Below are positions 1 through 64,000 of a DNA stretch of 64,000 nt, piece by piece (the first letter of the stretch is position 1; each line of letters starts with the position of its first letter). The notes beneath the pieces are model-generated. The model had not been told where the DNA came from and made no database searches. It saw nothing but the letters and a program-made list of their open reading frames with translations. This DNA comes from a virus: positions 1 to 64,000 of the IMG/VR virus record IMGVR_UViG_3300049893_002454; one strand, 5' to 3'. A program made the position numbers and the translations under genes.

Positions 1-2145
1 AATACTGGGTTGAAGGTAAGAGACATCGTACTGACGGACCTGTTATAGAGTATGCTAATGGAACTAAGGAATACTGGGTTGAAGATAAGAGACATCGTAC
101 TGATGGTCCTGCTATAGAACGTGCTGATGGAACTAAGGAATACTGGGCTGAAGGCAAATTACACCGTACTGATGGTCCTGCTATAGAACGTGCTGATGGA
201 ACTAAGGAATACTGGGCTGAAGGCAAGCTCCTACGTAGAGAATACCGGGTTGAAGGTAAGAGACACCGGACTGATGGTCCCGCTGTAGAGTATGCTGATG
301 GAACTAATGAATACTGGGTTAGAGGTAGGTTCCTACATAGAGAATACTGGGTTGAAGGTAAGAGACACCGGACTGATGGTCCCGCTGTAGAGTATGCTGA
401 TGGCTCTAAGGAATACTGGGTTGAAGATAAGTTCCTACGCAGAGAATACCGGGTTAAAGATAAATTACACCGTACTGATGGCCCTGCTATAGAACGTGCT
501 GATGGAACTAAGGAATACTGGGTTGAAGGTAAATTGCATCGTACTGATGGTCCTGCTGTAGAGCATGCTGATGGTAGAAAAGAATACTGGGCTGAAGGTA
601 AATTGCATCGTACTGGGGGTCCTGCTATAGAACGTGTTGATGGAACTAAAGAATACTGGATTGAAGGCAAGTTCCTACGTAGAGAATACCGGGTTAAAGA
701 TAAATTACACCGTACTGATGGACCTGCTATAGAGTATGCTGATGGAACTAAGGAATACTGTATTGAAGGTAAATTACACCGTACTGATGGTCCTGCCAGA
801 GAGTATGCTGATGGTACTAAGGAATACTGGGTTGAAGGTAGGAGACACCAGACTAATGGTCCCGCTGTAGAGCATGCCAATGGAACTAATGAGTACTGGG
901 TTGTAGGCAAGTTCCTACGTAGAGAATACTGGGTTGAAGGTAAGAGACATCGGACTAATGGTCCCGCTGTAGAGCATGCTGATGGTACTAAGGAATACTG
1001 GTTTGAAGATAAGTTCCTACGCAGAGAGTACTGGGTTGAAGGTAAGAGGCATCGTACCAATGGACCTGCTACAGAGTATGCTAATGGTAGAAAAGAATAC
1101 TGGGTTGAAGACAAATTACACCGTACTGATGGCCCTGCTATAGAACGTGCTGATGGAACTAAGGAATACTGGGTTGAAGGTAAAAGACATCGTACTGATA
1201 GTCCTGCTATAGAGTGGGTTGATGGAACTAAGGAATACTGGGTTGAAGGTAAGTTCCTACGTAGAGAATACTGTGTTGAAGGTAATAGACATCGTACTGG
1301 GGGTCCTGCTATAGAGTATGCTGATGGTTCTAAGGAATACTGGGTTGAAGGTAAATTGCATCGTACTGATGGACCTGCTATAGAGTATGTTAGTGGTTAT
1401 AAGGAATACCGGGTTGAAGGTAAAAGACATCGCACTGGGGGTCCTGCTATAGAGTATGCTGATGGTACTAAGGAATACTGGGTTGAAGGTAAATTACACC
1501 GTACTGATGGACCTGCTATAGAGTATGCTGCTGGCACTAAGGAATACTGGGTTGAAGGTAAGTTCCTATGCAGAGAATACTGGGTTGAAGGTAAAAGACA
1601 TAGTACTAATGGTCCCGCTATAGAGTATGCTGATGGTAGTAAGCAATACTGGGTTGAAGGTAAGAGGCATCGTACCAATGGACCTGCTACAGAGTGTGCT
1701 AATGGTAGAAAAGAATACTGGGTTGAAGGTGAGTTACACCGTACTGACGGACCTGCTATAGAGTGGGATAATGGTACTAAGGAATACTGGGTTGAAGATA
1801 AAAGACATCGTACTGATGGTCCTGCTATAGAGTGGACTAATGGTAGAAGAGAATACTGGGCTGAAGGTAAGAGGCATCGTACTAATGGTCCTGCTATAGA
1901 GTATGCTGATGGAACTAAGGAATACTGGTTTGAAGATAAATTGCATCGTACTGATGGTCCTGCTATAGAGTATGCTGATGGTGGTAAGGAATACTGGATT
2001 GAAGGTAGGCAACATCGTACTAATGGTCCTGCTATAGAGTATGCTGATGGTAGTAAGCAATACTGGGTTGAAGGTAAAAAACATCGTACTGACGGTCCTG
2101 CTATGGAGCGGGCTAATGGTTCTAAGGAATACTGGGTTGACGGCG
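1..2145 (+). repeat. Coding tandem repeat: about 27 copies of a 69-bp unit with about 8 interspersed 33-bp short units (FLRREYWVEGK)
   Basis: Counted directly from the sequence and translation. Confidence 0.95.
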
Positions 2146-2405
2146 TAATTACATCACATAATGACCTTCTACCTATAGGTTCAAATAAAGAGTTTGCTGA
2201 TCAACATGATGAACAAATTAGTGATATCAATATTTCCAGTCAAATCGATAAAGTACAAATACCAGATATGACAGATTATTGTAACATTGATGAATTAGGA
2301 TACGCCCCTGTCATCTTCGCATCAGCGGCCTGGGCAATCCTATCGTCATTTTCTAAAAATAAAACAGTGCAAAAATCATCTTATGATAAAAAGGTAGTTA
2401 GATGA
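1..2405 (+). CDS. Tandem-repeat (HRTDGPAIEYADGTKEYWVEGK, MORN-variant-like) protein with C-terminal hydrophobic anchor; 5'-truncated by the window edge
   Basis: Frame 3 is open from base 3 to the stop at 2405, so the TTG at 534 is internal; 23-aa repeats followed by an acidic linker, hydrophobic stretch and basic tail. Confidence 0.85.
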   Translation, partial: YWVEGKRHRTDGPVIEYANGTKEYWVEDKRHRTDGPAIERADGTKEYWAEGKLHRTDGPAIERADGTKEYWAEGKLLRREYRVEGKRHRTDGPAVEYADGTNEYWVRGRFLHREYWVEGKRHRTDGPAVEYADGSKEYWVEDKFLRREYRVKDKLHRTDGPAIERADGTKEYWVEGKLHRTDGPAVEHADGRKEYWAEGKLHRTGGPAIERVDGTKEYWIEGKFLRREYRVKDKLHRTDGPAIEYADGTKEYCIEGKLHRTDGPAREYADGTKEYWVEGRRHQTNGPAVEHANGTNEYWVVGKFLRREYWVEGKRHRTNGPAVEHADGTKEYWFEDKFLRREYWVEGKRHRTNGPATEYANGRKEYWVEDKLHRTDGPAIERADGTKEYWVEGKRHRTDSPAIEWVDGTKEYWVEGKFLRREYCVEGNRHRTGGPAIEYADGSKEYWVEGKLHRTDGPAIEYVSGYKEYRVEGKRHRTGGPAIEYADGTKEYWVEGKLHRTDGPAIEYAAGTKEYWVEGKFLCREYWVEGKRHSTNGPAIEYADGSKQYWVEGKRHRTNGPATECANGRKEYWVEGELHRTDGPAIEWDNGTKEYWVEDKRHRTDGPAIEWTNGRREYWAEGKRHRTNGPAIEYADGTKEYWFEDKLHRTDGPAIEYADGGKEYWIEGRQHRTNGPAIEYADGSKQYWVEGKKHRTDGPAMERANGSKEYWVDGVITSHNDLLPIGSNKEFADQHDEQISDINISSQIDKVQIPDMTDYCNIDELGYAPVIFASAAWAILSSFSKNKTVQKSSYDKKVVR

Positions 2406-3535
2406 AGATTAATTTAGTCGGAGCATTCTCAGATTCATCTGGATATGCACAGTTTGCAAGAAGCTGGGCAACAGCGATGCACAGAGCCAATTGGGATGTC
2501 TCCATTGAGCAGATAAGCTTTGAGCATACACATGCTGATCACGGAGCATATGGCGAGATATGCAAGTCTCTGCTATCAAAGCCATGTAAGACCCCGGACA
2601 TAAATATCATTAATATGATACCTAAGGTATATCAATCTTTTATAAAACCAAACTCTATGAATATAGGGTTTACGATGTTTGAGACGTCAAAAATACCGCC
2701 GATATGGGTTCAGCAATGTAACAGAATGGATGCTATCTTAGTCCCCTGTCAATGGAACAAAGAGGTATTTATATCATCAGGTGTAACTGTTCCGGTAGAA
2801 GTGGCCTCTCCAGGCATAGATCCAGCTCTATATCCAGCTAAAAGACAGAAAAATATAGATAATGCAGATTTTAAATTCTACTCTATTTTTCAATGGTCAG
2901 AGAGAAAGAACCCAGCGGCTCTAGTAAGAGCATTTACATCTGCATTTGCGGGGAACACTCATGTGTCACTTACACTAAAGACTTACCTAAAGGACTACTC
3001 TAAAGATGAATTTGAATTTCTGCATAAAGAGATCTTCTCAATAAGAAGCTCCATTGAAAGTAATCTATCTCATCCAAGAATTATTATAAAACATGAAAAG
3101 CTCACAGATCAGCAAATAATAAATATGCATATGACCAATGACTGCTTCGTCTTGCCTACAAGAGCTGAGGGATTTGGGCTGCCGTATATAGAGGCTATGA
3201 TGATTGGCAACCCTACAATAGGAACTAGATATTCAGGAAATCTAGAATTTATGAATGATGATAATTCTTATTTAATAGATTATCAGTTGGAGCCAGTATA
3301 TAACATGCGTCATCTTGGAGGATGGTATACTAGTGATATGCGCTGGGCGCAGCCAAATATAGATCAGCTTGCAGATAAAATGATTTATGTATATAATCAT
3401 CAGAAAGAAGCAAGAGCATTAGCCGCCTCGGCACGCTCGGATCTATTACATAGATTAAATTGGGCCAAACAGTTAGAATCCTTTAATACCACCCTGCAAT
3501 CATTGTACAAATCATGGTTAGAGAGGCGGAGATGA
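2402..3535 (+). CDS. GT-B (GT4-like) glycosyltransferase
   Basis: SGYAQ N-terminus, ERKN, EGFGLPYIEAM motif. Confidence 0.85.
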   Translation: MKINLVGAFSDSSGYAQFARSWATAMHRANWDVSIEQISFEHTHADHGAYGEICKSLLSKPCKTPDINIINMIPKVYQSFIKPNSMNIGFTMFETSKIPPIWVQQCNRMDAILVPCQWNKEVFISSGVTVPVEVASPGIDPALYPAKRQKNIDNADFKFYSIFQWSERKNPAALVRAFTSAFAGNTHVSLTLKTYLKDYSKDEFEFLHKEIFSIRSSIESNLSHPRIIIKHEKLTDQQIINMHMTNDCFVLPTRAEGFGLPYIEAMMIGNPTIGTRYSGNLEFMNDDNSYLIDYQLEPVYNMRHLGGWYTSDMRWAQPNIDQLADKMIYVYNHQKEARALAASARSDLLHRLNWAKQLESFNTTLQSLYKSWLERRR

Positions 3536-4503
3536 AAAGAGCAATAGTGACTGGTGCGCTAGGACAAGATGCAAGCTTTCTTATAGAGTACCTCCTATCA
3601 TTAAACTATAGCGTTATAGGCGTATATAGAAGGGTGAGTTCTGGAAATGAATTCCAGAACTTAAAAGATGCATATGGTCATGAGAACTTGAATTTAATAG
3701 AAGGCGATATATGCGAAGCCGGGTTTATAAATTATCTTTTTAAAGAGACGAAGGCCCATGAGATTTATGGGTTGGCGGCACAATCGCATGTAGGCCACTC
3801 ATTTGCTATTCCAGCGACAACATTTCGCACAAATGCGGAAGCTGTCATCACTCAGCTGGAGGCGATCCGGCAATTTTCGCCGGAATCAAGATTCTATAAT
3901 GCAGCGACATCGGAGATGTTTGGCGGTATAGACTGTCCACATGAAGGATTTGATGAGAAAGCGCCATTAAATCCACGCAGCCCATATGCAATCGCTAAGG
4001 TAGCAGCATTCCATACTACAAAGAATTATAGAGAGTCGTACGGACTGCATGTAAGTAGCGGAATATTATTCAATCATTCATCTATACGCAGAGGCTATGA
4101 TTTCGCAACGCGTAAAATAACTCGCGGTATAGCAAACATAGTAGCTGGACATGAAACTAAAATATCCATGGGTCATCTGGGGGCATTTCGCGACGAAGGT
4201 CACAGTAAAGACTTCATAAAAGCCATGCATTTAATTGTACAACAGGATAGTCCTGACGACTATGTGGTAGCTACTGGCACAGGCGCGACCATCAAAGAAA
4301 TGCTGGAATATGTATGCTCCTTAGCAAATCTGGATATCAATTCAGTGTATCAGGCAGATGAACGATTTATGCGGCCCAGTGATGTACCTTTTTTAAAAGG
4401 AAATCCTGAGAAAATAAAGAGGTTGGGCTGGACTCCTAATTATACATGGAAAGATCTTTTACAAGAAATGTATGAATTTGATTTGGGTATAGCGAATTTA
4501 TGA
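3532..4503 (+). CDS. gmd: GDP-mannose 4,6-dehydratase
   Basis: TGALGQDASFL, LAAQSHVGHSF, PRSPYAIAK, GILFNH, TRKIT; ATG at 3532 overlaps the upstream TGA. Confidence 0.92.
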   Translation: MKRAIVTGALGQDASFLIEYLLSLNYSVIGVYRRVSSGNEFQNLKDAYGHENLNLIEGDICEAGFINYLFKETKAHEIYGLAAQSHVGHSFAIPATTFRTNAEAVITQLEAIRQFSPESRFYNAATSEMFGGIDCPHEGFDEKAPLNPRSPYAIAKVAAFHTTKNYRESYGLHVSSGILFNHSSIRRGYDFATRKITRGIANIVAGHETKISMGHLGAFRDEGHSKDFIKAMHLIVQQDSPDDYVVATGTGATIKEMLEYVCSLANLDINSVYQADERFMRPSDVPFLKGNPEKIKRLGWTPNYTWKDLLQEMYEFDLGIANL

Positions 4504-4964
4504 TAAAGTTAAACTTAGGGTGCGGAGCCGAGATACTAGATGAATTCATCAATATAGACTTCATCCACACGGCCGGAGTGAATCTCTTACACGATTTAAA
4601 TAAGCCCCTGCCATTTAAAGATAACTATGCAGATTTCATATTGGCTAGTGACGTTTTAGAACATTTTCCCTCATCAAAGTATTCTAAGATTTTAGCTGAT
4701 TGGGTTAGAGTATTAAAACCAGGTGCGGAAATTCATATAAGAGTTCCTAATATTGAGTTGATTTGCGAAAAGATACACAAGCAACTTTTGCCAGCTAAAG
4801 CTTTAATCGAATTATTATATGGCGGACAAGACAGTCCTGGTAATTTTCATTATAATGGATTCACAAAGCCGCTCCTTATAGATGCAATAAAGTCGGCAGG
4901 ATGTAGAGAAATATGTAGAATATGGGATTCAGATCATAATACAAATGTGGTGGCAAAAAAATGA
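4500..4964 (+). CDS. Class I SAM-dependent methyltransferase
   Basis: KLNLGCG, DVLEH, RVLKPG. Confidence 0.85.
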   Translation: MIKLNLGCGAEILDEFINIDFIHTAGVNLLHDLNKPLPFKDNYADFILASDVLEHFPSSKYSKILADWVRVLKPGAEIHIRVPNIELICEKIHKQLLPAKALIELLYGGQDSPGNFHYNGFTKPLLIDAIKSAGCREICRIWDSDHNTNVVAKK

Positions 4965-5641
4965 AAATAGCCATATCCCTAACTGCTTTCAAACGCCCAG
5001 AGTATCTTACACAAGTTCTTGACTCATTAAAAGTGAATGACATATCTGACTTTACATTATTTATAGGTGTAGAGCCAGTCTCTCCTGATGTAATTAAGAT
5101 TTGCAGATCAGTAGATTTTATAAACAAATCTGTTACAATTAATCATAAAATTCTTGGTGTAAAAGATAATCCATTTCAAACCATGCAGAGGGCATTTAAT
5201 TCTGGGTTTGATATAGTATGGCAGATGGAAGACGATGTTGTAGTATCACCCGATGCTGCCGATCTAGTTAGAGCTTATAGCTCATACGACAATAAGGATG
5301 ATTACCTCTGCCTTAATCTATATAATCCAAGTAGCTGGGATGATCAAGAAACTATATATGCATCAAAAGGCTTCAATGCTCTAAGTATGGCTATAACTAG
5401 AGCTCAGTGGGATAAATATTTCATACCCAATTATCATACAGACAAGCGCGGATGGGATTGGAGTATGATAGGACTGCTTCAGCGCACTCATTTAACTAAT
5501 CTTACGCCGGCACTATCTCGTAGTCATCATATAGGTAGGGAGGGAGGAACTCATTATAGAGCCGATCAGCACGATCATATGTACGTTGGAAATAAATGGA
5601 AACAATCATCGACAAAGAACGAGTTCGTATTTAAAGTATGA
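4961..5641 (+). CDS. GT-A fold glycosyltransferase
   Basis: AFKRPEYL, MEDD, GWDW, SRSHHIG. Confidence 0.7.
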   Translation: MKIAISLTAFKRPEYLTQVLDSLKVNDISDFTLFIGVEPVSPDVIKICRSVDFINKSVTINHKILGVKDNPFQTMQRAFNSGFDIVWQMEDDVVVSPDAADLVRAYSSYDNKDDYLCLNLYNPSSWDDQETIYASKGFNALSMAITRAQWDKYFIPNYHTDKRGWDWSMIGLLQRTHLTNLTPALSRSHHIGREGGTHYRADQHDHMYVGNKWKQSSTKNEFVFKV

Positions 5642-6474
5642 TAAGCTACATTATCCCACATAGAAACAGAGAGTCCTTATTAGAGGCAAATCTCTATACT
5701 CTTTTGTCTCAAACTATGAAAGACTTTGAGGTTATTATTATAGATAATAGCGATGAGCAGCACGTTAGGTCACTTCGTGCGCTTATTACAAAGTTCCGTG
5801 CTAAAAAAATGCAAATTAGGGTTATTCAAGTAGACCCATCAAAGCATGACTGCGCGCACAATAAACAAATATACGGAAATTCATTCAATCCAGCACTATC
5901 TCAGAATATAGGCGCACGCAAAGCCAGAGGTGATATTCTATGTCTCACTAGTCCTGAGGTAATAAATGCGGATACTAATGTAGAGATAGCTAGTACAATA
6001 TTTGCAGATGGTCACAGCAGGTTTATTCTAGGATGGATAGATGAAAGGTCCCTGTCACAAGTGGGCGATCTCAGTAACGGAATAACGTCTTCATCAATAA
6101 AAGCACTGTGTGTAATACCCGGACATGGCGCAATGTGTAGAGACGACAATCCGGCCAGGCCTTGGCTTCCAATTAATTATTTCCTCGGCTTTATCAGAAA
6201 AGATGATTTCAGCAGAATAGGCGGTATGGACGAGCAGTTTATGCGCTCGATAGCATGGGAAGATAATTTCTTTGCTCATTGTTGTGAACAAAACGGGCTC
6301 CGGGCGACGTTTGAACCATCAATAGCAGGCATTCATCTATCTCATTCAAGAGGCTATCAGATTAATCTTGAGAATGATAACAAGGCGCTATGGGAAAAGC
6401 TATGTATTAGTACTAATAGGGCAAATTCAGGACGTGACTGGGGCTCAGAAAAATACATAGTAGGAGAATTCTAA
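5638..6474 (+). CDS. GT2 family glycosyltransferase
   Basis: SYIIPHRNR, EVIIIDN, NIGARKARG, IGGMDEQF..WEDN. Confidence 0.85.
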   Translation: MISYIIPHRNRESLLEANLYTLLSQTMKDFEVIIIDNSDEQHVRSLRALITKFRAKKMQIRVIQVDPSKHDCAHNKQIYGNSFNPALSQNIGARKARGDILCLTSPEVINADTNVEIASTIFADGHSRFILGWIDERSLSQVGDLSNGITSSSIKALCVIPGHGAMCRDDNPARPWLPINYFLGFIRKDDFSRIGGMDEQFMRSIAWEDNFFAHCCEQNGLRATFEPSIAGIHLSHSRGYQINLENDNKALWEKLCISTNRANSGRDWGSEKYIVGEF

Positions 6475-6476
6475 TC

Positions 6477-7550
6477 ATGAAGAGAATTCTTACATGCACT
6501 GGTATTAGACCTGATTTTATTAGGATGTCGGAAATTTTTAAAAAACTCGATACTGAGTTTGATCACATACTTGTACATACCGGACAGCACTACGACGCAA
6601 ATTTATCAGACGTATTCTTTGATGATTTAGATATACGAAAGCCAGATCATAACTTATCAATTGGAGCGCCTGGCAAATCTCATTATGAGCAAGTGGCAGA
6701 CCTATCAGTTAAACTTACCAAGTTATGTACTGAATTATCTCCTGATCTGGTAATTTTTCTCGGTGATTCAAATTCAGTGCTAGCATCCATCCCACTAAAA
6801 AAAGAGGGATTTGCAATCGCACATATTGAAGCTGGAATGAGATCTTACGATACACGTATGCTGGAGGAGATCAATCGCGTAGCATGCGATCATGTATCGG
6901 ATATGTTATTCGTATATCATGAAAATTATAAATACAAGGCGATAAAAGAGAATATCGCAGAAGAGAGCATACATGTTGTTGGAAATACGATAGTAGAGCC
7001 TTTAATGAAGATCGCTGATCTAAATTACAGGCCAACTCCCCAACATATAATACTAGATATACATAGGCCAGAGAATTTTCGATATCATGGTAGAATGCAT
7101 AATATTATTTATTCTGCAAATAAACTATCAGATGATTTTAATCTTCCTATCAAGATGTTAGCCTTTCCAAGAACTGTACAATCAATATCTAAATTTAATA
7201 TAGATCTTGGAAGTATACAAGTTGTACCTTTAAAGGGATATAGGGAGTATGTGAGGTTCCAGCAGGAGAGCCTCTTTGTTTACTCCGACTCCGGATCGGC
7301 TCAAGAGGAGCCTTCTCTATTAGGCAAGCCAGTTATCGTTCCACGCGATTATACAGAGCGTCCAGAGTCATACGAAGCTAACTGTAGCAAGAGAATCGAT
7401 GTCGATTCGGACTCCATGGATTTGGGCATAGAAGAGACGATTAATTGGCTGCGCACCCATGAGTCTGCATTTTGCGGAAATACATCATGGCTTGGAGATG
7501 GAAGTGCATCCCAGAAAATCATAGATATAATTAAAGAAGGTTTATTATGA
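6477..7550 (+). CDS. wecB: UDP-N-acetylglucosamine 2-epimerase
   Basis: GIRPDFI, HTGQHYD, GDSNS, HIEAGMRS, EEINR, DSGSAQEE, TERPE. Confidence 0.92.
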   Translation: MKRILTCTGIRPDFIRMSEIFKKLDTEFDHILVHTGQHYDANLSDVFFDDLDIRKPDHNLSIGAPGKSHYEQVADLSVKLTKLCTELSPDLVIFLGDSNSVLASIPLKKEGFAIAHIEAGMRSYDTRMLEEINRVACDHVSDMLFVYHENYKYKAIKENIAEESIHVVGNTIVEPLMKIADLNYRPTPQHIILDIHRPENFRYHGRMHNIIYSANKLSDDFNLPIKMLAFPRTVQSISKFNIDLGSIQVVPLKGYREYVRFQQESLFVYSDSGSAQEEPSLLGKPVIVPRDYTERPESYEANCSKRIDVDSDSMDLGIEETINWLRTHESAFCGNTSWLGDGSASQKIIDIIKEGLL

Positions 7551-8338
7551 AAATTGTAGGGTTTACTCAGCATAGAAATGAGCTTAGCAAAGGAAATCTG
7601 CATAACTGGCTACGTTGCATGGATATGTGCGAGAAAATATACATATACGATCAGGGTAGCGATGATGGTTCTTTAGAGATACTGCGGGCTCATCCAAAAT
7701 GTGTTCTTATAGAGTCACCGACAAATGATTTTGTGAATGAAAATCGATGTAAGAAAATTCTTTTAGAAAAGCTATTATCTGAACAGCCAGATACAGATTG
7801 GATTCTATGGATGGACTGCGACTACTTACTTAGTAATAACGTATTGAAGGACAATTTTTCAGGCTTCTTCAAACTTATCGAGGATGCAGAGTCAGGTGGT
7901 CACGGGGCCGTCGCATTCGGACACTATAATCTATGGCGATCAGATACATATTACAGAGTCGATGACAATTATCACATATCACATGCTAATGGTAGAATTT
8001 CATTATGGAAAAATAATGGAAATCTAAGGTTTGCTCCTACTGCTGGATTACACCAATCCCCGCAACCTCTAGGTTTAGGAAGTAACGTTAGAGTAAATTG
8101 TGATTTGATTCATAGAGGATTTGCAACAGATTATCAAATTACTACAAAGTATAATATATACAAGAGCTTCGGACAAAGCGGTTGGGATCTAGAAAGATTG
8201 CTTAGTGAAAGAACGTTATCGGTCGAACGATTACCAGATGGCACCTTACCATATTGGTTTGAGCTTACTGACGATATTAATCCCAAGACTAAAAAACCTA
8301 TGATACAGTCATATAAACAGCTGATGGGATTTAAATGA
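7547..8338 (+). CDS. GT2-like glycosyltransferase
   Basis: YDQGSDDGS, WILWMDCD. Confidence 0.75.
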   Translation: MKIVGFTQHRNELSKGNLHNWLRCMDMCEKIYIYDQGSDDGSLEILRAHPKCVLIESPTNDFVNENRCKKILLEKLLSEQPDTDWILWMDCDYLLSNNVLKDNFSGFFKLIEDAESGGHGAVAFGHYNLWRSDTYYRVDDNYHISHANGRISLWKNNGNLRFAPTAGLHQSPQPLGLGSNVRVNCDLIHRGFATDYQITTKYNIYKSFGQSGWDLERLLSERTLSVERLPDGTLPYWFELTDDINPKTKKPMIQSYKQLMGFK

Positions 8339-9063
8339 AAACATTAGAAATAATAGCACTAATCTATCGAAGCACACAATATCTTGATTTCATATCAAAA
8401 CAGTTATTATCTGTAAAAAATAATTTATATGGTTTTGATATTAGTACAAGAATAGTTGCCAATAATCCAACCAGAGAAGTAATTGAAGCACTAAAGTCGT
8501 GCACTCATAACTATGACATATATTTAGATCCAATACCAGATGACTATTATATGAATAGAGTATATAGGTGCTGGAATTATGCTGGCAGTTCATCTAAGGC
8601 CGATATCATATGTTTTGTTAATTCCGATATGGCCTTTTCTAACAATTGGCTGGAAAATCTTTTAAAGCATCATGATGGGCAAAATATCGTATGCTCTCGG
8701 CTAATTGAGAGTGGGAAAATGCCTAGTGGCAGACATGGCGTTAGTATGAATTTCGGCAAGCATCCAAAATCATTCAAACCAGATGAATGGAATGAGTTTG
8801 CTGCTAAAATAGCTAAGGACGAACTTCATTCGGGCGGTCTCTATATGCCAGTATTATTCAACACTAGCAGATTCATAGAGTCAGGTATGTATCCGGAAGG
8901 AAATATATATGTAGGAGGAATTGGGGCATACACAACACCGTTTTTAAGATCTGGAGATGAATATTTCTTTAATGATATTCTTGGTAAAAAATACGGAATG
9001 AAGCACGTAACAGCATTCAACTCAGTAGTATATCATATCCAGGAAGGGGAGAAGGACGAGTGA
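8335..9063 (+). CDS. GT2-like glycosyltransferase
   Basis: WNYAG, FVNSDM, GDEYFF, VYH. Confidence 0.7.
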   Translation: MKTLEIIALIYRSTQYLDFISKQLLSVKNNLYGFDISTRIVANNPTREVIEALKSCTHNYDIYLDPIPDDYYMNRVYRCWNYAGSSSKADIICFVNSDMAFSNNWLENLLKHHDGQNIVCSRLIESGKMPSGRHGVSMNFGKHPKSFKPDEWNEFAAKIAKDELHSGGLYMPVLFNTSRFIESGMYPEGNIYVGGIGAYTTPFLRSGDEYFFNDILGKKYGMKHVTAFNSVVYHIQEGEKDE

Positions 9064-9878
9064 GAGTCTCGATCTTACTACCGTATTACAATAGAAAAAG
9101 CTATCTTATATCGACATTAGATAGTTTTGTACATTTCTATAGAGATTTAGATCTAGAAATAATTATTATAGATGATGGCTCTGTCGAGTCGGAGCGACCA
9201 AATGATCTCTATGATAGATATGCCTCAAATGGTCTTGATATTAAGATTAAGAATATTACGAAGGCCTCTATGAACCCCAGTCGCCCATATAATATCGGAG
9301 CCAGACTAGCCACTGGAGATCTATTACTACTGACATCTCCAGAAACAATGCATACATCAAGTCTATACGATATTTGTGATATATCAAGATTTCAAGAGAA
9401 TGACTATTGGTGCCTATCAGTATTTTGCCCTACTGATATCACTATAAATAATATAATGGCTAGTAGTTTAAGCATCACAGATAAGCTATCGCAGATAAAT
9501 AAATATAGAAGCATGATACTAGAAGCACCAGGCGGTTACGGCAGAGCGAGCTTTGCAAATACTGTAGGATCATGGTATCTACATTCTCAATATAGAGATA
9601 CTCGTAGGAATTTTTGCACATTAATACATAAGTCAATGTATAGCAAGATACGTGGTTTCGATGAGCGGTTTGTTGGTTCAGGTTACGATGACGATGAGTT
9701 CCTTCAGAGGCTAGAAGATAAGGTTAGAATAACCTACTTCGATGAGTTCTTAGCTCTTCACGCTAACCATCCTCCGGTATATGGATCTGGAGATCCTATT
9801 TCAAATAGAGGTATATTTGATGCAATTCAGAACGGCTCTCTTCCAAGATGGAGTAATGAAGATTGGGGATTAATATGA
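9060..9878 (+). CDS. GT2 family glycosyltransferase
   Basis: VSILLPYYNR, IIIIDDGS, GFDERFVGSGYDDDEF. Confidence 0.85.
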   Translation: MRVSILLPYYNRKSYLISTLDSFVHFYRDLDLEIIIIDDGSVESERPNDLYDRYASNGLDIKIKNITKASMNPSRPYNIGARLATGDLLLLTSPETMHTSSLYDICDISRFQENDYWCLSVFCPTDITINNIMASSLSITDKLSQINKYRSMILEAPGGYGRASFANTVGSWYLHSQYRDTRRNFCTLIHKSMYSKIRGFDERFVGSGYDDDEFLQRLEDKVRITYFDEFLALHANHPPVYGSGDPISNRGIFDAIQNGSLPRWSNEDWGLI

Positions 9879-10906
9879 AGTTTAGTCTAGGTATGCTATG
9901 CTCATTTGGTATGGGTGGCGCAGATAAGGTAAGCTTAAACTTATTGAGATGCCTTAGGGATAAAAATATTTCATTTAAAATATTCTATACCAATAGCAGC
10001 ATACCTCGTGCCGTTCAGGGATTTCATCCACCCGGCTGGAACCCGCCTTCAAGAGAAGAACAGTTTAAAGAACTAGGTGAGCTCATTTTTATCAATGATG
10101 CAGCGGAAATAAATAAACATGGTATCACAGTTCTCCATACTCACAGGAGCGGAGAGGATGTGAATTTACTTCCATCGTTACAGCATAGTACGAATAATTT
10201 TAAGATTTTAGAGACTAATTTTTTTGGGTCAACAATTACCCGAGCCGATCTTAGAGTTTTTGTCAGCGCCACTATTGCAAGAGGACGATCGCCAGTAATC
10301 CCAAATGCAATCGCAATATCAGAAACATCAGAGGATATGAGAGATGAGCTTGGTCTCGGTAATAAATTCGTATACGGTAAGCTCAGCAGACCGGATAACG
10401 ATATCTACTCTCCTATCAGCCTAGAAGCATACGCTAGAGTAGAAGATGAGAACACAGCATTCCTCTATATAGGTTCAAATCCCAAAGCTATTCAGCTAGC
10501 ACGAGAATTGGGACTTAAATCAGTTATCTTCATGGATCCAATTCTAGACACTAAATCCATTTCACGTGCATATAATACTATGGATTTGTTTTGTCATAGT
10601 AATGGATGTGGAGAGACTTTCGGCAATACTATTGCAGAAGCCTTTATACATAACAGAGCTGTTATATCACATCGCGGCGGTGCAGACCACTGGCCCCAGG
10701 CACATAAAGAATTATTTGGAGATAGAATTGATTTGTATATAGAAGATAGAAGTATAGATTCTTATGCTAATCTAATGAAGAAGATGCGACTTGAGAATGG
10801 CTTTAGGATATCAGCAGCGAAATATCTTAAAGACAGAGCAGAAAAGTTATATAATGCAAATGTAGTTACAGATCAATATATTTCACTATATGAGAGATTG
10901 TCATGA
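9875..10906 (+). CDS. GT-B (GT4-like) glycosyltransferase
   Basis: MGGADKV, GETFGNTIAEA. Confidence 0.8.
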   Translation: MKFSLGMLCSFGMGGADKVSLNLLRCLRDKNISFKIFYTNSSIPRAVQGFHPPGWNPPSREEQFKELGELIFINDAAEINKHGITVLHTHRSGEDVNLLPSLQHSTNNFKILETNFFGSTITRADLRVFVSATIARGRSPVIPNAIAISETSEDMRDELGLGNKFVYGKLSRPDNDIYSPISLEAYARVEDENTAFLYIGSNPKAIQLARELGLKSVIFMDPILDTKSISRAYNTMDLFCHSNGCGETFGNTIAEAFIHNRAVISHRGGADHWPQAHKELFGDRIDLYIEDRSIDSYANLMKKMRLENGFRISAAKYLKDRAEKLYNANVVTDQYISLYERLS

Positions 10907-11712
10907 TAAATATTGATGCTTTTATAATGGGGACCTGTCAGCAGGACAGACTGGTGTGGCTGGATAAGAGCGTGGGCTTCCTAGACTCTCAGCATTTTCC
11001 TTTTACAAATAAGTATTTAATCTTAGATCAGTTTGATGGGCATGTGCTTAACCAGGACTTAGAAGAGAGATTTAAATTAGCCGGTTGGACAGTATTGAAG
11101 TATTCTATTGGCGGTGGTCGAGATGGAACTGGTCGCGCACAATGTATGATAAGAGCGCTAGAGCAAGTAGCAAGTGATGTGATTTTTTACAATGAAGATG
11201 ACATACTCGTGCGGATGCCTGACTTTAATGATATTCAGAAATTACTAACTACTACAATCAATACGCGCGAATGTGGCATGATCTCGTTAAATATTGGAGG
11301 TAGTGATCATGATTTTCCAAATAAAAAGTTCGGAGATCTAGACAATATAAAGGATAGAGTTGTGCTTAATAATAGCAAATATCTGTCATTTATACGCGAT
11401 GAGGCAAGAGCTAGCCGATGGTTTGTTGAATTTCCAGGCCTCTTTATACAAAAGTCATTACTATCAAATATTCTAAAACCAAGTTTTGGTAATGGCGGCA
11501 TTGAAATTCATCTTACAGAAGAATACTTTAGACAACAGATGCACGAGAGGTACTTCAAGTGCTCGGTATGTAAAACCAATATATATAGTGTTATCGATTT
11601 TTATAGGAATAACTTTAATCTAGAGATGTTTGAAACGGCTAAGCTAATAAGGTTGCTGGATAGTAATCAGGGCGATGTTAATTTTCTACTAGATAATATT
11701 CCAATGGTATAG
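10903..11712 (+). CDS. Putative GT-A fold glycosyltransferase
   Basis: FYNEDD acidic motif; operon context. Confidence 0.5.
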   Translation: MINIDAFIMGTCQQDRLVWLDKSVGFLDSQHFPFTNKYLILDQFDGHVLNQDLEERFKLAGWTVLKYSIGGGRDGTGRAQCMIRALEQVASDVIFYNEDDILVRMPDFNDIQKLLTTTINTRECGMISLNIGGSDHDFPNKKFGDLDNIKDRVVLNNSKYLSFIRDEARASRWFVEFPGLFIQKSLLSNILKPSFGNGGIEIHLTEEYFRQQMHERYFKCSVCKTNIYSVIDFYRNNFNLEMFETAKLIRLLDSNQGDVNFLLDNIPMV

Positions 11713-11720
11713 GTGATTTT

Positions 11721-12518
11721 ATGTTTAATAATGGTAAGTGGGAAAGTCCAAGTGTAGTGATGTATTGTCAGATAGGCAGATCACTGGATATGGCTGAATT
11801 TTCTATAAAGAGAGCAATTGAAAACTCCGGACTTAGAGATGATGAATTCGACATTGTGTTTATTTGCTGGAAAACGTCCCCAGAGGTTTATAACTGGTTA
11901 AATGCAAATAACTATAAGTATGTAGATATGGAATATGACGAAGGCAAGGGATTTCTATGGAATCTCTATAAGGGCTGGAATTTAGGATATGAAGTTGGAT
12001 TTCAATATGCTCCCTACGTTTGTCCAATTGCAACAGATCACTCATTTGCGCCAAATTGGTTAGCAAACATGCTAAAGCATGCTAAAGAAAACAGAATTGT
12101 AAATTGTAAACTTATAGAACCCGGAACTCTGCCGACATTGCATACAGCAATTAATTTTGGAGTCACATTAGATGGGCAATTTAACGAATCTGAATTCATG
12201 AAATTTGCGGCTGATCATTGTAATAAATATAATAATGTTTTAGAAACAAATGAGAGATCTTATGGTCATAGGTTTGATGCTATGCCGTTTATCTGTCCAA
12301 AAGATGTGTGGCAAAGATTTGGTCCTATGAGTCAGGTGCTAGTCAATGGCAGTCCAGACCCAGAGCATATATTTGTTAATTCAGTAACAGGCGATACTCA
12401 TTTCTTTAATTGTTGTAAGGCGGGTGGAGTACAAGTTGTAAAAGCCATGGATGCGGTTAGTTACCACTGTGGAGGCCTAGAGACCAGAAGGGGCGCTAGT
12501 GAAAATAGGTACACATAA
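11721..12518 (+). CDS. Putative GT2-like glycosyltransferase, paralog of 8335..9063
   Basis: Shares WN.G, F..NWL.N.LKH, IV..[RK]LIE.G, NFG, GD..FF and YH motifs with 8335..9063. Confidence 0.6.
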   Translation: MFNNGKWESPSVVMYCQIGRSLDMAEFSIKRAIENSGLRDDEFDIVFICWKTSPEVYNWLNANNYKYVDMEYDEGKGFLWNLYKGWNLGYEVGFQYAPYVCPIATDHSFAPNWLANMLKHAKENRIVNCKLIEPGTLPTLHTAINFGVTLDGQFNESEFMKFAADHCNKYNNVLETNERSYGHRFDAMPFICPKDVWQRFGPMSQVLVNGSPDPEHIFVNSVTGDTHFFNCCKAGGVQVVKAMDAVSYHCGGLETRRGASENRYT

Positions 12519-13186
12519 TGCTTACATTTACAACAAATACATATAATAATGTAGAATATACAATAATCGTACCATCATGTCGCCCCCATTTTGTAAGTGA
12601 TATTAAGTCATCCTTACAGGGATTTAACATCAATCACTTCGATGGGACAGGATATCCATCATCAGCAAAGCTAACAAATGACGTAATAATTAACTGTCCC
12701 ACTGAAATAGTATTTATAAATCAGGATAAGTGTAGAGGAAGTGCAGAGCAAATATATATATGCCTGGATTATATCAATGCTGGCTACGGAATGGCATGGC
12801 TATGGCCATTTGGATTCGGATGTTTTAAAAAAGATGTAATAAGAAGAGTAGGGTTTTTTGAAGAGAGATGCGCGGGCGGTCAATGGGATGACAGTGATAT
12901 GATCAGGCGTTTAAAGGAAGCTGACATAGGAGCAGTCATGCTTCACTCGACACAGAGGATACAGTTAAATACCCTATGGCGCCCGCATGAATCAGAGGTA
13001 TTTTTTAAGAAAAAATGGATTGGACCTGGGGAGATGATTAGAAATCTTGGCGAGATGGATTATCATTATAATATAGGCGCTTACCAAGGTAGTCAATTTA
13101 GGCCATGGAAGGATTCAATTGTCGATGCGCATCCGCCATCCTCTGATGAGCAAAATTCAAAATACAGAAAAGCCCTTGGTTTATAA
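12518..13186 (+). CDS. Putative GT2-like glycosyltransferase
   Basis: IIVPS, RRVGFFEER..GGQWDDSD. Confidence 0.6.
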   Translation: MLTFTTNTYNNVEYTIIVPSCRPHFVSDIKSSLQGFNINHFDGTGYPSSAKLTNDVIINCPTEIVFINQDKCRGSAEQIYICLDYINAGYGMAWLWPFGFGCFKKDVIRRVGFFEERCAGGQWDDSDMIRRLKEADIGAVMLHSTQRIQLNTLWRPHESEVFFKKKWIGPGEMIRNLGEMDYHYNIGAYQGSQFRPWKDSIVDAHPPSSDEQNSKYRKALGL

Positions 13187-13198
13187 CAAAGAGGCATT

Positions 13199-13996
13199 AT
13201 GATTATAGGGATTGTTGGGTTAGGAGTAGTGGGTAGTGCTATAAAGTACGGATTTGAAAAGCTTGGCCATACAGTACTAGGACATGACCTTAAGTTAGGT
13301 ACACATCTGTCAGAATTATTAACATCTGAAGTAATATATATATGTGTACCTACACCATCAAATAATACAGGGGCGTGTAATACAACAATAGTTGAATCTG
13401 TAGTAGATGAACTACATGCTCTTGACTATTCAGGTACAATAGCAATAAAATCAACTGTGTCCCCAGGAACAACACAGGCACTAATAAACAAATATAAGAA
13501 TAATAAAATATGCTTTATTCCAGAATTCTTACGCGAAAGGGCGGCCACCACAGACTTTACAGAAAATCATGACTTATGCGTTATTGGTACGTTAGAAGCT
13601 CAGCAATTTGAAGTAATTAGACAAAGTCATGGCTCATACCCTAAGAAGATAATGCAAACTTCTCCAACAGAGGCAGAACTAGTCAAATATTTCAATAATA
13701 TATATAATGCTACACTAATAACATTTGCAAATAGCTTTTATGAAGTATGCAAGTCATTAGATGTTAATTATAGTAATGTCAAGAATGCCATTGTAAATAG
13801 AGAGCATATTACAGACATATATCTTGATTGTAATGATAACTTTAGAGGCTTTGCTGGCGTATGCCTGCCGAAAGATCTGGCGGCCATAAGACATCTCTGT
13901 GAAGAGCGAGGTCTTGATGTTTCATTTTTTAAAAACATAGAAGATGAGAACAATAGATATAGCCCTACCGTTTTTGATGGCATGAGGTTGTGCTAA
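13199..13996 (+). CDS. UDP-glucose/GDP-mannose dehydrogenase family protein, short form lacking the C-terminal domain
   Basis: GLGVVG, ICVPTP, IKSTV, PEFLRE, AELVKY, GFAGVCLPKD. Confidence 0.85.
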   Translation: MIIGIVGLGVVGSAIKYGFEKLGHTVLGHDLKLGTHLSELLTSEVIYICVPTPSNNTGACNTTIVESVVDELHALDYSGTIAIKSTVSPGTTQALINKYKNNKICFIPEFLRERAATTDFTENHDLCVIGTLEAQQFEVIRQSHGSYPKKIMQTSPTEAELVKYFNNIYNATLITFANSFYEVCKSLDVNYSNVKNAIVNREHITDIYLDCNDNFRGFAGVCLPKDLAAIRHLCEERGLDVSFFKNIEDENNRYSPTVFDGMRLC

Positions 13997-14434
13997 GTGC
14001 TTCTTATATCGCATAGAGGTAATATCGGTGGCATCGATAAGTCGGCAGAGAATAATCCAGAACGAATCAGCAAGTTAATTGGTGGCGGAATCTCTGTAGA
14101 GATTGATGTTTGGTATGTAGATAATAAATTTATGCTAGGTCACGACGCTCCAGAGTACCATATTACAGCAGATTTTATTAAAAGTAGCGGCTTATGGTGC
14201 CATGCTAAGAACATCATGGCGATGACTAAGTTAAAAGAGCTGAATGTAGAGCACTTCTTCTGGCATGAACAGGATGCAATTACATTAACATCTTGCGGTT
14301 TATTCTGGACATATCCCGGAATGGAGATAACTAAACATTCGATAATTGTGGCACTAAGTCCAGAAGATACACATCGCCTCATTAATTCTGATGTATACGG
14401 GGTATGTTCGGATTATATTGATAAATTTTGGTGA
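13997..14434 (+). CDS. PI-PLC/GDPD-like phosphodiesterase
   Basis: ISHRGN, AENNP, VEIDVW, LGHD, WCHAKN, GVCSDY. Confidence 0.7.
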   Translation: MLLISHRGNIGGIDKSAENNPERISKLIGGGISVEIDVWYVDNKFMLGHDAPEYHITADFIKSSGLWCHAKNIMAMTKLKELNVEHFFWHEQDAITLTSCGLFWTYPGMEITKHSIIVALSPEDTHRLINSDVYGVCSDYIDKFW

Positions 14435-14438
14435 GTTC

Positions 14439-15824
14439 ATGATTAAATTAGTAGCATTTGACCTTGATGGTGTATTAGTTGATGCAAAGGACATTCACTT
14501 CGAAGCATTAAATACGGCTCTGGCTGCAGTGGATCAAAAATTTCTTATTTCAGAAGAAGAACACTTGAGCATATTTGATGGACTACCTACAATCAAAAAA
14601 CTACAGATATTATCAGCACAAAGAGGATTACCTGTTAACCTCTATGAGCAAATCTCTTCGAATAAACAGGAAGAAACAATAAGAATAATGAGGAATAAAT
14701 TAACTATAAATAATAGATTAATAAATATTCTCAAGCAGCTTAAATCAGCAGGGATGCAGATATGCGTAGCATCCAATTCTATACGTAAGACAGTAGTAAC
14801 AGCACTAGTACATACTGGTCTTATAGAGCATATAGATTTCTTTCTTTCGAATCAAGATGTTATAAATGCAAAGCCGAGCCCAGAGATTTATCTAAAGTGC
14901 ATGATCGCTGCTGGTGTTGGCCCGGATGAGACTATTATTGTAGAAGATTCACCGGTAGGACAAAAGGCAGCAATCTCTTCAGGTGGACACCTATGTCCAG
15001 TAAAGAATTCAGACGACGTATCTTTAGATAAGATATCTAAGATATATCTTAATCTGAATAAAAATACTAAGAAAAAGTGGACGGACAGTGAGTTAAATAT
15101 TATTATTCCCATGGCCGGACAGGGCTCTAGGTTTGAAAAGGCTGGATATGCTTTTCCAAAACCATTAATAGATGTTATGGGCAAACCAATGATTCAAATG
15201 GTCGTGGAGAACTTAAATATAAATGCAAACTATATATATGTAGTTAGGAAAGAACATTATGATAAGTATAATCTTCAATATATGCTTAATCTGATTACAC
15301 CAAATTGCAAAATTGTGTTAGTGGATCAGATAACGGAAGGGGCGGCCTGTACTGTATTGCTAGCAAAAGATCATATAAATAACGACAACCCATTATTACT
15401 TGCAAATTCAGATCAATATGTTGAGTGGGATAGCTCAGAATTTCTATATTCAATGAATTCATCTTCAGTAGATGGCGGCATACTAACATTTACCGCAGTC
15501 AGCCCGAAGTGGTCTTTTGTTAAACTTGATGAACATGGATATGTATCAGAAGTAGCTGAAAAGAAGCCGATCAGTAATATAGCGACGTGCGGCATTTATT
15601 GGTTCAGAAAAGGCAGTGATTTCGTATCTGCGGCCGAAAATATGATGTATAAAAATATAAGAGTGAATAATGAATTTTATGTCTGCCCTGTATTTAATGA
15701 GATGATAGAGTGTGGTAAAAAAATTAAGACCAATCATATAAACAACATGTGGGGAACAGGAACGCCGGAAGACCTAAGCTCATTTATATCAAATTATGAT
15801 AAAATATTTCGAAACGCTACATAG
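14439..15824 (+). CDS. HAD phosphatase fused to sugar nucleotidyltransferase
   Basis: FDLDGVLVD, KPSPE, IVEDS; then IPMAGQGSRF, PKPLIDV, GTGTPEDL. Confidence 0.88.
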   Translation: MIKLVAFDLDGVLVDAKDIHFEALNTALAAVDQKFLISEEEHLSIFDGLPTIKKLQILSAQRGLPVNLYEQISSNKQEETIRIMRNKLTINNRLINILKQLKSAGMQICVASNSIRKTVVTALVHTGLIEHIDFFLSNQDVINAKPSPEIYLKCMIAAGVGPDETIIVEDSPVGQKAAISSGGHLCPVKNSDDVSLDKISKIYLNLNKNTKKKWTDSELNIIIPMAGQGSRFEKAGYAFPKPLIDVMGKPMIQMVVENLNINANYIYVVRKEHYDKYNLQYMLNLITPNCKIVLVDQITEGAACTVLLAKDHINNDNPLLLANSDQYVEWDSSEFLYSMNSSSVDGGILTFTAVSPKWSFVKLDEHGYVSEVAEKKPISNIATCGIYWFRKGSDFVSAAENMMYKNIRVNNEFYVCPVFNEMIECGKKIKTNHINNMWGTGTPEDLSSFISNYDKIFRNAT

Positions 15825-16911
15825 AGAGCGCTGTGCTATTTGCAGTTCACTAGAACTAAATGATATTAGCGAAATCAGAAATGTTCCTATATATATGGGA
15901 GTGACGACAGGGTGCGATGATCTTACATCGGATCTTAGGTTTGCCAAGTGCTGCGTATGTAATACAATCCAGATATCTGGTTTGGTACCACCAGATATTT
16001 TATATAGTAAAAATCATAATGTAGACATAGTTGGCGCTAAGTGGAATAGACACTTTAAGGAATTAAGTAAATTAATATCTGAAGAGCTTGACACTTCTGA
16101 TATTCTTGAAGTTGGCGATCCATCGGCTAAAATCGCTTCTATATGTGATCATGACAAGTGGACTATAGTTGAGCCAAATCCAGACGAAGCAAAATGTTAT
16201 AATAATGTCGTCTTTATTAAAGATATAATAGAAAATGTCGAAGGCGGGAATTTTTCTGGTGTTGTACTAAGTCACGTGCTCGAACACGCAGTTGAACCAC
16301 TTCAACTATTGAAGCATATACGAACACTTATGAGATCAGAGGCGAAACTGTGTATCTCTATACCGAATATGAGCGAATTCGTAGTCAACCGACAACTTCC
16401 TCCACTAGGTATGCATTTTGAACATACGTTCTTTTTAGATATAGAAAGACTAACATACATGTTGGAGGCTTCTGGTTTTAAGATAAGGACTATGAGGCAA
16501 TTTGAAGAACATTCAATGTTTATAATTGCAGATAAATCAGAGGCAACAGACAATATGACGATATCATCAGACTTTTCTACAGAGCTGGTAAAGATAATAG
16601 ACGACTATCGGGCGTTAGTCAATAGTATAAATTATAAGATAAATAACAAGAAGCATATATTTTTGTACGGGGCACATATAATGGCGCAAATGTTGCTATC
16701 ACTAGGATTAAATGGGGATAATATTGAATGCATACTTGATAACTCTACTTCAAAGATAGGACATAGGCTATATGGTACCAATCTGCATGTAAACTCGCCG
16801 TCTATATTACAAGGAATACGTACCCCAGTTGTAATTTGTCATATGGGACCGTATACAGACGAAATAAAATCTCAAATTATGCAAATTAACAAAGAGGTTA
16901 ATTTCTTATGA
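15796..16911 (+). CDS. Sugar C-methyltransferase-like SAM methyltransferase with N-terminal Zn-binding CxxC pairs
   Basis: CAIC/CCVC, ILEVG, HVLEH, FEH, LYGA, ILDN..KIG. Confidence 0.8.
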   Translation: MIKYFETLHRERCAICSSLELNDISEIRNVPIYMGVTTGCDDLTSDLRFAKCCVCNTIQISGLVPPDILYSKNHNVDIVGAKWNRHFKELSKLISEELDTSDILEVGDPSAKIASICDHDKWTIVEPNPDEAKCYNNVVFIKDIIENVEGGNFSGVVLSHVLEHAVEPLQLLKHIRTLMRSEAKLCISIPNMSEFVVNRQLPPLGMHFEHTFFLDIERLTYMLEASGFKIRTMRQFEEHSMFIIADKSEATDNMTISSDFSTELVKIIDDYRALVNSINYKINNKKHIFLYGAHIMAQMLLSLGLNGDNIECILDNSTSKIGHRLYGTNLHVNSPSILQGIRTPVVICHMGPYTDEIKSQIMQINKEVNFL

Positions 16912-17624
16912 GATTAGCCTGCATCATAAGCATGTATGACGAGCATCAATTAGTGCTCTCTACATTGAATAGCATTTTAAAACACTTTATAAATCCAGAG
17001 ATAATAATAGTGCACTCAGACAATGGCACAATATTATCTACTAGTGCTGCGGTCACATATATTAAATTACCTAATATAGCAACAACTGTTACGGCATCGA
17101 GATTGCCATCATATTCAATTACAAGAAACTTTAGTACAGGATTTTCTAATTTATATGAAAAAGGTAAAGAGTATGATATGATTGTAGCCATGACTGGCGA
17201 TACGTTAGTTACAGATGCGAGTTCATTTAATCGCAGATATGCTGATCTTGCAGCTGGAAAATTTTATGCTGCAGTATCACAAGCTGTGGGTCAGCGCTTT
17301 CATGCCAGCACAGACGATCCTGATGCCGGTCGGACATGCGGAAGGATTCAGCATAATAATACGACAGACTTCGCATGCTGTTTATTCCTAGTAGATGGGG
17401 AATTTGCCAATAAAACTAAGGTATTTTCATCGATTAAGGTAACAAATGAGTTCTCCTCAGAACAGTGCCTAGGAGATGAGCTTATGTCGGCAATGGGGGT
17501 CTCTAGCAATGAAGAGTTTCACACACGTGTGTATAGATTGAATAACAGCACGCCTCATATAGCTTACTCATACAATGACGGGGTAGTATATCATGCGCGC
17601 ACAGGCGGACGTCCAGGGAGATAA
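16908..17624 (+). CDS. Putative GT-A fold glycosyltransferase
   Basis: IISMYDE, IIIVHSD, MTGD; operon context. Confidence 0.5.
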   Translation: MRLACIISMYDEHQLVLSTLNSILKHFINPEIIIVHSDNGTILSTSAAVTYIKLPNIATTVTASRLPSYSITRNFSTGFSNLYEKGKEYDMIVAMTGDTLVTDASSFNRRYADLAAGKFYAAVSQAVGQRFHASTDDPDAGRTCGRIQHNNTTDFACCLFLVDGEFANKTKVFSSIKVTNEFSSEQCLGDELMSAMGVSSNEEFHTRVYRLNNSTPHIAYSYNDGVVYHARTGGRPGR

Positions 17625-17625
17625 T

Positions 17626-18648
17626 ATGAAGGTTATAGTTACTGGCTCTCAGGGTTTTATAGGCAGTTATATATGTAATGAGTTATTAAATACTGGATAT
17701 AATGTTATAGGTATTGATAACTATAGCAAATATGGGCAAATCGTACGCTCACATGATGTACATCCAAATTTTAAGTTATACCACTCTGATGTAAGACATA
17801 TACATGAAAATATACGATCAGAACTATATAATGATATTCTAGACTCAGATTTTATAATTGCCGGAGCAGCACTCATAGGCGGCATCTCATATTTTCACGA
17901 GAAGGCATTTGATTTACTGGCAACAAACGAAGAGATATTAGCATCGACATTTAGAGCGGCCATAGATCTACATAAGTATCATAATCTTAAAAGGATAGTG
18001 GTCATATCGAGCAGTATGGTATTTGAGCAAACCTCCAAATACCCTACTCCAGAAAGCGAAGTGCTTACCTGCCCACCGCCGCTATCAACGTATGGTTTTC
18101 AAAAGCTATCCTCAGAATACTTCTGCAAAGGTGCCTGGGAGCAATATAAGTTGCCATATACGATTGTAAGACCGTTTAATTGCATTGGACTTGGCGAGAC
18201 GAGAGCGTTAGGGGCGCATGAAATCTCGCATGGCAATACAACCCTAATGCTCAGCCACGTGCTCCCAGACTTAATTAATAAGGCACTTAAGCTCTCTCCT
18301 TCAGACTCGCTTCCAATCCTCGGCTCTGGCAATCAAGTCAGGCACTACACTCATGGAAGGGATATCGCTAGAGGAATCCGGATTGCCATGGAATCAGGAG
18401 CGGCTGAGAACAATGATTTTAATATCTCACACAGCAGACCAATGACAGTATTGGAGCTTGCCGAGATAGTGTGGAAGAGAGTGCATGGCACTGAATTGAA
18501 GGTAAGCCATCAGCCGGCATATGAGTATGATGTGCAGATCCGCAGCCCAGACGTTACTAAGGCGAGGGATATTCTGGGTTTTTCTGCAGAAATAGATGTT
18601 GAAGATAGCATAGATGAAATTATCGACTGGATGAGGAAGAACCTGTGA
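17626..18648 (+). CDS. NAD-dependent epimerase/dehydratase (extended SDR)
   Basis: VTGSQGFIG, SSSMV, YGFQK, RPFN. Confidence 0.9.
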   Translation: MKVIVTGSQGFIGSYICNELLNTGYNVIGIDNYSKYGQIVRSHDVHPNFKLYHSDVRHIHENIRSELYNDILDSDFIIAGAALIGGISYFHEKAFDLLATNEEILASTFRAAIDLHKYHNLKRIVVISSSMVFEQTSKYPTPESEVLTCPPPLSTYGFQKLSSEYFCKGAWEQYKLPYTIVRPFNCIGLGETRALGAHEISHGNTTLMLSHVLPDLINKALKLSPSDSLPILGSGNQVRHYTHGRDIARGIRIAMESGAAENNDFNISHSRPMTVLELAEIVWKRVHGTELKVSHQPAYEYDVQIRSPDVTKARDILGFSAEIDVEDSIDEIIDWMRKNL

Positions 18649-18998
18649 AAATATCAGAATTAATTGATAACCATATTCTTGAAGCAATAGATAAATTTGA
18701 CGGCGACTACTCGCTAAACAATCCATTTGAGGAGCTGATTAGCTTCGGAGAATTAGTCGACAGACTTTCAGTTGTGAATTTTAAATTATTTAAACTAAAA
18801 GACGAAGTGATGATGAGGCCTGATGATCAGGACTTCCGTGGTTGGGCTTCAATTGAAGATGTTAAGTTATGTAAGGAACGCTCGCGTCTGAAGCGATGCA
18901 TAGATGAGAAGTTAGCATCCATGATGGTTAGAGTTCGTGATGGAGACCCGTCAGCAGGACATAATTCCGAAACGAAATTATATGGGAGAGAAGTATGA
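18645..18998 (+). CDS. Small helical protein (DUF4254/DUF6165-like) of sugar clusters
   Basis: SFGELVDRLSVVNFK and ERSRLKRCID motifs. Confidence 0.5.
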   Translation: MKISELIDNHILEAIDKFDGDYSLNNPFEELISFGELVDRLSVVNFKLFKLKDEVMMRPDDQDFRGWASIEDVKLCKERSRLKRCIDEKLASMMVRVRDGDPSAGHNSETKLYGREV

Positions 18999-19951
18999 AC
19001 ATATCAGTGCCTACAAGAATTTTAATAGTTGGAGGCCTAGGATATATAGGCGGATATTTAACAGATTATCTTATAGAGCATGGATATGACATTACGGTCT
19101 ATGATAATATGTTATTTGAAGACAGGTATTTGAAAAATACTAAATTCATATATGGAGATATAAGAGATAGCGGTAAATTAGCTGCTGTCATTAATAACTT
19201 CGATGTGGTAGTTTGGCTTGCGGCTATTGTCGGTGATGGTGCGTGTGCCGTTGATGTTAAACTAACTAAGGAAATCAATACCGATACGGTAAAATGGTTA
19301 ACTGATAATTATTCTGGTAAGATTATTTGGGCAAGCACATGCTCAGTATATGGTCGAAATGACGAACTATTAACAGAGGAATCTCCGCTCGCTCCGCTCT
19401 CGGCATACGCAGAGTCGAAGCTAGAGGCAGAAAAATACCTGCTGTCCAAACGCCAGGATGCTCTAGTATTCAGGCTGGGAACATTATTCGGAGTAGGAGA
19501 TGAACATAGTCGTCTCAGACTTGATTTGGTAGCAAATATACTTTCTATGAAAGCATCAAGAGGAGAGGAGCTTAGTGTATTTGGCGGAGAGCAGTGGAGG
19601 CCACTACTGCATGTTCGCGATGTAAGCACAGCTATTGCTCATTGTCTAAAGAATAGTATATCGGGATTATACAATTTATCATATGGTAACTTTAAACTTT
19701 CAGAGATCGCAGAGCAGATTGTAGCGATGATCCCAGGAGCTACATTGAAATACTCAGATCTTCCATTTGAGGATCAAAGAAACTATCGGGTTACAAATGA
19801 TAAGATACTAGCCACAGGATGGAAGCCTACGTATAATTTAGAATTTGGCGTAAAGCAGATACAAAGTGTAATACAAGATAACCGCATTAAGAATACCTCT
19901 GATCCGATTTATTCGAATGCGGCATATATAAAGCAGATTGGGTCATTTTAA
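18995..19951 (+). CDS. NAD-dependent epimerase/dehydratase
   Basis: GGLGYIG, LAAIVGD, STCSVYG, YAESK, RPLLHVRD. Confidence 0.9.
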   Translation: MNISVPTRILIVGGLGYIGGYLTDYLIEHGYDITVYDNMLFEDRYLKNTKFIYGDIRDSGKLAAVINNFDVVVWLAAIVGDGACAVDVKLTKEINTDTVKWLTDNYSGKIIWASTCSVYGRNDELLTEESPLAPLSAYAESKLEAEKYLLSKRQDALVFRLGTLFGVGDEHSRLRLDLVANILSMKASRGEELSVFGGEQWRPLLHVRDVSTAIAHCLKNSISGLYNLSYGNFKLSEIAEQIVAMIPGATLKYSDLPFEDQRNYRVTNDKILATGWKPTYNLEFGVKQIQSVIQDNRIKNTSDPIYSNAAYIKQIGSF

Positions 19952-19969
19952 CCTATAAATAGGTGGTGT

Positions 19970-20431
19970 ATGAATATTCTAGATGGCAAGATACATGTTG
20001 ATAATCGCGGCTCTCTTCGCGTAGTTCCTGATTTTAATCCAAGCACCTTGAATATTAAAAGAATGTACCAGGTTGAGAATAATCCGTTGTGTGAAATACG
20101 TGCATGGCACGGCCACCTAGAAGAGGAAAAGTATGTATATTGCGCGCGGGGTTCGGCAATCATTGCCGCCATACATATGGGGACCGATGATGTCTTTATG
20201 CCATCTATCAGTCAATCAAGAGGTGCATCGGCACCACAGACGCTGGTGCTATCAGCATTACAGCCAAGAGTAATACATATTCCAGCAGGAATGGCAAATG
20301 GGTTTAGGATGCTCGAACCAGGGACGATATTGCTATTCTACTCCACTTCAACTCTAGAGGAAAGCAAGGGCGACGACTATAGATTTCCTCTAGATGATCA
20401 TGATGAAACATTTAAAATAGAGGTTAGATGA
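19970..20431 (+). CDS. RmlC/FdtA-like cupin sugar epimerase or isomerase
   Basis: DNRGSL, RAWHGH, IPAGMANGF. Confidence 0.8.
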   Translation: MNILDGKIHVDNRGSLRVVPDFNPSTLNIKRMYQVENNPLCEIRAWHGHLEEEKYVYCARGSAIIAAIHMGTDDVFMPSISQSRGASAPQTLVLSALQPRVIHIPAGMANGFRMLEPGTILLFYSTSTLEESKGDDYRFPLDDHDETFKIEVR

Positions 20432-21282
20432 TGAAAACGGTTTTAATCTTAGGTGGCACCGGCATGCTTGGTAATGCTGTAGGAAAATATTTTCAGGCAC
20501 ATCAAGACAAATACGACACCTATCTAACTACAAGAGATATGTCATTGATTTATAGCAAGTCAAATAACTGGATTAAGTTCGACCCCACAGGAAAGATACT
20601 TGACGCATCACACGCATTACGCGATGTATTTGAATATATGCCAAGAAACCCTGATATTATAATTAATTGCATAGGTGTCATAAAGCCATTCATGGCTAAG
20701 AACAAACGTGAGAGCATTCTAATCAACGCACTTCTGCCACACTTGTGGGCAGAAGACTCATTAGCTCTAAATATTAAATTTCTACATATAACCTCAGATT
20801 GCGTATTTAGTGGTGCAAAGGGTAACTATGTAGAGAGTTCACTGCACGATGCGCTTGATGATTACGGCAAGAGTAAGAGTTTAGGAGAGCCGGTAGACAA
20901 TGCTATGGTTATACGCACGTCAATTATAGGTCCAGAGATACATAAGCAGGCGTCATTAGTTGCATGGGCACAAAGCCAAGCAGGGAAAGAGGTATCTGGA
21001 TTTACTAATCATTTATGGAATGGAATTACCTGCAAGCAGTATGCGATAGTATGTAGCAAGATTATCGACAATGATCTGTATGAACAAGGATTATTTCATG
21101 TACATTCTGATATAGTAAACAAAGCAGAGCTCTTGCAGATGATAGATTATCGATACAATCTAGGACTAAAGATCATCCATGTACCTGCACAAACACATAT
21201 AGATAGGACGATGGCAACAGAAAAGTCATTGCTACACAAGTTACACATTCCTATGTTAAAAGATCAAATTCAATCACTGTGA
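20428..21282 (+). CDS. RmlD-like dTDP-4-dehydrorhamnose reductase family SDR
   Basis: GGTGMLG, SDCVFSG, YGKSKSLGE, RTSIIG. Confidence 0.85.
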   Translation: MMKTVLILGGTGMLGNAVGKYFQAHQDKYDTYLTTRDMSLIYSKSNNWIKFDPTGKILDASHALRDVFEYMPRNPDIIINCIGVIKPFMAKNKRESILINALLPHLWAEDSLALNIKFLHITSDCVFSGAKGNYVESSLHDALDDYGKSKSLGEPVDNAMVIRTSIIGPEIHKQASLVAWAQSQAGKEVSGFTNHLWNGITCKQYAIVCSKIIDNDLYEQGLFHVHSDIVNKAELLQMIDYRYNLGLKIIHVPAQTHIDRTMATEKSLLHKLHIPMLKDQIQSL

Positions 21283-21494
21283 TGTATTTGATATATATAT
21301 CAATGATTAATTTTCATATTCTGCTATCAGATATACCTTATATTATTTCATCTTCTCTGTGTCACAGAATCAGCAAAGTATTGCTTATATTTAATAATAT
21401 GTTAGGTTAGATAACCTAGGAGTTCTGTGGTCTCTAAGCTATCTAGTACTATGGATCATAGTATCTATCACATCTATATAGCAAAAGGTGGCAA

Positions 21495-21692
21495 ATGATG
21501 TCTCATGCGGTAGTTTATTGGTATGGTGGGGTTTCTAGGGCTTATAGGGTTTCTAGGGCTTCTGGTGCTTATGGGACTTCTAGGGCTTCTGGTGCTTATG
21601 GGGCTTCTAGGGTTTCTGGGGTTTCTGGGGATTCTGTGGATTCTGTGGCCTCTGGGGCTTCTAGGGCTTCTAGGGCAAGAGGTGGTAGATGA
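21495..21692 (+). CDS. Ser-rich tripeptide-repeat micropeptide 1 (65 aa)
   Basis: AGGTGG SD-like motif upstream; MMSHAVVYWYGG leader; (x-S-x)n; RGGR stop overlapping the next ATG. Confidence 0.55.
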   Translation: MMSHAVVYWYGGVSRAYRVSRASGAYGTSRASGAYGASRVSGVSGDSVDSVASGASRASRARGGR

Positions 21693-21916
21693 TGTCTCAT
21701 GCGGTAGTTTATTGGTATGGTGGGGCTTCTAGGACTTATAGGGTTTCTTGGGTTTATGGTGATTCTGGGGGCTTCTGGGGGGCTGCTAGGGCTTCTGGTG
21801 CTTATGGGGCTTCTAGGGTTTCTGGGGCTTCTATGGCTTCTGTGGATTCTGTGGCCTCTGGGGCTTCTAGGGCTTCTAGGGCTTCTAGGGCTTCTAGGGC
21901 AAGAGGTGGTAGATGA
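21689..21916 (+). CDS. Ser-rich tripeptide-repeat micropeptide 2 (75 aa)
   Basis: Same leader and tail as copy 1; ATGA overlap at both ends. Confidence 0.55.
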   Translation: MMSHAVVYWYGGASRTYRVSWVYGDSGGFWGAARASGAYGASRVSGASMASVDSVASGASRASRASRASRARGGR

Positions 21917-22146
21917 TAGCTCATGCGGTAGTTTATTTTTACTCTTTGTCTTATGGGGACTCTGTGGCTTCTATGGTTTCTGGGTCTTCTAGGACTTCTA
22001 GGGTTTCTGTAGTTTCTAGGGTTTCTAGGAATTCCGAGGCTTCTTGGGCTTCTGGGGCTTCTAGGATTTCTAGGATTTCTGTGGTTTCTAGGGTTTCTGT
22101 GGTTTCTGTGACTTCTTGGGCTTCTGTAGTAAGGGGCGGCAGATAA
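21913..22146 (+). CDS. Ser-rich tripeptide-repeat micropeptide 3 (77 aa)
   Basis: MIAHAVVYFY leader; RGGR tail; ATGA overlap with copy 2. Confidence 0.55.
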   Translation: MIAHAVVYFYSLSYGDSVASMVSGSSRTSRVSVVSRVSRNSEASWASGASRISRISVVSRVSVVSVTSWASVVRGGR

Positions 22147-22230
22147 TATCTCATGCTGTAGCTTTTTTGGTATAGTAGTATTCTTCGGTTTCTTGGGCTA
22201 TATAGGCATTATACTTAGCAGTGGTGACAG
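22143..22230 (+). pseudogene. Degenerate fourth micropeptide copy
   Basis: ATAATATCTCATGCTGTAGCTTTTTTGGTAT resembles the leader, with ATG changed to ATA and an extra T leading to an early stop. Confidence 0.45.
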
Positions 22231-23343
22231 ATGATGTGCAATCATGTGGTTGTAGAATGTGGTCCAGTAATAATTGGAGCTGGGGCGATAGGCCTTGCCA
22301 TCGCGGCTGAATTATCTAAAAGACATACAGATATCGTGGTCCTAGAAGCTGAAGTCGGACCCGGACATCATACAAGCAGCAGAAACAGTGAAGTAATCCA
22401 TTCAGGAATATATTATCCTCACCACAGTCTAAAATCAATGCTGTGCTTGTCAGGGAAACATTTACTATATTCCTATCTAGCAGATAGAAATATTCCGTAT
22501 ATTAAATGTGGAAAACTTATTGTTGCTCAAGACTCATCTGCCGAGATTGACTCGTTAGAGAATCTAAGGCAAAATGCTAATTTAGTCGGAGTACAATATC
22601 AGCTAGTTACACACAAAAGTGCTGGGATTAAAGATCTACCACTTAAGCCATGTGAAGCTCTTCTTGTACCCGACACCGGACATATGGACGCTCATACGCT
22701 GATGCGTTCACTGGAACAAGATATTGTTAATAATAATGGCACTGTAGCATATAACTCAATGGTTACAGAGATTGAGCAGTCCGGTAGTGGTTGGTTAATT
22801 TCAGTTAGTAGCAGCACTCCCTTTAAGATAAGGACTGAGTGCATTATAAATTCAGCCGGACTATTTGCCGATAAAATTGCTGGCATGGTTGGCATAGATA
22901 AGTATAAAATATATTTTTATAAAGGCGAATATTATCGCACCAATAAGATGCGGGCATTAAAACATCTAGTCTATGCCGTTCCTCCAGCAGATCAAATGTC
23001 GCTCGGAATACATACAAGACACTATATGGATAACTCTATAGGATTTGGCCCAAATGCCTATCCGGTAGACAATATAGATTATAATATTGACGAGTCACAT
23101 AAGCATGAGTTTATTAATGACATAAATAAATATTTTACTGTCGACATCAGCTCGTCAGAGATATATCCTGACTATGCTGGCATTAGACCAAAGATCAATG
23201 GAGGAGGCATCAAGTCCGACTTTATTATTGAAAAAGAACAGTGTGACGGAGATAGAACAATGATTTCTTTAATTGGCATAGAAAGTCCTGGATTAACGTG
23301 CTCGATGTCTATAGCGCAATACGTAGCAGATATGTTAGCATAA
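22231..23343 (+). CDS. FAD-dependent oxidoreductase, L-2-hydroxyglutarate oxidase (LhgO)-like
   Basis: IIGAGAIG, TSSRNSEVIHSGIYY, KGEYY, AGIRPK, GIESPGLT. Confidence 0.88.
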   Translation: MMCNHVVVECGPVIIGAGAIGLAIAAELSKRHTDIVVLEAEVGPGHHTSSRNSEVIHSGIYYPHHSLKSMLCLSGKHLLYSYLADRNIPYIKCGKLIVAQDSSAEIDSLENLRQNANLVGVQYQLVTHKSAGIKDLPLKPCEALLVPDTGHMDAHTLMRSLEQDIVNNNGTVAYNSMVTEIEQSGSGWLISVSSSTPFKIRTECIINSAGLFADKIAGMVGIDKYKIYFYKGEYYRTNKMRALKHLVYAVPPADQMSLGIHTRHYMDNSIGFGPNAYPVDNIDYNIDESHKHEFINDINKYFTVDISSSEIYPDYAGIRPKINGGGIKSDFIIEKEQCDGDRTMISLIGIESPGLTCSMSIAQYVADMLA

Positions 23344-23357
23344 ATATACAATATATT

Positions 23358-23540
23358 ATGAGATGCGATATTTGTGATGAAAAGCTAGATGAGCGTGACA
23401 TTATAGACAGTCAGCTACTGCACTGTTGGAAGTGCGGCTTCAAACGTCAGTTATCCGACGCAGAAATTTCCATATATATCACTCCAACATTTGGATACAC
23501 TGAGTGGGAGCCTGATATATCATATATGTATGAGATATAA
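23358..23540 (+). CDS. Small Zn-ribbon protein
   Basis: CDIC...CWKCG; fills the gap between genes. Confidence 0.5.
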   Translation: MRCDICDEKLDERDIIDSQLLHCWKCGFKRQLSDAEISIYITPTFGYTEWEPDISYMYEI

Positions 23541-23541
23541 C

Positions 23542-23895
23542 ATGACATTTCCTCTTAACATTACTAAAGTAGCTATTAATAAGTTAATCGCAGCCAAAGA
23601 GGGCGATGGTTTGAATGATAGCTTCTTTATACGCATATCAGTTAAGGGCGGCGGTTGCTCTGGTTTGCTGAATGAATTGGCCTTTGATAGTGAATTAGAT
23701 CAAGATGATGATATAGCTGAGCGGTTCTCGGCAGACGATAAAAGTATAAAGGTTGCGATAGACTCATTTTCTGCAATGTATATGAGTAACGTTACCCTAG
23801 ATTATGTCATTGAGGATATGCAAGAAGGGTTTAAGTTTTCTGGCGGGGGCGCTACGCGAAGGCACTGTGCATGCGGCTCTTCGTTCAAAGAATAG
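23542..23895 (+). CDS. A-type Fe-S carrier (IscA/ErpA/HesB family)
   Basis: VKGGGCSG, LDY, GFKF, CACGSSF. Confidence 0.9.
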   Translation: MTFPLNITKVAINKLIAAKEGDGLNDSFFIRISVKGGGCSGLLNELAFDSELDQDDDIAERFSADDKSIKVAIDSFSAMYMSNVTLDYVIEDMQEGFKFSGGGATRRHCACGSSFKE

Positions 23896-23932
23896 CTTGC
23901 GCCATATCTAGACAAGTAACTTCAAATAGAAG

Positions 23933-24271
23933 ATGAGGCATAATATGTCATTTACGTTAACAGAAAGCGCAATAGCTAAGATAAATTCTCTTTTAAATGA
24001 GCGTAATGATGTTCCAAATAATGTGCGCATAGGTCTGCGAAGCGGCGGATGTAAGGGAATTGAGCAGATTATAGAGATCGGGGTGCCGGAAGTGAAAGAG
24101 GATCATTTATATGACTGCAATGACTTCCGTGTGTACGTCGATAAGAAGAGTCAAATATTACTAACTGGAGTAAAGATAGAATGGAGAGCAACGCTATCAG
24201 AAAGTAGATTTGTTTTCCATTTTCCAGACAATAAAACTTCGTGTTCCTGCGGCAAGAGCTTTTCATTATGA
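23933..24271 (+). CDS. A-type Fe-S carrier (IscA/HesB family), second copy
   Basis: LTESA, SGGCKG, VDKKS, CSCGKSF. Confidence 0.9.
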   Translation: MRHNMSFTLTESAIAKINSLLNERNDVPNNVRIGLRSGGCKGIEQIIEIGVPEVKEDHLYDCNDFRVYVDKKSQILLTGVKIEWRATLSESRFVFHFPDNKTSCSCGKSFSL

Positions 24272-24783
24272 TATTGGCCGATGATGAGTTGCCACTAATA
24301 CCATCAGAGTTAGTGTCGCACGATGAGGTTGAAGATCTGATCAATAAGCTAGAAAGCGAACTATTATCTAGCTCGGTACCGGGAATAGGACTAGCGGCAT
24401 GTCAAATAGGAATATTTAAGCAAGCGTTTATCATACGCATTTCAGAGTTACATAGCTATAACTTTATAAATCCAAAAATCATATCGCTATCAGATCCCGT
24501 GATCTACAAATCAGAAGGTTGCCTATCATATCCAGGAGTAACTATACGCTCTTTGAGATATTATAATGTTACTATAAGTGATGATTTAAATCCAACTAAT
24601 GTCTCATTAAGTGGGTTGCCAGCTATTGCGGCTCAGCACGAGTATCAGCACATTTTAGGTCACAACATGTTTAAAAATTCGCTGACTAATATCACAGACT
24701 CGCAAGTATGCTTATGCGAGTCGGGATTGACGTTTGCGAAATGTTGCAAAATAAAGATACGTAAAAACATACGTATAATATGA
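24268..24783 (+). CDS. def: Peptide deformylase with C-terminal SEC-C-like motif
   Basis: GIGLAACQIG, EGCLS, QHEYQH; tail CLCESGLTFAKCC. Confidence 0.88.
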   Translation: MILADDELPLIPSELVSHDEVEDLINKLESELLSSSVPGIGLAACQIGIFKQAFIIRISELHSYNFINPKIISLSDPVIYKSEGCLSYPGVTIRSLRYYNVTISDDLNPTNVSLSGLPAIAAQHEYQHILGHNMFKNSLTNITDSQVCLCESGLTFAKCCKIKIRKNIRII

Positions 24784-24816
24784 CAATCATACAAACCTTT
24801 AAAGCTAGAGTAAGAA

Positions 24817-25248
24817 ATGAAAGTAATGGTTCTAAATAAACTATTGTCATCTGAGCGTGTTTTTGGCATACGGTTTCCATATCCACCAATATCACTGCCG
24901 ACGAACGTTTCCAATGTCATATGTCATCCAGAATTAGCCACTAGATTACACTATACTACTATAGTGCTATTGTCTGATAGGGACAATGAGCCTGCTATAT
25001 TTGAATTTTCTCAAGAAATCTTCGACGGCCTAGCAGCATACGGACAGAGACATCATGGGTTGCAGTCAATAGAAGTTCTTATATCAAGAGATGATATTAG
25101 CAATAAACTACGTATAAAGGTCGGGGCCTCCTCTACAGCTACAGAGGTAGAGGAGATGCAGTTATCGGCAAGCAAATATCAATACATATATGATGGATTG
25201 TACAATAAGTATTTGTCTAAAATCGGCAAAAAGCTTTACGATATATAA
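24817..25248 (+). CDS. Hypothetical protein, weakly similar to the SSB at 53298
   Basis: DRDNEPAIFEFSQEIF resembles NRERGRVQLVEFGKQVY. Confidence 0.5.
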   Translation: MKVMVLNKLLSSERVFGIRFPYPPISLPTNVSNVICHPELATRLHYTTIVLLSDRDNEPAIFEFSQEIFDGLAAYGQRHHGLQSIEVLISRDDISNKLRIKVGASSTATEVEEMQLSASKYQYIYDGLYNKYLSKIGKKLYDI

Positions 25249-25261
25249 TTAGGAGAGTAAT

Positions 25262-26893
25262 ATGAGTTCAAAGATGATTGAGTTTGGTGAAACTTCGAGA
25301 GATTTAATTGCTAGTGGGGTGCGCACTTTAGCTAGGGCAGTGGCATGTACACTAGGTCCGCGAGGTAGGAATGTAGTTTTGCAAAGACCGGGGATGCCTC
25401 CACATGTTACCAAAGATGGAGTGAGCGTTGCACGAGAGATTTCCTTAAAAGATCCATTTGCTAATATGGGTGCACAAATGGTAAAAGAGGTGGCATCTCG
25501 TACGGCAGATCTTGCTGGAGATGGCACTACCACTGCAACAGTACTGGCAGATGCTATTGTTACAGAAGGACTTCGTCTAATTGTTGCCGGACATGATCCA
25601 ATGCCAATTAAGCGCGGGATTGATAAGGCTACAGATGCAATCGTGGAAGAGTTAAAGAAGCTCAGTAAGCCAGTAGATGATCTTAAAGAGATTGAGCAAG
25701 TTGCTACTATTTCAGCAAATGGAGATGCATCTATCGGCAAGATGATTGCTTCAGCTATGGATGTAGTTGGTAAAGATGGTGTCATTACGCTAGAAGAAGG
25801 AAAGGGATTCGAATCCACAGTTCGCTCAGCCGAAGGGTTTGAGTTCGATCGTGGCTTTTTATCAGCCCACTTCTGTAATGATAAGGAGAGGCAGCGCGTA
25901 GTTTTCGAAAAGCCGGTGCTATGGTTGATCAATAGCAAGCTAACCAGTTCAGTAGATATGGAAGAGATGCTTCCATTATTCCAACACTGTAGTCGCAATA
26001 AGCAACCACTAGTTATTATAGCGGACTCTGTAGAGGGAGAGGTGCTCGGTACCATGGTAGTGAACTCATTACGCAATTCTCTTGTATGTGCTGCAGTAAG
26101 AGCTCCTGGTTTCGGAGATGCTAAGAAGGAGATGATGGAAGATCTGGCGATTCTTACTGGCGCTCAAATTAAAGAAATTGGTCTAGAATCGAGACTGATG
26201 GATACACAGTTTACGGATCTTGGAACAGCAGAGCGAATTATTATTACTAGAGAAAAGACAGTTATTGTCGGTAAAAGTGGTACTGAGGACGCCATACAGC
26301 AGCGCGCTTCGCAAATTCGTCAAGAACTTGCACGGACAACTGACTTCCATGCTCGAGATGTGCTAAATAAGCGCCTGGCGAAGCTTATTGGCGGAATCGC
26401 GGTGATCGAGGTTGGTGCAGCAACAGACATCGAGATGAAGGAGCGCAAGGACCGCTTTGAGGATGCTCTTGCTGCCACAAGAGCCGCTATTCAAGAAGGG
26501 ATAGTTCCCGGTGGAGGGGTGGCTCTCGTACGCGCTTCCACTACCTTAGGTGCGTTTTCAACAGGAAATGCGGAAGAGGATATTGGAGTAAAGATCGTAC
26601 TGAAGGCATGCGCTGCCCCACTTATGCAGATAGTCTCAAATGCTGGAAAATCACCGGAGGTTGTGCTGGATAGAGTCAAGTCTGAATCATCTAGCGCATA
26701 TGGTTATGATGCCGCTACTCATGAATATCGCGATATGTTACAAGCAGGTATTATAGACCCGGCACAGGTTACTAGAGTCGCTATACAAAATGCTGCTAGT
26801 ATTAGCTCATTGATTTTAACCACCGAAGCCGTGGTAGCGTTTGAAGAAAGTGATAACAATAAATCTACATCACTCAATTCAATGATGCAATGA
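25262..26893 (+). CDS. groEL: Chaperonin GroEL
   Basis: TLGPRGRNV, TKDGV, GDGTTTATVLA, APGFGD, GIVPGGG; AGGAG SD. Confidence 0.97.
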   Translation: MSSKMIEFGETSRDLIASGVRTLARAVACTLGPRGRNVVLQRPGMPPHVTKDGVSVAREISLKDPFANMGAQMVKEVASRTADLAGDGTTTATVLADAIVTEGLRLIVAGHDPMPIKRGIDKATDAIVEELKKLSKPVDDLKEIEQVATISANGDASIGKMIASAMDVVGKDGVITLEEGKGFESTVRSAEGFEFDRGFLSAHFCNDKERQRVVFEKPVLWLINSKLTSSVDMEEMLPLFQHCSRNKQPLVIIADSVEGEVLGTMVVNSLRNSLVCAAVRAPGFGDAKKEMMEDLAILTGAQIKEIGLESRLMDTQFTDLGTAERIIITREKTVIVGKSGTEDAIQQRASQIRQELARTTDFHARDVLNKRLAKLIGGIAVIEVGAATDIEMKERKDRFEDALAATRAAIQEGIVPGGGVALVRASTTLGAFSTGNAEEDIGVKIVLKACAAPLMQIVSNAGKSPEVVLDRVKSESSSAYGYDAATHEYRDMLQAGIIDPAQVTRVAIQNAASISSLILTTEAVVAFEESDNNKSTSLNSMMQ

Positions 26894-27993
26894 TCTATCT
26901 TGATCATAATTCGGCCACCTATATCCTGCCTCATATATATAATGAATTGTCAGATAGTAAATTTATCGGTAATTCAAGTTCGTTACATGAGGCAGGGGCT
27001 TTATCTAAGAGCATAATAGACGATAGTAGCAAATCGATTGCTTCATTGATCGGCGTAAGCCACCATAATATACTATATACTAGTGGTGCCACTGAATCTA
27101 ATGCTATTGCACTGGAGTCATATAGGAAGGCAGGGTGCAGGATATTAGCTTCAGCGCTAGAGCATAAATCAGTCTCAGCATACGCACATGGTACTATACA
27201 AGTTACTGGCGATGGACACATAGACTTAGATCATGCTGAGTATATGATAGCTAAGCACAAAGAACATAGTGTAATACTAGCCTGTATGTATGCTAATAAT
27301 GAAACCGGTGTGATTTTAGATCATGACAGCAATCTCTTACATTTATGCATTAAACATGGAGCAAGGCTACATATCGATGCTTCACAATGCTACCCAAAAG
27401 GAGGACAGATCTCTAAGGAGCAAAGTGCTTATGCAAGTACCATTGTTCTATCTGGACATAAAATGCATGCTATGAAGGGAGTTGGATTGCTGGCCTTCAG
27501 TAACGACGCATTTGACTTACTAGAGCCTATTATGCTGGGGGGCGCCCATCAATGGGGATTGCGTCCAGGTACCATGAATACTGAAGCAATATATAGTCTT
27601 GGAGCTGCTGCCAGGTATGCACAATCAGATTTAAAACATACATATGATCAAATGCACGAGAAAATTAGCTATATAGAGGATAATTTATCAGATATATCTA
27701 CAGTCAATGGTGATATCAAGAATAGGTTATATAATACAACTAACCTATTTTTTCCAAAAGTGTGCGATTTGCAGATTTTTCTAGATAATTTATCTAAATC
27801 AAAGGTAATGATCTCTGGAATGAGTGCATGCGACTCAGGGCTATTAATCGGAAGTCCGTCATTATCGGCCATGTTTGGTTCAGGGTCAGAGCGTCTTAGT
27901 GGATCAATTAGAATTTCAGTAAGTGCAATGACAACATGGCAAGAGATTGAAGAAGCGACAGATATTATCAGAAAGATCGTCACAGAAATTTAA
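26890..27993 (+). CDS. iscS: Cysteine desulfurase (IscS/NifS family)
   Basis: IYLDHNSAT, SGATES, NNETG, SGHK (PLP Lys), MSAC (catalytic Cys). Confidence 0.9.
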   Translation: MIYLDHNSATYILPHIYNELSDSKFIGNSSSLHEAGALSKSIIDDSSKSIASLIGVSHHNILYTSGATESNAIALESYRKAGCRILASALEHKSVSAYAHGTIQVTGDGHIDLDHAEYMIAKHKEHSVILACMYANNETGVILDHDSNLLHLCIKHGARLHIDASQCYPKGGQISKEQSAYASTIVLSGHKMHAMKGVGLLAFSNDAFDLLEPIMLGGAHQWGLRPGTMNTEAIYSLGAAARYAQSDLKHTYDQMHEKISYIEDNLSDISTVNGDIKNRLYNTTNLFFPKVCDLQIFLDNLSKSKVMISGMSACDSGLLIGSPSLSAMFGSGSERLSGSIRISVSAMTTWQEIEEATDIIRKIVTEI

Positions 27994-28046
27994 AAATACC
28001 GCGTCTACCTACACGAGGCACGCGACTACAATAAGCGAGGGTACAA

Positions 28047-28397
28047 ATGGCAAAGAAGATTAAAAGAGTAGATGATAGTATACAAGAAGAGGTTGCAAGT
28101 CAAGAAGAGGCTAAGGCAGGTAAGGTCGAGCACAGAGAGATGCGGGAGATTAAGTTCGATCCAACTAAGCATTTCATTTCCCCTAAAGACTCTGACACTG
28201 CTGATATAATTGATCCATTACTTAGTATGTTAAAGGATGAGGCAGCGTCATTTCTCACTAAGCTTGTCAGTGATAAGAAAATTTCGGAATTCAGAATTGC
28301 CCCTATTGGCGCATCCACCACTGATGATTTTAAACCAGGAAGAGTATCAGCACTAGTTGATGCTACCGGCAAGATCGTATCAGCCAGCTTTGGTTGA
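28047..28397 (+). CDS. Hypothetical protein with I78/potato-inhibitor-like C-terminus
   Basis: TDDFKPGRVSALVDATGKIVSASFG resembles the TxDyxxxRxxxxxDxxGxI..G pattern. Confidence 0.45.
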   Translation: MAKKIKRVDDSIQEEVASQEEAKAGKVEHREMREIKFDPTKHFISPKDSDTADIIDPLLSMLKDEAASFLTKLVSDKKISEFRIAPIGASTTDDFKPGRVSALVDATGKIVSASFG

Positions 28398-28408
28398 ACA
28401 ACTGATAT

Positions 28409-29449
28409 ATGCATCGTATATTACCACATACAGCCCTGACATTTAATGATGTGCATCTAGTACCTCAGCTATCATCTATAGAGTCAAGAAGAACTGGCGT
28501 AGATATCTCTGTGAGACTAAGAAGGACAAATATAAAACTACCAACACCCTTTATCGCGTCTCCAATGGATAAGGTTTCCGGTTTAGAACTATGCACAGCG
28601 ATGCATACTCTGAATGGCGGTATGGGTATACTCCATAGATTTAATACCATAGAAGATCAGGTGGCTATACTTAAAAGCGCTTTGATATCTGCTCCAGAAG
28701 CTATTATAGGAGCAGCAGTTGGTGTTAACGGAGATTATGTTGAACGTGCTCAAGCGGTATTAGAAGCAGGAGCATCACTTATATGTATAGATGTAGCACA
28801 TGGGCATCATACTCTAATGCGAAGAGCTCTATTGCATCTGCGAGAGCGACATCCAGACACTCATATTATGGCAGGTAATGTAGCCACACTTGCTGGCTTC
28901 AATGATTTGAGCGATTGGGGCGCTGATAGCGTAAGAGTGGGTATAGGCAGCGGGTCTATTTGCTCAACTAGAATGAATACCGGATATGGTTATCCGATGT
29001 TACAAAGCATACTAGATATCTCTGCAACAACACGTCCTGCTCAAATTATTTCCGATGGAGGAATTAGAGAATATGGAGATATTGTGAAGGCAATAGCTGC
29101 CGGAGCAGACTTTGTTATGATGGGTTCTATGTTTGCAGGCACTAAAGAAGCTCCAGGAGACTTAATCGAGACGGATCGTGGACCGATGAAGTTATATAGA
29201 GGACAGGCCTCCAAGGAGGCTCAGATAGACTGGCGAGGATTCTATTCTTCAAATGAAGGTATATCGACAATGGTGCCCTATAAAGGTGATCTTGAAAATG
29301 TATTGGCTGATATGAAAAATGGACTGACTACCGGATGTTCGTATAATGGTGCTGCAAATTTAGCTGAATTAAGAGAAAAGGCGGTATTTGTTAAAGTATC
29401 CAATTCATCGGCTGTAGAAGCTGGTACGCACATACTGCAAAGGAACTAG
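28409..29449 (+). CDS. IMP dehydrogenase/GMP reductase family enzyme without CBS domains
   Basis: [42 protein letters not shown]. Confidence 0.92.
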
Positions 29450-29456
29450 GCTATAA

Positions 29457-29771
29457 ATGAAGGGAGATAATACAAGGGACCGCAAGCCTAACTTGCCATC
29501 CAAAAAAAGCATAGAAGATGCGTTGAGTGTGCTAGATGAGTTTCGCGCCGTATGTCGACACCAACTCGATCATGGTTACTGGGCTACAGTGGATTTTCCA
29601 TCAAAGCATCATATAAATAGGCTGCTTCAACTGCAATATATGAATAAAGATGATCTCGCATCAACATATGGGCCAGGGCTAACAAAGCGTATTAATGGTA
29701 CGATATCTATATGCAAGGCATATGTGGCCTTTTTAAGGGAAGAATATGATAAGATGGAGAACAATAAGTAA
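29457..29771 (+). CDS. Hypothetical protein
   Basis: ORF in co-oriented gene run. Confidence 0.6.
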   Translation: MKGDNTRDRKPNLPSKKSIEDALSVLDEFRAVCRHQLDHGYWATVDFPSKHHINRLLQLQYMNKDDLASTYGPGLTKRINGTISICKAYVAFLREEYDKMENNK

Positions 29772-30345
29772 GGAAGTAGTACTAGACACTTCTCATATAA
29801 AGATCGTGAAAGCAGAAGTAGAATTGCCTAATGGTCGAGTTTCTGAATATTATCATGCAGATAGTCCAGGAACAGTAATCGTGGTTCCAATCAAGTTAGG
29901 AGATGCTGCAGATAACCATACCTATATTATGGTCAGACAATATAGGTATCCAGTTGGGACATATGACTTGGAATTTCCGGCGGGGCGCCGTGAGCCAGGA
30001 GAGTCAATGTTAGATGCCGCTCGCAGGGAGCTCAAGCAAGAAACTGGGTACTTAGCAAGTGAGTTAAAACTAATTTATAATATGTGCTCAAATTCTGGAG
30101 GTAGCAATGGGATTACTGCCATTTATTTGGCTATAATAGACGATACTAGTGATCCTATACAGGAATTAGATCCAGAAGAAGAACTTTGCGGACTTAAAGT
30201 TGAGGAAATAACAGCAAAAAACCTGCATAAAAAGATACTATCTATGGACATTACGGATAGTCATACGCTAGCCGCTATAGCTGCATTTGTAATGAATGCT
30301 AAATCAGCCACCCAATATCTAGGTGGTTCATCGGAGATAGAATGA
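29746..30345 (+). CDS. NUDIX hydrolase (ADP-ribose pyrophosphatase-like)
   Basis: RQYRYP, EFPAG.....E....AARRELKQETG. Confidence 0.88.
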   Translation: MIRWRTISKEVVLDTSHIKIVKAEVELPNGRVSEYYHADSPGTVIVVPIKLGDAADNHTYIMVRQYRYPVGTYDLEFPAGRREPGESMLDAARRELKQETGYLASELKLIYNMCSNSGGSNGITAIYLAIIDDTSDPIQELDPEEELCGLKVEEITAKNLHKKILSMDITDSHTLAAIAAFVMNAKSATQYLGGSSEIE

Positions 30346-30746
30346 AGAAGTTTAATAATTGGAATTCCAACCGTTCACAACACAACCGTAGACAACAGTC
30401 CTATCATCGACCATCAGGAAAATTCGATCCTCGTACGGATACATCGTACGAATTGCTGGACTCCTTTACTTTTAGGACTGTAAAGGCAGAGCCAGGAGAG
30501 GATGCTGATAGATTAATACGCAGATTCAAGCGCGTAGTAGAAGCATCAGGAGTATTGTCTGAGATAAAGAAGCGTGAACATTTTAAGAGTAATGGACAAA
30601 AGAAACGCGAGCGACAAATGAAGTCTATAAAGAATGCTAGAAAGCGAAAGGCAAAATTAGATAAGATGGATTTTGATTCTAAGAAGATTAATACCCGTCC
30701 AAATCCTCAGCGCAGACCAGCGCAATCAGAAAGTCAGACGCAATAA
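30342..30746 (+). CDS. rpsU: Ribosomal protein bS21 with N- and C-terminal extensions
   Basis: GEDADRLIRRFKRVVEASGVLSEIKKREHF..KKR core. Confidence 0.8.
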   Translation: MKKFNNWNSNRSQHNRRQQSYHRPSGKFDPRTDTSYELLDSFTFRTVKAEPGEDADRLIRRFKRVVEASGVLSEIKKREHFKSNGQKKRERQMKSIKNARKRKAKLDKMDFDSKKINTRPNPQRRPAQSESQTQ

Positions 30747-30830
30747 TCGATATTATTAGTAAGGTGCTTGTATTCATAGAGGGCGCAGCAAGATTTGCCC
30801 ATGGAAGTAGTAGACATGGGAGAATAACGC

Positions 30831-31418
30831 ATGGCAGTGGAAGAGGTATATCAGGATAATATAGAAGTTACATGTATTGAAGACCAGAGGACTATAATGC
30901 TCACTGGAGAGATAGATGAGGCCAAGGCACAACAGTTTATCGCTCATCTACTGATGCTAGCAAAGCAAAACCCATTAGAACCAATCACTATATTTATATC
31001 TACGTATGGCGGCGATGTGCATGAGATGAATGCAATATATGCCGCTATGCGGTTTATTAAATGCCCCATTCATACTATCGGTATAGGTAAGGTGATGAGC
31101 GCGGGCGTCTTAATACTAGCCTCTGGTGACAAGCGCTCTCTTGCAGAAAATACGGTAGTGATGATGCATCAGGTTAATGCCGAATTATACGGAACAGTAT
31201 CTGATTTATCGAATGAGGTACGTATCTCCAAAGCTATGCAGGATAATATGTATAAGCTATACTCCAAGCATACTGGCATGTCAGTGAAGCAGCTCGAAGT
31301 AGATCTTAAATCAGATAAATATCTTACTGCGCAGGAAGCCGTAGAATATGGCGTTGCAGATGAGATTTTAAATCATTACCCTGCTGCCACAAAAATCAAG
31401 AAGAGAAGACGTAAATGA
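30831..31418 (+). CDS. clpP: ClpP protease proteolytic subunit
   Basis: ISTYGGDV, MSAG (Ser), MMHQ (His), SDKYLTAQEAVEYG (Asp). Confidence 0.9.
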   Translation: MAVEEVYQDNIEVTCIEDQRTIMLTGEIDEAKAQQFIAHLLMLAKQNPLEPITIFISTYGGDVHEMNAIYAAMRFIKCPIHTIGIGKVMSAGVLILASGDKRSLAENTVVMMHQVNAELYGTVSDLSNEVRISKAMQDNMYKLYSKHTGMSVKQLEVDLKSDKYLTAQEAVEYGVADEILNHYPAATKIKKRRRK

Positions 31419-31894
31419 TTAGTCGGATAGCTGCCTTTATTATTACAGCACTATTTTCACTGCAGCCGAAAGCGCAAGTTCAAATAGACTGTAAGTTTAT
31501 GAATCGCGTTCAATCGGAAATAGACATACGTATATGTTCATCTCAACAATTAAGCAATCAAGAATTACTATATATTATACACACAGTAGAACGCACTCCT
31601 TCTGCATATGCTGAATTTAGAGGTAATGTACGTCCATTTATACCATTGATAGTTAATATTGCCATAGTAGATATGGGTGACGTTGCTTTTAGCGAATCTG
31701 TAGATAATAATGTGATGGGATTATACTATCCTGGAGATAATAGACTGTATATCACTAGAGAATCACTTAAGGAAGAGGGGAATGTTGTTGCTCATGAATT
31801 AGTGCATCTGATTAACTACCACCTCGGTATATCAGACGTTAATCTAGATGAGAGATTGGCGTATGAATTTGAGGTCTTTTTCAATACTAGATAG
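31415..31894 (+). CDS. Exported HExxH metallopeptidase-like protein
   Basis: Signal-peptide-like N-terminus; GLY, VVAHELVH, downstream E..A. Confidence 0.55.
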   Translation: MISRIAAFIITALFSLQPKAQVQIDCKFMNRVQSEIDIRICSSQQLSNQELLYIIHTVERTPSAYAEFRGNVRPFIPLIVNIAIVDMGDVAFSESVDNNVMGLYYPGDNRLYITRESLKEEGNVVAHELVHLINYHLGISDVNLDERLAYEFEVFFNTR

Positions 31895-31903
31895 GAGATC
31901 CAG

Positions 31904-32221
31904 ATGTATGGTGGGCTCATGCTCGGATGCCATGGCTGTAGAAAGTTCGGATTTTCTATATGTAAAGGTACTAAAAATAAAATACTAGATTTGTCACAAT
32001 TGCAGAGCAAAAATCCAGAAGCACTTACGCATTTTGATAATCACTATAAGGTATTCGAACAAGTTCTACAGGATAATAATGCTATTTCGAGTTTGCTGGA
32101 ATATATTATAAGAAATGATTTAGTGCAAGATCATATAAAGAAGCTGTTGTATGACTATAGAAGCATGCATAAGCCGTGCGGATTATATGTTTATATAGAG
32201 ACGGATATGGAGTTTATGTGA
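31904..32221 (+). CDS. Hypothetical protein with Cys/His motifs
   Basis: CHGC...HKPC; AGGAG SD. Confidence 0.6.
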   Translation: MYGGLMLGCHGCRKFGFSICKGTKNKILDLSQLQSKNPEALTHFDNHYKVFEQVLQDNNAISSLLEYIIRNDLVQDHIKKLLYDYRSMHKPCGLYVYIETDMEFM

Positions 32222-33015
32222 ATTCTTCAGATGAATCTGATATACTAGATGAATTTTTTGATATATATGGCAAGTACCTAGAGTTACAACGTGCAATAGA
32301 AGTATGTAGGCCATACTTCTATGCTGCTGGCGGAGCAAAAACAGTCGATGACTTAATATTCATAGCAAGAGAGTACGCTACTGTAATCAATTCTCTGACA
32401 GCTAGACACAGAGAATTGCTTACCTCGCCGCATATAATGGAATGGATGGGTGGTCAGATAGGTTCGATAGCGGAATTTTCATCAAATCTATTTTGGCCGA
32501 AACCAGACAATCAAGATGACCAATTATTGTATGCCGATTTCTCAAACTATGTACTAAATGCACTCACATCAGATAATAACACTAAGCCTAATTTATTTCA
32601 TGGACGTGAGTGGCATATAGTAAAGCATGATGAGAGCTTGAGTCGGGTTACCTTAGTTTGCCGCAACAAAGATACTCTAGAGTGGAATGGAGCATATGCG
32701 CGATGGGATGAAGGGCGATTATGTCAAGTTGGATTCTATGAAAATGACGTACCGATATTCATAATTCACATATATAATGAGGGCGCATGCGAAGTAGTAT
32801 GTCGCCCACCGCCCCAAGAGCTTATGCTGACAACGCAAAACATTGATCAAGTAGATAGTGATAATGGTGATGCTGATGATGAGTCCAACTACGAGTGGGG
32901 TACAACATTAGCTGCTGCTTTAGGGGGCCTGGTATTAACATCAATAATAAAGCAAAGCAAGTCTGATAAGAAACAGATTAAAAACCGCAAAGTTATGCAG
33001 AAGCAGATAGTGTAA
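32218..33015 (+). CDS. Hypothetical protein with MORN-variant-like segment and C-terminal membrane anchor
   Basis: NGAYARWDEGRLCQVGFYEND; acidic linker, hydrophobic helix, basic tail; GGAG then GTG start. Confidence 0.6.
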   Translation: MNSSDESDILDEFFDIYGKYLELQRAIEVCRPYFYAAGGAKTVDDLIFIAREYATVINSLTARHRELLTSPHIMEWMGGQIGSIAEFSSNLFWPKPDNQDDQLLYADFSNYVLNALTSDNNTKPNLFHGREWHIVKHDESLSRVTLVCRNKDTLEWNGAYARWDEGRLCQVGFYENDVPIFIIHIYNEGACEVVCRPPPQELMLTTQNIDQVDSDNGDADDESNYEWGTTLAAALGGLVLTSIIKQSKSDKKQIKNRKVMQKQIV

Positions 33016-33016
33016 T

Positions 33017-33580
33017 ATGTCATTAAAGAAAGATAAGACGAGTGCAAGTAAAATAGCGAAGTCAGCCAAGGTATTATGCAAGACTAAATGTGGGCGCAAG
33101 GGTGCTGTGGCAGACGGCTGGTGCTCAATATGCTTTGCTAAATATCAAAAAGGCAGGTTTACTTCTTCAGGAGAAATACATCCGGATGTAATACGCAAAC
33201 AGCGTATGATTGAAGAGAAGAAGAAAAAGCTAGAAGTCAAGCGCGCAAAGCGAAAACTTAGCATCATCAAAGAAGAACTGTCTAGCAAGCTAACATCATC
33301 AAAGCTAAAGATCCTAACAGAAAATTATCCAGATATGAATAAACCTAAATACTGTAAGTCTCTAGAATTCTGGACTTCAGATACAGTATGCTATTCTCGC
33401 TTATTTGTGACAAATAACAAGAAATGTGTAAAATGTAAGGTACATGATTCATCATTGGAGAATTTATTACAATTAACGGAGTGTGACTATGACGAAACCG
33501 CCGCGACTACCGCCACCAAAGATCAACACACAGCAAGCGACGCAATCAACACAGACAAATCCAGTACAGCCACCCTCTAA
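33017..33580 (+). CDS. Basic Cys-rich hypothetical protein
   Basis: CKTKC, CSIC, CVKC. Confidence 0.6.
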   Translation: MSLKKDKTSASKIAKSAKVLCKTKCGRKGAVADGWCSICFAKYQKGRFTSSGEIHPDVIRKQRMIEEKKKKLEVKRAKRKLSIIKEELSSKLTSSKLKILTENYPDMNKPKYCKSLEFWTSDTVCYSRLFVTNNKKCVKCKVHDSSLENLLQLTECDYDETAATTATKDQHTASDAINTDKSSTATL

Positions 33581-33911
33581 TGAGGCCGAGGTAAAGGAGA
33601 AGCTGGAGAAGGCAAGAGTGGCTCTTCAGCATGCTATATTAGCATACAAGGATTTGTTACAGAAGACCCAGCTATCCGCAAATAGATCTACTGAAGATAC
33701 TCGTCTAAGAAATAAGGTGATTGTTGATATACATGATTTGTCTGGTCAGCTGGATTTCTTAAATGCAGGAGAGGGTTTGATGACAATGTGCATTACCGCA
33801 CTACACTCTAGCTTACTATTAAAGGATGAAATCAACGATCTGAAGTTTCAAAATGCTATTTTAAATAAGAAGATTAAATCTATAGCTAGTGATAAAGAGG
33901 TTTCTGGGTGA
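33483..33911 (+). CDS. Hypothetical coiled-coil protein
   Basis: ORF; helical composition. Confidence 0.6.
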   Translation: MTMTKPPRLPPPKINTQQATQSTQTNPVQPPSNEAEVKEKLEKARVALQHAILAYKDLLQKTQLSANRSTEDTRLRNKVIVDIHDLSGQLDFLNAGEGLMTMCITALHSSLLLKDEINDLKFQNAILNKKIKSIASDKEVSG

Positions 33912-34483
33912 ATGGATGGCTCTCTGAAGATGAGAATAAAGCTATACGCAGCCAATTAGCTCAATCATTGTCGTTTGAGTCTGTTGCACATAGATACTCT
34001 AGTCATGTAGAATCAGTTAATTCAGTTTCATGGACACATAAATGCACATGCCCTTTCCACAAAGGTGGCAGTGAACGGACCCCCTCGCTTAATTTCTCAG
34101 ATACAGAAAAGACATTTTTTTGCTATGGCTGCTCTGCTAGGGGCGATATATTTGATTTTATAGGAATGATTCGCGGTTCACCGGGAAGCGCAGTAGCAGA
34201 TAGATACCGTGAATCAAAAAACATTTCAATAGACTTATCCGCTACTAAAGTTACGAAGCCAAGAATAAATATCCACGAGTTCAATATTCAATTAAGTGTA
34301 GCATTTAGAGATTACCTTTCTTCATTGAGTGACTATTTGACATTATGCGCTGAGATCGAATGGGCAGAGAGTGTATTTAAACGCATAGACGAGCGATTTT
34401 CCAAGTTGACTGATGAGGATGTCGACCAAGTTAGAAATTTTTCATCACAGATACTAGTTGAGCTTGAACGGAGAAGGATATGA
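33908..34483 (+). CDS. Stand-alone CHC2 primase-type zinc-finger protein
   Basis: CPFH...ERTPS......FFCYGC..RGDIFDF; no TOPRIM domain. Confidence 0.85.
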   Translation: MNGWLSEDENKAIRSQLAQSLSFESVAHRYSSHVESVNSVSWTHKCTCPFHKGGSERTPSLNFSDTEKTFFCYGCSARGDIFDFIGMIRGSPGSAVADRYRESKNISIDLSATKVTKPRINIHEFNIQLSVAFRDYLSSLSDYLTLCAEIEWAESVFKRIDERFSKLTDEDVDQVRNFSSQILVELERRRI

Positions 34484-35703
34484 GTGTAAAGTTAGGCGTG
34501 ATAGGAGATGTTCATTTAGGTGCCAATCAGTGGGCCGGTAGACAACATCCTTCTTTAAATGTCAATACTAGATTAATAGACTATGCCGAGACACTCGATA
34601 TTACGATAGATGAGATGGTAGTCTCAGGTGTCACAGAAATTATATTTACTGGCGATATCTTTGAGCACAGGTTCCCATCAATTGTTCAACAAAAGATATT
34701 CTCACAAAGCCTACATCGTGCACTTTCAAATGGTATTGAGCGCATTCATATTGTAATTGGAAATCATGACCAGCAGCGAATTCATGACACCACAACGTTG
34801 TCCTACCTTAAAGAATTAAACTTACCAAATATACGCGTATATGATGAGATGTCACTGCAAACTATAAAGTGGTTCGACAAACCCATTGCTAATCTAATAC
34901 TTATGCCATATCGAGATAGATTATGGTTAGAGCAGGATACGCATGCCGGGGCTATAGAAGTGCTTCAGTCGAACCTAAATGCCATCATGTCCATAAGAAA
35001 CAATATACTCCCTACTATTCTCATTGGTCATATGACTATTGAAGGCACGTTCGTAGATGAAGGCTATAAGGATATGTATGGGGAAAATCAGCTAACATTG
35101 CCAAAAAGTATGTTTGATGGCATAAACGTTACAATTATGGGTCACATACACAAACCAGATATTATTAGCGATTCCCCGTATATCGCTTATATTGGCTCAA
35201 TGGAAAAGCGCGGCGGTTTTGAAGATCATGATAAATTATATGCAATCATAGACTTAGAAACCGCCAATGTGGAATATCGAAGGGAGCCATGTAGAAATAT
35301 GTGGGACATGTCTCTAGACTACACATCTCTTATTGTCGGCGAGCAGTTGATGGACAGAGTGCGTTCTGACATAGCCCATTATGCACAGCATCATGAATTG
35401 GCCCACAGTATAGTGCGTCCAGTTATTAGAATCTGTGCAGAAGATGAGCAGTTTCTCGATTCACGCTCTGTCATTTCCCATTTAAAGGATATGTATCATG
35501 TACACTTCTGCACAGAAATTAAGCCGGAAATAATGACATCACGCCAATCAAGAGATGATAGAATTACAGAAGATATCTCTCATGTGCATGCATTGCGTAT
35601 GCATCTAGAAAATTCTATCGAAGATGCCGACATGCGTCGGCTACTCATAGATGCTGGGGCAGAGATAATACGTGCAACAGGAGATGGAAATGCTCCCCAT
35701 TAG
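34480..35703 (+). CDS. sbcD: SbcD/Mre11 nuclease
   Basis: GDVHLG, TGDIF, GNHD, GH, MGHIH. Confidence 0.9.
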   Translation: MSVKLGVIGDVHLGANQWAGRQHPSLNVNTRLIDYAETLDITIDEMVVSGVTEIIFTGDIFEHRFPSIVQQKIFSQSLHRALSNGIERIHIVIGNHDQQRIHDTTTLSYLKELNLPNIRVYDEMSLQTIKWFDKPIANLILMPYRDRLWLEQDTHAGAIEVLQSNLNAIMSIRNNILPTILIGHMTIEGTFVDEGYKDMYGENQLTLPKSMFDGINVTIMGHIHKPDIISDSPYIAYIGSMEKRGGFEDHDKLYAIIDLETANVEYRREPCRNMWDMSLDYTSLIVGEQLMDRVRSDIAHYAQHHELAHSIVRPVIRICAEDEQFLDSRSVISHLKDMYHVHFCTEIKPEIMTSRQSRDDRITEDISHVHALRMHLENSIEDADMRRLLIDAGAEIIRATGDGNAPH

Positions 35704-37795
35704 ACTAGAATTACGTAATTTCAAAAGCCACACGCATTCAGTCATAGACTTTAATTTCTCATCTGCTCTAGTTATCGGAGAGAAGTCAGGAGATCCAAGA
35801 AGGTCTAACGGTAGCGGCAAATCATCGCTACTAGAGTCACTATCATTTGCTTTATATGGGGAGTCTGGCGATAAAAGTGCAGATGATGTAGTTAAGAAGG
35901 GGCAAATTACTTGCGAGGTGATATTAGATTTCACTCATGATGGTCAAACGTACCAGATAAAAAGAACACGCAATGCAAAATATTCAAAAATGATTACTGA
36001 ATTTTGGCGTGTTGTCGATGATGGCCGGCGGGAAAAATTACATGGGGACACTAATTCAAATACCAATGCAATTATATGTGATACTATTAAATGTACCTAT
36101 AATGTTTTTTTAAATTCTGTCTATTTTAGACAGGGTTCATTTTTTGACTTTACACAAGGAACATTCTCTACTAGGCAGGCCTTATTAAGTTCATTGTTAA
36201 ATTTAGAAGATTGGGCCAAATATCAGAAGGTTGCTAAGGCAAAATTCGATAGATTAGATGGTGAGATAGAGGCAACTAGGAATAGCCTGCTTCGCTCTGA
36301 GTCGGCAGAGGCTTCATTACGCGCATCGCAAGATGCGTTAATAGATGTCACTACGCAGATAGATGTAATAAATTCAGAAAATGCAGATCTTGAAGGGCAG
36401 ATACTTGCTTTAGAGGAAGCCATCATCTCTGACTCGGATAGGGGTCGTCAAGCCTCAAAAATAAAAGAATTAGAAATTGAACATGCAAGATTAAATAAAG
36501 AACTCAAACGTCTTATTGACATGCGTCATGCCTACGACTCTACGTTAGTCGAATTAAATAGCTCGCTGACCTCACAAAAGAATTCTATAGCAGACAAGGA
36601 AGCCAAGATTGCTACATTAACAAGTGAATTAGCTGATGCAAATATTGATTTGCGTAAAAGCGATATTGTTCGGATGGAATCATCATTAGTTGACGGGAAG
36701 GCGAAGACTAGACAAATACATACTCAAATAGAAACTTTAACTAGCGGAGATCAATGCATCACTTGTGGGCACGAATGGACAGATTTAGGGTCAAAGCAAG
36801 CAGAATTAACATTGAGACAGTCAGACCTTGATTCATTATTGGCAAAAATACAGCGTGCTGAAGGCAAACTAGCTGCGGCAAGGTCAGATCTGGAGAAGAT
36901 ATTAAGGAAATCAGCTGATTTAAAGATGCTACAATTACAGCTACCAGCCCTCAATGATGGTATGAATACCTTGCTGCTAAGGATAGCTTCCACCAGTGGA
37001 CAGCGCTCTGCAATGCTGGAAGACATACTTATTGTCGAGAAAAGACTAGAGGAGACTAGTTCTGCGTTAGGTTCAATTTCAGATTTAGAATTATTAGATT
37101 CATATGCAGAAAAGCTACAGCAGCTTACTGGCAATAAAGATAGGCTTAAGGAAAATGTTGAGCGCGCGCGTGCATTGTTTATGAGGAGCGGTCAGTTAAC
37201 TGCCCAAATTGAGGCATTGCAGTCAGTTCTTGAGTCTAGAAATAGAGAGATTAGTCATCTTGATGACTGCATCAAGCAGGCTACAGTATACGGTCAGTTA
37301 ACTAAGGCTTTCGGTAAGGATGGGGTTCAGGCGATTATCATTGACAATGTCGTTGATGAGCTTACTAGAGCTGCAAATGCATGGCTATCTGAATTCTCAA
37401 GTGAACCAATGCACCTATCATTCGTCACACAAAAGCAGGGAACCAAGGGAGAATGGAAGGAGACATTTGATATTGAGATTAATACGCGAAATGGACCACA
37501 GGCGTGGCACTCGCTAAGTGGCGGGGAGAAATTTATAGTCTCATTTGCGATACGGTTGGCTATAGGCTCGATTCAGGCCCGTAGAATGGGTGGTGCCACA
37601 CAACTGCTTTTATTAGACGAAGTTAGCTCTAGCCTAGATCCATATAATATAGACGTATTTGTTACAATTATTCGTAAACTAGAAAAACATATGAAGATCA
37701 TGGTTATTACTCATGATCCTGCACTGAAGGATGAGTTTGAAACTATAATTACAGTCAAAAGGACGCATTCTGGCAGTGAGGTGGAGATATCATAA
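35690..37795 (+). CDS. sbcC: SbcC/Rad50 ATPase
   Basis: LRNFKSH, NGSGKSS, coiled coil with CITC hook, LSGGE, LLLDE, ITH. Confidence 0.93.
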   Translation: MLPIRLELRNFKSHTHSVIDFNFSSALVIGEKSGDPRRSNGSGKSSLLESLSFALYGESGDKSADDVVKKGQITCEVILDFTHDGQTYQIKRTRNAKYSKMITEFWRVVDDGRREKLHGDTNSNTNAIICDTIKCTYNVFLNSVYFRQGSFFDFTQGTFSTRQALLSSLLNLEDWAKYQKVAKAKFDRLDGEIEATRNSLLRSESAEASLRASQDALIDVTTQIDVINSENADLEGQILALEEAIISDSDRGRQASKIKELEIEHARLNKELKRLIDMRHAYDSTLVELNSSLTSQKNSIADKEAKIATLTSELADANIDLRKSDIVRMESSLVDGKAKTRQIHTQIETLTSGDQCITCGHEWTDLGSKQAELTLRQSDLDSLLAKIQRAEGKLAAARSDLEKILRKSADLKMLQLQLPALNDGMNTLLLRIASTSGQRSAMLEDILIVEKRLEETSSALGSISDLELLDSYAEKLQQLTGNKDRLKENVERARALFMRSGQLTAQIEALQSVLESRNREISHLDDCIKQATVYGQLTKAFGKDGVQAIIIDNVVDELTRAANAWLSEFSSEPMHLSFVTQKQGTKGEWKETFDIEINTRNGPQAWHSLSGGEKFIVSFAIRLAIGSIQARRMGGATQLLLLDEVSSSLDPYNIDVFVTIIRKLEKHMKIMVITHDPALKDEFETIITVKRTHSGSEVEIS

Positions 37796-37946
37796 TCTAC
37801 GCATGAAATACAATAACCTTAGCAAATAGACTGTTAGGCCGGGCCAAGTATAAAGCAGGGTAGTTCCAGTTTTAGATTCTGGAATAGGTTACCTTTAATG
37901 GATGTTTTAAAAATGATTAAAGCAGGATATTTATACAGGTTCGACT

Positions 37947-38282
37947 ATGATACTAAATACAAATTACAAAATATCAGATATAACACTGAATCAATTTTGT
38001 GCTACCATTTCAAAATTGGGATTTGAAGTGGCATTTGACATTTCACTAGAACGCGCCATAAGAGATATTAGAGAGAATCCAAATAGTATTATAATTACCG
38101 AATCACTATCTTGGAGTTATCATCTTAGCCGGCAGGCAGCAGATTCCACTAATCTAGAGTCTAAACGTAAATATGCAGATGCGGCTATATTTTTTAGAAA
38201 ATTAGCGCATCACGTATATTGGGTGGCCGAGAGAGAGCATCTTGTGTGTAGAAATCCAATATTTATACAGGCAGTTAAATGA
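37947..38282 (+). CDS. Hypothetical protein
   Basis: ORF with ATGA coupling to the next gene. Confidence 0.55.
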   Translation: MILNTNYKISDITLNQFCATISKLGFEVAFDISLERAIRDIRENPNSIIITESLSWSYHLSRQAADSTNLESKRKYADAAIFFRKLAHHVYWVAEREHLVCRNPIFIQAVK

Positions 38283-39169
38283 TCATTATATCTCTGTTGC
38301 CATCAGATACAGAAATAATCTCAGGTATACCACAACAGGTTGAGATTTCAACAAATATTCCATCAACCATATATTATACACTAGACGGAACTCTGCCTAC
38401 GCCATTATCTAGTGTATATACCGAAGCAGTTAAGCTACCTACCTCTGTAGGTATGGTGACTGTGAGCGCTATAGCATATTATTTCGATGGCTATGCTACT
38501 GTCCCAAGCGCCGTGCTGACGCAAACGTACGGCACAGATAACACCGATCTTCAGCGGACAAGATATGTATTTTTCGAAGGTATAGTTTACTCATATCCTG
38601 GTGGAGCTGATATTCCATTGTATTATGATTTTGCTGGCGATCCTGTATTTTACATAGATATCCCTCTAAGTGAATTAGATATGATACAACCGGAAACATT
38701 GCCCGACGGTACGATTGTAGGCACTGATAACCAGATTCAACAATTATCACAGGAGTATACTGGATCGATTATCGATGATTCAGTGATCATGCATTCATCG
38801 GCAAACAATCAAACATCAGTCAGAACCGATGCAATGTACTTTCTGATAGATGGCCGCAGTTCTGCTGAAAATAGCCTATCTGTCAATATAATGAATGGAC
38901 CGCATATGTCACTGCGAGATTCTAGAACATTATGGGGAGGGATTGACTATATTTCATTGGGAACATCGGCTTATATTAGCGGATCAGCAACGAGATATCA
39001 TTATAATAGAGATAAAAATGTTATTGTCTTTTCCTACTTCGACTCATCTAGTGGTAGATGGGTGAAGTCAATTCAGGACTTACCGCCCGCACAAACCAAT
39101 TTGCCGCGCCCCCACTTTAGTAACCCGCATGTGTTTAAATGGTTTCAGTACGGCAGACATCAAAGCTAA
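38279..39169 (+). CDS. Protein with chitobiase/FN3-associated-like domain (possibly virion-associated)
   Basis: TIYYTLDGTLPT..S..Y motif. Confidence 0.6.
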   Translation: MIIISLLPSDTEIISGIPQQVEISTNIPSTIYYTLDGTLPTPLSSVYTEAVKLPTSVGMVTVSAIAYYFDGYATVPSAVLTQTYGTDNTDLQRTRYVFFEGIVYSYPGGADIPLYYDFAGDPVFYIDIPLSELDMIQPETLPDGTIVGTDNQIQQLSQEYTGSIIDDSVIMHSSANNQTSVRTDAMYFLIDGRSSAENSLSVNIMNGPHMSLRDSRTLWGGIDYISLGTSAYISGSATRYHYNRDKNVIVFSYFDSSSGRWVKSIQDLPPAQTNLPRPHFSNPHVFKWFQYGRHQS

Positions 39170-39176
39170 GGTAGGT

Positions 39177-40826
39177 ATGCTAGTTAAAAGTGATAAACTA
39201 AAGATTTCAGCATCTGCAATTAAGACGTATACGCAGTGCCCCAGAAAATATTATTATACATATATAGAGCGACTTCCAAAAAAGAAGTGGCCCCACATTG
39301 ATTTGGGTAATTTCGTTCATGCTGTATTAGAAGCATTTCATAATTTACTTAGAGATAATCCGCGTGGAGAAGAGGAGTGGGGCAATGTCCTAAAGGATAT
39401 TTGTCGTAATACTTTAAAGAAGCATCCTTTAACCAAAGAGCAGAGAAAGCAAGCAACTGCCATGCTGGACACATATCTATCTAAATTGCGCTCTGATGGA
39501 TTACCCAAAGTAATATGTAATGAGAAATCATTTACCATAGAACTTGCTGGTGATATAGTATTGCGTGGATTTATAGATAGAGTGGATCAGATTGATGGTG
39601 GCGTAGAAATTGTTGATTATAAGGGGCTTGCTATTGATACTGCGATTCCTACTCCATCAGGATGGGCTACTATGGGAAGTCTATCTGTTGGTGATATGGT
39701 ACTAGGAAGCGATGGAAGCCCAACGCAAGTGATGGCAAAGTCGCAGGTACATAATAGACCGTGCTATAGGCTAGAATTTTCCGATAATTACAGTATAGTG
39801 TGCGATAATGTTCATCTATGGAAGGTAATTTTTAGAGACACAGATAATGGCAATGAGGTCTCTGATATCATTGACGCAGAAGCGCTATGCCACATCTATG
39901 AGAACAATAAGCACATTCTTATAGATATATCTAACCATAGAGGCATTGATTTGCCAGAATCAGAACTACCATTCAGTCCTCGTATGCTAGGAGAGTATAT
40001 TGGTAGGACTTGTGATGATTTACATGCATCTAATCTGACAAATATTAAATTGAGTGAAATGCTTATAGAAAGTGATGGCGCTATACCATTAAAATATCTT
40101 AGAGGTTCTCGCAGTCAGCGTATTGAATTACTAACCGGATTGATGGATCACGGTGGATCATGGGATAAGGCTACAAAGCGAGTCTCATTCACTACATCAA
40201 ATCCAGCTCTGCTAGATTCTGTAAGTGAGCTACTGCATACCTTTGGGATTACATTATATGGCGATGACGAAATTAATACTATTAGCTTCACGCCGACTAC
40301 ATTTAATCCGTTCAATATATCATCTTATACACATATGGTAGACGGGTTTCTAAAAACAAGAGATTGGCACGTACCAACAGTCGATCGACGCACCCTGACA
40401 AATATCACTAAGATTGACAGCGTACCAACGCAATGTATTTCAGTTGCCTCAGCAGATTCACTATACTTATGTGGTGATTCATTTATATTAACGCATAATA
40501 CTGGAAAGTCTAAGTATCTTGACGAATTTCAATTACTCGTATATGCTTTGGCAATATGGCATGAAGATCCTAATATGGAGCGTATAAAAGGTTCTTATAT
40601 AGTATTAGGAGAGGGTTCTAAGCCTATTCATTACACTATTTCTAAGACGGATGCGGACAGATGTGTTGGGGAAATTATTAAAGTAGCAAATCAAATTCGC
40701 TCCGACTTAAGTTGGGAGACGCGCCCCACTAGGCTATGTTCGTATTGTGACTTCCAAGCAGCATGTCCTGCTACCAAACAGGCTGATTTTAGTAGCTGGG
40801 GAAATGCCATTACGGAGATAGAATGA
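39177..40826 (+). CDS. PD-(D/E)XK RecB/AddB/Cas4-like exonuclease containing an intein
   Basis: SASAIKTYTQCPRKY, GNFVH..LE, LRGFIDRVD, IVDYK|TGK, QL..Y, CSYCDFQAAC. Confidence 0.9.
   Translation: MLVKSDKLKISASAIKTYTQCPRKYYYTYIERLPKKKWPHIDLGNFVHAVLEAFHNLLRDNPRGEEEWGNVLKDICRNTLKKHPLTKEQRKQATAMLDTYLSKLRSDGLPKVICNEKSFTIELAGDIVLRGFIDRVDQIDGGVEIVDYKGLAIDTAIPTPSGWATMGSLSVGDMVLGSDGSPTQVMAKSQVHNRPCYRLEFSDNYSIVCDNVHLWKVIFRDTDNGNEVSDIIDAEALCHIYENNKHILIDISNHRGIDLPESELPFSPRMLGEYIGRTCDDLHASNLTNIKLSEMLIESDGAIPLKYLRGSRSQRIELLTGLMDHGGSWDKATKRVSFTTSNPALLDSVSELLHTFGITLYGDDEINTISFTPTTFNPFNISSYTHMVDGFLKTRDWHVPTVDRRTLTNITKIDSVPTQCISVASADSLYLCGDSFILTHNTGKSKYLDEFQLLVYALAIWHEDPNMERIKGSYIVLGEGSKPIHYTISKTDADRCVGEIIKVANQIRSDLSWETRPTRLCSYCDFQAACPATKQADFSSWGNAITEIE
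39624..40499 (+). mobile_element. Class-3-type intein (292 aa, starts with Gly) with degenerate LAGLIDADG region
   Basis: GLAIDTAIPTPSGW start, HLW (block B Trp), TQCISV (block F Cys), THN end followed by Thr; LLTGLMDHGG. Confidence 0.88.
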
Positions 40827-41644
40827 ATCAGTATGAAGTTACATATGGCATAGATTCTGGTCGCAAATGGATTTCTGGTCATATACCGATGAAGAGCGGT
40901 ATAGTACTTTTTATCGATACACGTACCGGGGTTGGCATAGATCAGATATATAAGTACATATCTGATTTTATACGCTACCAAGCAAGACAGATGACTATAC
41001 CATCGTATAGTACAGAAGATTTGATTCAGGAGCTGACCGTAATCGCACTGGCGGCCATTCCAGACTATTCAATTGAAAAATCTGCAAATATGCTTACTTT
41101 TCTACAGAACCATATAAAAAATAGAATGGTTAATATATACAAGCATGCAACTGAGAAATGTCGGACAGCAACACATGGTACATATAGATTTTGTAAGACA
41201 AAGTGTCCATATTGCGAACATACTTTTATCTTTGATGACAATGTTGGTATGCCATCCTGTTGTGTACGCTGCAATGCAGATACGTCGATCGGTAGGTGGA
41301 AGGCTTACCCTATTCCAGTCCCTGTGTTGTCAGCCGATGAGGAGATTCATCTGCAAGATGGAGGGAGAACCACTATTAGCGAATGTGCTTCACCAGAAGA
41401 TGTATCAATACTGGGATTTAGAGCGGTGGATCCAGAAGTAGATGTAGTTAATAACCTATCAATAAATAGCATAATTGATGGGCTTGAGCCCTCTACACAG
41501 CATATAATTAATCTTTTTTTGGAGGGCAGGACTTTATTTGAGATCTCTGCAGCAGTTAGATTATCCACATCTGCTATCAAAGCCAGGCTGCAGTCGCTGT
41601 CCAAAAATAAAGAACTGCTAGAATCCTTAGGTAAGGATGAATGA
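40823..41644 (+). CDS. Sigma-70-family (ECF-like) sigma factor with internal Cys-rich insert
   Basis: Region 2 EDLIQE...DY..K...TF...IKN; region 4 HTH EGRTLFEIS...STSAIKARL. Confidence 0.7.
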   Translation: MNQYEVTYGIDSGRKWISGHIPMKSGIVLFIDTRTGVGIDQIYKYISDFIRYQARQMTIPSYSTEDLIQELTVIALAAIPDYSIEKSANMLTFLQNHIKNRMVNIYKHATEKCRTATHGTYRFCKTKCPYCEHTFIFDDNVGMPSCCVRCNADTSIGRWKAYPIPVPVLSADEEIHLQDGGRTTISECASPEDVSILGFRAVDPEVDVVNNLSINSIIDGLEPSTQHIINLFLEGRTLFEISAAVRLSTSAIKARLQSLSKNKELLESLGKDE

Positions 41645-44600
41645 CCATCTGGCAATTAATATCACAAAAAAACATAGATAAATTTAGAATATCAGGTAAT
41701 ATTGTCTATGCGCTTAAAGCCATTGCGGCAAAAGCTAGAATACCATCGCGTCCTAAATTTTCCATAGCGCCCACTACTGTAGAAGACTTCTTTGCTATCC
41801 TTGATAGCATTTCTATGTCTGGAGGTTCTATGGGGGACCCTATGCAACAGTTGCTTAATAAGCAGGTTGCCAGGTTTCTATTGGCTTATTTGAAGCATTT
41901 GCCGCCAGAAACGCAAGTGCTTCGCAGTCAACTTCCCAGCAATCACTTGACCGGATTTATTGCTGCGGTCCTGCCATTTGATAAGAGCAGCTTGCAGGCT
42001 CTAAGTGCACATCTATCAGAAGCAACATATCCAACAGAAGAAATTTCCTCTATGGTAAAGGAACTTGTTGCTGATAATAATTCACTAAAAAATATTCTAT
42101 CATTTACTCTGGGCACTGCATTTATTGACGTAATAAAACACCAGATTATCAATAATCCTATATTAACAGTTTTACCTAATAATATAGTAAAGGTAGCGGC
42201 GAAGAAGCCATTCCAGTCTAATGGTCCGAGACTAAATGATTTAATAGAGGCTTTGCGCATCACTCATGGAAGGTATCTAATAGAGTATAATCAGTTAGCA
42301 CTTGCTGACTTTATGCGCGGGTCATCTGATTTTGATAATATGTTTCCTGGTGGCTTTACAGCAGAACACAAGAAGACATTGAGTACATTGCCAGCAAAAA
42401 TGATGATAATGTCGTCAGCATATATCCGCCACTACACTGAGTTGCAACGAGCATTGCACGATTATTGCTGGAGTAATATTACCGACGTAAATACGAAAGT
42501 AATATCACATTCAGGTGAGGTGCTTACACCAAATATATATATAAACCCAGGCATTTCTGATATAAAAGGAGTTAAATCTATTGCCAATCTCTTATCTAAA
42601 GAGCAGAAGCTAGCAAATTTAGATTTAAAAATGACTACATGGAATGGCCAAAGCTATAATGTAAATGCTACGCACTTAAGCATGGAAGACATACGCAAAC
42701 ATTTCATCAGTTCACGAACATATTCTGATATTTCTTCTGAAATTATTGATGGTTCTGCTGAAGCAATAGAAAGTGCTAGAATGCATATGCGTGCTCAAGA
42801 TATGCCGAGATTTATTAAGGGTATCGCAGGATTAATGACAAGTCCCAGCACCTCTGCTGCTACAGATTTAATAGAAGAGTTTATAACCTTAGCTAAAGAA
42901 GCTGTTTCAAAATCAATTGCGTCTAGAGGAAATGTGTTTATTGATGCGTCTACTGATGCTAAGAAAACTTATGGTAAGACTTCAACTGGCACGTCTCTAT
43001 TAGGAACTGCGTTTAAGACCAAAGATCTAGATAATATATTGATTATAAATGAGGATATGTTATTTTCATTTGAAGTGGCATATACAAAGATATCAAATAA
43101 GTATAGTCAATTATTTAAGGAACAAAGTCAAGTAAGACAGATTCTGGTAAATATCTTCAAATCATATGCCATACCTCTGTTGCCCATGACTATGCGGTAT
43201 TTGTACAATGCTCCATCTGCAGCTAAAATAGTAGACATCTCATCTGCACCAAACTTATCAGAGCAAACAAAGACTAGTGCAGCAGAGGCAATAAGAGCTG
43301 TGACTGATGATTTTCTTCCACAGCTATCAGAAACACTTTCTTCGGTGCCATTTCAAGAACGCTATGCCGCTAATGCAACAGAATATAATGAGACTGTAGT
43401 ACATACAGATAAAATTTCCACGCTTCGTAATGAAAGTCTTGGAACAGATATAAACCCGTCAATCCTACAACCTATACTAAAGCATCTAGGAATAGATGAT
43501 GCGGGTATAAAATCAAAGCAAGCAGATATAGCTCTAGCTTATAGTAGCATGGGCCGTGATTCGGGTAGGCGCACTGGCGAGATGATTAATAAGATTATAG
43601 CCGACGTCATGAGGCGGTATCATGAACTTAGTCTGCAGGGAGGAGCAGGAGGTGTAACATGGGAGCATGTCTCTGTGTATATCGGAAATAAAGTTCTTCC
43701 CGGTATAATAGAAGAGTATATAACATCAGTCTTGTCTAAAAAAATGTCAGCAGATACTTCTGAGCGCAGAGAGGAAATTGAGAATTTCATTAATACCTCA
43801 TTTATGTCTTTAAAGAGTGGTAGGAGCCAGGGGACAATATCATCTAACACTATATATGGCAAGCTAAGCCAACTATATGAAGCTTACGCTATAAAGCAAA
43901 ATAAGGGTGAGGACGCAAGCAAGCTGATCAATAATGCACTTGGCGCACTCATTACTGGCGCCGATTACGGATATCGGGCAGAGCGTGCAGCCCCTGCTGT
44001 ACATGCTGTTAAATCACTACTTAAAAGAAACAAGGAAGATAAATCAGTAACAGATGAAAATTGGTCAGATCCAGCAAACCCACGACCACGATCAATGGAA
44101 GAGCTGGCGCACATAACTAAAGCATTTGCAGATCCCATCCCTGACATTACCTCTAGAGCACCTGGCATTGTGCGGAAGAAGCGATTAAATATACAGCCTG
44201 GTAATAGATTTTCGCGCGCACAGGTAGAGAAGATGAATCAGGAACGTAAGGTTGAGGGTAAAGGTAAAATCGTAGAACCCACTGTGCACCATTCGCTATT
44301 GAATGCTATACGCAGACTTGGCAATAACCTAATATCAGATCCTATATCAGTTATACGCACATCATTTCTTGAACGCAAGGAGGAGATCTTATCTGTATCT
44401 CCTGCCTATGCTAGTGACATCATTCCGTATACAAAAGGCGGCCCGATACAGTTAAGGGAAAGCCCCTTTATTGCTGCCGAATATATTCCGCCACAAGTCG
44501 AAGTAGATTTTTCTACAATACATCTAGACGCCGATCGAAGTCGGGTAGTGATTGATAAGTCCGATGAGTCACCGGTTATAAAGAAGAGCATAGAGGATCT

Positions 44601-45525
44601 TGCAAAAACAGGAATTACCTCTGGCGTGCTTCAGAAAATCGAAGTAGAATTGCGCAAATTGCCATCGCACTATCTCACTGAAAAAAGCATCGCTACTACA
44701 ATTGAGATACTTCTAGGTAAATTTGCACCCACTACAATCAGACCTAGAGTTGAACGCACACCCGCTCCAGCGGCAACATCTCCTACAGTCAAATCTGATG
44801 GTGGCGAAAAGTTCATTGAATCACTAACTAAGACAATTTTTAATGGTAATGTGCTTGCTATTAGATTGCAACCTACAGCGCAAGATTCAGTAGAACAATT
44901 AAACAGCAAAGCCGAAGAACTAATGAAATATCTTCATTTATTAACTCAGGCGCAAGCATCTCTTACTAAAGAGATTGCATCAGCAGCAAAAGATCCGACA
45001 CTACTAAGTCGACTGCGCGATTATCTTGCAACAGCAAAGGCATATCGCTCGCACTTACTAAAAGCAATTAATAAGGCCAAGGACCTAGCTGAGCGCGCAT
45101 CGGAAAGTGCCGATATAGAAGAGTACGATTACATTAAAGAAACCTTATCTCAATCAAAAGCTAAACTACAAGACTTTATTAGTCGCATGTCTAAACTGCC
45201 CCAGTATAAGGATAAGGAGAGTATCGTGCGTAAAGTGTCCACTGCACTAGGTAGTCTTGTTAATGTCTCAGATATGGCTGATGCAATAAACCCTCAGCAC
45301 ATTCAGCTACTACTGATGGACTTAAACAATAAATTATCAAAAGGTGATAACTTTGATAATATTATGCTTGATATTGATAAGTATCGGGTACGTAATACCG
45401 TGCCGTCACATGAACGAGAAGTTAAAGAGGATGTTGCTGCTGTCGAGTCAGTATTCAATGAGCAGTCTGAACGGTGGGAGTCTGCCATTAAGCACGAACA
45501 ATCACAATCTTTAAAGGACCACTGA
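41641..45525 (+). CDS. Large hypothetical protein (1294 aa)
   Basis: Long uninterrupted ORF; no recognised motif. Confidence 0.8.
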   Translation: MTIWQLISQKNIDKFRISGNIVYALKAIAAKARIPSRPKFSIAPTTVEDFFAILDSISMSGGSMGDPMQQLLNKQVARFLLAYLKHLPPETQVLRSQLPSNHLTGFIAAVLPFDKSSLQALSAHLSEATYPTEEISSMVKELVADNNSLKNILSFTLGTAFIDVIKHQIINNPILTVLPNNIVKVAAKKPFQSNGPRLNDLIEALRITHGRYLIEYNQLALADFMRGSSDFDNMFPGGFTAEHKKTLSTLPAKMMIMSSAYIRHYTELQRALHDYCWSNITDVNTKVISHSGEVLTPNIYINPGISDIKGVKSIANLLSKEQKLANLDLKMTTWNGQSYNVNATHLSMEDIRKHFISSRTYSDISSEIIDGSAEAIESARMHMRAQDMPRFIKGIAGLMTSPSTSAATDLIEEFITLAKEAVSKSIASRGNVFIDASTDAKKTYGKTSTGTSLLGTAFKTKDLDNILIINEDMLFSFEVAYTKISNKYSQLFKEQSQVRQILVNIFKSYAIPLLPMTMRYLYNAPSAAKIVDISSAPNLSEQTKTSAAEAIRAVTDDFLPQLSETLSSVPFQERYAANATEYNETVVHTDKISTLRNESLGTDINPSILQPILKHLGIDDAGIKSKQADIALAYSSMGRDSGRRTGEMINKIIADVMRRYHELSLQGGAGGVTWEHVSVYIGNKVLPGIIEEYITSVLSKKMSADTSERREEIENFINTSFMSLKSGRSQGTISSNTIYGKLSQLYEAYAIKQNKGEDASKLINNALGALITGADYGYRAERAAPAVHAVKSLLKRNKEDKSVTDENWSDPANPRPRSMEELAHITKAFADPIPDITSRAPGIVRKKRLNIQPGNRFSRAQVEKMNQERKVEGKGKIVEPTVHHSLLNAIRRLGNNLISDPISVIRTSFLERKEEILSVSPAYASDIIPYTKGGPIQLRESPFIAAEYIPPQVEVDFSTIHLDADRSRVVIDKSDESPVIKKSIEDLAKTGITSGVLQKIEVELRKLPSHYLTEKSIATTIEILLGKFAPTTIRPRVERTPAPAATSPTVKSDGGEKFIESLTKTIFNGNVLAIRLQPTAQDSVEQLNSKAEELMKYLHLLTQAQASLTKEIASAAKDPTLLSRLRDYLATAKAYRSHLLKAINKAKDLAERASESADIEEYDYIKETLSQSKAKLQDFISRMSKLPQYKDKESIVRKVSTALGSLVNVSDMADAINPQHIQLLLMDLNNKLSKGDNFDNIMLDIDKYRVRNTVPSHEREVKEDVAAVESVFNEQSERWESAIKHEQSQSLKDH

Positions 45526-45547
45526 TAGGTTAGGAGATAGTAGAATT

Positions 45548-46762
45548 ATGTTAGTAAATATAGAAGATATCAACAATATAGAAAAGCAGCTCCTTTTTTC
45601 TGTTGAGCCGCTGCGAGTAGAACATACTATAAGCTCTTTTATTAAAGAAATTGCACCCAGAGTTGATGCCAAAGGATTTAGAAAGGGAATGGTCCCAGAT
45701 AATGTTATTAGGCATCAGTATAAAGATGCCATTTTAGCGGAATGTTCAGCTAGAATGGTTCAAGAGGAAGTAATCACCTCTATTCGGGATAGGCAATTAA
45801 AGGTAGTCGGATCTCCTGTCTTAATTGAGAAGGATAGGATGTCCAATCGCAAAAGCCATGTTGGCGAATTTATGTTAGATGGTTCATTTAGTTTTTCGGT
45901 CATGGCAGATTTCGAACCTGAGCTTAAGGTTATAGTGCCTGATGACTTACATATCTCAGAAGCCATGCCTTCATTAGATAGCTTAGTTGATGACGATCTT
46001 CGTAAGGCACAGGCAGCGCTCGCACAGTTGGATTTCGTGGAGCGCCCGGCAAATAAGGATGATCAAGTAGCTGTAGAATTCCTTGATGGAAGCAATAACC
46101 ATGCATCAATTATGATATCTGATAAACCAGATATATTTGCTTCTCACGAAGACTTTATCGGCAAGTCAGCAAATGATGAGCTAGAAGTTCCGCTAGCTGA
46201 TGGAAGTGCGGTATCAGTGCGGATTACCGCAGTATTTGCGGTAACTATGCCACAGATTGATAATGAGTTCGCACGATCATCAATGTTTGAATCACTTGAT
46301 GATATGAAGAAGTCACTTGCTGCTAAGAGATCTCACGATTATTCTACTCCACTTAGAGCTAAGATATACTCTGAGATACTAGCACAACTAGTTGCAGCAA
46401 ATCCAGTAGAGATACCTGGACGCTGGGTTGATGCTGAGGTAACAACAATATGTCGCAGACTAAATATTGAAGCTCAGCCAGGCGAGCTACTCGTTTCATT
46501 TAAAGAATTGGCACGTAGGAATATTTTATCAAATCTATTTCTAGATTCCATCTATCGTGATCATGAAAATATTCATATGTCTGCTGATGAGGTCTTCGGT
46601 ATAATAGAGAGTGAGGCGCAGAAGATTGGACGAACTCCTGACGAGGTACTTACACACTTGAGGAACTCCGGCCAATATGAGCTTCTAATGTCCTCCTACG
46701 AGAGAAACAGAGCCATAGATTATCTTATTTCACAAGCACAGGTCAAACAGGAGCAAGTATGA
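45548..46762 (+). CDS. tig: Trigger factor (degenerate FKBP domain)
   Basis: GFRKGMVP ribosome-binding loop; P.IDNEFA; C-terminal chaperone-domain pattern. Confidence 0.85.
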   Translation: MLVNIEDINNIEKQLLFSVEPLRVEHTISSFIKEIAPRVDAKGFRKGMVPDNVIRHQYKDAILAECSARMVQEEVITSIRDRQLKVVGSPVLIEKDRMSNRKSHVGEFMLDGSFSFSVMADFEPELKVIVPDDLHISEAMPSLDSLVDDDLRKAQAALAQLDFVERPANKDDQVAVEFLDGSNNHASIMISDKPDIFASHEDFIGKSANDELEVPLADGSAVSVRITAVFAVTMPQIDNEFARSSMFESLDDMKKSLAAKRSHDYSTPLRAKIYSEILAQLVAANPVEIPGRWVDAEVTTICRRLNIEAQPGELLVSFKELARRNILSNLFLDSIYRDHENIHMSADEVFGIIESEAQKIGRTPDEVLTHLRNSGQYELLMSSYERNRAIDYLISQAQVKQEQV

Positions 46763-46986
46763 CAACAGCACAACAAACAATAGGTTCAATTTCAGGTTTT
46801 ATCGTTAAGACAATTACAGTTATTCCCGGCAAGGGAGAAGAAGACGTAGGTAAGGTACGTGTGGTACTTGAGGCTAGCAAAGAGGATTTGCGCGCGGCCG
46901 ATCGCGACCTTACGGCAATTCTTGGTGCAATGACCATGCATCAATCGACAAATGAGTCGGTAGCAGTACAAGCGCGATTCGCCTGA
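46759..46986 (+). CDS. Hypothetical protein
   Basis: AGGAG SD, ATGA coupling, followed by a terminator. Confidence 0.65.
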   Translation: MTTAQQTIGSISGFIVKTITVIPGKGEEDVGKVRVVLEASKEDLRAADRDLTAILGAMTMHQSTNESVAVQARFA

Positions 46987-47010
46987 TTAGTATAACAATC
47001 TAAATAAACT

Positions 47011-47046
47011 ATAGGGGAGACGGCTAATCCCCTATTTTTATATTTT
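47011..47046 (+). terminator. Rho-independent terminator
   Basis: ATAGGGGA...TCCCCTAT stem followed by a T-rich run. Confidence 0.75.
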
Positions 47047-47048
47047 AT

Positions 47049-47378
47049 ATGACAAATAACTTCTATGATCTAGTACAAGTAAGACAGCTGAGAGGCTGTA
47101 AGACTTGTAGAACAGTACAATACACATTTCCACAACCAATAGGAAAGAGCATAGAAGATTATCTGTTGCCTTTCGGCAAGCTAGCTTACGATCTTGATAT
47201 ATACTCTATAATCAAGATTGATAATGATGCAATATTATTGCAATCAAAACTTGGCACGGTAGATATGCATGTCAAGTTCAAAGACAAAGAGGATTTGAGG
47301 ATTGTCAGTTTATTCGAGGTGCAGTTAGCTGCCTACCTTCAGAGTGAACTAAGTATCCCAATCTCAGGAGTTTATTAA
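47049..47378 (+). CDS. Hypothetical protein with CxxC
   Basis: ORF whose TAA overlaps the dnaE ATG. Confidence 0.6.
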   Translation: MTNNFYDLVQVRQLRGCKTCRTVQYTFPQPIGKSIEDYLLPFGKLAYDLDIYSIIKIDNDAILLQSKLGTVDMHVKFKDKEDLRIVSLFEVQLAAYLQSELSIPISGVY

Positions 47379-50300
47379 TGGATAATTTCGTAAATCTTCA
47401 TTCACATACATACCACTCTCATATGGATGCGATTATCCGCATCTCAGATTTATTTAAACGAGTAGCAGAGCTAGGGCAGCCAGGGATAGCAATTACCGAT
47501 CACGGTGTATTAGCCGGCATACATGAGGGGTACAAGGAATATAAGAAGTATAAGGATCAGGGCCAGCATATCAAATTTATCCCTGGCAGTGAGATATACT
47601 ACTGTGAAGATTTAAATGATCCTAAGTCTAAACGCAGACACTTAGTGGTCTTAGCTCAGAATGAGGAGGGATACCGAAATCTATTGCAGATCAATGCTGC
47701 TGGATTTAATAACTCAGTTACGGTAATGGGAAGGCAATTTCCGCGAGTTGATCTGAATATTCTTAAAAAGCATTCAGCAGGACTATTTGTAAACTCGGCA
47801 TGTGGAGGATCTCCTTTCGCATCGGCAATTTTTGAAAAAAATATCAAACGAGCAAAGGATTTAGCCTCTACCTTTAGAGATATCTTTGGTGATAAATTCT
47901 ATATTGAGCTACAGCCTCACGAGCTGCAAAGAGGAGATTTTAATCAGGCGTTCTTAAATGAGCAATTGAAGTTTCTGGCTGATGAGCTAAAAATAAATAT
48001 GATTGCCACATGCGACTCTCATTATCTCACAAGCAAGCATGAGAAGTACCATGATATGGTTCTGGCCATTGGAGCAAAGAAGGCATTAGAGGATCCTAAA
48101 CGGCATCGATATGCAACATATCAGGCATGCCTTATCTGTGCGGGTACAGGAGAGTACCCTTCTGATTCCAAGAAGGAATGTTACCAGTGCGGAGGATCAA
48201 AATACAGCTCTATCAAACCCTGTCCAGAGTTTTATTTGAAGGAGAGTAGTCAATTAAATAAGTATTTTGCACAGAAGTTCGATAGTGGAACAGCTGATGC
48301 ACTAATTGCAAATACAGTAAAGATTGCTAACGAATGTGAGTATCCTGATTATATGGCTCCCAAGGGGCATAGATTGCCAGCCTTTCCATGGAAAGATGAG
48401 CCTGATGCAAAAGAGTTTGAATCATGGGTGACAGATAAACCATCATTATCATCATTGCCAAAAGATGCATCGTATCTAAGATTTCGTATCAAAAAGGCTT
48501 TTGATAAGTATACAGCAGATTTTTCTAAAGAAAAGAAGCAGGAGTATTGGGAGCGTGTAAAAAAAGAACTTGATATTCTAGAGATGCGCAACTTCAGTTC
48601 GTACATGCTAATCGTAGCAGACTATATTCAGTGGGCTAAGAATAATGGTGTAACTGTCGGGCCAGGTCGTGGATGTTTAACTGGCGACACTAAAGTACTT
48701 ACAGCAAACAGAGGTTTTACTGACCTTGCTGACATTAAAATTGGAGATAAGGTATTCTCCCATACGGGGGAAATACGAAATGTCTCTGACACTATGCGTT
48801 ATGATGTTGCTGATGAAGAATTATTATCTATAAAGACGGAACATTCTTGTGGCAATATAGTCTTAACAAAAGATCATCGGGTCTACGGATCAAAGTCCGA
48901 TCCGGCTCATAGAAAGTTGATAAAGTGGATAGCAGCGGAGAACCTATCGGTAGGCGACTATATATTCATGCCATACCCAAAAAGAGAGTCCATTGCAGTC
49001 TCGGATATCATTTTACATGAACGCGACTCTAATGGTAATAGCATACAGCGACAAATTGAGATTGATTCTAAATTTGCATATTTTATAGGGCAGTGGGTGG
49101 GTGCTGGATATTATTTAGTTGACGATAACCGCCAGCGTATAGGCATAAGGTTGGATATACGAAATATAGAGGAGGCGAGTAAAGTACATACGTATCTTAA
49201 ATCTATGGGATTCAATTCTCGACTGTCGGAAGATAGCGTCACGCATTCACATGTTATAGTAGACAGCCAACCACTGTCCAGAATGTTGTCAGACCTATTT
49301 CCCAAATATAATAATACTGATGACTCCAGATACATCGGACAATTCACTAACCTTCCTGATAATCTGCTTACTGAATTGATCCTAGGACTAGCATCAGCTA
49401 TTGAGAGCACGGAAATTAATAATCAAATTGATATAATATCAGTTAATACACGTAGTAAAACTTTGGCTCTGGAGCTTAAAGAGTGCTCATTATACTTGAT
49501 GGTCCCAACATCAATACTGGTCAATTCTATAGATGATACGTATAAGATTGATTTTAGACTGCTTTATGACGATACAATCGATAATACCGGTTATCTATGT
49601 AAGATCTTAGACATAACGACATCAAAAGCAGATTATGTATATGATATTACTGTAGATGAGGATCATTCCTATGTAACATCAAATTATGCAGTGCATAATA
49701 GCGTAGGAGGATCATTAGTGGCTTACTTGCTAAATATCCATATGGCAGACTCAATTAAATACGGGCTATTATTTGAGCGGTTCCAAAATAGGGAAAAGAA
49801 GTCACTCCCCGATATAGATTGTGACTTTGCTCCAAGTGGTCGAGAAAAGGTCATACAATATTGCAGAGATAAGTATGGTGAGGATAAGGTCGCCTTCATA
49901 TCTAATATTCTGCGCTTAACTCCAAAATTAGTCATTAAGGACGTGGCTCGCTCATTGGTTATAGGTGGCGATAAAAGTACTGCATTTAAGATAGCTAATG
50001 ATGTTACAGCCAGCATTCCAGACCTGATAATAGAGGGTAGTAAGAGAATTAAGGTTGATACGATGGCCAAGGCAATGCAGGCCTCCGAGAAGTTGACCAA
50101 GTTTATACAAGAGTACCCTATTGTGCTAGAATATGCCAATGAGTTAATTGGGGTGCCTCGAAGTTTTGCCACTCATGCTGCCGGCATAGTTATATCAGAC
50201 ACTCCGCTACCAGAATGTGCTCCGCTTAGGCGAGACGGTGATGGAATTATATCGGTTCAGTATGACAAGGACCAATGTGAGGAGATCGGATTAGTTAAAA

Positions 50301-52033
50301 TGGATATTCTCGGTCTTGATACACTAGACGTATTGGATGAGACTAGAGAGATAGCTAATTCATTAGGCATTAACCTACCAGATCTTGGTGATCTAGAGGA
50401 CGGAGATCCTAAAGCATATAAGCTCATACATCTGGGACATACTACTGGAATGTTCCAATTAAATAACAGTATGACTCCGCTATGCAAAGCAATGCTGCCT
50501 AAGACCATATCTGATATAGCAGCTATCAGTGCTATAGGTAGACCCTCGGTAAGTAAGCAGGATAGGATAGAATTCATAAACCGTCGTTTTGGGCGCAGTC
50601 CAATAACATATGTTAATAAGTGTTTAGAGCCAGTATTTAAGCATACCTATGGCATTCCAGTGTATGAAGAGGATTTGCTTAAACTCGCTAAGATAGTTGC
50701 CGGATGGGATCTATCAGAAGCAGATGGCCTGAGAAAATTGACTAAATTAAAGGAAAAGGGGGCACATCTAGCAGCGGAGCTAGAAAAGAAATTTATTGTA
50801 GATGCAATGAGAACCTCTGACTTATCAGAAAAAGAGGCAACAGAAATCTGGACTTCAGTCGTAGCACCATTCGCCTCGTATGCATTTAACTTATCACATG
50901 CAATTATGTATAGTATGATTTCATATCAAACTGCATATTATAAAGCGCATGCAGTTGGTCCTTTTATATGTGCAAACCTTAATAATCAGACTAAGGGAAA
51001 TAAGAAGGACCGGGCTGAGATTATTGATGCATTAAAGAAGGATGCTAAGTTATTTAAAATCAATATTCAGGCATGTGATATAAATATCTCTAAAGAATAT
51101 TATACTATGAAGGATAAGAATACTATTGTTACCGGACTTGGAGCTGTGAAAGGTGTTGGCAAAGGAGGGGCCCTTAGAGCTATCATTGCCGGGCAACCAT
51201 ATGCCTCATTCCAAGACTTCTTACATCGGACGCCAGGTAATTTAGTTAATAAATCAGTAATAGCATCACTAGCTTTGGCTGGTGCCTTCGATAGCCTGGG
51301 GATATCAAGAAAATATATCTTTGAAAACTTTTTAGAAATTCGCAAGGAATTACAGGCTTATGCTAAAAAGCATGGTGAGGTGGTGACTGTTGAAATAGAA
51401 GAGGAGGTTGAGGTCCCAGATGTAGCTGACGATAACAATTTGACAGCTACTGATAGTGCATCTGATGATAGTTACGATGGCGACTTTGAGGAGCGGTCAG
51501 TTAAGACAAAAGTAGTGATCGAGAAAAAGATTAAGAGATCATTCAGATTAACCCCCGAGCTTCTTGCCGCATTCGTGCCATCTACTCATGAAAAAGCAAA
51601 TATAGAGTTTACCATAAGAGAAAAGCTCGAAGGAGAAAAGAGTACTCTTGGAGAATATCTCTCTGGTGACATATCTACCTTATATCCAGGATTTTTTATT
51701 GAAGGTAGGTATGCCCAGTCATATACTAGCTTACAAACAATGGTTAATAATATTAACTTTCCTACTGAAGGAATTATTACTTCAATAAGTGAAATTCAAA
51801 TAAAGAAAGAAGGAAAGAATAAGGGTCGATTTATGGGTAAATTGACAGTAGAAAATTTGCGCGGAGAAAGTGTAGAAGTTACTATATGGGCAGATCAATA
51901 TGAAAAATTAAAGAAGATACTTCGAGTAGGGTTGCCGATAAGAGGCATGTTTAAGGTCAACGATTACGCTGGTACTAAAACCCTCGTTTTAATAAATTTA
52001 GAATCATACTATAAAAGTTCAGGTGAGCAATGA
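47378..52033 (+). CDS. dnaE: DNA polymerase III alpha subunit, intein-containing
   Basis: LHSHT, ITDHG, DSHY, GPGRG|SVGGSLVAY, PDIDCD, THAAG, KMDILGL, YAFNLSHA, OB fold. Confidence 0.97.
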   Translation: MDNFVNLHSHTYHSHMDAIIRISDLFKRVAELGQPGIAITDHGVLAGIHEGYKEYKKYKDQGQHIKFIPGSEIYYCEDLNDPKSKRRHLVVLAQNEEGYRNLLQINAAGFNNSVTVMGRQFPRVDLNILKKHSAGLFVNSACGGSPFASAIFEKNIKRAKDLASTFRDIFGDKFYIELQPHELQRGDFNQAFLNEQLKFLADELKINMIATCDSHYLTSKHEKYHDMVLAIGAKKALEDPKRHRYATYQACLICAGTGEYPSDSKKECYQCGGSKYSSIKPCPEFYLKESSQLNKYFAQKFDSGTADALIANTVKIANECEYPDYMAPKGHRLPAFPWKDEPDAKEFESWVTDKPSLSSLPKDASYLRFRIKKAFDKYTADFSKEKKQEYWERVKKELDILEMRNFSSYMLIVADYIQWAKNNGVTVGPGRGCLTGDTKVLTANRGFTDLADIKIGDKVFSHTGEIRNVSDTMRYDVADEELLSIKTEHSCGNIVLTKDHRVYGSKSDPAHRKLIKWIAAENLSVGDYIFMPYPKRESIAVSDIILHERDSNGNSIQRQIEIDSKFAYFIGQWVGAGYYLVDDNRQRIGIRLDIRNIEEASKVHTYLKSMGFNSRLSEDSVTHSHVIVDSQPLSRMLSDLFPKYNNTDDSRYIGQFTNLPDNLLTELILGLASAIESTEINNQIDIISVNTRSKTLALELKECSLYLMVPTSILVNSIDDTYKIDFRLLYDDTIDNTGYLCKILDITTSKADYVYDITVDEDHSYVTSNYAVHNSVGGSLVAYLLNIHMADSIKYGLLFERFQNREKKSLPDIDCDFAPSGREKVIQYCRDKYGEDKVAFISNILRLTPKLVIKDVARSLVIGGDKSTAFKIANDVTASIPDLIIEGSKRIKVDTMAKAMQASEKLTKFIQEYPIVLEYANELIGVPRSFATHAAGIVISDTPLPECAPLRRDGDGIISVQYDKDQCEEIGLVKMDILGLDTLDVLDETREIANSLGINLPDLGDLEDGDPKAYKLIHLGHTTGMFQLNNSMTPLCKAMLPKTISDIAAISAIGRPSVSKQDRIEFINRRFGRSPITYVNKCLEPVFKHTYGIPVYEEDLLKLAKIVAGWDLSEADGLRKLTKLKEKGAHLAAELEKKFIVDAMRTSDLSEKEATEIWTSVVAPFASYAFNLSHAIMYSMISYQTAYYKAHAVGPFICANLNNQTKGNKKDRAEIIDALKKDAKLFKINIQACDINISKEYYTMKDKNTIVTGLGAVKGVGKGGALRAIIAGQPYASFQDFLHRTPGNLVNKSVIASLALAGAFDSLGISRKYIFENFLEIRKELQAYAKKHGEVVTVEIEEEVEVPDVADDNNLTATDSASDDSYDGDFEERSVKTKVVIEKKIKRSFRLTPELLAAFVPSTHEKANIEFTIREKLEGEKSTLGEYLSGDISTLYPGFFIEGRYAQSYTSLQTMVNNINFPTEGIITSISEIQIKKEGKNKGRFMGKLTVENLRGESVEVTIWADQYEKLKKILRVGLPIRGMFKVNDYAGTKTLVLINLESYYKSSGEQ
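48674..49699 (+). mobile_element. Class 1 intein (342 aa) in DnaE
   Basis: CLTGDT start, LTKDH block B, VYDITV..DHSY...VHN end followed by Ser; interrupts the GRGS motif. Confidence 0.93.
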
Positions 52034-52650
52034 AATGCAATAATTGTCAAACGGCCATACCCCCTTCATTTACTAAAGCATTACAGGATAATGCTTGCCC
52101 TGCGTGCGGCAAAGCGATTATGTCCTCAGCTTTAAATGCTGAATTCTCCTCAATTAAAGAAAAGCTTGCAGATGCAGATGTAGATGAGCAAACATTAGTT
52201 AAAGTTGCGGCTATTATTGCTGGCAAATATGATCTTGTACCTAGAGGGCGGGGCCAGGTCCAAACGACACAGCTAAGCAATCGCGCCACTGCAAAGACTC
52301 GTATGCAGCTGCAAGACGAAGAGATAGAGCGAGAGCTGATGCTTGAGTATCCACAGCTCCAAAATATGCCAGAAAACGAACGAAAGCAAGAAATTTTACT
52401 ATTACGTGCTGAGGCTGAGCGAGAATTTGGATTATCAAAAGGAGATGTTGCGGCAGCTAAAGCAGCCAAAGGATCTGCTGATATTACTCAGTTAAACGAC
52501 ATTGTTCAAAATTTATTGCCTCCAGAGCTACCTAGTGGCCTTGATTTAGATAGTAACGCGACCGATGCAATGACCGCACAAAGAATGGCTAAGCTAGCTG
52601 CTCTAAGAGAAAATCCCAATGTTAATCGATTCAGACGGAGTGATGGATAA
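52030..52650 (+). CDS. Hypothetical Zn-ribbon protein
   Basis: CNNC...CPACG. Confidence 0.65.
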   Translation: MKCNNCQTAIPPSFTKALQDNACPACGKAIMSSALNAEFSSIKEKLADADVDEQTLVKVAAIIAGKYDLVPRGRGQVQTTQLSNRATAKTRMQLQDEEIERELMLEYPQLQNMPENERKQEILLLRAEAEREFGLSKGDVAAAKAAKGSADITQLNDIVQNLLPPELPSGLDLDSNATDAMTAQRMAKLAALRENPNVNRFRRSDG

Positions 52651-52704
52651 TACTAGCACGTCTACGAGCACTTGCATTAATATATAACTTACTACGGAGA
52701 GTGT

Positions 52705-53253
52705 ATGACAGACGATAGGGCCACCGAAGTTTCTGGTTTGAATTCTAAGGCAGAGTTGATAGAGATGTCGATTAGACACGACCACTCGCTGCCTGATGGT
52801 GGAGATATGTTGATAACGCGTATATTTGCAATTTCGCGAGAGGTGCCTCAAAATATCCATGATCTTGATGCCCCATATGCAGAGTACTTGGCAGGCGCAA
52901 TGCTTAAAGGAATGGCAATGTGCGGGGAGCTATACTCTCTTTCTATAAGCTACGAGCTACGCTGCGAGGCTGCCAAGAAGGCTGCGTTTAGTAGAGCAAT
53001 GATGGTAAAGGCATCGGAGGCTGGATTTAAATCAGCTAAAGATCGTGAACAATATGCCTTTGCAGACCTAGAGTTTATTGAAGCACAGCATAAATGCATT
53101 GAAGCAAAGATGTTTAAGACTATGATAGAAGAGAAAAAACAACTTTTTCTTAAGGCTCACCACCTTATGAAAGATGTCGTATCGAAAGATACTGACTTAC
53201 CAGAGAAAAGCCCCCATGTTCGCAAGGATGAATGGGGCAGAAGAATAGTTTAA
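52705..53253 (+). CDS. Helical protein, possible UvsY-like recombination mediator
   Basis: GFKSAKDREQYAFAD..F pattern; adjacent to SSB (weak). Confidence 0.35.
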   Translation: MTDDRATEVSGLNSKAELIEMSIRHDHSLPDGGDMLITRIFAISREVPQNIHDLDAPYAEYLAGAMLKGMAMCGELYSLSISYELRCEAAKKAAFSRAMMVKASEAGFKSAKDREQYAFADLEFIEAQHKCIEAKMFKTMIEEKKQLFLKAHHLMKDVVSKDTDLPEKSPHVRKDEWGRRIV

Positions 53254-53257
53254 TAAT

Positions 53258-53282
53258 TAAAACTTACACATAAAACTTACAC
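53258..53282 (+). promoter_or_regulatory. Tandem 12-bp direct repeat TAAAACTTACAC in the SSB leader
   Basis: Copies at 53258..53269 and 53271..53282, just before the GGAG SD. Confidence 0.45.
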
Positions 53283-53297
53283 TATGGAGAAAACATT

Positions 53298-53984
53298 ATG
53301 ACACAACCAGCATTCGGCAAACTAAATTCTTGGCTACCAGATGGAGGGGATTCTTCCGGAGCCCCATTTGATAAGGATGACTTCCTTAATATGAAAGAGG
53401 ATGGTAGATATCTTCTTCGTATAGTTCAGGATGCACCGTGTATATTTGCAATACATTGGGCTACTGATGTTCAAGGTCGTCCACGTAGAGTGAACTGCGC
53501 ACTTAATGATTGCCCTCTCTGTCTTGAAGGCAATAAGGCTCAGCCCAAGTTTATCATTGCAGCAATCAATCGAGAGCGCGGCCGAGTGCAATTAGTGGAA
53601 TTTGGCAAGCAAGTATATAGCCAAATTGTAAATCTACGACAAGATAAGGACTGGGGCGATCCACGCAATTATGATATTAAGATAGACAAGGATCGTGGTC
53701 GCGGCATATCACACACTTATATTGTCACTGCAGTTCCTCGTAATATTGGCCCGATCAATCAGGAAGAGAGCCTGATGGCTAAGGATTTCCTGGGACGAGT
53801 TAATGCAGAGAAATTCGCGCAGCCATCTAAAGTTGCTGAGATATTGCGTAAATTAGGCCGTTCAGAAGCTGATGCTCCTAATCCTGCGGCAGCATTTACA
53901 AGCGTAGGTGGTAGTGGCAGCGGCTCTCTTGCGGCCAAAACTGCTGCTAACATTGCAGAGGATGATGATTTTGACTTTCAATGA
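53298..53984 (+). CDS. T4 gp32-like single-stranded DNA-binding protein
   Basis: HW...C....CPLC Zn ligands, GDPRNYDIKI, acidic-aromatic tail EDDDFDFQ. Confidence 0.75.
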   Translation: MTQPAFGKLNSWLPDGGDSSGAPFDKDDFLNMKEDGRYLLRIVQDAPCIFAIHWATDVQGRPRRVNCALNDCPLCLEGNKAQPKFIIAAINRERGRVQLVEFGKQVYSQIVNLRQDKDWGDPRNYDIKIDKDRGRGISHTYIVTAVPRNIGPINQEESLMAKDFLGRVNAEKFAQPSKVAEILRKLGRSEADAPNPAAAFTSVGGSGSGSLAAKTAANIAEDDDFDFQ

Positions 53985-54000
53985 ATAAATAATTGATATT

Positions 54001-54037
54001 ACATAGGGGCCTGAATTATGGCCCCTATGTTTGTATT
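54001..54037 (+). terminator. Rho-independent terminator after SSB
   Basis: 11-bp perfect stem ACATAGGGGCC/GGCCCCTATGT then TTGTATT. Confidence 0.75.
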
Positions 54038-54049
54038 CACGGAGGTACA

Positions 54050-54805
54050 TTGTCATTATCTATCCGCAATACTATATTGAATCTGAAAAATAGATGGAAT
54101 TTCTTTATAGCAGATAAGTATCTTAGAACATTAGGCTTCACTGATCTTTCTGCCGATTTGCATGATAAAAGCATACTATTTACATTTGACCAAGATCGTG
54201 TAGCCATACTTAATATGGATTATGATATGCTGGGCTATAGTATAGAAGCTACTGTTGTTTTACCGGCGCACATTCTTAGCCTAAAGACCATGTCAGATCT
54301 CTGTAATATAATTTTCACATACTGTTGTGCGGGCTCAGGGATAAGGCCTGCTGGAGATGACAGTATCCGCCTAAATGTCTCATATCATATAGGAGAGACG
54401 CTAAGTCTAGGTGGTATAAAACTAGGTATACAATATCTGTGTAAATGTCTAGCTACACTAGAGTTATATCTAGTCCAGCGCAATAAGAATATAGATAAGG
54501 AGATTTATGATCTATCTATGTTCGAGCACATTGATCTGACCGGATTCAATCCCCAAGATATGGGAGAGCAGAAAGAATTTATTTTTGGCTCATGGGAAGC
54601 GTACTCAAAGTCAGTACGTACAGAGTATGATGACTTCCCGAATCATCCATATGCGGTTGATGTATTATCTAAAATTAGTGCTTGTCAAATTTTTGAAGAA
54701 AAGAATGGGATACCAATATCTGAAATAGGCACTTGGTTAGTAGACGATATTATCCTTTATCGGCAAATGATAGAGACTTCTAAAACATCATTTGGGATAA
54801 ATTAA
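54050..54805 (+). CDS. Hypothetical protein
   Basis: GGAGG SD then TTG at 54050, downstream of the terminator. Confidence 0.6.
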   Translation: MSLSIRNTILNLKNRWNFFIADKYLRTLGFTDLSADLHDKSILFTFDQDRVAILNMDYDMLGYSIEATVVLPAHILSLKTMSDLCNIIFTYCCAGSGIRPAGDDSIRLNVSYHIGETLSLGGIKLGIQYLCKCLATLELYLVQRNKNIDKEIYDLSMFEHIDLTGFNPQDMGEQKEFIFGSWEAYSKSVRTEYDDFPNHPYAVDVLSKISACQIFEEKNGIPISEIGTWLVDDIILYRQMIETSKTSFGIN

Positions 54806-54815
54806 CGACGATAGG

Positions 54816-55490
54816 ATGTATATATTTGCCATGACTACAGTTCTGGCACTAGATATATCTTCCGCCTCTACAGGTATTTGTGTATATAAAGACGGCGATA
54901 TATTATACAATGAGGCAGTGCGCTTAAAGCAAAAGTCTCATGCTGAGCGCCTATTGATATTTGAGGTCGCACTTAAAGCAATTATCTCAACATATAATCC
55001 AGATATAATTGCTATAGAGGATTGCTGGCAGGGTTCAAACAGAAAGACATTTAAAGTACTCGCGCTCTACCATGGAGTAGCATACAAAATATGCTATGAG
55101 ACTACTCGCAAAGAGCCGTTTGTCATAATGCCATCTGAGGTGCGTAAATGTATAGGTCACTATGCAAAAGTAGAGCTAATCTCCTCTAAGAAGAGAGGTC
55201 TGCGTAGAGGTGATGGCTCAGATAGTAAGAAGCTTACATATGATTTCATTGTAAAGCTTTTTTCATTAAAAGAATATACATTTGAAAACAACAATGATCA
55301 AACAGATGCTATAGCAGTTGCGCTAGCATATAGCTTGGTGAGTGGAAATGAACAGACAAGAAGCATATTCGATACTGGGGCTGAAACCGGGAGCAGCGGA
55401 AGAGGACGTAAAAAAGGCGTACCGAAATCTAGCATTTCAGCATCACCCGGACCGAAACCCCGGAAACAAAGAGTCAGAAGAAAAGTTTAA
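54816..55490 (+). CDS. ruvC: RuvC-like Holliday junction resolvase
   Basis: [31 protein letters not shown]. Confidence 0.85.
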
Positions 55491-56352
55491 GAAGATATCA
55501 GCAGCATACCAGGAGATTACAAACCCTGATACTGTCAACTATGAACATCACCATGGTCAACAGTCAGGGAGCTCATTTATAAATGATCTCTTTAATAGCG
55601 ATTTCTTTGGCAATATATTTGGGAGACAAGGAAATCGTAATCAACATAGCAGCAATAGTCCTGGAGAAGATCATACTATCGTACTAAATCTCTCTTTCAA
55701 AGAAGCTTGTTTGGGCGGAGATAAGCAGATCGAGTTCACTGCTCCAGAAGTATGCAATGAGTGTAATGGAGCAGGCGGTGCAGCAGAAGATCGAATAACC
55801 TGCAGTGACTGTAATGGTCTGGGAGTAATAGACCGTGGTTCAAATGGACATGTTGTATTTAGAGTTACCTGTACGAAGTGCGCCGGGCGTGGTGCGAGCT
55901 TTAATAAGCTTTGTGCGAAGTGCCACGGGCAAGGAAAAATGCGGGTCGATAAATCATGCAATGTTCACATACCTCCGGGCATACAGGCAGGCATGACACT
56001 GCGTCTAGCTGGAATGGGCGGAAAGTCCCTGTCTGGCGGCAGGAGTGGTAATTTATTTATCAAAATTAACGTGGAGCCACATCCAACAATGTGGAGAGAG
56101 GGCAATGATATTTTATCTATCGCCTCAATTAGTCTAAAGTCAGCGCTACTGGGTTGCGAATTAGAGGTTGAAACCCTACACGGCGTATATTCAATGAAAA
56201 TACCTCCATGTACCAAGCCAGGGCAAAAGCTAGCCATAAGAGACAAGGGCATACATGGTAATACTATTGGCAGTCACATAGCAGTATGCAATGTCGAATT
56301 TCCAGAATCATTAACACAAGAACAACAAGAGCAGCTTAAAAATATTCTATAG
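55348..56352 (+). CDS. dnaJ: DnaJ chaperone
   Basis: J-domain HPDRNP; four CxxCxGxG repeats; C-terminal domain. Confidence 0.95.
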
Positions 56353-56363
56353 GAGCAATCTAT

Positions 56364-57515
56364 ATGGCGAAACCTACTAAGACAGAGACACCAGCAGCAG
56401 ACACTAACTTTGATGATATTTGGAAAGAATTAAACAAAAGTCATGGGGGCCATGCATTCTTTGATGGGGACGATGAGGACAGATTTGACTGGGAAGTTAT
56501 AGATTATCCGTGTGTGTCTTTGGGCGACGCAACGCATCATTGGGGGCTTCCTCTCGGCAGAGTAACTCAATTCCATGGTATAGAAAATTCTGGTAAAACG
56601 TTTATGGCCATGATTATGGTTAGGGAGACACTGAAGAAGTATCCTAATGCTTGGGTAGTGTGGGTAGATGCGGAAAGTTCATTTGATCGTGAGTGGGCCG
56701 CAAATCTAGGTATAGACTTGACAAGAGTGAAGATTATTGAGGATAATGAAGGCGCAGAAATCTTCAACCGACTATGCGGCAAATTCACTTCTACTGGAAA
56801 GAAGATTCCCGGTATCTTAGACATGGCTGTTGATAAGAAGATAGACATCAAATTAATTGTACTGGACAGCATCGCCGCTCTAGTAGCTCCGGCCGAAGAG
56901 GGTAGAAACTTTAATGAAATGGAAATGGGGGCCCTCCCTAAATTCCTAAAGAGGGCCTTTACACGATTGCGTCCAATGCTTAAAAGAGCAGAAACTGCAT
57001 TTATTGCTATTAATCAAGCACGCGAAATACTCACCTTTGGAGCGCAGGGTATTTCATATCCGGGCGGAAAGACTTGGAGGCATTCTATGGACTTTGCCAT
57101 CAAGATGCATCCCAGCAGTGCTGCTGACGGCAAATTAGAAGATGATCATGGCAAGATCGGACATAAGATAATTGCTACTGTAGAGAAGTGTCGGGGCGGA
57201 GTGAACTTATATCAGGCGGAGTTCTGGTTTGATTTTCGCAAGGGTGTTGTAAGGCAGGGTGAGGAGCTCGGAACATTGGCTGCTGCATATGGGGTAGTTG
57301 AAAGGCCGAATCTTGTAACCTGGGCATATAACGGACAATCCTTTAAAGGAAAGGAGGCATTCTTTGGATTTCTAGAGGAGCATCCTGCCGTGTATACCGA
57401 AATTATGGACAAGATTAAAATTGCAAAGCGTAATCACATTCGCCGGTCACTAACTCTTTCCGATGAAGGCGAGACCGTCGCCGCTGCAACCGATAATTTT
57501 TTTGCTAAGGATTGA
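56364..57515 (+). CDS. recA: RecA recombinase
   Basis: GLPLGRV, GIENSGKT, VDAE, VLDSIAAL, INQ.RE, PGG. Confidence 0.93.
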   Translation: MAKPTKTETPAADTNFDDIWKELNKSHGGHAFFDGDDEDRFDWEVIDYPCVSLGDATHHWGLPLGRVTQFHGIENSGKTFMAMIMVRETLKKYPNAWVVWVDAESSFDREWAANLGIDLTRVKIIEDNEGAEIFNRLCGKFTSTGKKIPGILDMAVDKKIDIKLIVLDSIAALVAPAEEGRNFNEMEMGALPKFLKRAFTRLRPMLKRAETAFIAINQAREILTFGAQGISYPGGKTWRHSMDFAIKMHPSSAADGKLEDDHGKIGHKIIATVEKCRGGVNLYQAEFWFDFRKGVVRQGEELGTLAAAYGVVERPNLVTWAYNGQSFKGKEAFFGFLEEHPAVYTEIMDKIKIAKRNHIRRSLTLSDEGETVAAATDNFFAKD

Positions 57516-58412
57516 GGAGAGCTAGTATATGACTTTTGAAATCATGAAGGGCTGGAGCCCAAAATTTTCATCTATAGAATTTGCTGGCCGCAGTGTATCG
57601 GAAATAGACCGTGTAATTTCACGACGCGTACGTGGGCGCCTTGTGGGTATTAAAATATGTCAATCATATGAAGATATCATCCGTACATTGCCTAAATTTC
57701 TTGAAAAGGTGGCCTCCAAATTAGGCTGCAGCACATCAGATATAAGCGCGGAGAGTTTATCTTTTGCCACATCAACTTTATATATAAAGCTGAATTTAAA
57801 GGCATGGAAATCAGCTCTCCGTTCTGATGCTACTAAGGCTTGGGAAGTAGCTCGAAAGAGAGAGCTTGCAGTGATTAAGAAACAGAAGCTCCTTAAGACT
57901 AGGATGGTTACCATGAGAAAGCTCAAATACGCTCGTTCACGTGCAACCGATAATTTTTTTGCTAAGGATTGAGGAGAGCTAGTATATGACTTTTGAAATC
58001 ATGAAGGGCTGGCGCCCCAGATTTTCATCTCGGGACTTTTTTGGCCGCAGTGTATCGGAAATAGACCGTGTAATTTCACGATGCGTACGTGGGCGACTGG
58101 TGGGCATTAAACTACATGACCCATATGAAGGCGATAGTCGCATGTTATCAAAGCTTCTCGAAAAGATAGCTTCTCAACTAGGCTGTAGTCCATCAGACGT
58201 AAGTGCGCATAGCCTATACTTTACTAAATCAATATTATATATATCGCTGAGTTTAGAGGCATATAAAACACTTTGCCGCTCTGATGCTACTAAGGCTTGG
58301 GAAATATCTCACAGGAGAGTAATTGCAGAGACTGAGAGAAAGAAACTTCTTAATGATAGGGAGCATGCCATGAAAAAGCTCGATCCTCGCGAAAATACGC
58401 TCGTTCACGTGC
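57485..58412 (+). repeat. Tandem duplication (457/468-bp units) starting in the recA 3' end
   Basis: 71-bp identity between 57485..57555 and 57942..58012; 20-bp identity between 57925..57944 and 58393..58412. Confidence 0.92.
57529..57972 (+). CDS. Hypothetical protein, truncated paralog ending in the RecA C-terminal peptide
   Basis: MTFEIMKGW start shared with 57986; ends in ATDNFFAKD like RecA. Confidence 0.65.
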   Translation: MTFEIMKGWSPKFSSIEFAGRSVSEIDRVISRRVRGRLVGIKICQSYEDIIRTLPKFLEKVASKLGCSTSDISAESLSFATSTLYIKLNLKAWKSALRSDATKAWEVARKRELAVIKKQKLLKTRMVTMRKLKYARSRATDNFFAKD

Positions 58413-58585
58413 GCCTGAACTATAAAGGAAACATGGAAGCTCATGTTATAGGTGATTTTCCAAACCACACTCTAATAAAGTTGCCGAAAAAGTTTTATAT
58501 TAGTGGCGCATATTATACATCAGAGTGGATATTAGATAAGAACACGTACTGGCTTCCAAAAGGCAAACTTACTAGAGTAGCCTAA
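57986..58585 (+). CDS. Hypothetical protein, full-length paralog
   Basis: GAGGAG SD; homologous to 57529..57972. Confidence 0.7.
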   Translation: MTFEIMKGWRPRFSSRDFFGRSVSEIDRVISRCVRGRLVGIKLHDPYEGDSRMLSKLLEKIASQLGCSPSDVSAHSLYFTKSILYISLSLEAYKTLCRSDATKAWEISHRRVIAETERKKLLNDREHAMKKLDPRENTLVHVRLNYKGNMEAHVIGDFPNHTLIKLPKKFYISGAYYTSEWILDKNTYWLPKGKLTRVA

Positions 58586-58607
58586 AATATATGTATTAGG
58601 AGAATCA

Positions 58608-58973
58608 ATGTTAATTCAATGTACCCATAAGGGATGTTATGCACAGGATCACCATCTATTAGATATAGGTTCTGATGAGGTTACCTGCAATAACTGCGGA
58701 AACGCAATCAATTTACCACCAACCACTAAGAAGGCGCTGGTTACCATGAATCAGATACGTAAGACCCCGAAATCCGGACTTACGTTCAAGTGCAAGAGCT
58801 GCGGTCATAATAGCAAGCCGTTATTGAAGACCCTTTCAGGCGGCGTAACAATCGCTACTTGCCGCAAATGTGACAAGCAGATAGATATGCATCCATCATT
58901 TATCTTAGCTATGCGCGAAATGGGGGCAGATTATTTATCCAATGCGCCAGACGCAGAGGAAGGTGATGGTTGA
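58608..58973 (+). CDS. Multi-Zn-ribbon protein
   Basis: CTHKGC, CNNC, CKSC, CRKC; AGGAG SD. Confidence 0.7.
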   Translation: MLIQCTHKGCYAQDHHLLDIGSDEVTCNNCGNAINLPPTTKKALVTMNQIRKTPKSGLTFKCKSCGHNSKPLLKTLSGGVTIATCRKCDKQIDMHPSFILAMREMGADYLSNAPDAEEGDG

Positions 58974-59721
58974 TTTAGAGAAATCAATGGCACTAGACTT
59001 CATTATTAATGAGTGCCAAAATGCATTGCATACTGATGATGAAGTCTATAATTATCTGTCACGTACTAGATTGTTGACAGATGATATTATACGTAAATTT
59101 CGTTTGGGAGCATTTCCAAGAAATTTAAAGTATATAGTTAATAATGTAGATGCAGAGATACTTAAGCAATTAAAGATTGCTTGGGTTTCACAATACGACG
59201 GTAGTGGTATATGCAAATTTCGCGATCACTACCGCTTCGTTGCTCCTATATATGATGCATATGGTAGAGCGATAGGTCTGATGGGCAGGTATTTAGGTAC
59301 CGAAGCTGAACGCGAAGCATTAGGTATACATAAATATGACAATAGTGATTACCCGAAGCATACCACTCTATACGGTCTCCATTTAGCTAAAGAGCATATT
59401 CGTTTAAAAAATAAAGCCCTTGTTGTTGAGGGAATTCTTGATGTGATCAAATGTCACCAGCACGGCATAGATACTGCCGTAGCTACCGCAGGTGCATTTA
59501 TTAAGCTAGAGCATTTGGCACAGTTAGCACGATATACATCCGATATATATTTGGGGTTTGACAATGATGAAGCTGGCTCTAAAGCTATACAAAGAGCTAT
59601 GGATCTTAAGCGGCCTGGTATCAATCTAATTGAAAAGCGAGTGCCCAAGAAATACAAAGATATTGATGAGTATTTGACTGAAAAATACAATAAACTACAT
59701 ACTTCTAAAATGGATATTTAA
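58966..59721 (+). CDS. dnaG: DnaG primase catalytic core (TOPRIM) lacking the Zn-binding domain
   Basis: YL..R, RFVAPI, GR, KYDNS, LYGL, VVEGILDV, FDNDEAG, KDIDEYL. Confidence 0.88.
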   Translation: MVDLEKSMALDFIINECQNALHTDDEVYNYLSRTRLLTDDIIRKFRLGAFPRNLKYIVNNVDAEILKQLKIAWVSQYDGSGICKFRDHYRFVAPIYDAYGRAIGLMGRYLGTEAEREALGIHKYDNSDYPKHTTLYGLHLAKEHIRLKNKALVVEGILDVIKCHQHGIDTAVATAGAFIKLEHLAQLARYTSDIYLGFDNDEAGSKAIQRAMDLKRPGINLIEKRVPKKYKDIDEYLTEKYNKLHTSKMDI

Positions 59722-59724
59722 TAA

Positions 59725-60228
59725 ATGAGAACCATACGTCAGAGATTCGCTGCAGACTTGGCTGTCCGTGCTCAGATAGAGAGGATAGAGTTATTTAAGG
59801 CGGGCATGCATATATGCACAAAGTACAAAGAGCTCGTTGATGAAATTATCGTTACCCCCCATCACGCAGATGCGATTTTACAAAGAGAAGAAAGTCTTTA
59901 CATAATTTGGCAATACTTCTCTACAATTATAGCAGCAGATACTGCAGGCATATATGGTGACCGTGGAGAGAGCTTAAATTTTATCAACACCCTGTGCCCG
60001 CAGACGATATATATCTATCTTATAGATGCTTATCAAGTCATGCGTACGGTCGCCAAGCACATAATGACATCGAGAGATCATCTATATAAAATAGCGCCCA
60101 TTACTAAGAATACCGTGCACATATATGTTTCTATATTACCAGACATCATGTATAAGTTTACATTTTACAAACTATCTGATGTGGAGTTTGAAAATGGTTC
60201 TGACCGAGCATATAGTTTCAAAATATAA
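59725..60228 (+). CDS. Hypothetical protein, tandem family member 1
   Basis: IIWQYFSTIIAAD...YKFTF. Confidence 0.6.
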   Translation: MRTIRQRFAADLAVRAQIERIELFKAGMHICTKYKELVDEIIVTPHHADAILQREESLYIIWQYFSTIIAADTAGIYGDRGESLNFINTLCPQTIYIYLIDAYQVMRTVAKHIMTSRDHLYKIAPITKNTVHIYVSILPDIMYKFTFYKLSDVEFENGSDRAYSFKI

Positions 60229-60601
60229 GAGCCTTGAGTATGTTTCCCTCTATAACGCTGATGAATGTATTTATGAACTAAAGAGAGAGTCCGATGTTGA
60301 AGTTATATGGGAATACATATATCTATTGATGGCTCTTGATCGTGATAATATTCGAACGACAACTCAACCACTCAACGGAAATTATTGGGAGGTAGCCGGC
60401 TATATACTGGATAGCGGCTGCGCTAAATCTTCCTTTAAAAAGAAGAGTGCATTTAAAATAAAGACAAAATCAAACCTTCATATTTCCCAAATGCCTGAAC
60501 CAGATGAGATATACAAAGTTACGTTTGACTGGATCAATACCATATCTATAGTATCCCACATAGCCTATGAATACTATAGTGTATTTGAATTTACTATTTA
60601 A
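60194..60601 (+). CDS. Hypothetical protein, tandem family member 2
   Basis: GGAG SD then ATG at 60194; VIWEYIYLLMALD...GNY...VFEF. Confidence 0.6.
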   Translation: MVLTEHIVSKYKSLEYVSLYNADECIYELKRESDVEVIWEYIYLLMALDRDNIRTTTQPLNGNYWEVAGYILDSGCAKSSFKKKSAFKIKTKSNLHISQMPEPDEIYKVTFDWINTISIVSHIAYEYYSVFEFTI

Positions 60602-60621
60602 ATAAATAAGAGTAGAATAAT

Positions 60622-61041
60622 ATGACTCCATATTTAGATGCAGATTACAGAAGTATTATAGACACTTTAATTACTAATCCTAACGAGTCATTCTTTATAC
60701 TGTATGCACCAGATAATGTTAAAGTTTTTTGGAGAAATTTTGCAAGACTTATCTCTTCAGATATTTGTCAAGCAGATAGTATATATGGAAATTATAGTGT
60801 GTTTAAAGACACTTTTGCGAGCGATAGATGTCCAGAATCATTAATCACTAACTTAGTTAGCTCGAATGTGCTCGGCCACATGGATCGTTATAGTCTTACA
60901 CTTCAGCCTGATTATAAGCACAAATATAGAATTACAGTAACGTCACCCAGCACAATGGATGTCGTCGTACACCTATATGGCCTTACCTATTATAAATTCA
61001 GTTTTAAGCAAAAAATCATCACAAATGGTGAGTGGCTATAA
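60622..61041 (+). CDS. Hypothetical protein, tandem family member 3
   Basis: VFWRNFARLISSD...YGNY...RC...YKFSF. Confidence 0.6.
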   Translation: MTPYLDADYRSIIDTLITNPNESFFILYAPDNVKVFWRNFARLISSDICQADSIYGNYSVFKDTFASDRCPESLITNLVSSNVLGHMDRYSLTLQPDYKHKYRITVTSPSTMDVVVHLYGLTYYKFSFKQKIITNGEWL

Positions 61042-61052
61042 AGGTATAATTT

Positions 61053-61448
61053 ATGAGCAACTATATCGTCAAAGAATATCAGAGAATTGTCAAACGTATC
61101 ATTAATGAGCCCGCTAGAGTATATAATATTCTCTCTTTTGACTATAATATCTACTCATTATGGCGATACACTGTTATGTTAGTGACCTTAGATCAGACTA
61201 ATGAGCGATATGATTATGGCAACTATTTGCGCTGGCCAGGCAATCTTCGAGAAAATAGATGTGCGGAGTCTTCGTGCAATATGCCAACTAGTATTCGCAT
61301 AATAACATCCGATCAAGTATACGATTCCATGATCTTGCCTTTACCTGAGCACCAATACATGATTACGACTAAAGCTGATGGAAGAGTGGATGTCGTGCTT
61401 AGATTGAATAATAATGTTTGGTGTAAATTCGTGGTTGAGGCTAGGTGA
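61053..61448 (+). CDS. Hypothetical protein, tandem family member 4
   Basis: SLWRYTVMLVTLD...YGNY...RC...CKFVV. Confidence 0.6.
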   Translation: MSNYIVKEYQRIVKRIINEPARVYNILSFDYNIYSLWRYTVMLVTLDQTNERYDYGNYLRWPGNLRENRCAESSCNMPTSIRIITSDQVYDSMILPLPEHQYMITTKADGRVDVVLRLNNNVWCKFVVEAR

Positions 61449-61559
61449 ATTTTGTATGGTGTCTAATTCAGCGAAATATAGTCATATTGATTATATCTAG
61501 CTATATCGGGACGTATAGTGTAAGTACAGTAGGGTTCAAATGAAGTTGGCGAGGTATAG

Positions 61560-62594
61560 ATGGCGAACAACGATGCTACTGAGCAAAATCGTCTTAGAGG
61601 CGAATTATATAATAGATATAATCGAGGTATCAATAATATAAAGCAAGATATCTCTGACGGGTATCATGATCATAGATTCATATCTAGATTTATAGGCAAG
61701 TACCACACATATAGCGATAGAGGACTCTGTTTCTCAGAGGGTTTGGGCCGTATGACATGGGGTCATGTGATCGGCTTCTTTGCAAATAAAACTCAATATG
61801 CTTGGTCTAGAGAGATGGAGGGGAGCAGAAGCAAGTACGAATCTAGGGTTGGCAATATTTTAGCAAATAATATTAAAGCCTTGAAAAGCGCTGATATAAC
61901 TGATATATTTGAGTTATTCTTGTATCTATATGCTCATAACGATACTAATCTTTTGTCATTTGCGCAAACACATATAGCTTTGAGTAGAAATTTAGAGGAG
62001 TGTTACGGCGTCAGTCATAATATAGTGGCGCCTGACGGAACCAGCATTATACCAGAGGAGGGTTATTCTGCTGATGAGATAGCAACTATATGCAAGGCGC
62101 TTCGTTCTGACGCTAGAGGGCGTTATAAAAATATTTATAGCGCCACTGTATTATCGCCAACAGACGGGACGGGGACTTTTCCAATTCCCGCAGTTGGTTA
62201 TTCTATAGTTCCACTCATTGGTGTTGATGGATCTGCGATATTCTTACCCTGGAAAAAAGATAGATGTATACTATTAGAGTGTCATAAGGATAGCCTGCCC
62301 GAAGATCACAAGCCGCATATATACCGAAGGCCTATAGATCCAAAAGACCTGTTTCCATATATATTATCTGATGAATGTAATATCTACAATCCAGATGATT
62401 ACGATTTTGTGCGCACCACATTGTATTATCGTACTGAAGAAAATTGCATAATGTGTTGGTTCTCCAGTAAAGCATTATTAGACATTAGTAAGCAGTGTTT
62501 TACCCGACGTATAATCAATTGGTGGAAGTACCAGAAATTTAAATTCCGAGCAAGAATTAATAGATGTAGGCTTGCACGCATAGGTCTTGAGTGA
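61560..62594 (+). CDS. Hypothetical protein
   Basis: 344-aa ORF with GAGG SD. Confidence 0.7.
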   Translation: MANNDATEQNRLRGELYNRYNRGINNIKQDISDGYHDHRFISRFIGKYHTYSDRGLCFSEGLGRMTWGHVIGFFANKTQYAWSREMEGSRSKYESRVGNILANNIKALKSADITDIFELFLYLYAHNDTNLLSFAQTHIALSRNLEECYGVSHNIVAPDGTSIIPEEGYSADEIATICKALRSDARGRYKNIYSATVLSPTDGTGTFPIPAVGYSIVPLIGVDGSAIFLPWKKDRCILLECHKDSLPEDHKPHIYRRPIDPKDLFPYILSDECNIYNPDDYDFVRTTLYYRTEENCIMCWFSSKALLDISKQCFTRRIINWWKYQKFKFRARINRCRLARIGLE

Positions 62595-62765
62595 ACTTTA
62601 CTACAATAGCTACGGAGCGTACCAATAAGATTACAGCGCTACACCTTAATATACTACATGGCAAGCTGAGCTATCTAATCCCACTATCTCCATATACTGT
62701 ATATAAATAATATACGGATTTTTCTATATCCGGAAGCAATAGCCATTGCCCTGGTAGTAGAATAT

Positions 62766-63206
62766 ATGGAGATTTGTATGGCATCTAAAAGTGACCCGAT
62801 ACAGTTTAAATATCGCGAAATGAGCCTCGAGCCATCGCTATTGGGCAATTTCTGCGAATCTGATGGGCTTTACAGTACTGACTATCAAAAAACCGATGAA
62901 TTATTAGATCTTGTGGATGAGTTGAATGAACGGATCCGCGAGATTATAACCGTTCGTCTAACTGACCGGCAGCGGGAAGTAATGGAGCTGCTATATTATC
63001 ATGGACTCACACAGACCGAAGTCGCACTTAGACTTGGGTTGTGTCAGCCTACCATACACAAGACCACATCTGGCAACCTTGACTATAAAAATGGTGGTAA
63101 GAGATATGGCGGGGCACTGAAGAAGATTAAAAAAATCTGTGATGAGGATGAACGTATTAGCTTTATTATGAAACGTATAACCGAAATTAAGACAGGAAGT
63201 ATATGA
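62766..63206 (+). CDS. Sigma-70 region 4-like HTH protein
   Basis: LTDRQREVMELLYYHGLTQTEVALRLGLCQPTIHK. Confidence 0.75.
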   Translation: MEICMASKSDPIQFKYREMSLEPSLLGNFCESDGLYSTDYQKTDELLDLVDELNERIREIITVRLTDRQREVMELLYYHGLTQTEVALRLGLCQPTIHKTTSGNLDYKNGGKRYGGALKKIKKICDEDERISFIMKRITEIKTGSI

Positions 63207-63346
63207 AGAAGACTGGGATTACTGTTAAGGTATATGAGCGCACCAAGCAAGTTGCAGAGGATGGTTTTAGTCAGGCTAGAGTAGTATTGTGTTGTCAGGG
63301 TAAGGCTCATACCCATGGCGGTTTAGGATGGAAGTATTTGACCTAA
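63203..63346 (+). CDS. Stand-alone NUMOD1/IENR1-like HTH peptide (47 aa), not in the ORF track
   Basis: MKKTGITVKVYERTKQVAEDGFSQARVVLCCQGKAHTHGGLGWKYLT; ATGA overlap with the upstream gene. Confidence 0.6.
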   Translation: MKKTGITVKVYERTKQVAEDGFSQARVVLCCQGKAHTHGGLGWKYLT

Positions 63347-63356
63347 GGAGTATTGT

Positions 63357-63947
63357 ATGAAATATACAGAAGAAAGCATTAGTTTAGAACTAGAGAAACT
63401 AAATAAAGAAATGCATTCACTTAATAGTGAAATTGAAAAAATGCGATACACAAGTCTACCATCCGAGGTTGAGCCTGGTACTTGGTATAAAATAAAGTTA
63501 CCAGAAGGGGAGTTTCTACGAAGAGCTGGGGAACATTTGCAACAATATGCTGAGCTAAAGCGCGACAGGAGAGCCCTAGAGTATATGCTCAGAGAGTTGC
63601 GTGATGAGGAGAAGAGGCGTAAAAATATAGTCCCCAAGGAAAAGAATTCAGATGACTATAGCTTTAATCTAGATTTCGAATCACTCGCATCCCGCAGAGC
63701 TGCCCGTTTGTTAAAAATTGCCGCTTGTGCGTGTGATGAAATGGGCGCTGAAGATCACGAAGATGAAGATTATATGTCTCATCAGAACGCGACCGCTATA
63801 CTAGAGCAAGCGATTTTTATTGCAAAAACAATATCTGAACATACCGGAGAGGGCCATAAGTTGGATGACTGGTTGGAAGATAAGATTTCCAAGGTGGCCG
63901 ACGACATGGATGAAATTTTTAAGTACTTAAAGCATGGTAAAGATTAA
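63357..63947 (+). CDS. Hypothetical protein with LDDWLEDKISKVADDMDEIFKYL C-terminal motif
   Basis: AAGGAG SD; the motif recalls large-phage hypothetical proteins (from memory, not searched). Confidence 0.6.
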   Translation: MKYTEESISLELEKLNKEMHSLNSEIEKMRYTSLPSEVEPGTWYKIKLPEGEFLRRAGEHLQQYAELKRDRRALEYMLRELRDEEKRRKNIVPKEKNSDDYSFNLDFESLASRRAARLLKIAACACDEMGAEDHEDEDYMSHQNATAILEQAIFIAKTISEHTGEGHKLDDWLEDKISKVADDMDEIFKYLKHGKD

Positions 63948-64000
63948 TTGTACGAACTGATAATATTAAGTATCTATCAATAACCAACTAGATACTTTGA

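Follow-up and report, generated by a model that had tools for sequence, protein, structure and literature searches.

Genomic setting of the array

The window, by which we mean the entire 64,000-nucleotide stretch of DNA analysed here, covers the initial 64 kb of an IMG/VR virus record of 125,545 bp. CheckV places the completeness of this record at 34%, which corresponds to a phage genome of roughly 370 kb. The source is a large freshwater phage. Every ORF of at least 100 aa that is not nested within a longer ORF lies on the + strand of the window, 4-base overlaps between neighbouring ORFs are frequent, and PHROG matches include a DNA polymerase, an SbcC-like nuclease, a terminase-like ATPase, and GroEL. 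No tRNA genes were found in the record. The features of the locus, all on the + strand, are as follows.

2402-21282, +: glycan-biosynthesis cluster (Pfam scan of 20 ORFs)
20428-21282, +: rmlD-like gene, the 5' neighbour of the array (Pfam RmlD_sub_bind, 1.7e-13)
21283-21494, +: AT-rich spacer (GC 0.29), the first part of a 948-bp block
21495-21692, +: micro-ORF 1, 65 aa, with leader, 16 nonamers, and RGGR tail (family profile E 1.7e-20)
21689-21916, +: micro-ORF 2, 75 aa, 19 nonamers (family profile E 4.8e-26)
21913-22146, +: micro-ORF 3, 77 aa, 20 nonamers, diverged F-type leader (family profile E 9.8e-22)
21528-21558, 21600-21630, and 21860-21890, +: candidate canonical G-quadruplex motifs (regex scan)
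22129-22230, +: decayed fourth unit (boundary alignment score 45, one gap)
22231-22251, +: leader-like first seven codons of the lhgO-like gene (local alignment to the unit boundary)
22231-23343, +: lhgO-like FAD oxidoreductase gene, the 3' neighbour of the array (Pfam DAO, 1.8e-53)

An earlier note on this DNA counted about 10 glycosyltransferases near the array. The number is lower, as glycosyltransferase Pfam families are present in 6 of the 20 upstream ORFs scanned (E<=1e-4) and others are sugar-nucleotide enzymes. The remaining cluster enzymes include a GDP-mannose dehydratase, a UDP-GlcNAc 2-epimerase, a UDP-glucose dehydrogenase, a HAD/nucleotidyltransferase fusion, and methyltransferases, and three rml-like genes also lie within the cluster. 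Seven of the upstream ORFs have no Pfam match. On the 3' side, the array is followed by genes for a DAO/LhgO-type oxidoreductase, whose homologues are annotated as L-2-hydroxyglutarate oxidase in their source databases, two Fe-S assembly proteins, a peptide deformylase, GroEL, and a class-V aminotransferase, and then further downstream by genes for a GMP-reductase/IMPDH-type enzyme, a NUDIX protein, and ClpP.

The spacer carries the SD sequence of ORF1 at its 3' end, and an ORF of 43 aa (21279-21410) abuts the rmlD-like stop in this region. A consensus scan found neither a sigma-70-like + strand promoter nor a terminator that scored above shuffled sequences, and the spacer shares no motif with 19 other intergenic gaps. 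Given that the long ORFs of the window are all on the + strand and that no terminator was found nearby, read-through transcription of the array is plausible.

Architecture of the tandem micro-ORFs

The three ORFs of 65-77 aa that were previously noticed between the rmlD-like and lhgO-like genes are confirmed in both position and size, and each carries the features ascribed to it: a leader, a body of x-S-x tripeptides encoded by 9-bp repeats, and an RGGR tail followed by a stop. Each ORF begins with ATGATG or ATGATA, preceded by AAGGTGG or GAGGTGG, such that an SD sequence of the GAGGTG type lies 3-4 bases 5' of each ATG. Each ends with AGA-TGA, wherein the TGA overlaps the next ATG, which creates ATGA stop/start overlaps at 21689-21692 and 21913-21916. 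The SD sequence of the next ORF sits within the last six codons of the preceding one. The locus therefore combines stop/start overlaps with SD sequences inside upstream ORFs, as expected for a translationally coupled array. Starts are spaced by 194 and 224 bp, followed by 230 bp to a decayed fourth start. These periods are all of the form 3n+2, as the earlier note pointed out, and this regularity is a restatement of the ATGA overlap.

Tandem Repeats Finder detects 40.7 copies of a 9-bp period at 21527-21900 and periods of 9, 18, and 27 bp at 21961-22127. The nonamers have the form RNT-TMT-NKG, and the 55 in total (16+19+20) include 28 distinct sequences. These unit and nonamer numbers are those of the deposited assembly, and none of four sequencing runs has a single contig spanning the array. 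Unit 2 departs from a strict 9-bp register only through +1 and +2 insertions in G runs located 10 bases apart, which jointly restore the frame. The leaders differ at residue 9, where W versus F reflects a two-base difference in the window. Units 1 and 2 have boundaries that are identical at all but 4 of 56 bases, which argues that these units are recent copies. The array strand is rich in G and T (T 249, G 229, C 102, and A 86 of 666 bases).

A decayed fourth unit and the start of the lhgO-like gene

The array ends in the remnant of a fourth unit with a recognisable boundary, in which the start ATGATG now reads ATAATA, a stop codon lies ten codons further on, and only a few degenerate nonamers are left. 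The array shows a gradient of decay from 5' to 3' that ends in a dead unit. The SD sequence of the lhgO-like gene lies at the 3' end of this remnant.

The similarity to the array appears to extend into the gene itself. A unit boundary matches the lhgO start and SD sequence at 26 of 34 positions, with a local alignment score of 25, compared to 13.5 +/- 2.3 for shuffled sequences, of which 4 of 2000 reach 25. Among 119 gene starts, that of lhgO is the best for boundary likeness. The rmlD start is second with a score of 23, as can be expected because SD-ATGATG motifs are common. The window LhgO-like protein begins M-M-C-N-H-V-V and has nine residues before C-G-P, whereas the eight closest LhgO homologues (54-66% identity) all have six (M-x-[DE]-x-x-x), and the leader-like SD-ATGATG start module is absent from all eight of their genes. 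Some of these homologues reside on contigs of 259-368 kb. A metagenome scan with an lhgO alignment recovered only relatives of at most 47% identity. From these sequence comparisons, we read the last array boundary as having been fused in frame to lhgO, for which it would supply the SD sequence, the start codon, and the first seven codons. Because lhgO is a conserved enzyme gene that would depend on this module, the fusion provides indirect evidence that the array start module initiates translation.

A close relative lacks the array

The single close relative that we found (IMGVR_UViG_3300043177_000268; loci L050/L051) encodes RmlD-like, LhgO-like, and GroEL proteins with 73%, 66%, and 85% identity, respectively, to those of the window. 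In this relative, the rmlD-like stop and the lhgO-like start share an ATGA with nothing between them, and the 948-bp block of the window is missing. The relative shares four genes of the glycosyltransferase island and a fifth weakly, along with the three rml-like genes and the whole stretch between the lhgO and aminotransferase genes, both included. Missing from it are the 11-kb glycosyltransferase-containing segment at 7547-18998, the 43-aa ORF, and the array. DNA, pattern, and family-profile searches, which recovered the three window ORFs as a positive control, identified no array in the 142 kb of the relative or in the records of three further large phages.

A deletion that exactly recreates the ATGA overlap is unlikely, and from this arrangement we infer that the array was inserted or expanded in the lineage of the window. 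An outgroup that might polarize the change was sought in five more distant phage records, and lhgO was not found in them.

Relatives of the peptides in metagenomes

An exhaustive search of 1.84 billion representatives with a profile of the three peptides revealed four full-length relatives, and a second search with a seven-row profile added two more.

P0003: 62 aa, E 1.2e-11 (three-peptide profile)
P0004: 68 aa, E 1.8e-5 (three-peptide profile)
P0005: 56 aa, E 1.6e-4 (three-peptide profile), with the tail R-S-V-R
P0006: 56 aa, E 3.8e-4 (three-peptide profile)
P0010: 44 aa, E 1.8e-5 (second search, seven-row profile)
P0011: 46 aa, E 6.9e-4 (second search, seven-row profile)

The six relatives run from leader to tail and share the x-S-x body and an R-G-[GD]-R-type tail. 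They are 37-58% identical to window ORF2, and their variable bodies have diverged. All are annotated by JGI as hypothetical proteins, and each is found on one contig of 47,627 bp, apparently the same contig for all six, which suggests a putative second array of at least six members. The W-type leaders of units 1 and 2 match that of P0010 at 10 of 11 residues, and the F-type leader of unit 3 matches that of P0003 at 10 of 11. Since both types occur on the second contig, the leader types appear to predate the separation of the arrays. No lhgO homologue from a 47,627-bp contig is among the best 120 matches, and so the second array is probably not located beside a close lhgO.

The nine members define a family of 44-77 aa with the N-terminus M-[IM]-S-H-A-V-V-Y-[FW]-Y-G, an (x-Ser-x)n body, and the C-terminus R-G-[GD]-R. 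Their isoelectric points range from 9.0 to 11.7, none contains Lys, and in all nine the Ser residues occupy a single phase of three. The earlier note had asked whether the frame is broken in homologous loci. It is intact in all six relatives, in a search of predicted proteins to which broken copies are invisible. Four other sequences (P0007, P0008, P0009, and P0012) were rejected as members because they match only the repeat and carry neither leader nor tail. Two of these repeat-only matches came from the three-peptide profile search (~8e-4) and two from the seven-row search.

Other searches returned no relatives. The three window peptides match no Pfam or PHROGs family, and the nine members match no NCBIfam model apart from one sub-threshold chance match (12.5 bits, cut-off 600). 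By exact look-up, none of eight candidate small ORFs is present in a 15-billion-protein collection that holds two of three control genes of the record. A word-indexed protein search with ORF2 alone recovered no relative among 369 candidates, although the exhaustive profile search later succeeded. In IMG/VR, the leader DNA pattern yielded 48 stretches that are all chance matches of 16-22 bases, the tail/start pattern yielded 102 with a longest match of 24 bases, and a peptide-pattern scan based on the family alignment yielded 15, none of which was confirmed. The body pattern yielded 109 stretches with best alignments of at most 97 bases, none covering a boundary; the 13 that we inspected are mostly within large repeat-protein ORFs and in other registers. 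A leader-pattern scan of 185,579 prokaryote genomes gave one match, to an ordinary cyanobacterial gene without repeats. GenBank phages gave no match at the DNA level and none to ORF2 by tblastn, and the titles and abstract openings of papers on phage minisatellites and on tandem small ORFs in jumbo phages describe nothing similar.

AlphaFold2 predicts no confident fold from a 7-row alignment (mean pLDDT 47.8, pTM 0.21), and no ESM Atlas look-alikes were found, as the best scores (0.76 and 0.83) are below the meaningful level.

Variation of the array in sequencing runs

The evidence from sequencing runs consists of contigs only, with no RNA. Of the sampled words, 90% are present in a freshwater-sediment run (X1). 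Two other studies contribute three freshwater runs with flanking pieces that show 0 differences over 151-197 bases; one such piece, a contig from one of these studies (X2), joins the remnant of the fourth unit to the start of lhgO and is identical over 151 bases. The array region is matched by 98 short X1 contigs, of which only 9 are at least 99% alike and 74 fall below 95%, and several carry rearranged joints and new boundaries. These variant contigs may come from different strains or from paralogous arrays, which could lie in the two-thirds of the genome that the record does not cover.

Array-like variants also occur in runs of three further studies. We translated two new junctions by hand, one from study P3 and one from X1, and both retain the R-G-x-[RK] tail, the TGA overlapping ATGATG, and the frame. 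The SD sequence, ATG, and overlapping TGA are likewise kept in diverged boundaries from runs of other studies, and one boundary on a run contig lacks the ATG, like unit 4. No indel variants are listed among the run contigs over the array.

What the open reading frame means

In all three units, the frame of the micro-ORFs (frame 1) is the only one that stays open from one boundary to the next, as the earlier note observed. Its further argument, that this openness indicates selection, carries little weight, because simulated bodies are mostly open as well. Of 5000 simulated bodies of 18 nonamers with the observed position-specific composition, 95% are stop-free in frame 1, and the value is 73% under uniform mutation from the consensus. 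Thus, the open frame of the bodies proves little alone.

The variation among nonamers is also atypical for a coding sequence. Over nonamer positions 1-9, the 55 nonamers contain 9, 22, 3, 1, 7, 1, 27, 13, and 6 minor variants, corresponding to 37/42/10 at codon positions 1/2/3 of frame 1, although a variant nonamer can itself be copied, so that these counts do not represent independent events (distinct position/base states number 5/5/4). The wobble position is the least variable, and this pattern is the reverse of ordinary purifying selection. It is compatible with diversifying change, with a constraint on the +2 frame, or with a constraint at the DNA level. Codon use differs from that of the long ORFs of the phage, with TCT used for 50 of 51 Ser codons (22% in the long ORFs), AGG for 23 of 28 Arg codons (13%), and GGG for 15 of 28 Gly codons (12%). 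The amino-acid make-up of the peptides may follow from the G+T-rich strand.

The +2 frame contains hydrophobic (L-L-G) ORFs of 69 and 91 aa in units 1 and 2, has a more coding-like variant pattern, and places the invariant nonamer positions at second codon positions. We rejected this frame as coding because the unit 3 body has two stops in it, and it has no SD sequence and no structural look-alike. The minus strand was also rejected, because its frames switch register at each boundary and the long ORFs of the window are all on the + strand.

Interpretation and alternative explanations

The reading that we prefer, with a probability of about 0.55, is that the array belongs to an orphan family of translationally coupled, repeat-born micro-genes that encode hypervariable, basic, disordered peptides. 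We favor it because the start, leader, tail with its SD sequence, and overlapping stop are conserved across arrays despite the divergence of the bodies, and because lhgO appears to have co-opted the start module. In this model, the micro-ORFs would be translated and selection would act on the peptides, and ribosomes would terminate at each TGA and restart at the overlapping ATG, ORF after ORF, by using the SD sequence within the preceding ORF. The bodies would lengthen, shorten, and diversify through slippage and the duplication of units, and these changes would always come in steps of three codons. The output would be a variable set of arginine-based, lysine-free peptides rich in Ser, Gly, Ala, Val, and Tyr, and having no predicted fold. 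The cassette resides between the rmlD-like and lhgO-like genes in the phage lineage of the window, where its last boundary would now provide lhgO with an SD sequence, a start codon, and its first seven codons.

The conserved ends of the peptides may owe more to these translation signals than to peptide function. As a weakly held guess, the peptides might bind polyanions such as nucleic acids non-specifically, and the acceptance of glycans is a less likely role.

The most serious competitor, a strong one that we nevertheless regard as less probable, is a neutral or selfish compound minisatellite, in which copies of a translation-start module flank a slippage-prone, G+T-rich 9-bp repeat and the ORFs are by-products. 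Under this hypothesis, the ORFs would be proto-genes at most, open because of their composition and the youth of the copies, and the peptides would have no selected role. Such an origin would explain why frame 1 is open by construction with its wobble positions least variable, and it accords with the recent copying of units 1 and 2 (4/56 boundary differences), the decay towards a dead fourth unit, and the lack of an array in the closest relative. The constant Ser phase is expected with whole-9-bp indels regardless of selection, and the many X1 contigs below 95% identity (74 of 98), together with the rearranged joints, fit a fast-evolving repeat. However, a minisatellite offers no ready account for six additional full-length ORFs that keep leader and tail intact at 37-58% identity while their bodies diverge, for leader types that are common to the two arrays, for the retention of the SD sequence, ATG, and overlapping TGA in diverged boundaries from the runs of other studies, or for the mutually compensating +1 and +2 insertions in unit 2. 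Known prokaryotic minisatellites (VNTRs) resemble the array in having a short tandem repeat with many variants and in the rearranged joints of environmental reads. They differ in that the repeat here is nested in units of ~200 bp that are bounded by SD-start-stop modules and hold a three-codon register, and intact-ORF members recur on a second contig.

A regulatory role for the array is improbable. Translation of AGG/TCT-rich upstream ORFs or G-quadruplexes in the mRNA might set the expression of the lhgO-like gene and of the Fe-S and chaperone genes. The array does lie directly 5' of lhgO, whose start module appears to be array-derived, it has 23 of the AGG codons that make up 13% of Arg codons in phage genes, and the 125.5-kb record has no canonical G-quadruplex motif on either strand apart from the three on the sense strand of the array. 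However, ORF3 ends 85 bases before the lhgO start, which precludes direct coupling, the relative maintains the same gene order without such an element, and the second array is probably not adjoining a close lhgO, judging from the best 120 matches. In addition, structured RNA was rejected as a candidate: the folding z-score is -0.39, 68 of 200 shuffled sequences fold as well, and no Rfam family matches except for one hit below threshold. We also rejected a diversity-generating retroelement, as the 125.5-kb record, which is 34% complete, has no PF00078 (reverse transcriptase) match and the differences between units are not adenine-specific.

The earlier note proposed RiPP-like precursors, or peptides that serve the neighbouring glycosyltransferases as O-glycosylation acceptors; in the latter case, every third residue (Ser) would carry a sugar. 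RiPP precursor genes can occur as tandem arrays of small genes that share a conserved N-terminal region and vary over the rest of their length. The array is alike in these respects, as all nine members have a conserved N-terminus and a variable body, but the conserved segment spans only 11 residues, the body is a low-complexity repeat, and neither a maturation enzyme nor a match to a precursor family was found. Translation signals lie at the conserved ends and are an equally good explanation for them, and the encoded SD sequence accounts for conservation of the tail. A Pfam scan of the approximately 40 ORFs at 2402-35703 revealed only sugar, Fe-S, chaperone, and nucleotide enzymes, with no RiPP maturase, protease-transporter, or peptide-specific glycosyltransferase family. 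The RiPP analogy is further weakened by the failure of any peptide-family model in Pfam, PHROGs, or NCBIfam to match.

Serine-rich repeat glycoproteins are long secreted adhesins with a signal peptide, a cell-wall anchor, and a dedicated locus for export and glycosylation. The micro-ORF peptides are unlike these proteins in having 44-77 aa, an 11-residue N-terminus, and no anchor, and the Pfam scans near the array detected no accessory export or glycosylation genes of this type. A closer parallel is the coding region of fish antifreeze glycoproteins (AFGPs), which, according to PMC6410882, arose by microsatellite-like amplification of one 9-nt, three-codon element and encodes a hydroxyl residue at every third position, with conserved sequences flanking the repeat. 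The array likewise has a 9-nt repeat that specifies a tripeptide with a hydroxyl residue every third position (Ser, in one phase, in 9 of 9 members) and has conserved flanks. AFGPs differ in being eukaryotic secreted polyproteins for which Thr glycosylation and function are established, whereas the array consists of separate, basic, Ser-based ORFs of a bacterial type that are known here from sequence alone. In mycobacteriophages, glycosyltransferases of the phage act on its own polypeptides in virion O-glycosylation (Freeman et al. 2023, as cited in PMC12619734). The acceptors in that system are the C-termini of capsid and tail-tube subunits, and not free micro-peptides.

A 20-kb glycan cluster that includes six ORFs of glycosyltransferase families ends at the array, and the 11-kb glycosyltransferase-containing segment of the window is also missing in the relative that lacks the array. 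However, this relative retains the rml-like genes, lhgO, and four genes of the glycosyltransferase island without an array, and so an obligatory link between the array and glycosylation is disfavored. With positional and analogical support only, namely the AFGP-like Ser periodicity and 9-nt origin, the glycopeptide/RiPP idea is speculation, and we judge it to be the most improbable of the explanations weighed here.

Implications

An undescribed peptide family, a relative without the array, and the leader-like start of lhgO are new here. If the peptides are not made, the locus would serve as a caution that repeat composition alone can yield perfect-looking arrays of coupled ORFs. There is also a slim chance that the arrays constitute a phage-made repertoire of hypervariable, Ser-periodic peptides that are either modified by the neighbouring glycosyltransferases at every third residue or used as diversified binders. 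If true, this would represent a repeat-driven system for peptide diversification in a large phage that is analogous to the AFGPs in its origin.

If the peptides are made, the array would be a clear case, from a prokaryotic virus, of gene birth and diversification from a three-codon repeat. Its built-in coupling module would make new copies translatable at once, and would even have been taken over by an adjacent enzyme gene as its start. The peptides would then be a further family among the small proteins of large phages, which are poorly charted.

The glycan-biosynthesis island

Both ends of the glycan-biosynthesis cluster located upstream of the micro-ORF array are common to the window and to the only close relative found (IMGVR_UViG_3300043177_000268), with protein identities of 57-76%. 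A segment of approximately 11 kb in the window has no counterpart in the corresponding region of the relative. The island is a mosaic between close phages.

7547-18998: island segment without counterpart in the relative, carrying GT2 and GT1 genes, methyltransferases, a UDP-glucose dehydrogenase, a HAD/nucleotidyltransferase fusion and several ORFs with no assigned family

The spacer and the array

Two features are located in the AT-rich region that separates the rmlD-like gene from the array, and three canonical G-quadruplex motifs lie inside the array itself.

21279-21410: AT-rich ORF for a hydrophobic product of 43 aa, starting at GTGATG and overlapping the rmlD-like stop
21447-21463: small perfect hairpin (7-bp stem, 3-base loop), about 30 bases upstream of the first Shine-Dalgarno sequence
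21528-21558, sense strand: G-quadruplex motif
21600-21630, sense strand: G-quadruplex motif
21860-21890, sense strand: G-quadruplex motif

The 43-aa ORF has neither a homologue in the relative nor a family assignment, and may be spurious or the leftover of an earlier gene junction. When both strands of the 125.5-kb record were scanned, canonical G-quadruplex motifs were found only in the array.

Other genes of the window

Downstream of lhgO, host-like housekeeping genes occur in series on this phage DNA, and every one is kept in the relative. The peptide deformylase carries a SEC-C motif at its C-terminus, and the class-V aminotransferase is cysteine-desulfurase-like.

23491-27993: two Fe-S assembly (IscA/HesB-type) proteins, peptide deformylase, GroEL and class-V aminotransferase
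47378-52033: very long DNA-polymerase ORF (1551 aa)
57529-57972 and 57986-58585: neighbouring ORFs of 147 and 199 aa

The PHROG matched by the N-terminal 460 residues of the polymerase ORF is of unknown function; those matched by its C-terminal half are polymerases. The same 22 bases stand before each of the two neighbouring ORFs, and both open with the same two codons, suggesting that one gene was recently duplicated in tandem.

The phage clade

The closest homologues of the LhgO-like product (proteins P0013 and P0014) reside on contigs of 367,953 and 259,015 bp. These lengths suggest that near-complete genomes of the phage clade represented by the window are present in public assemblies outside IMG/VR.
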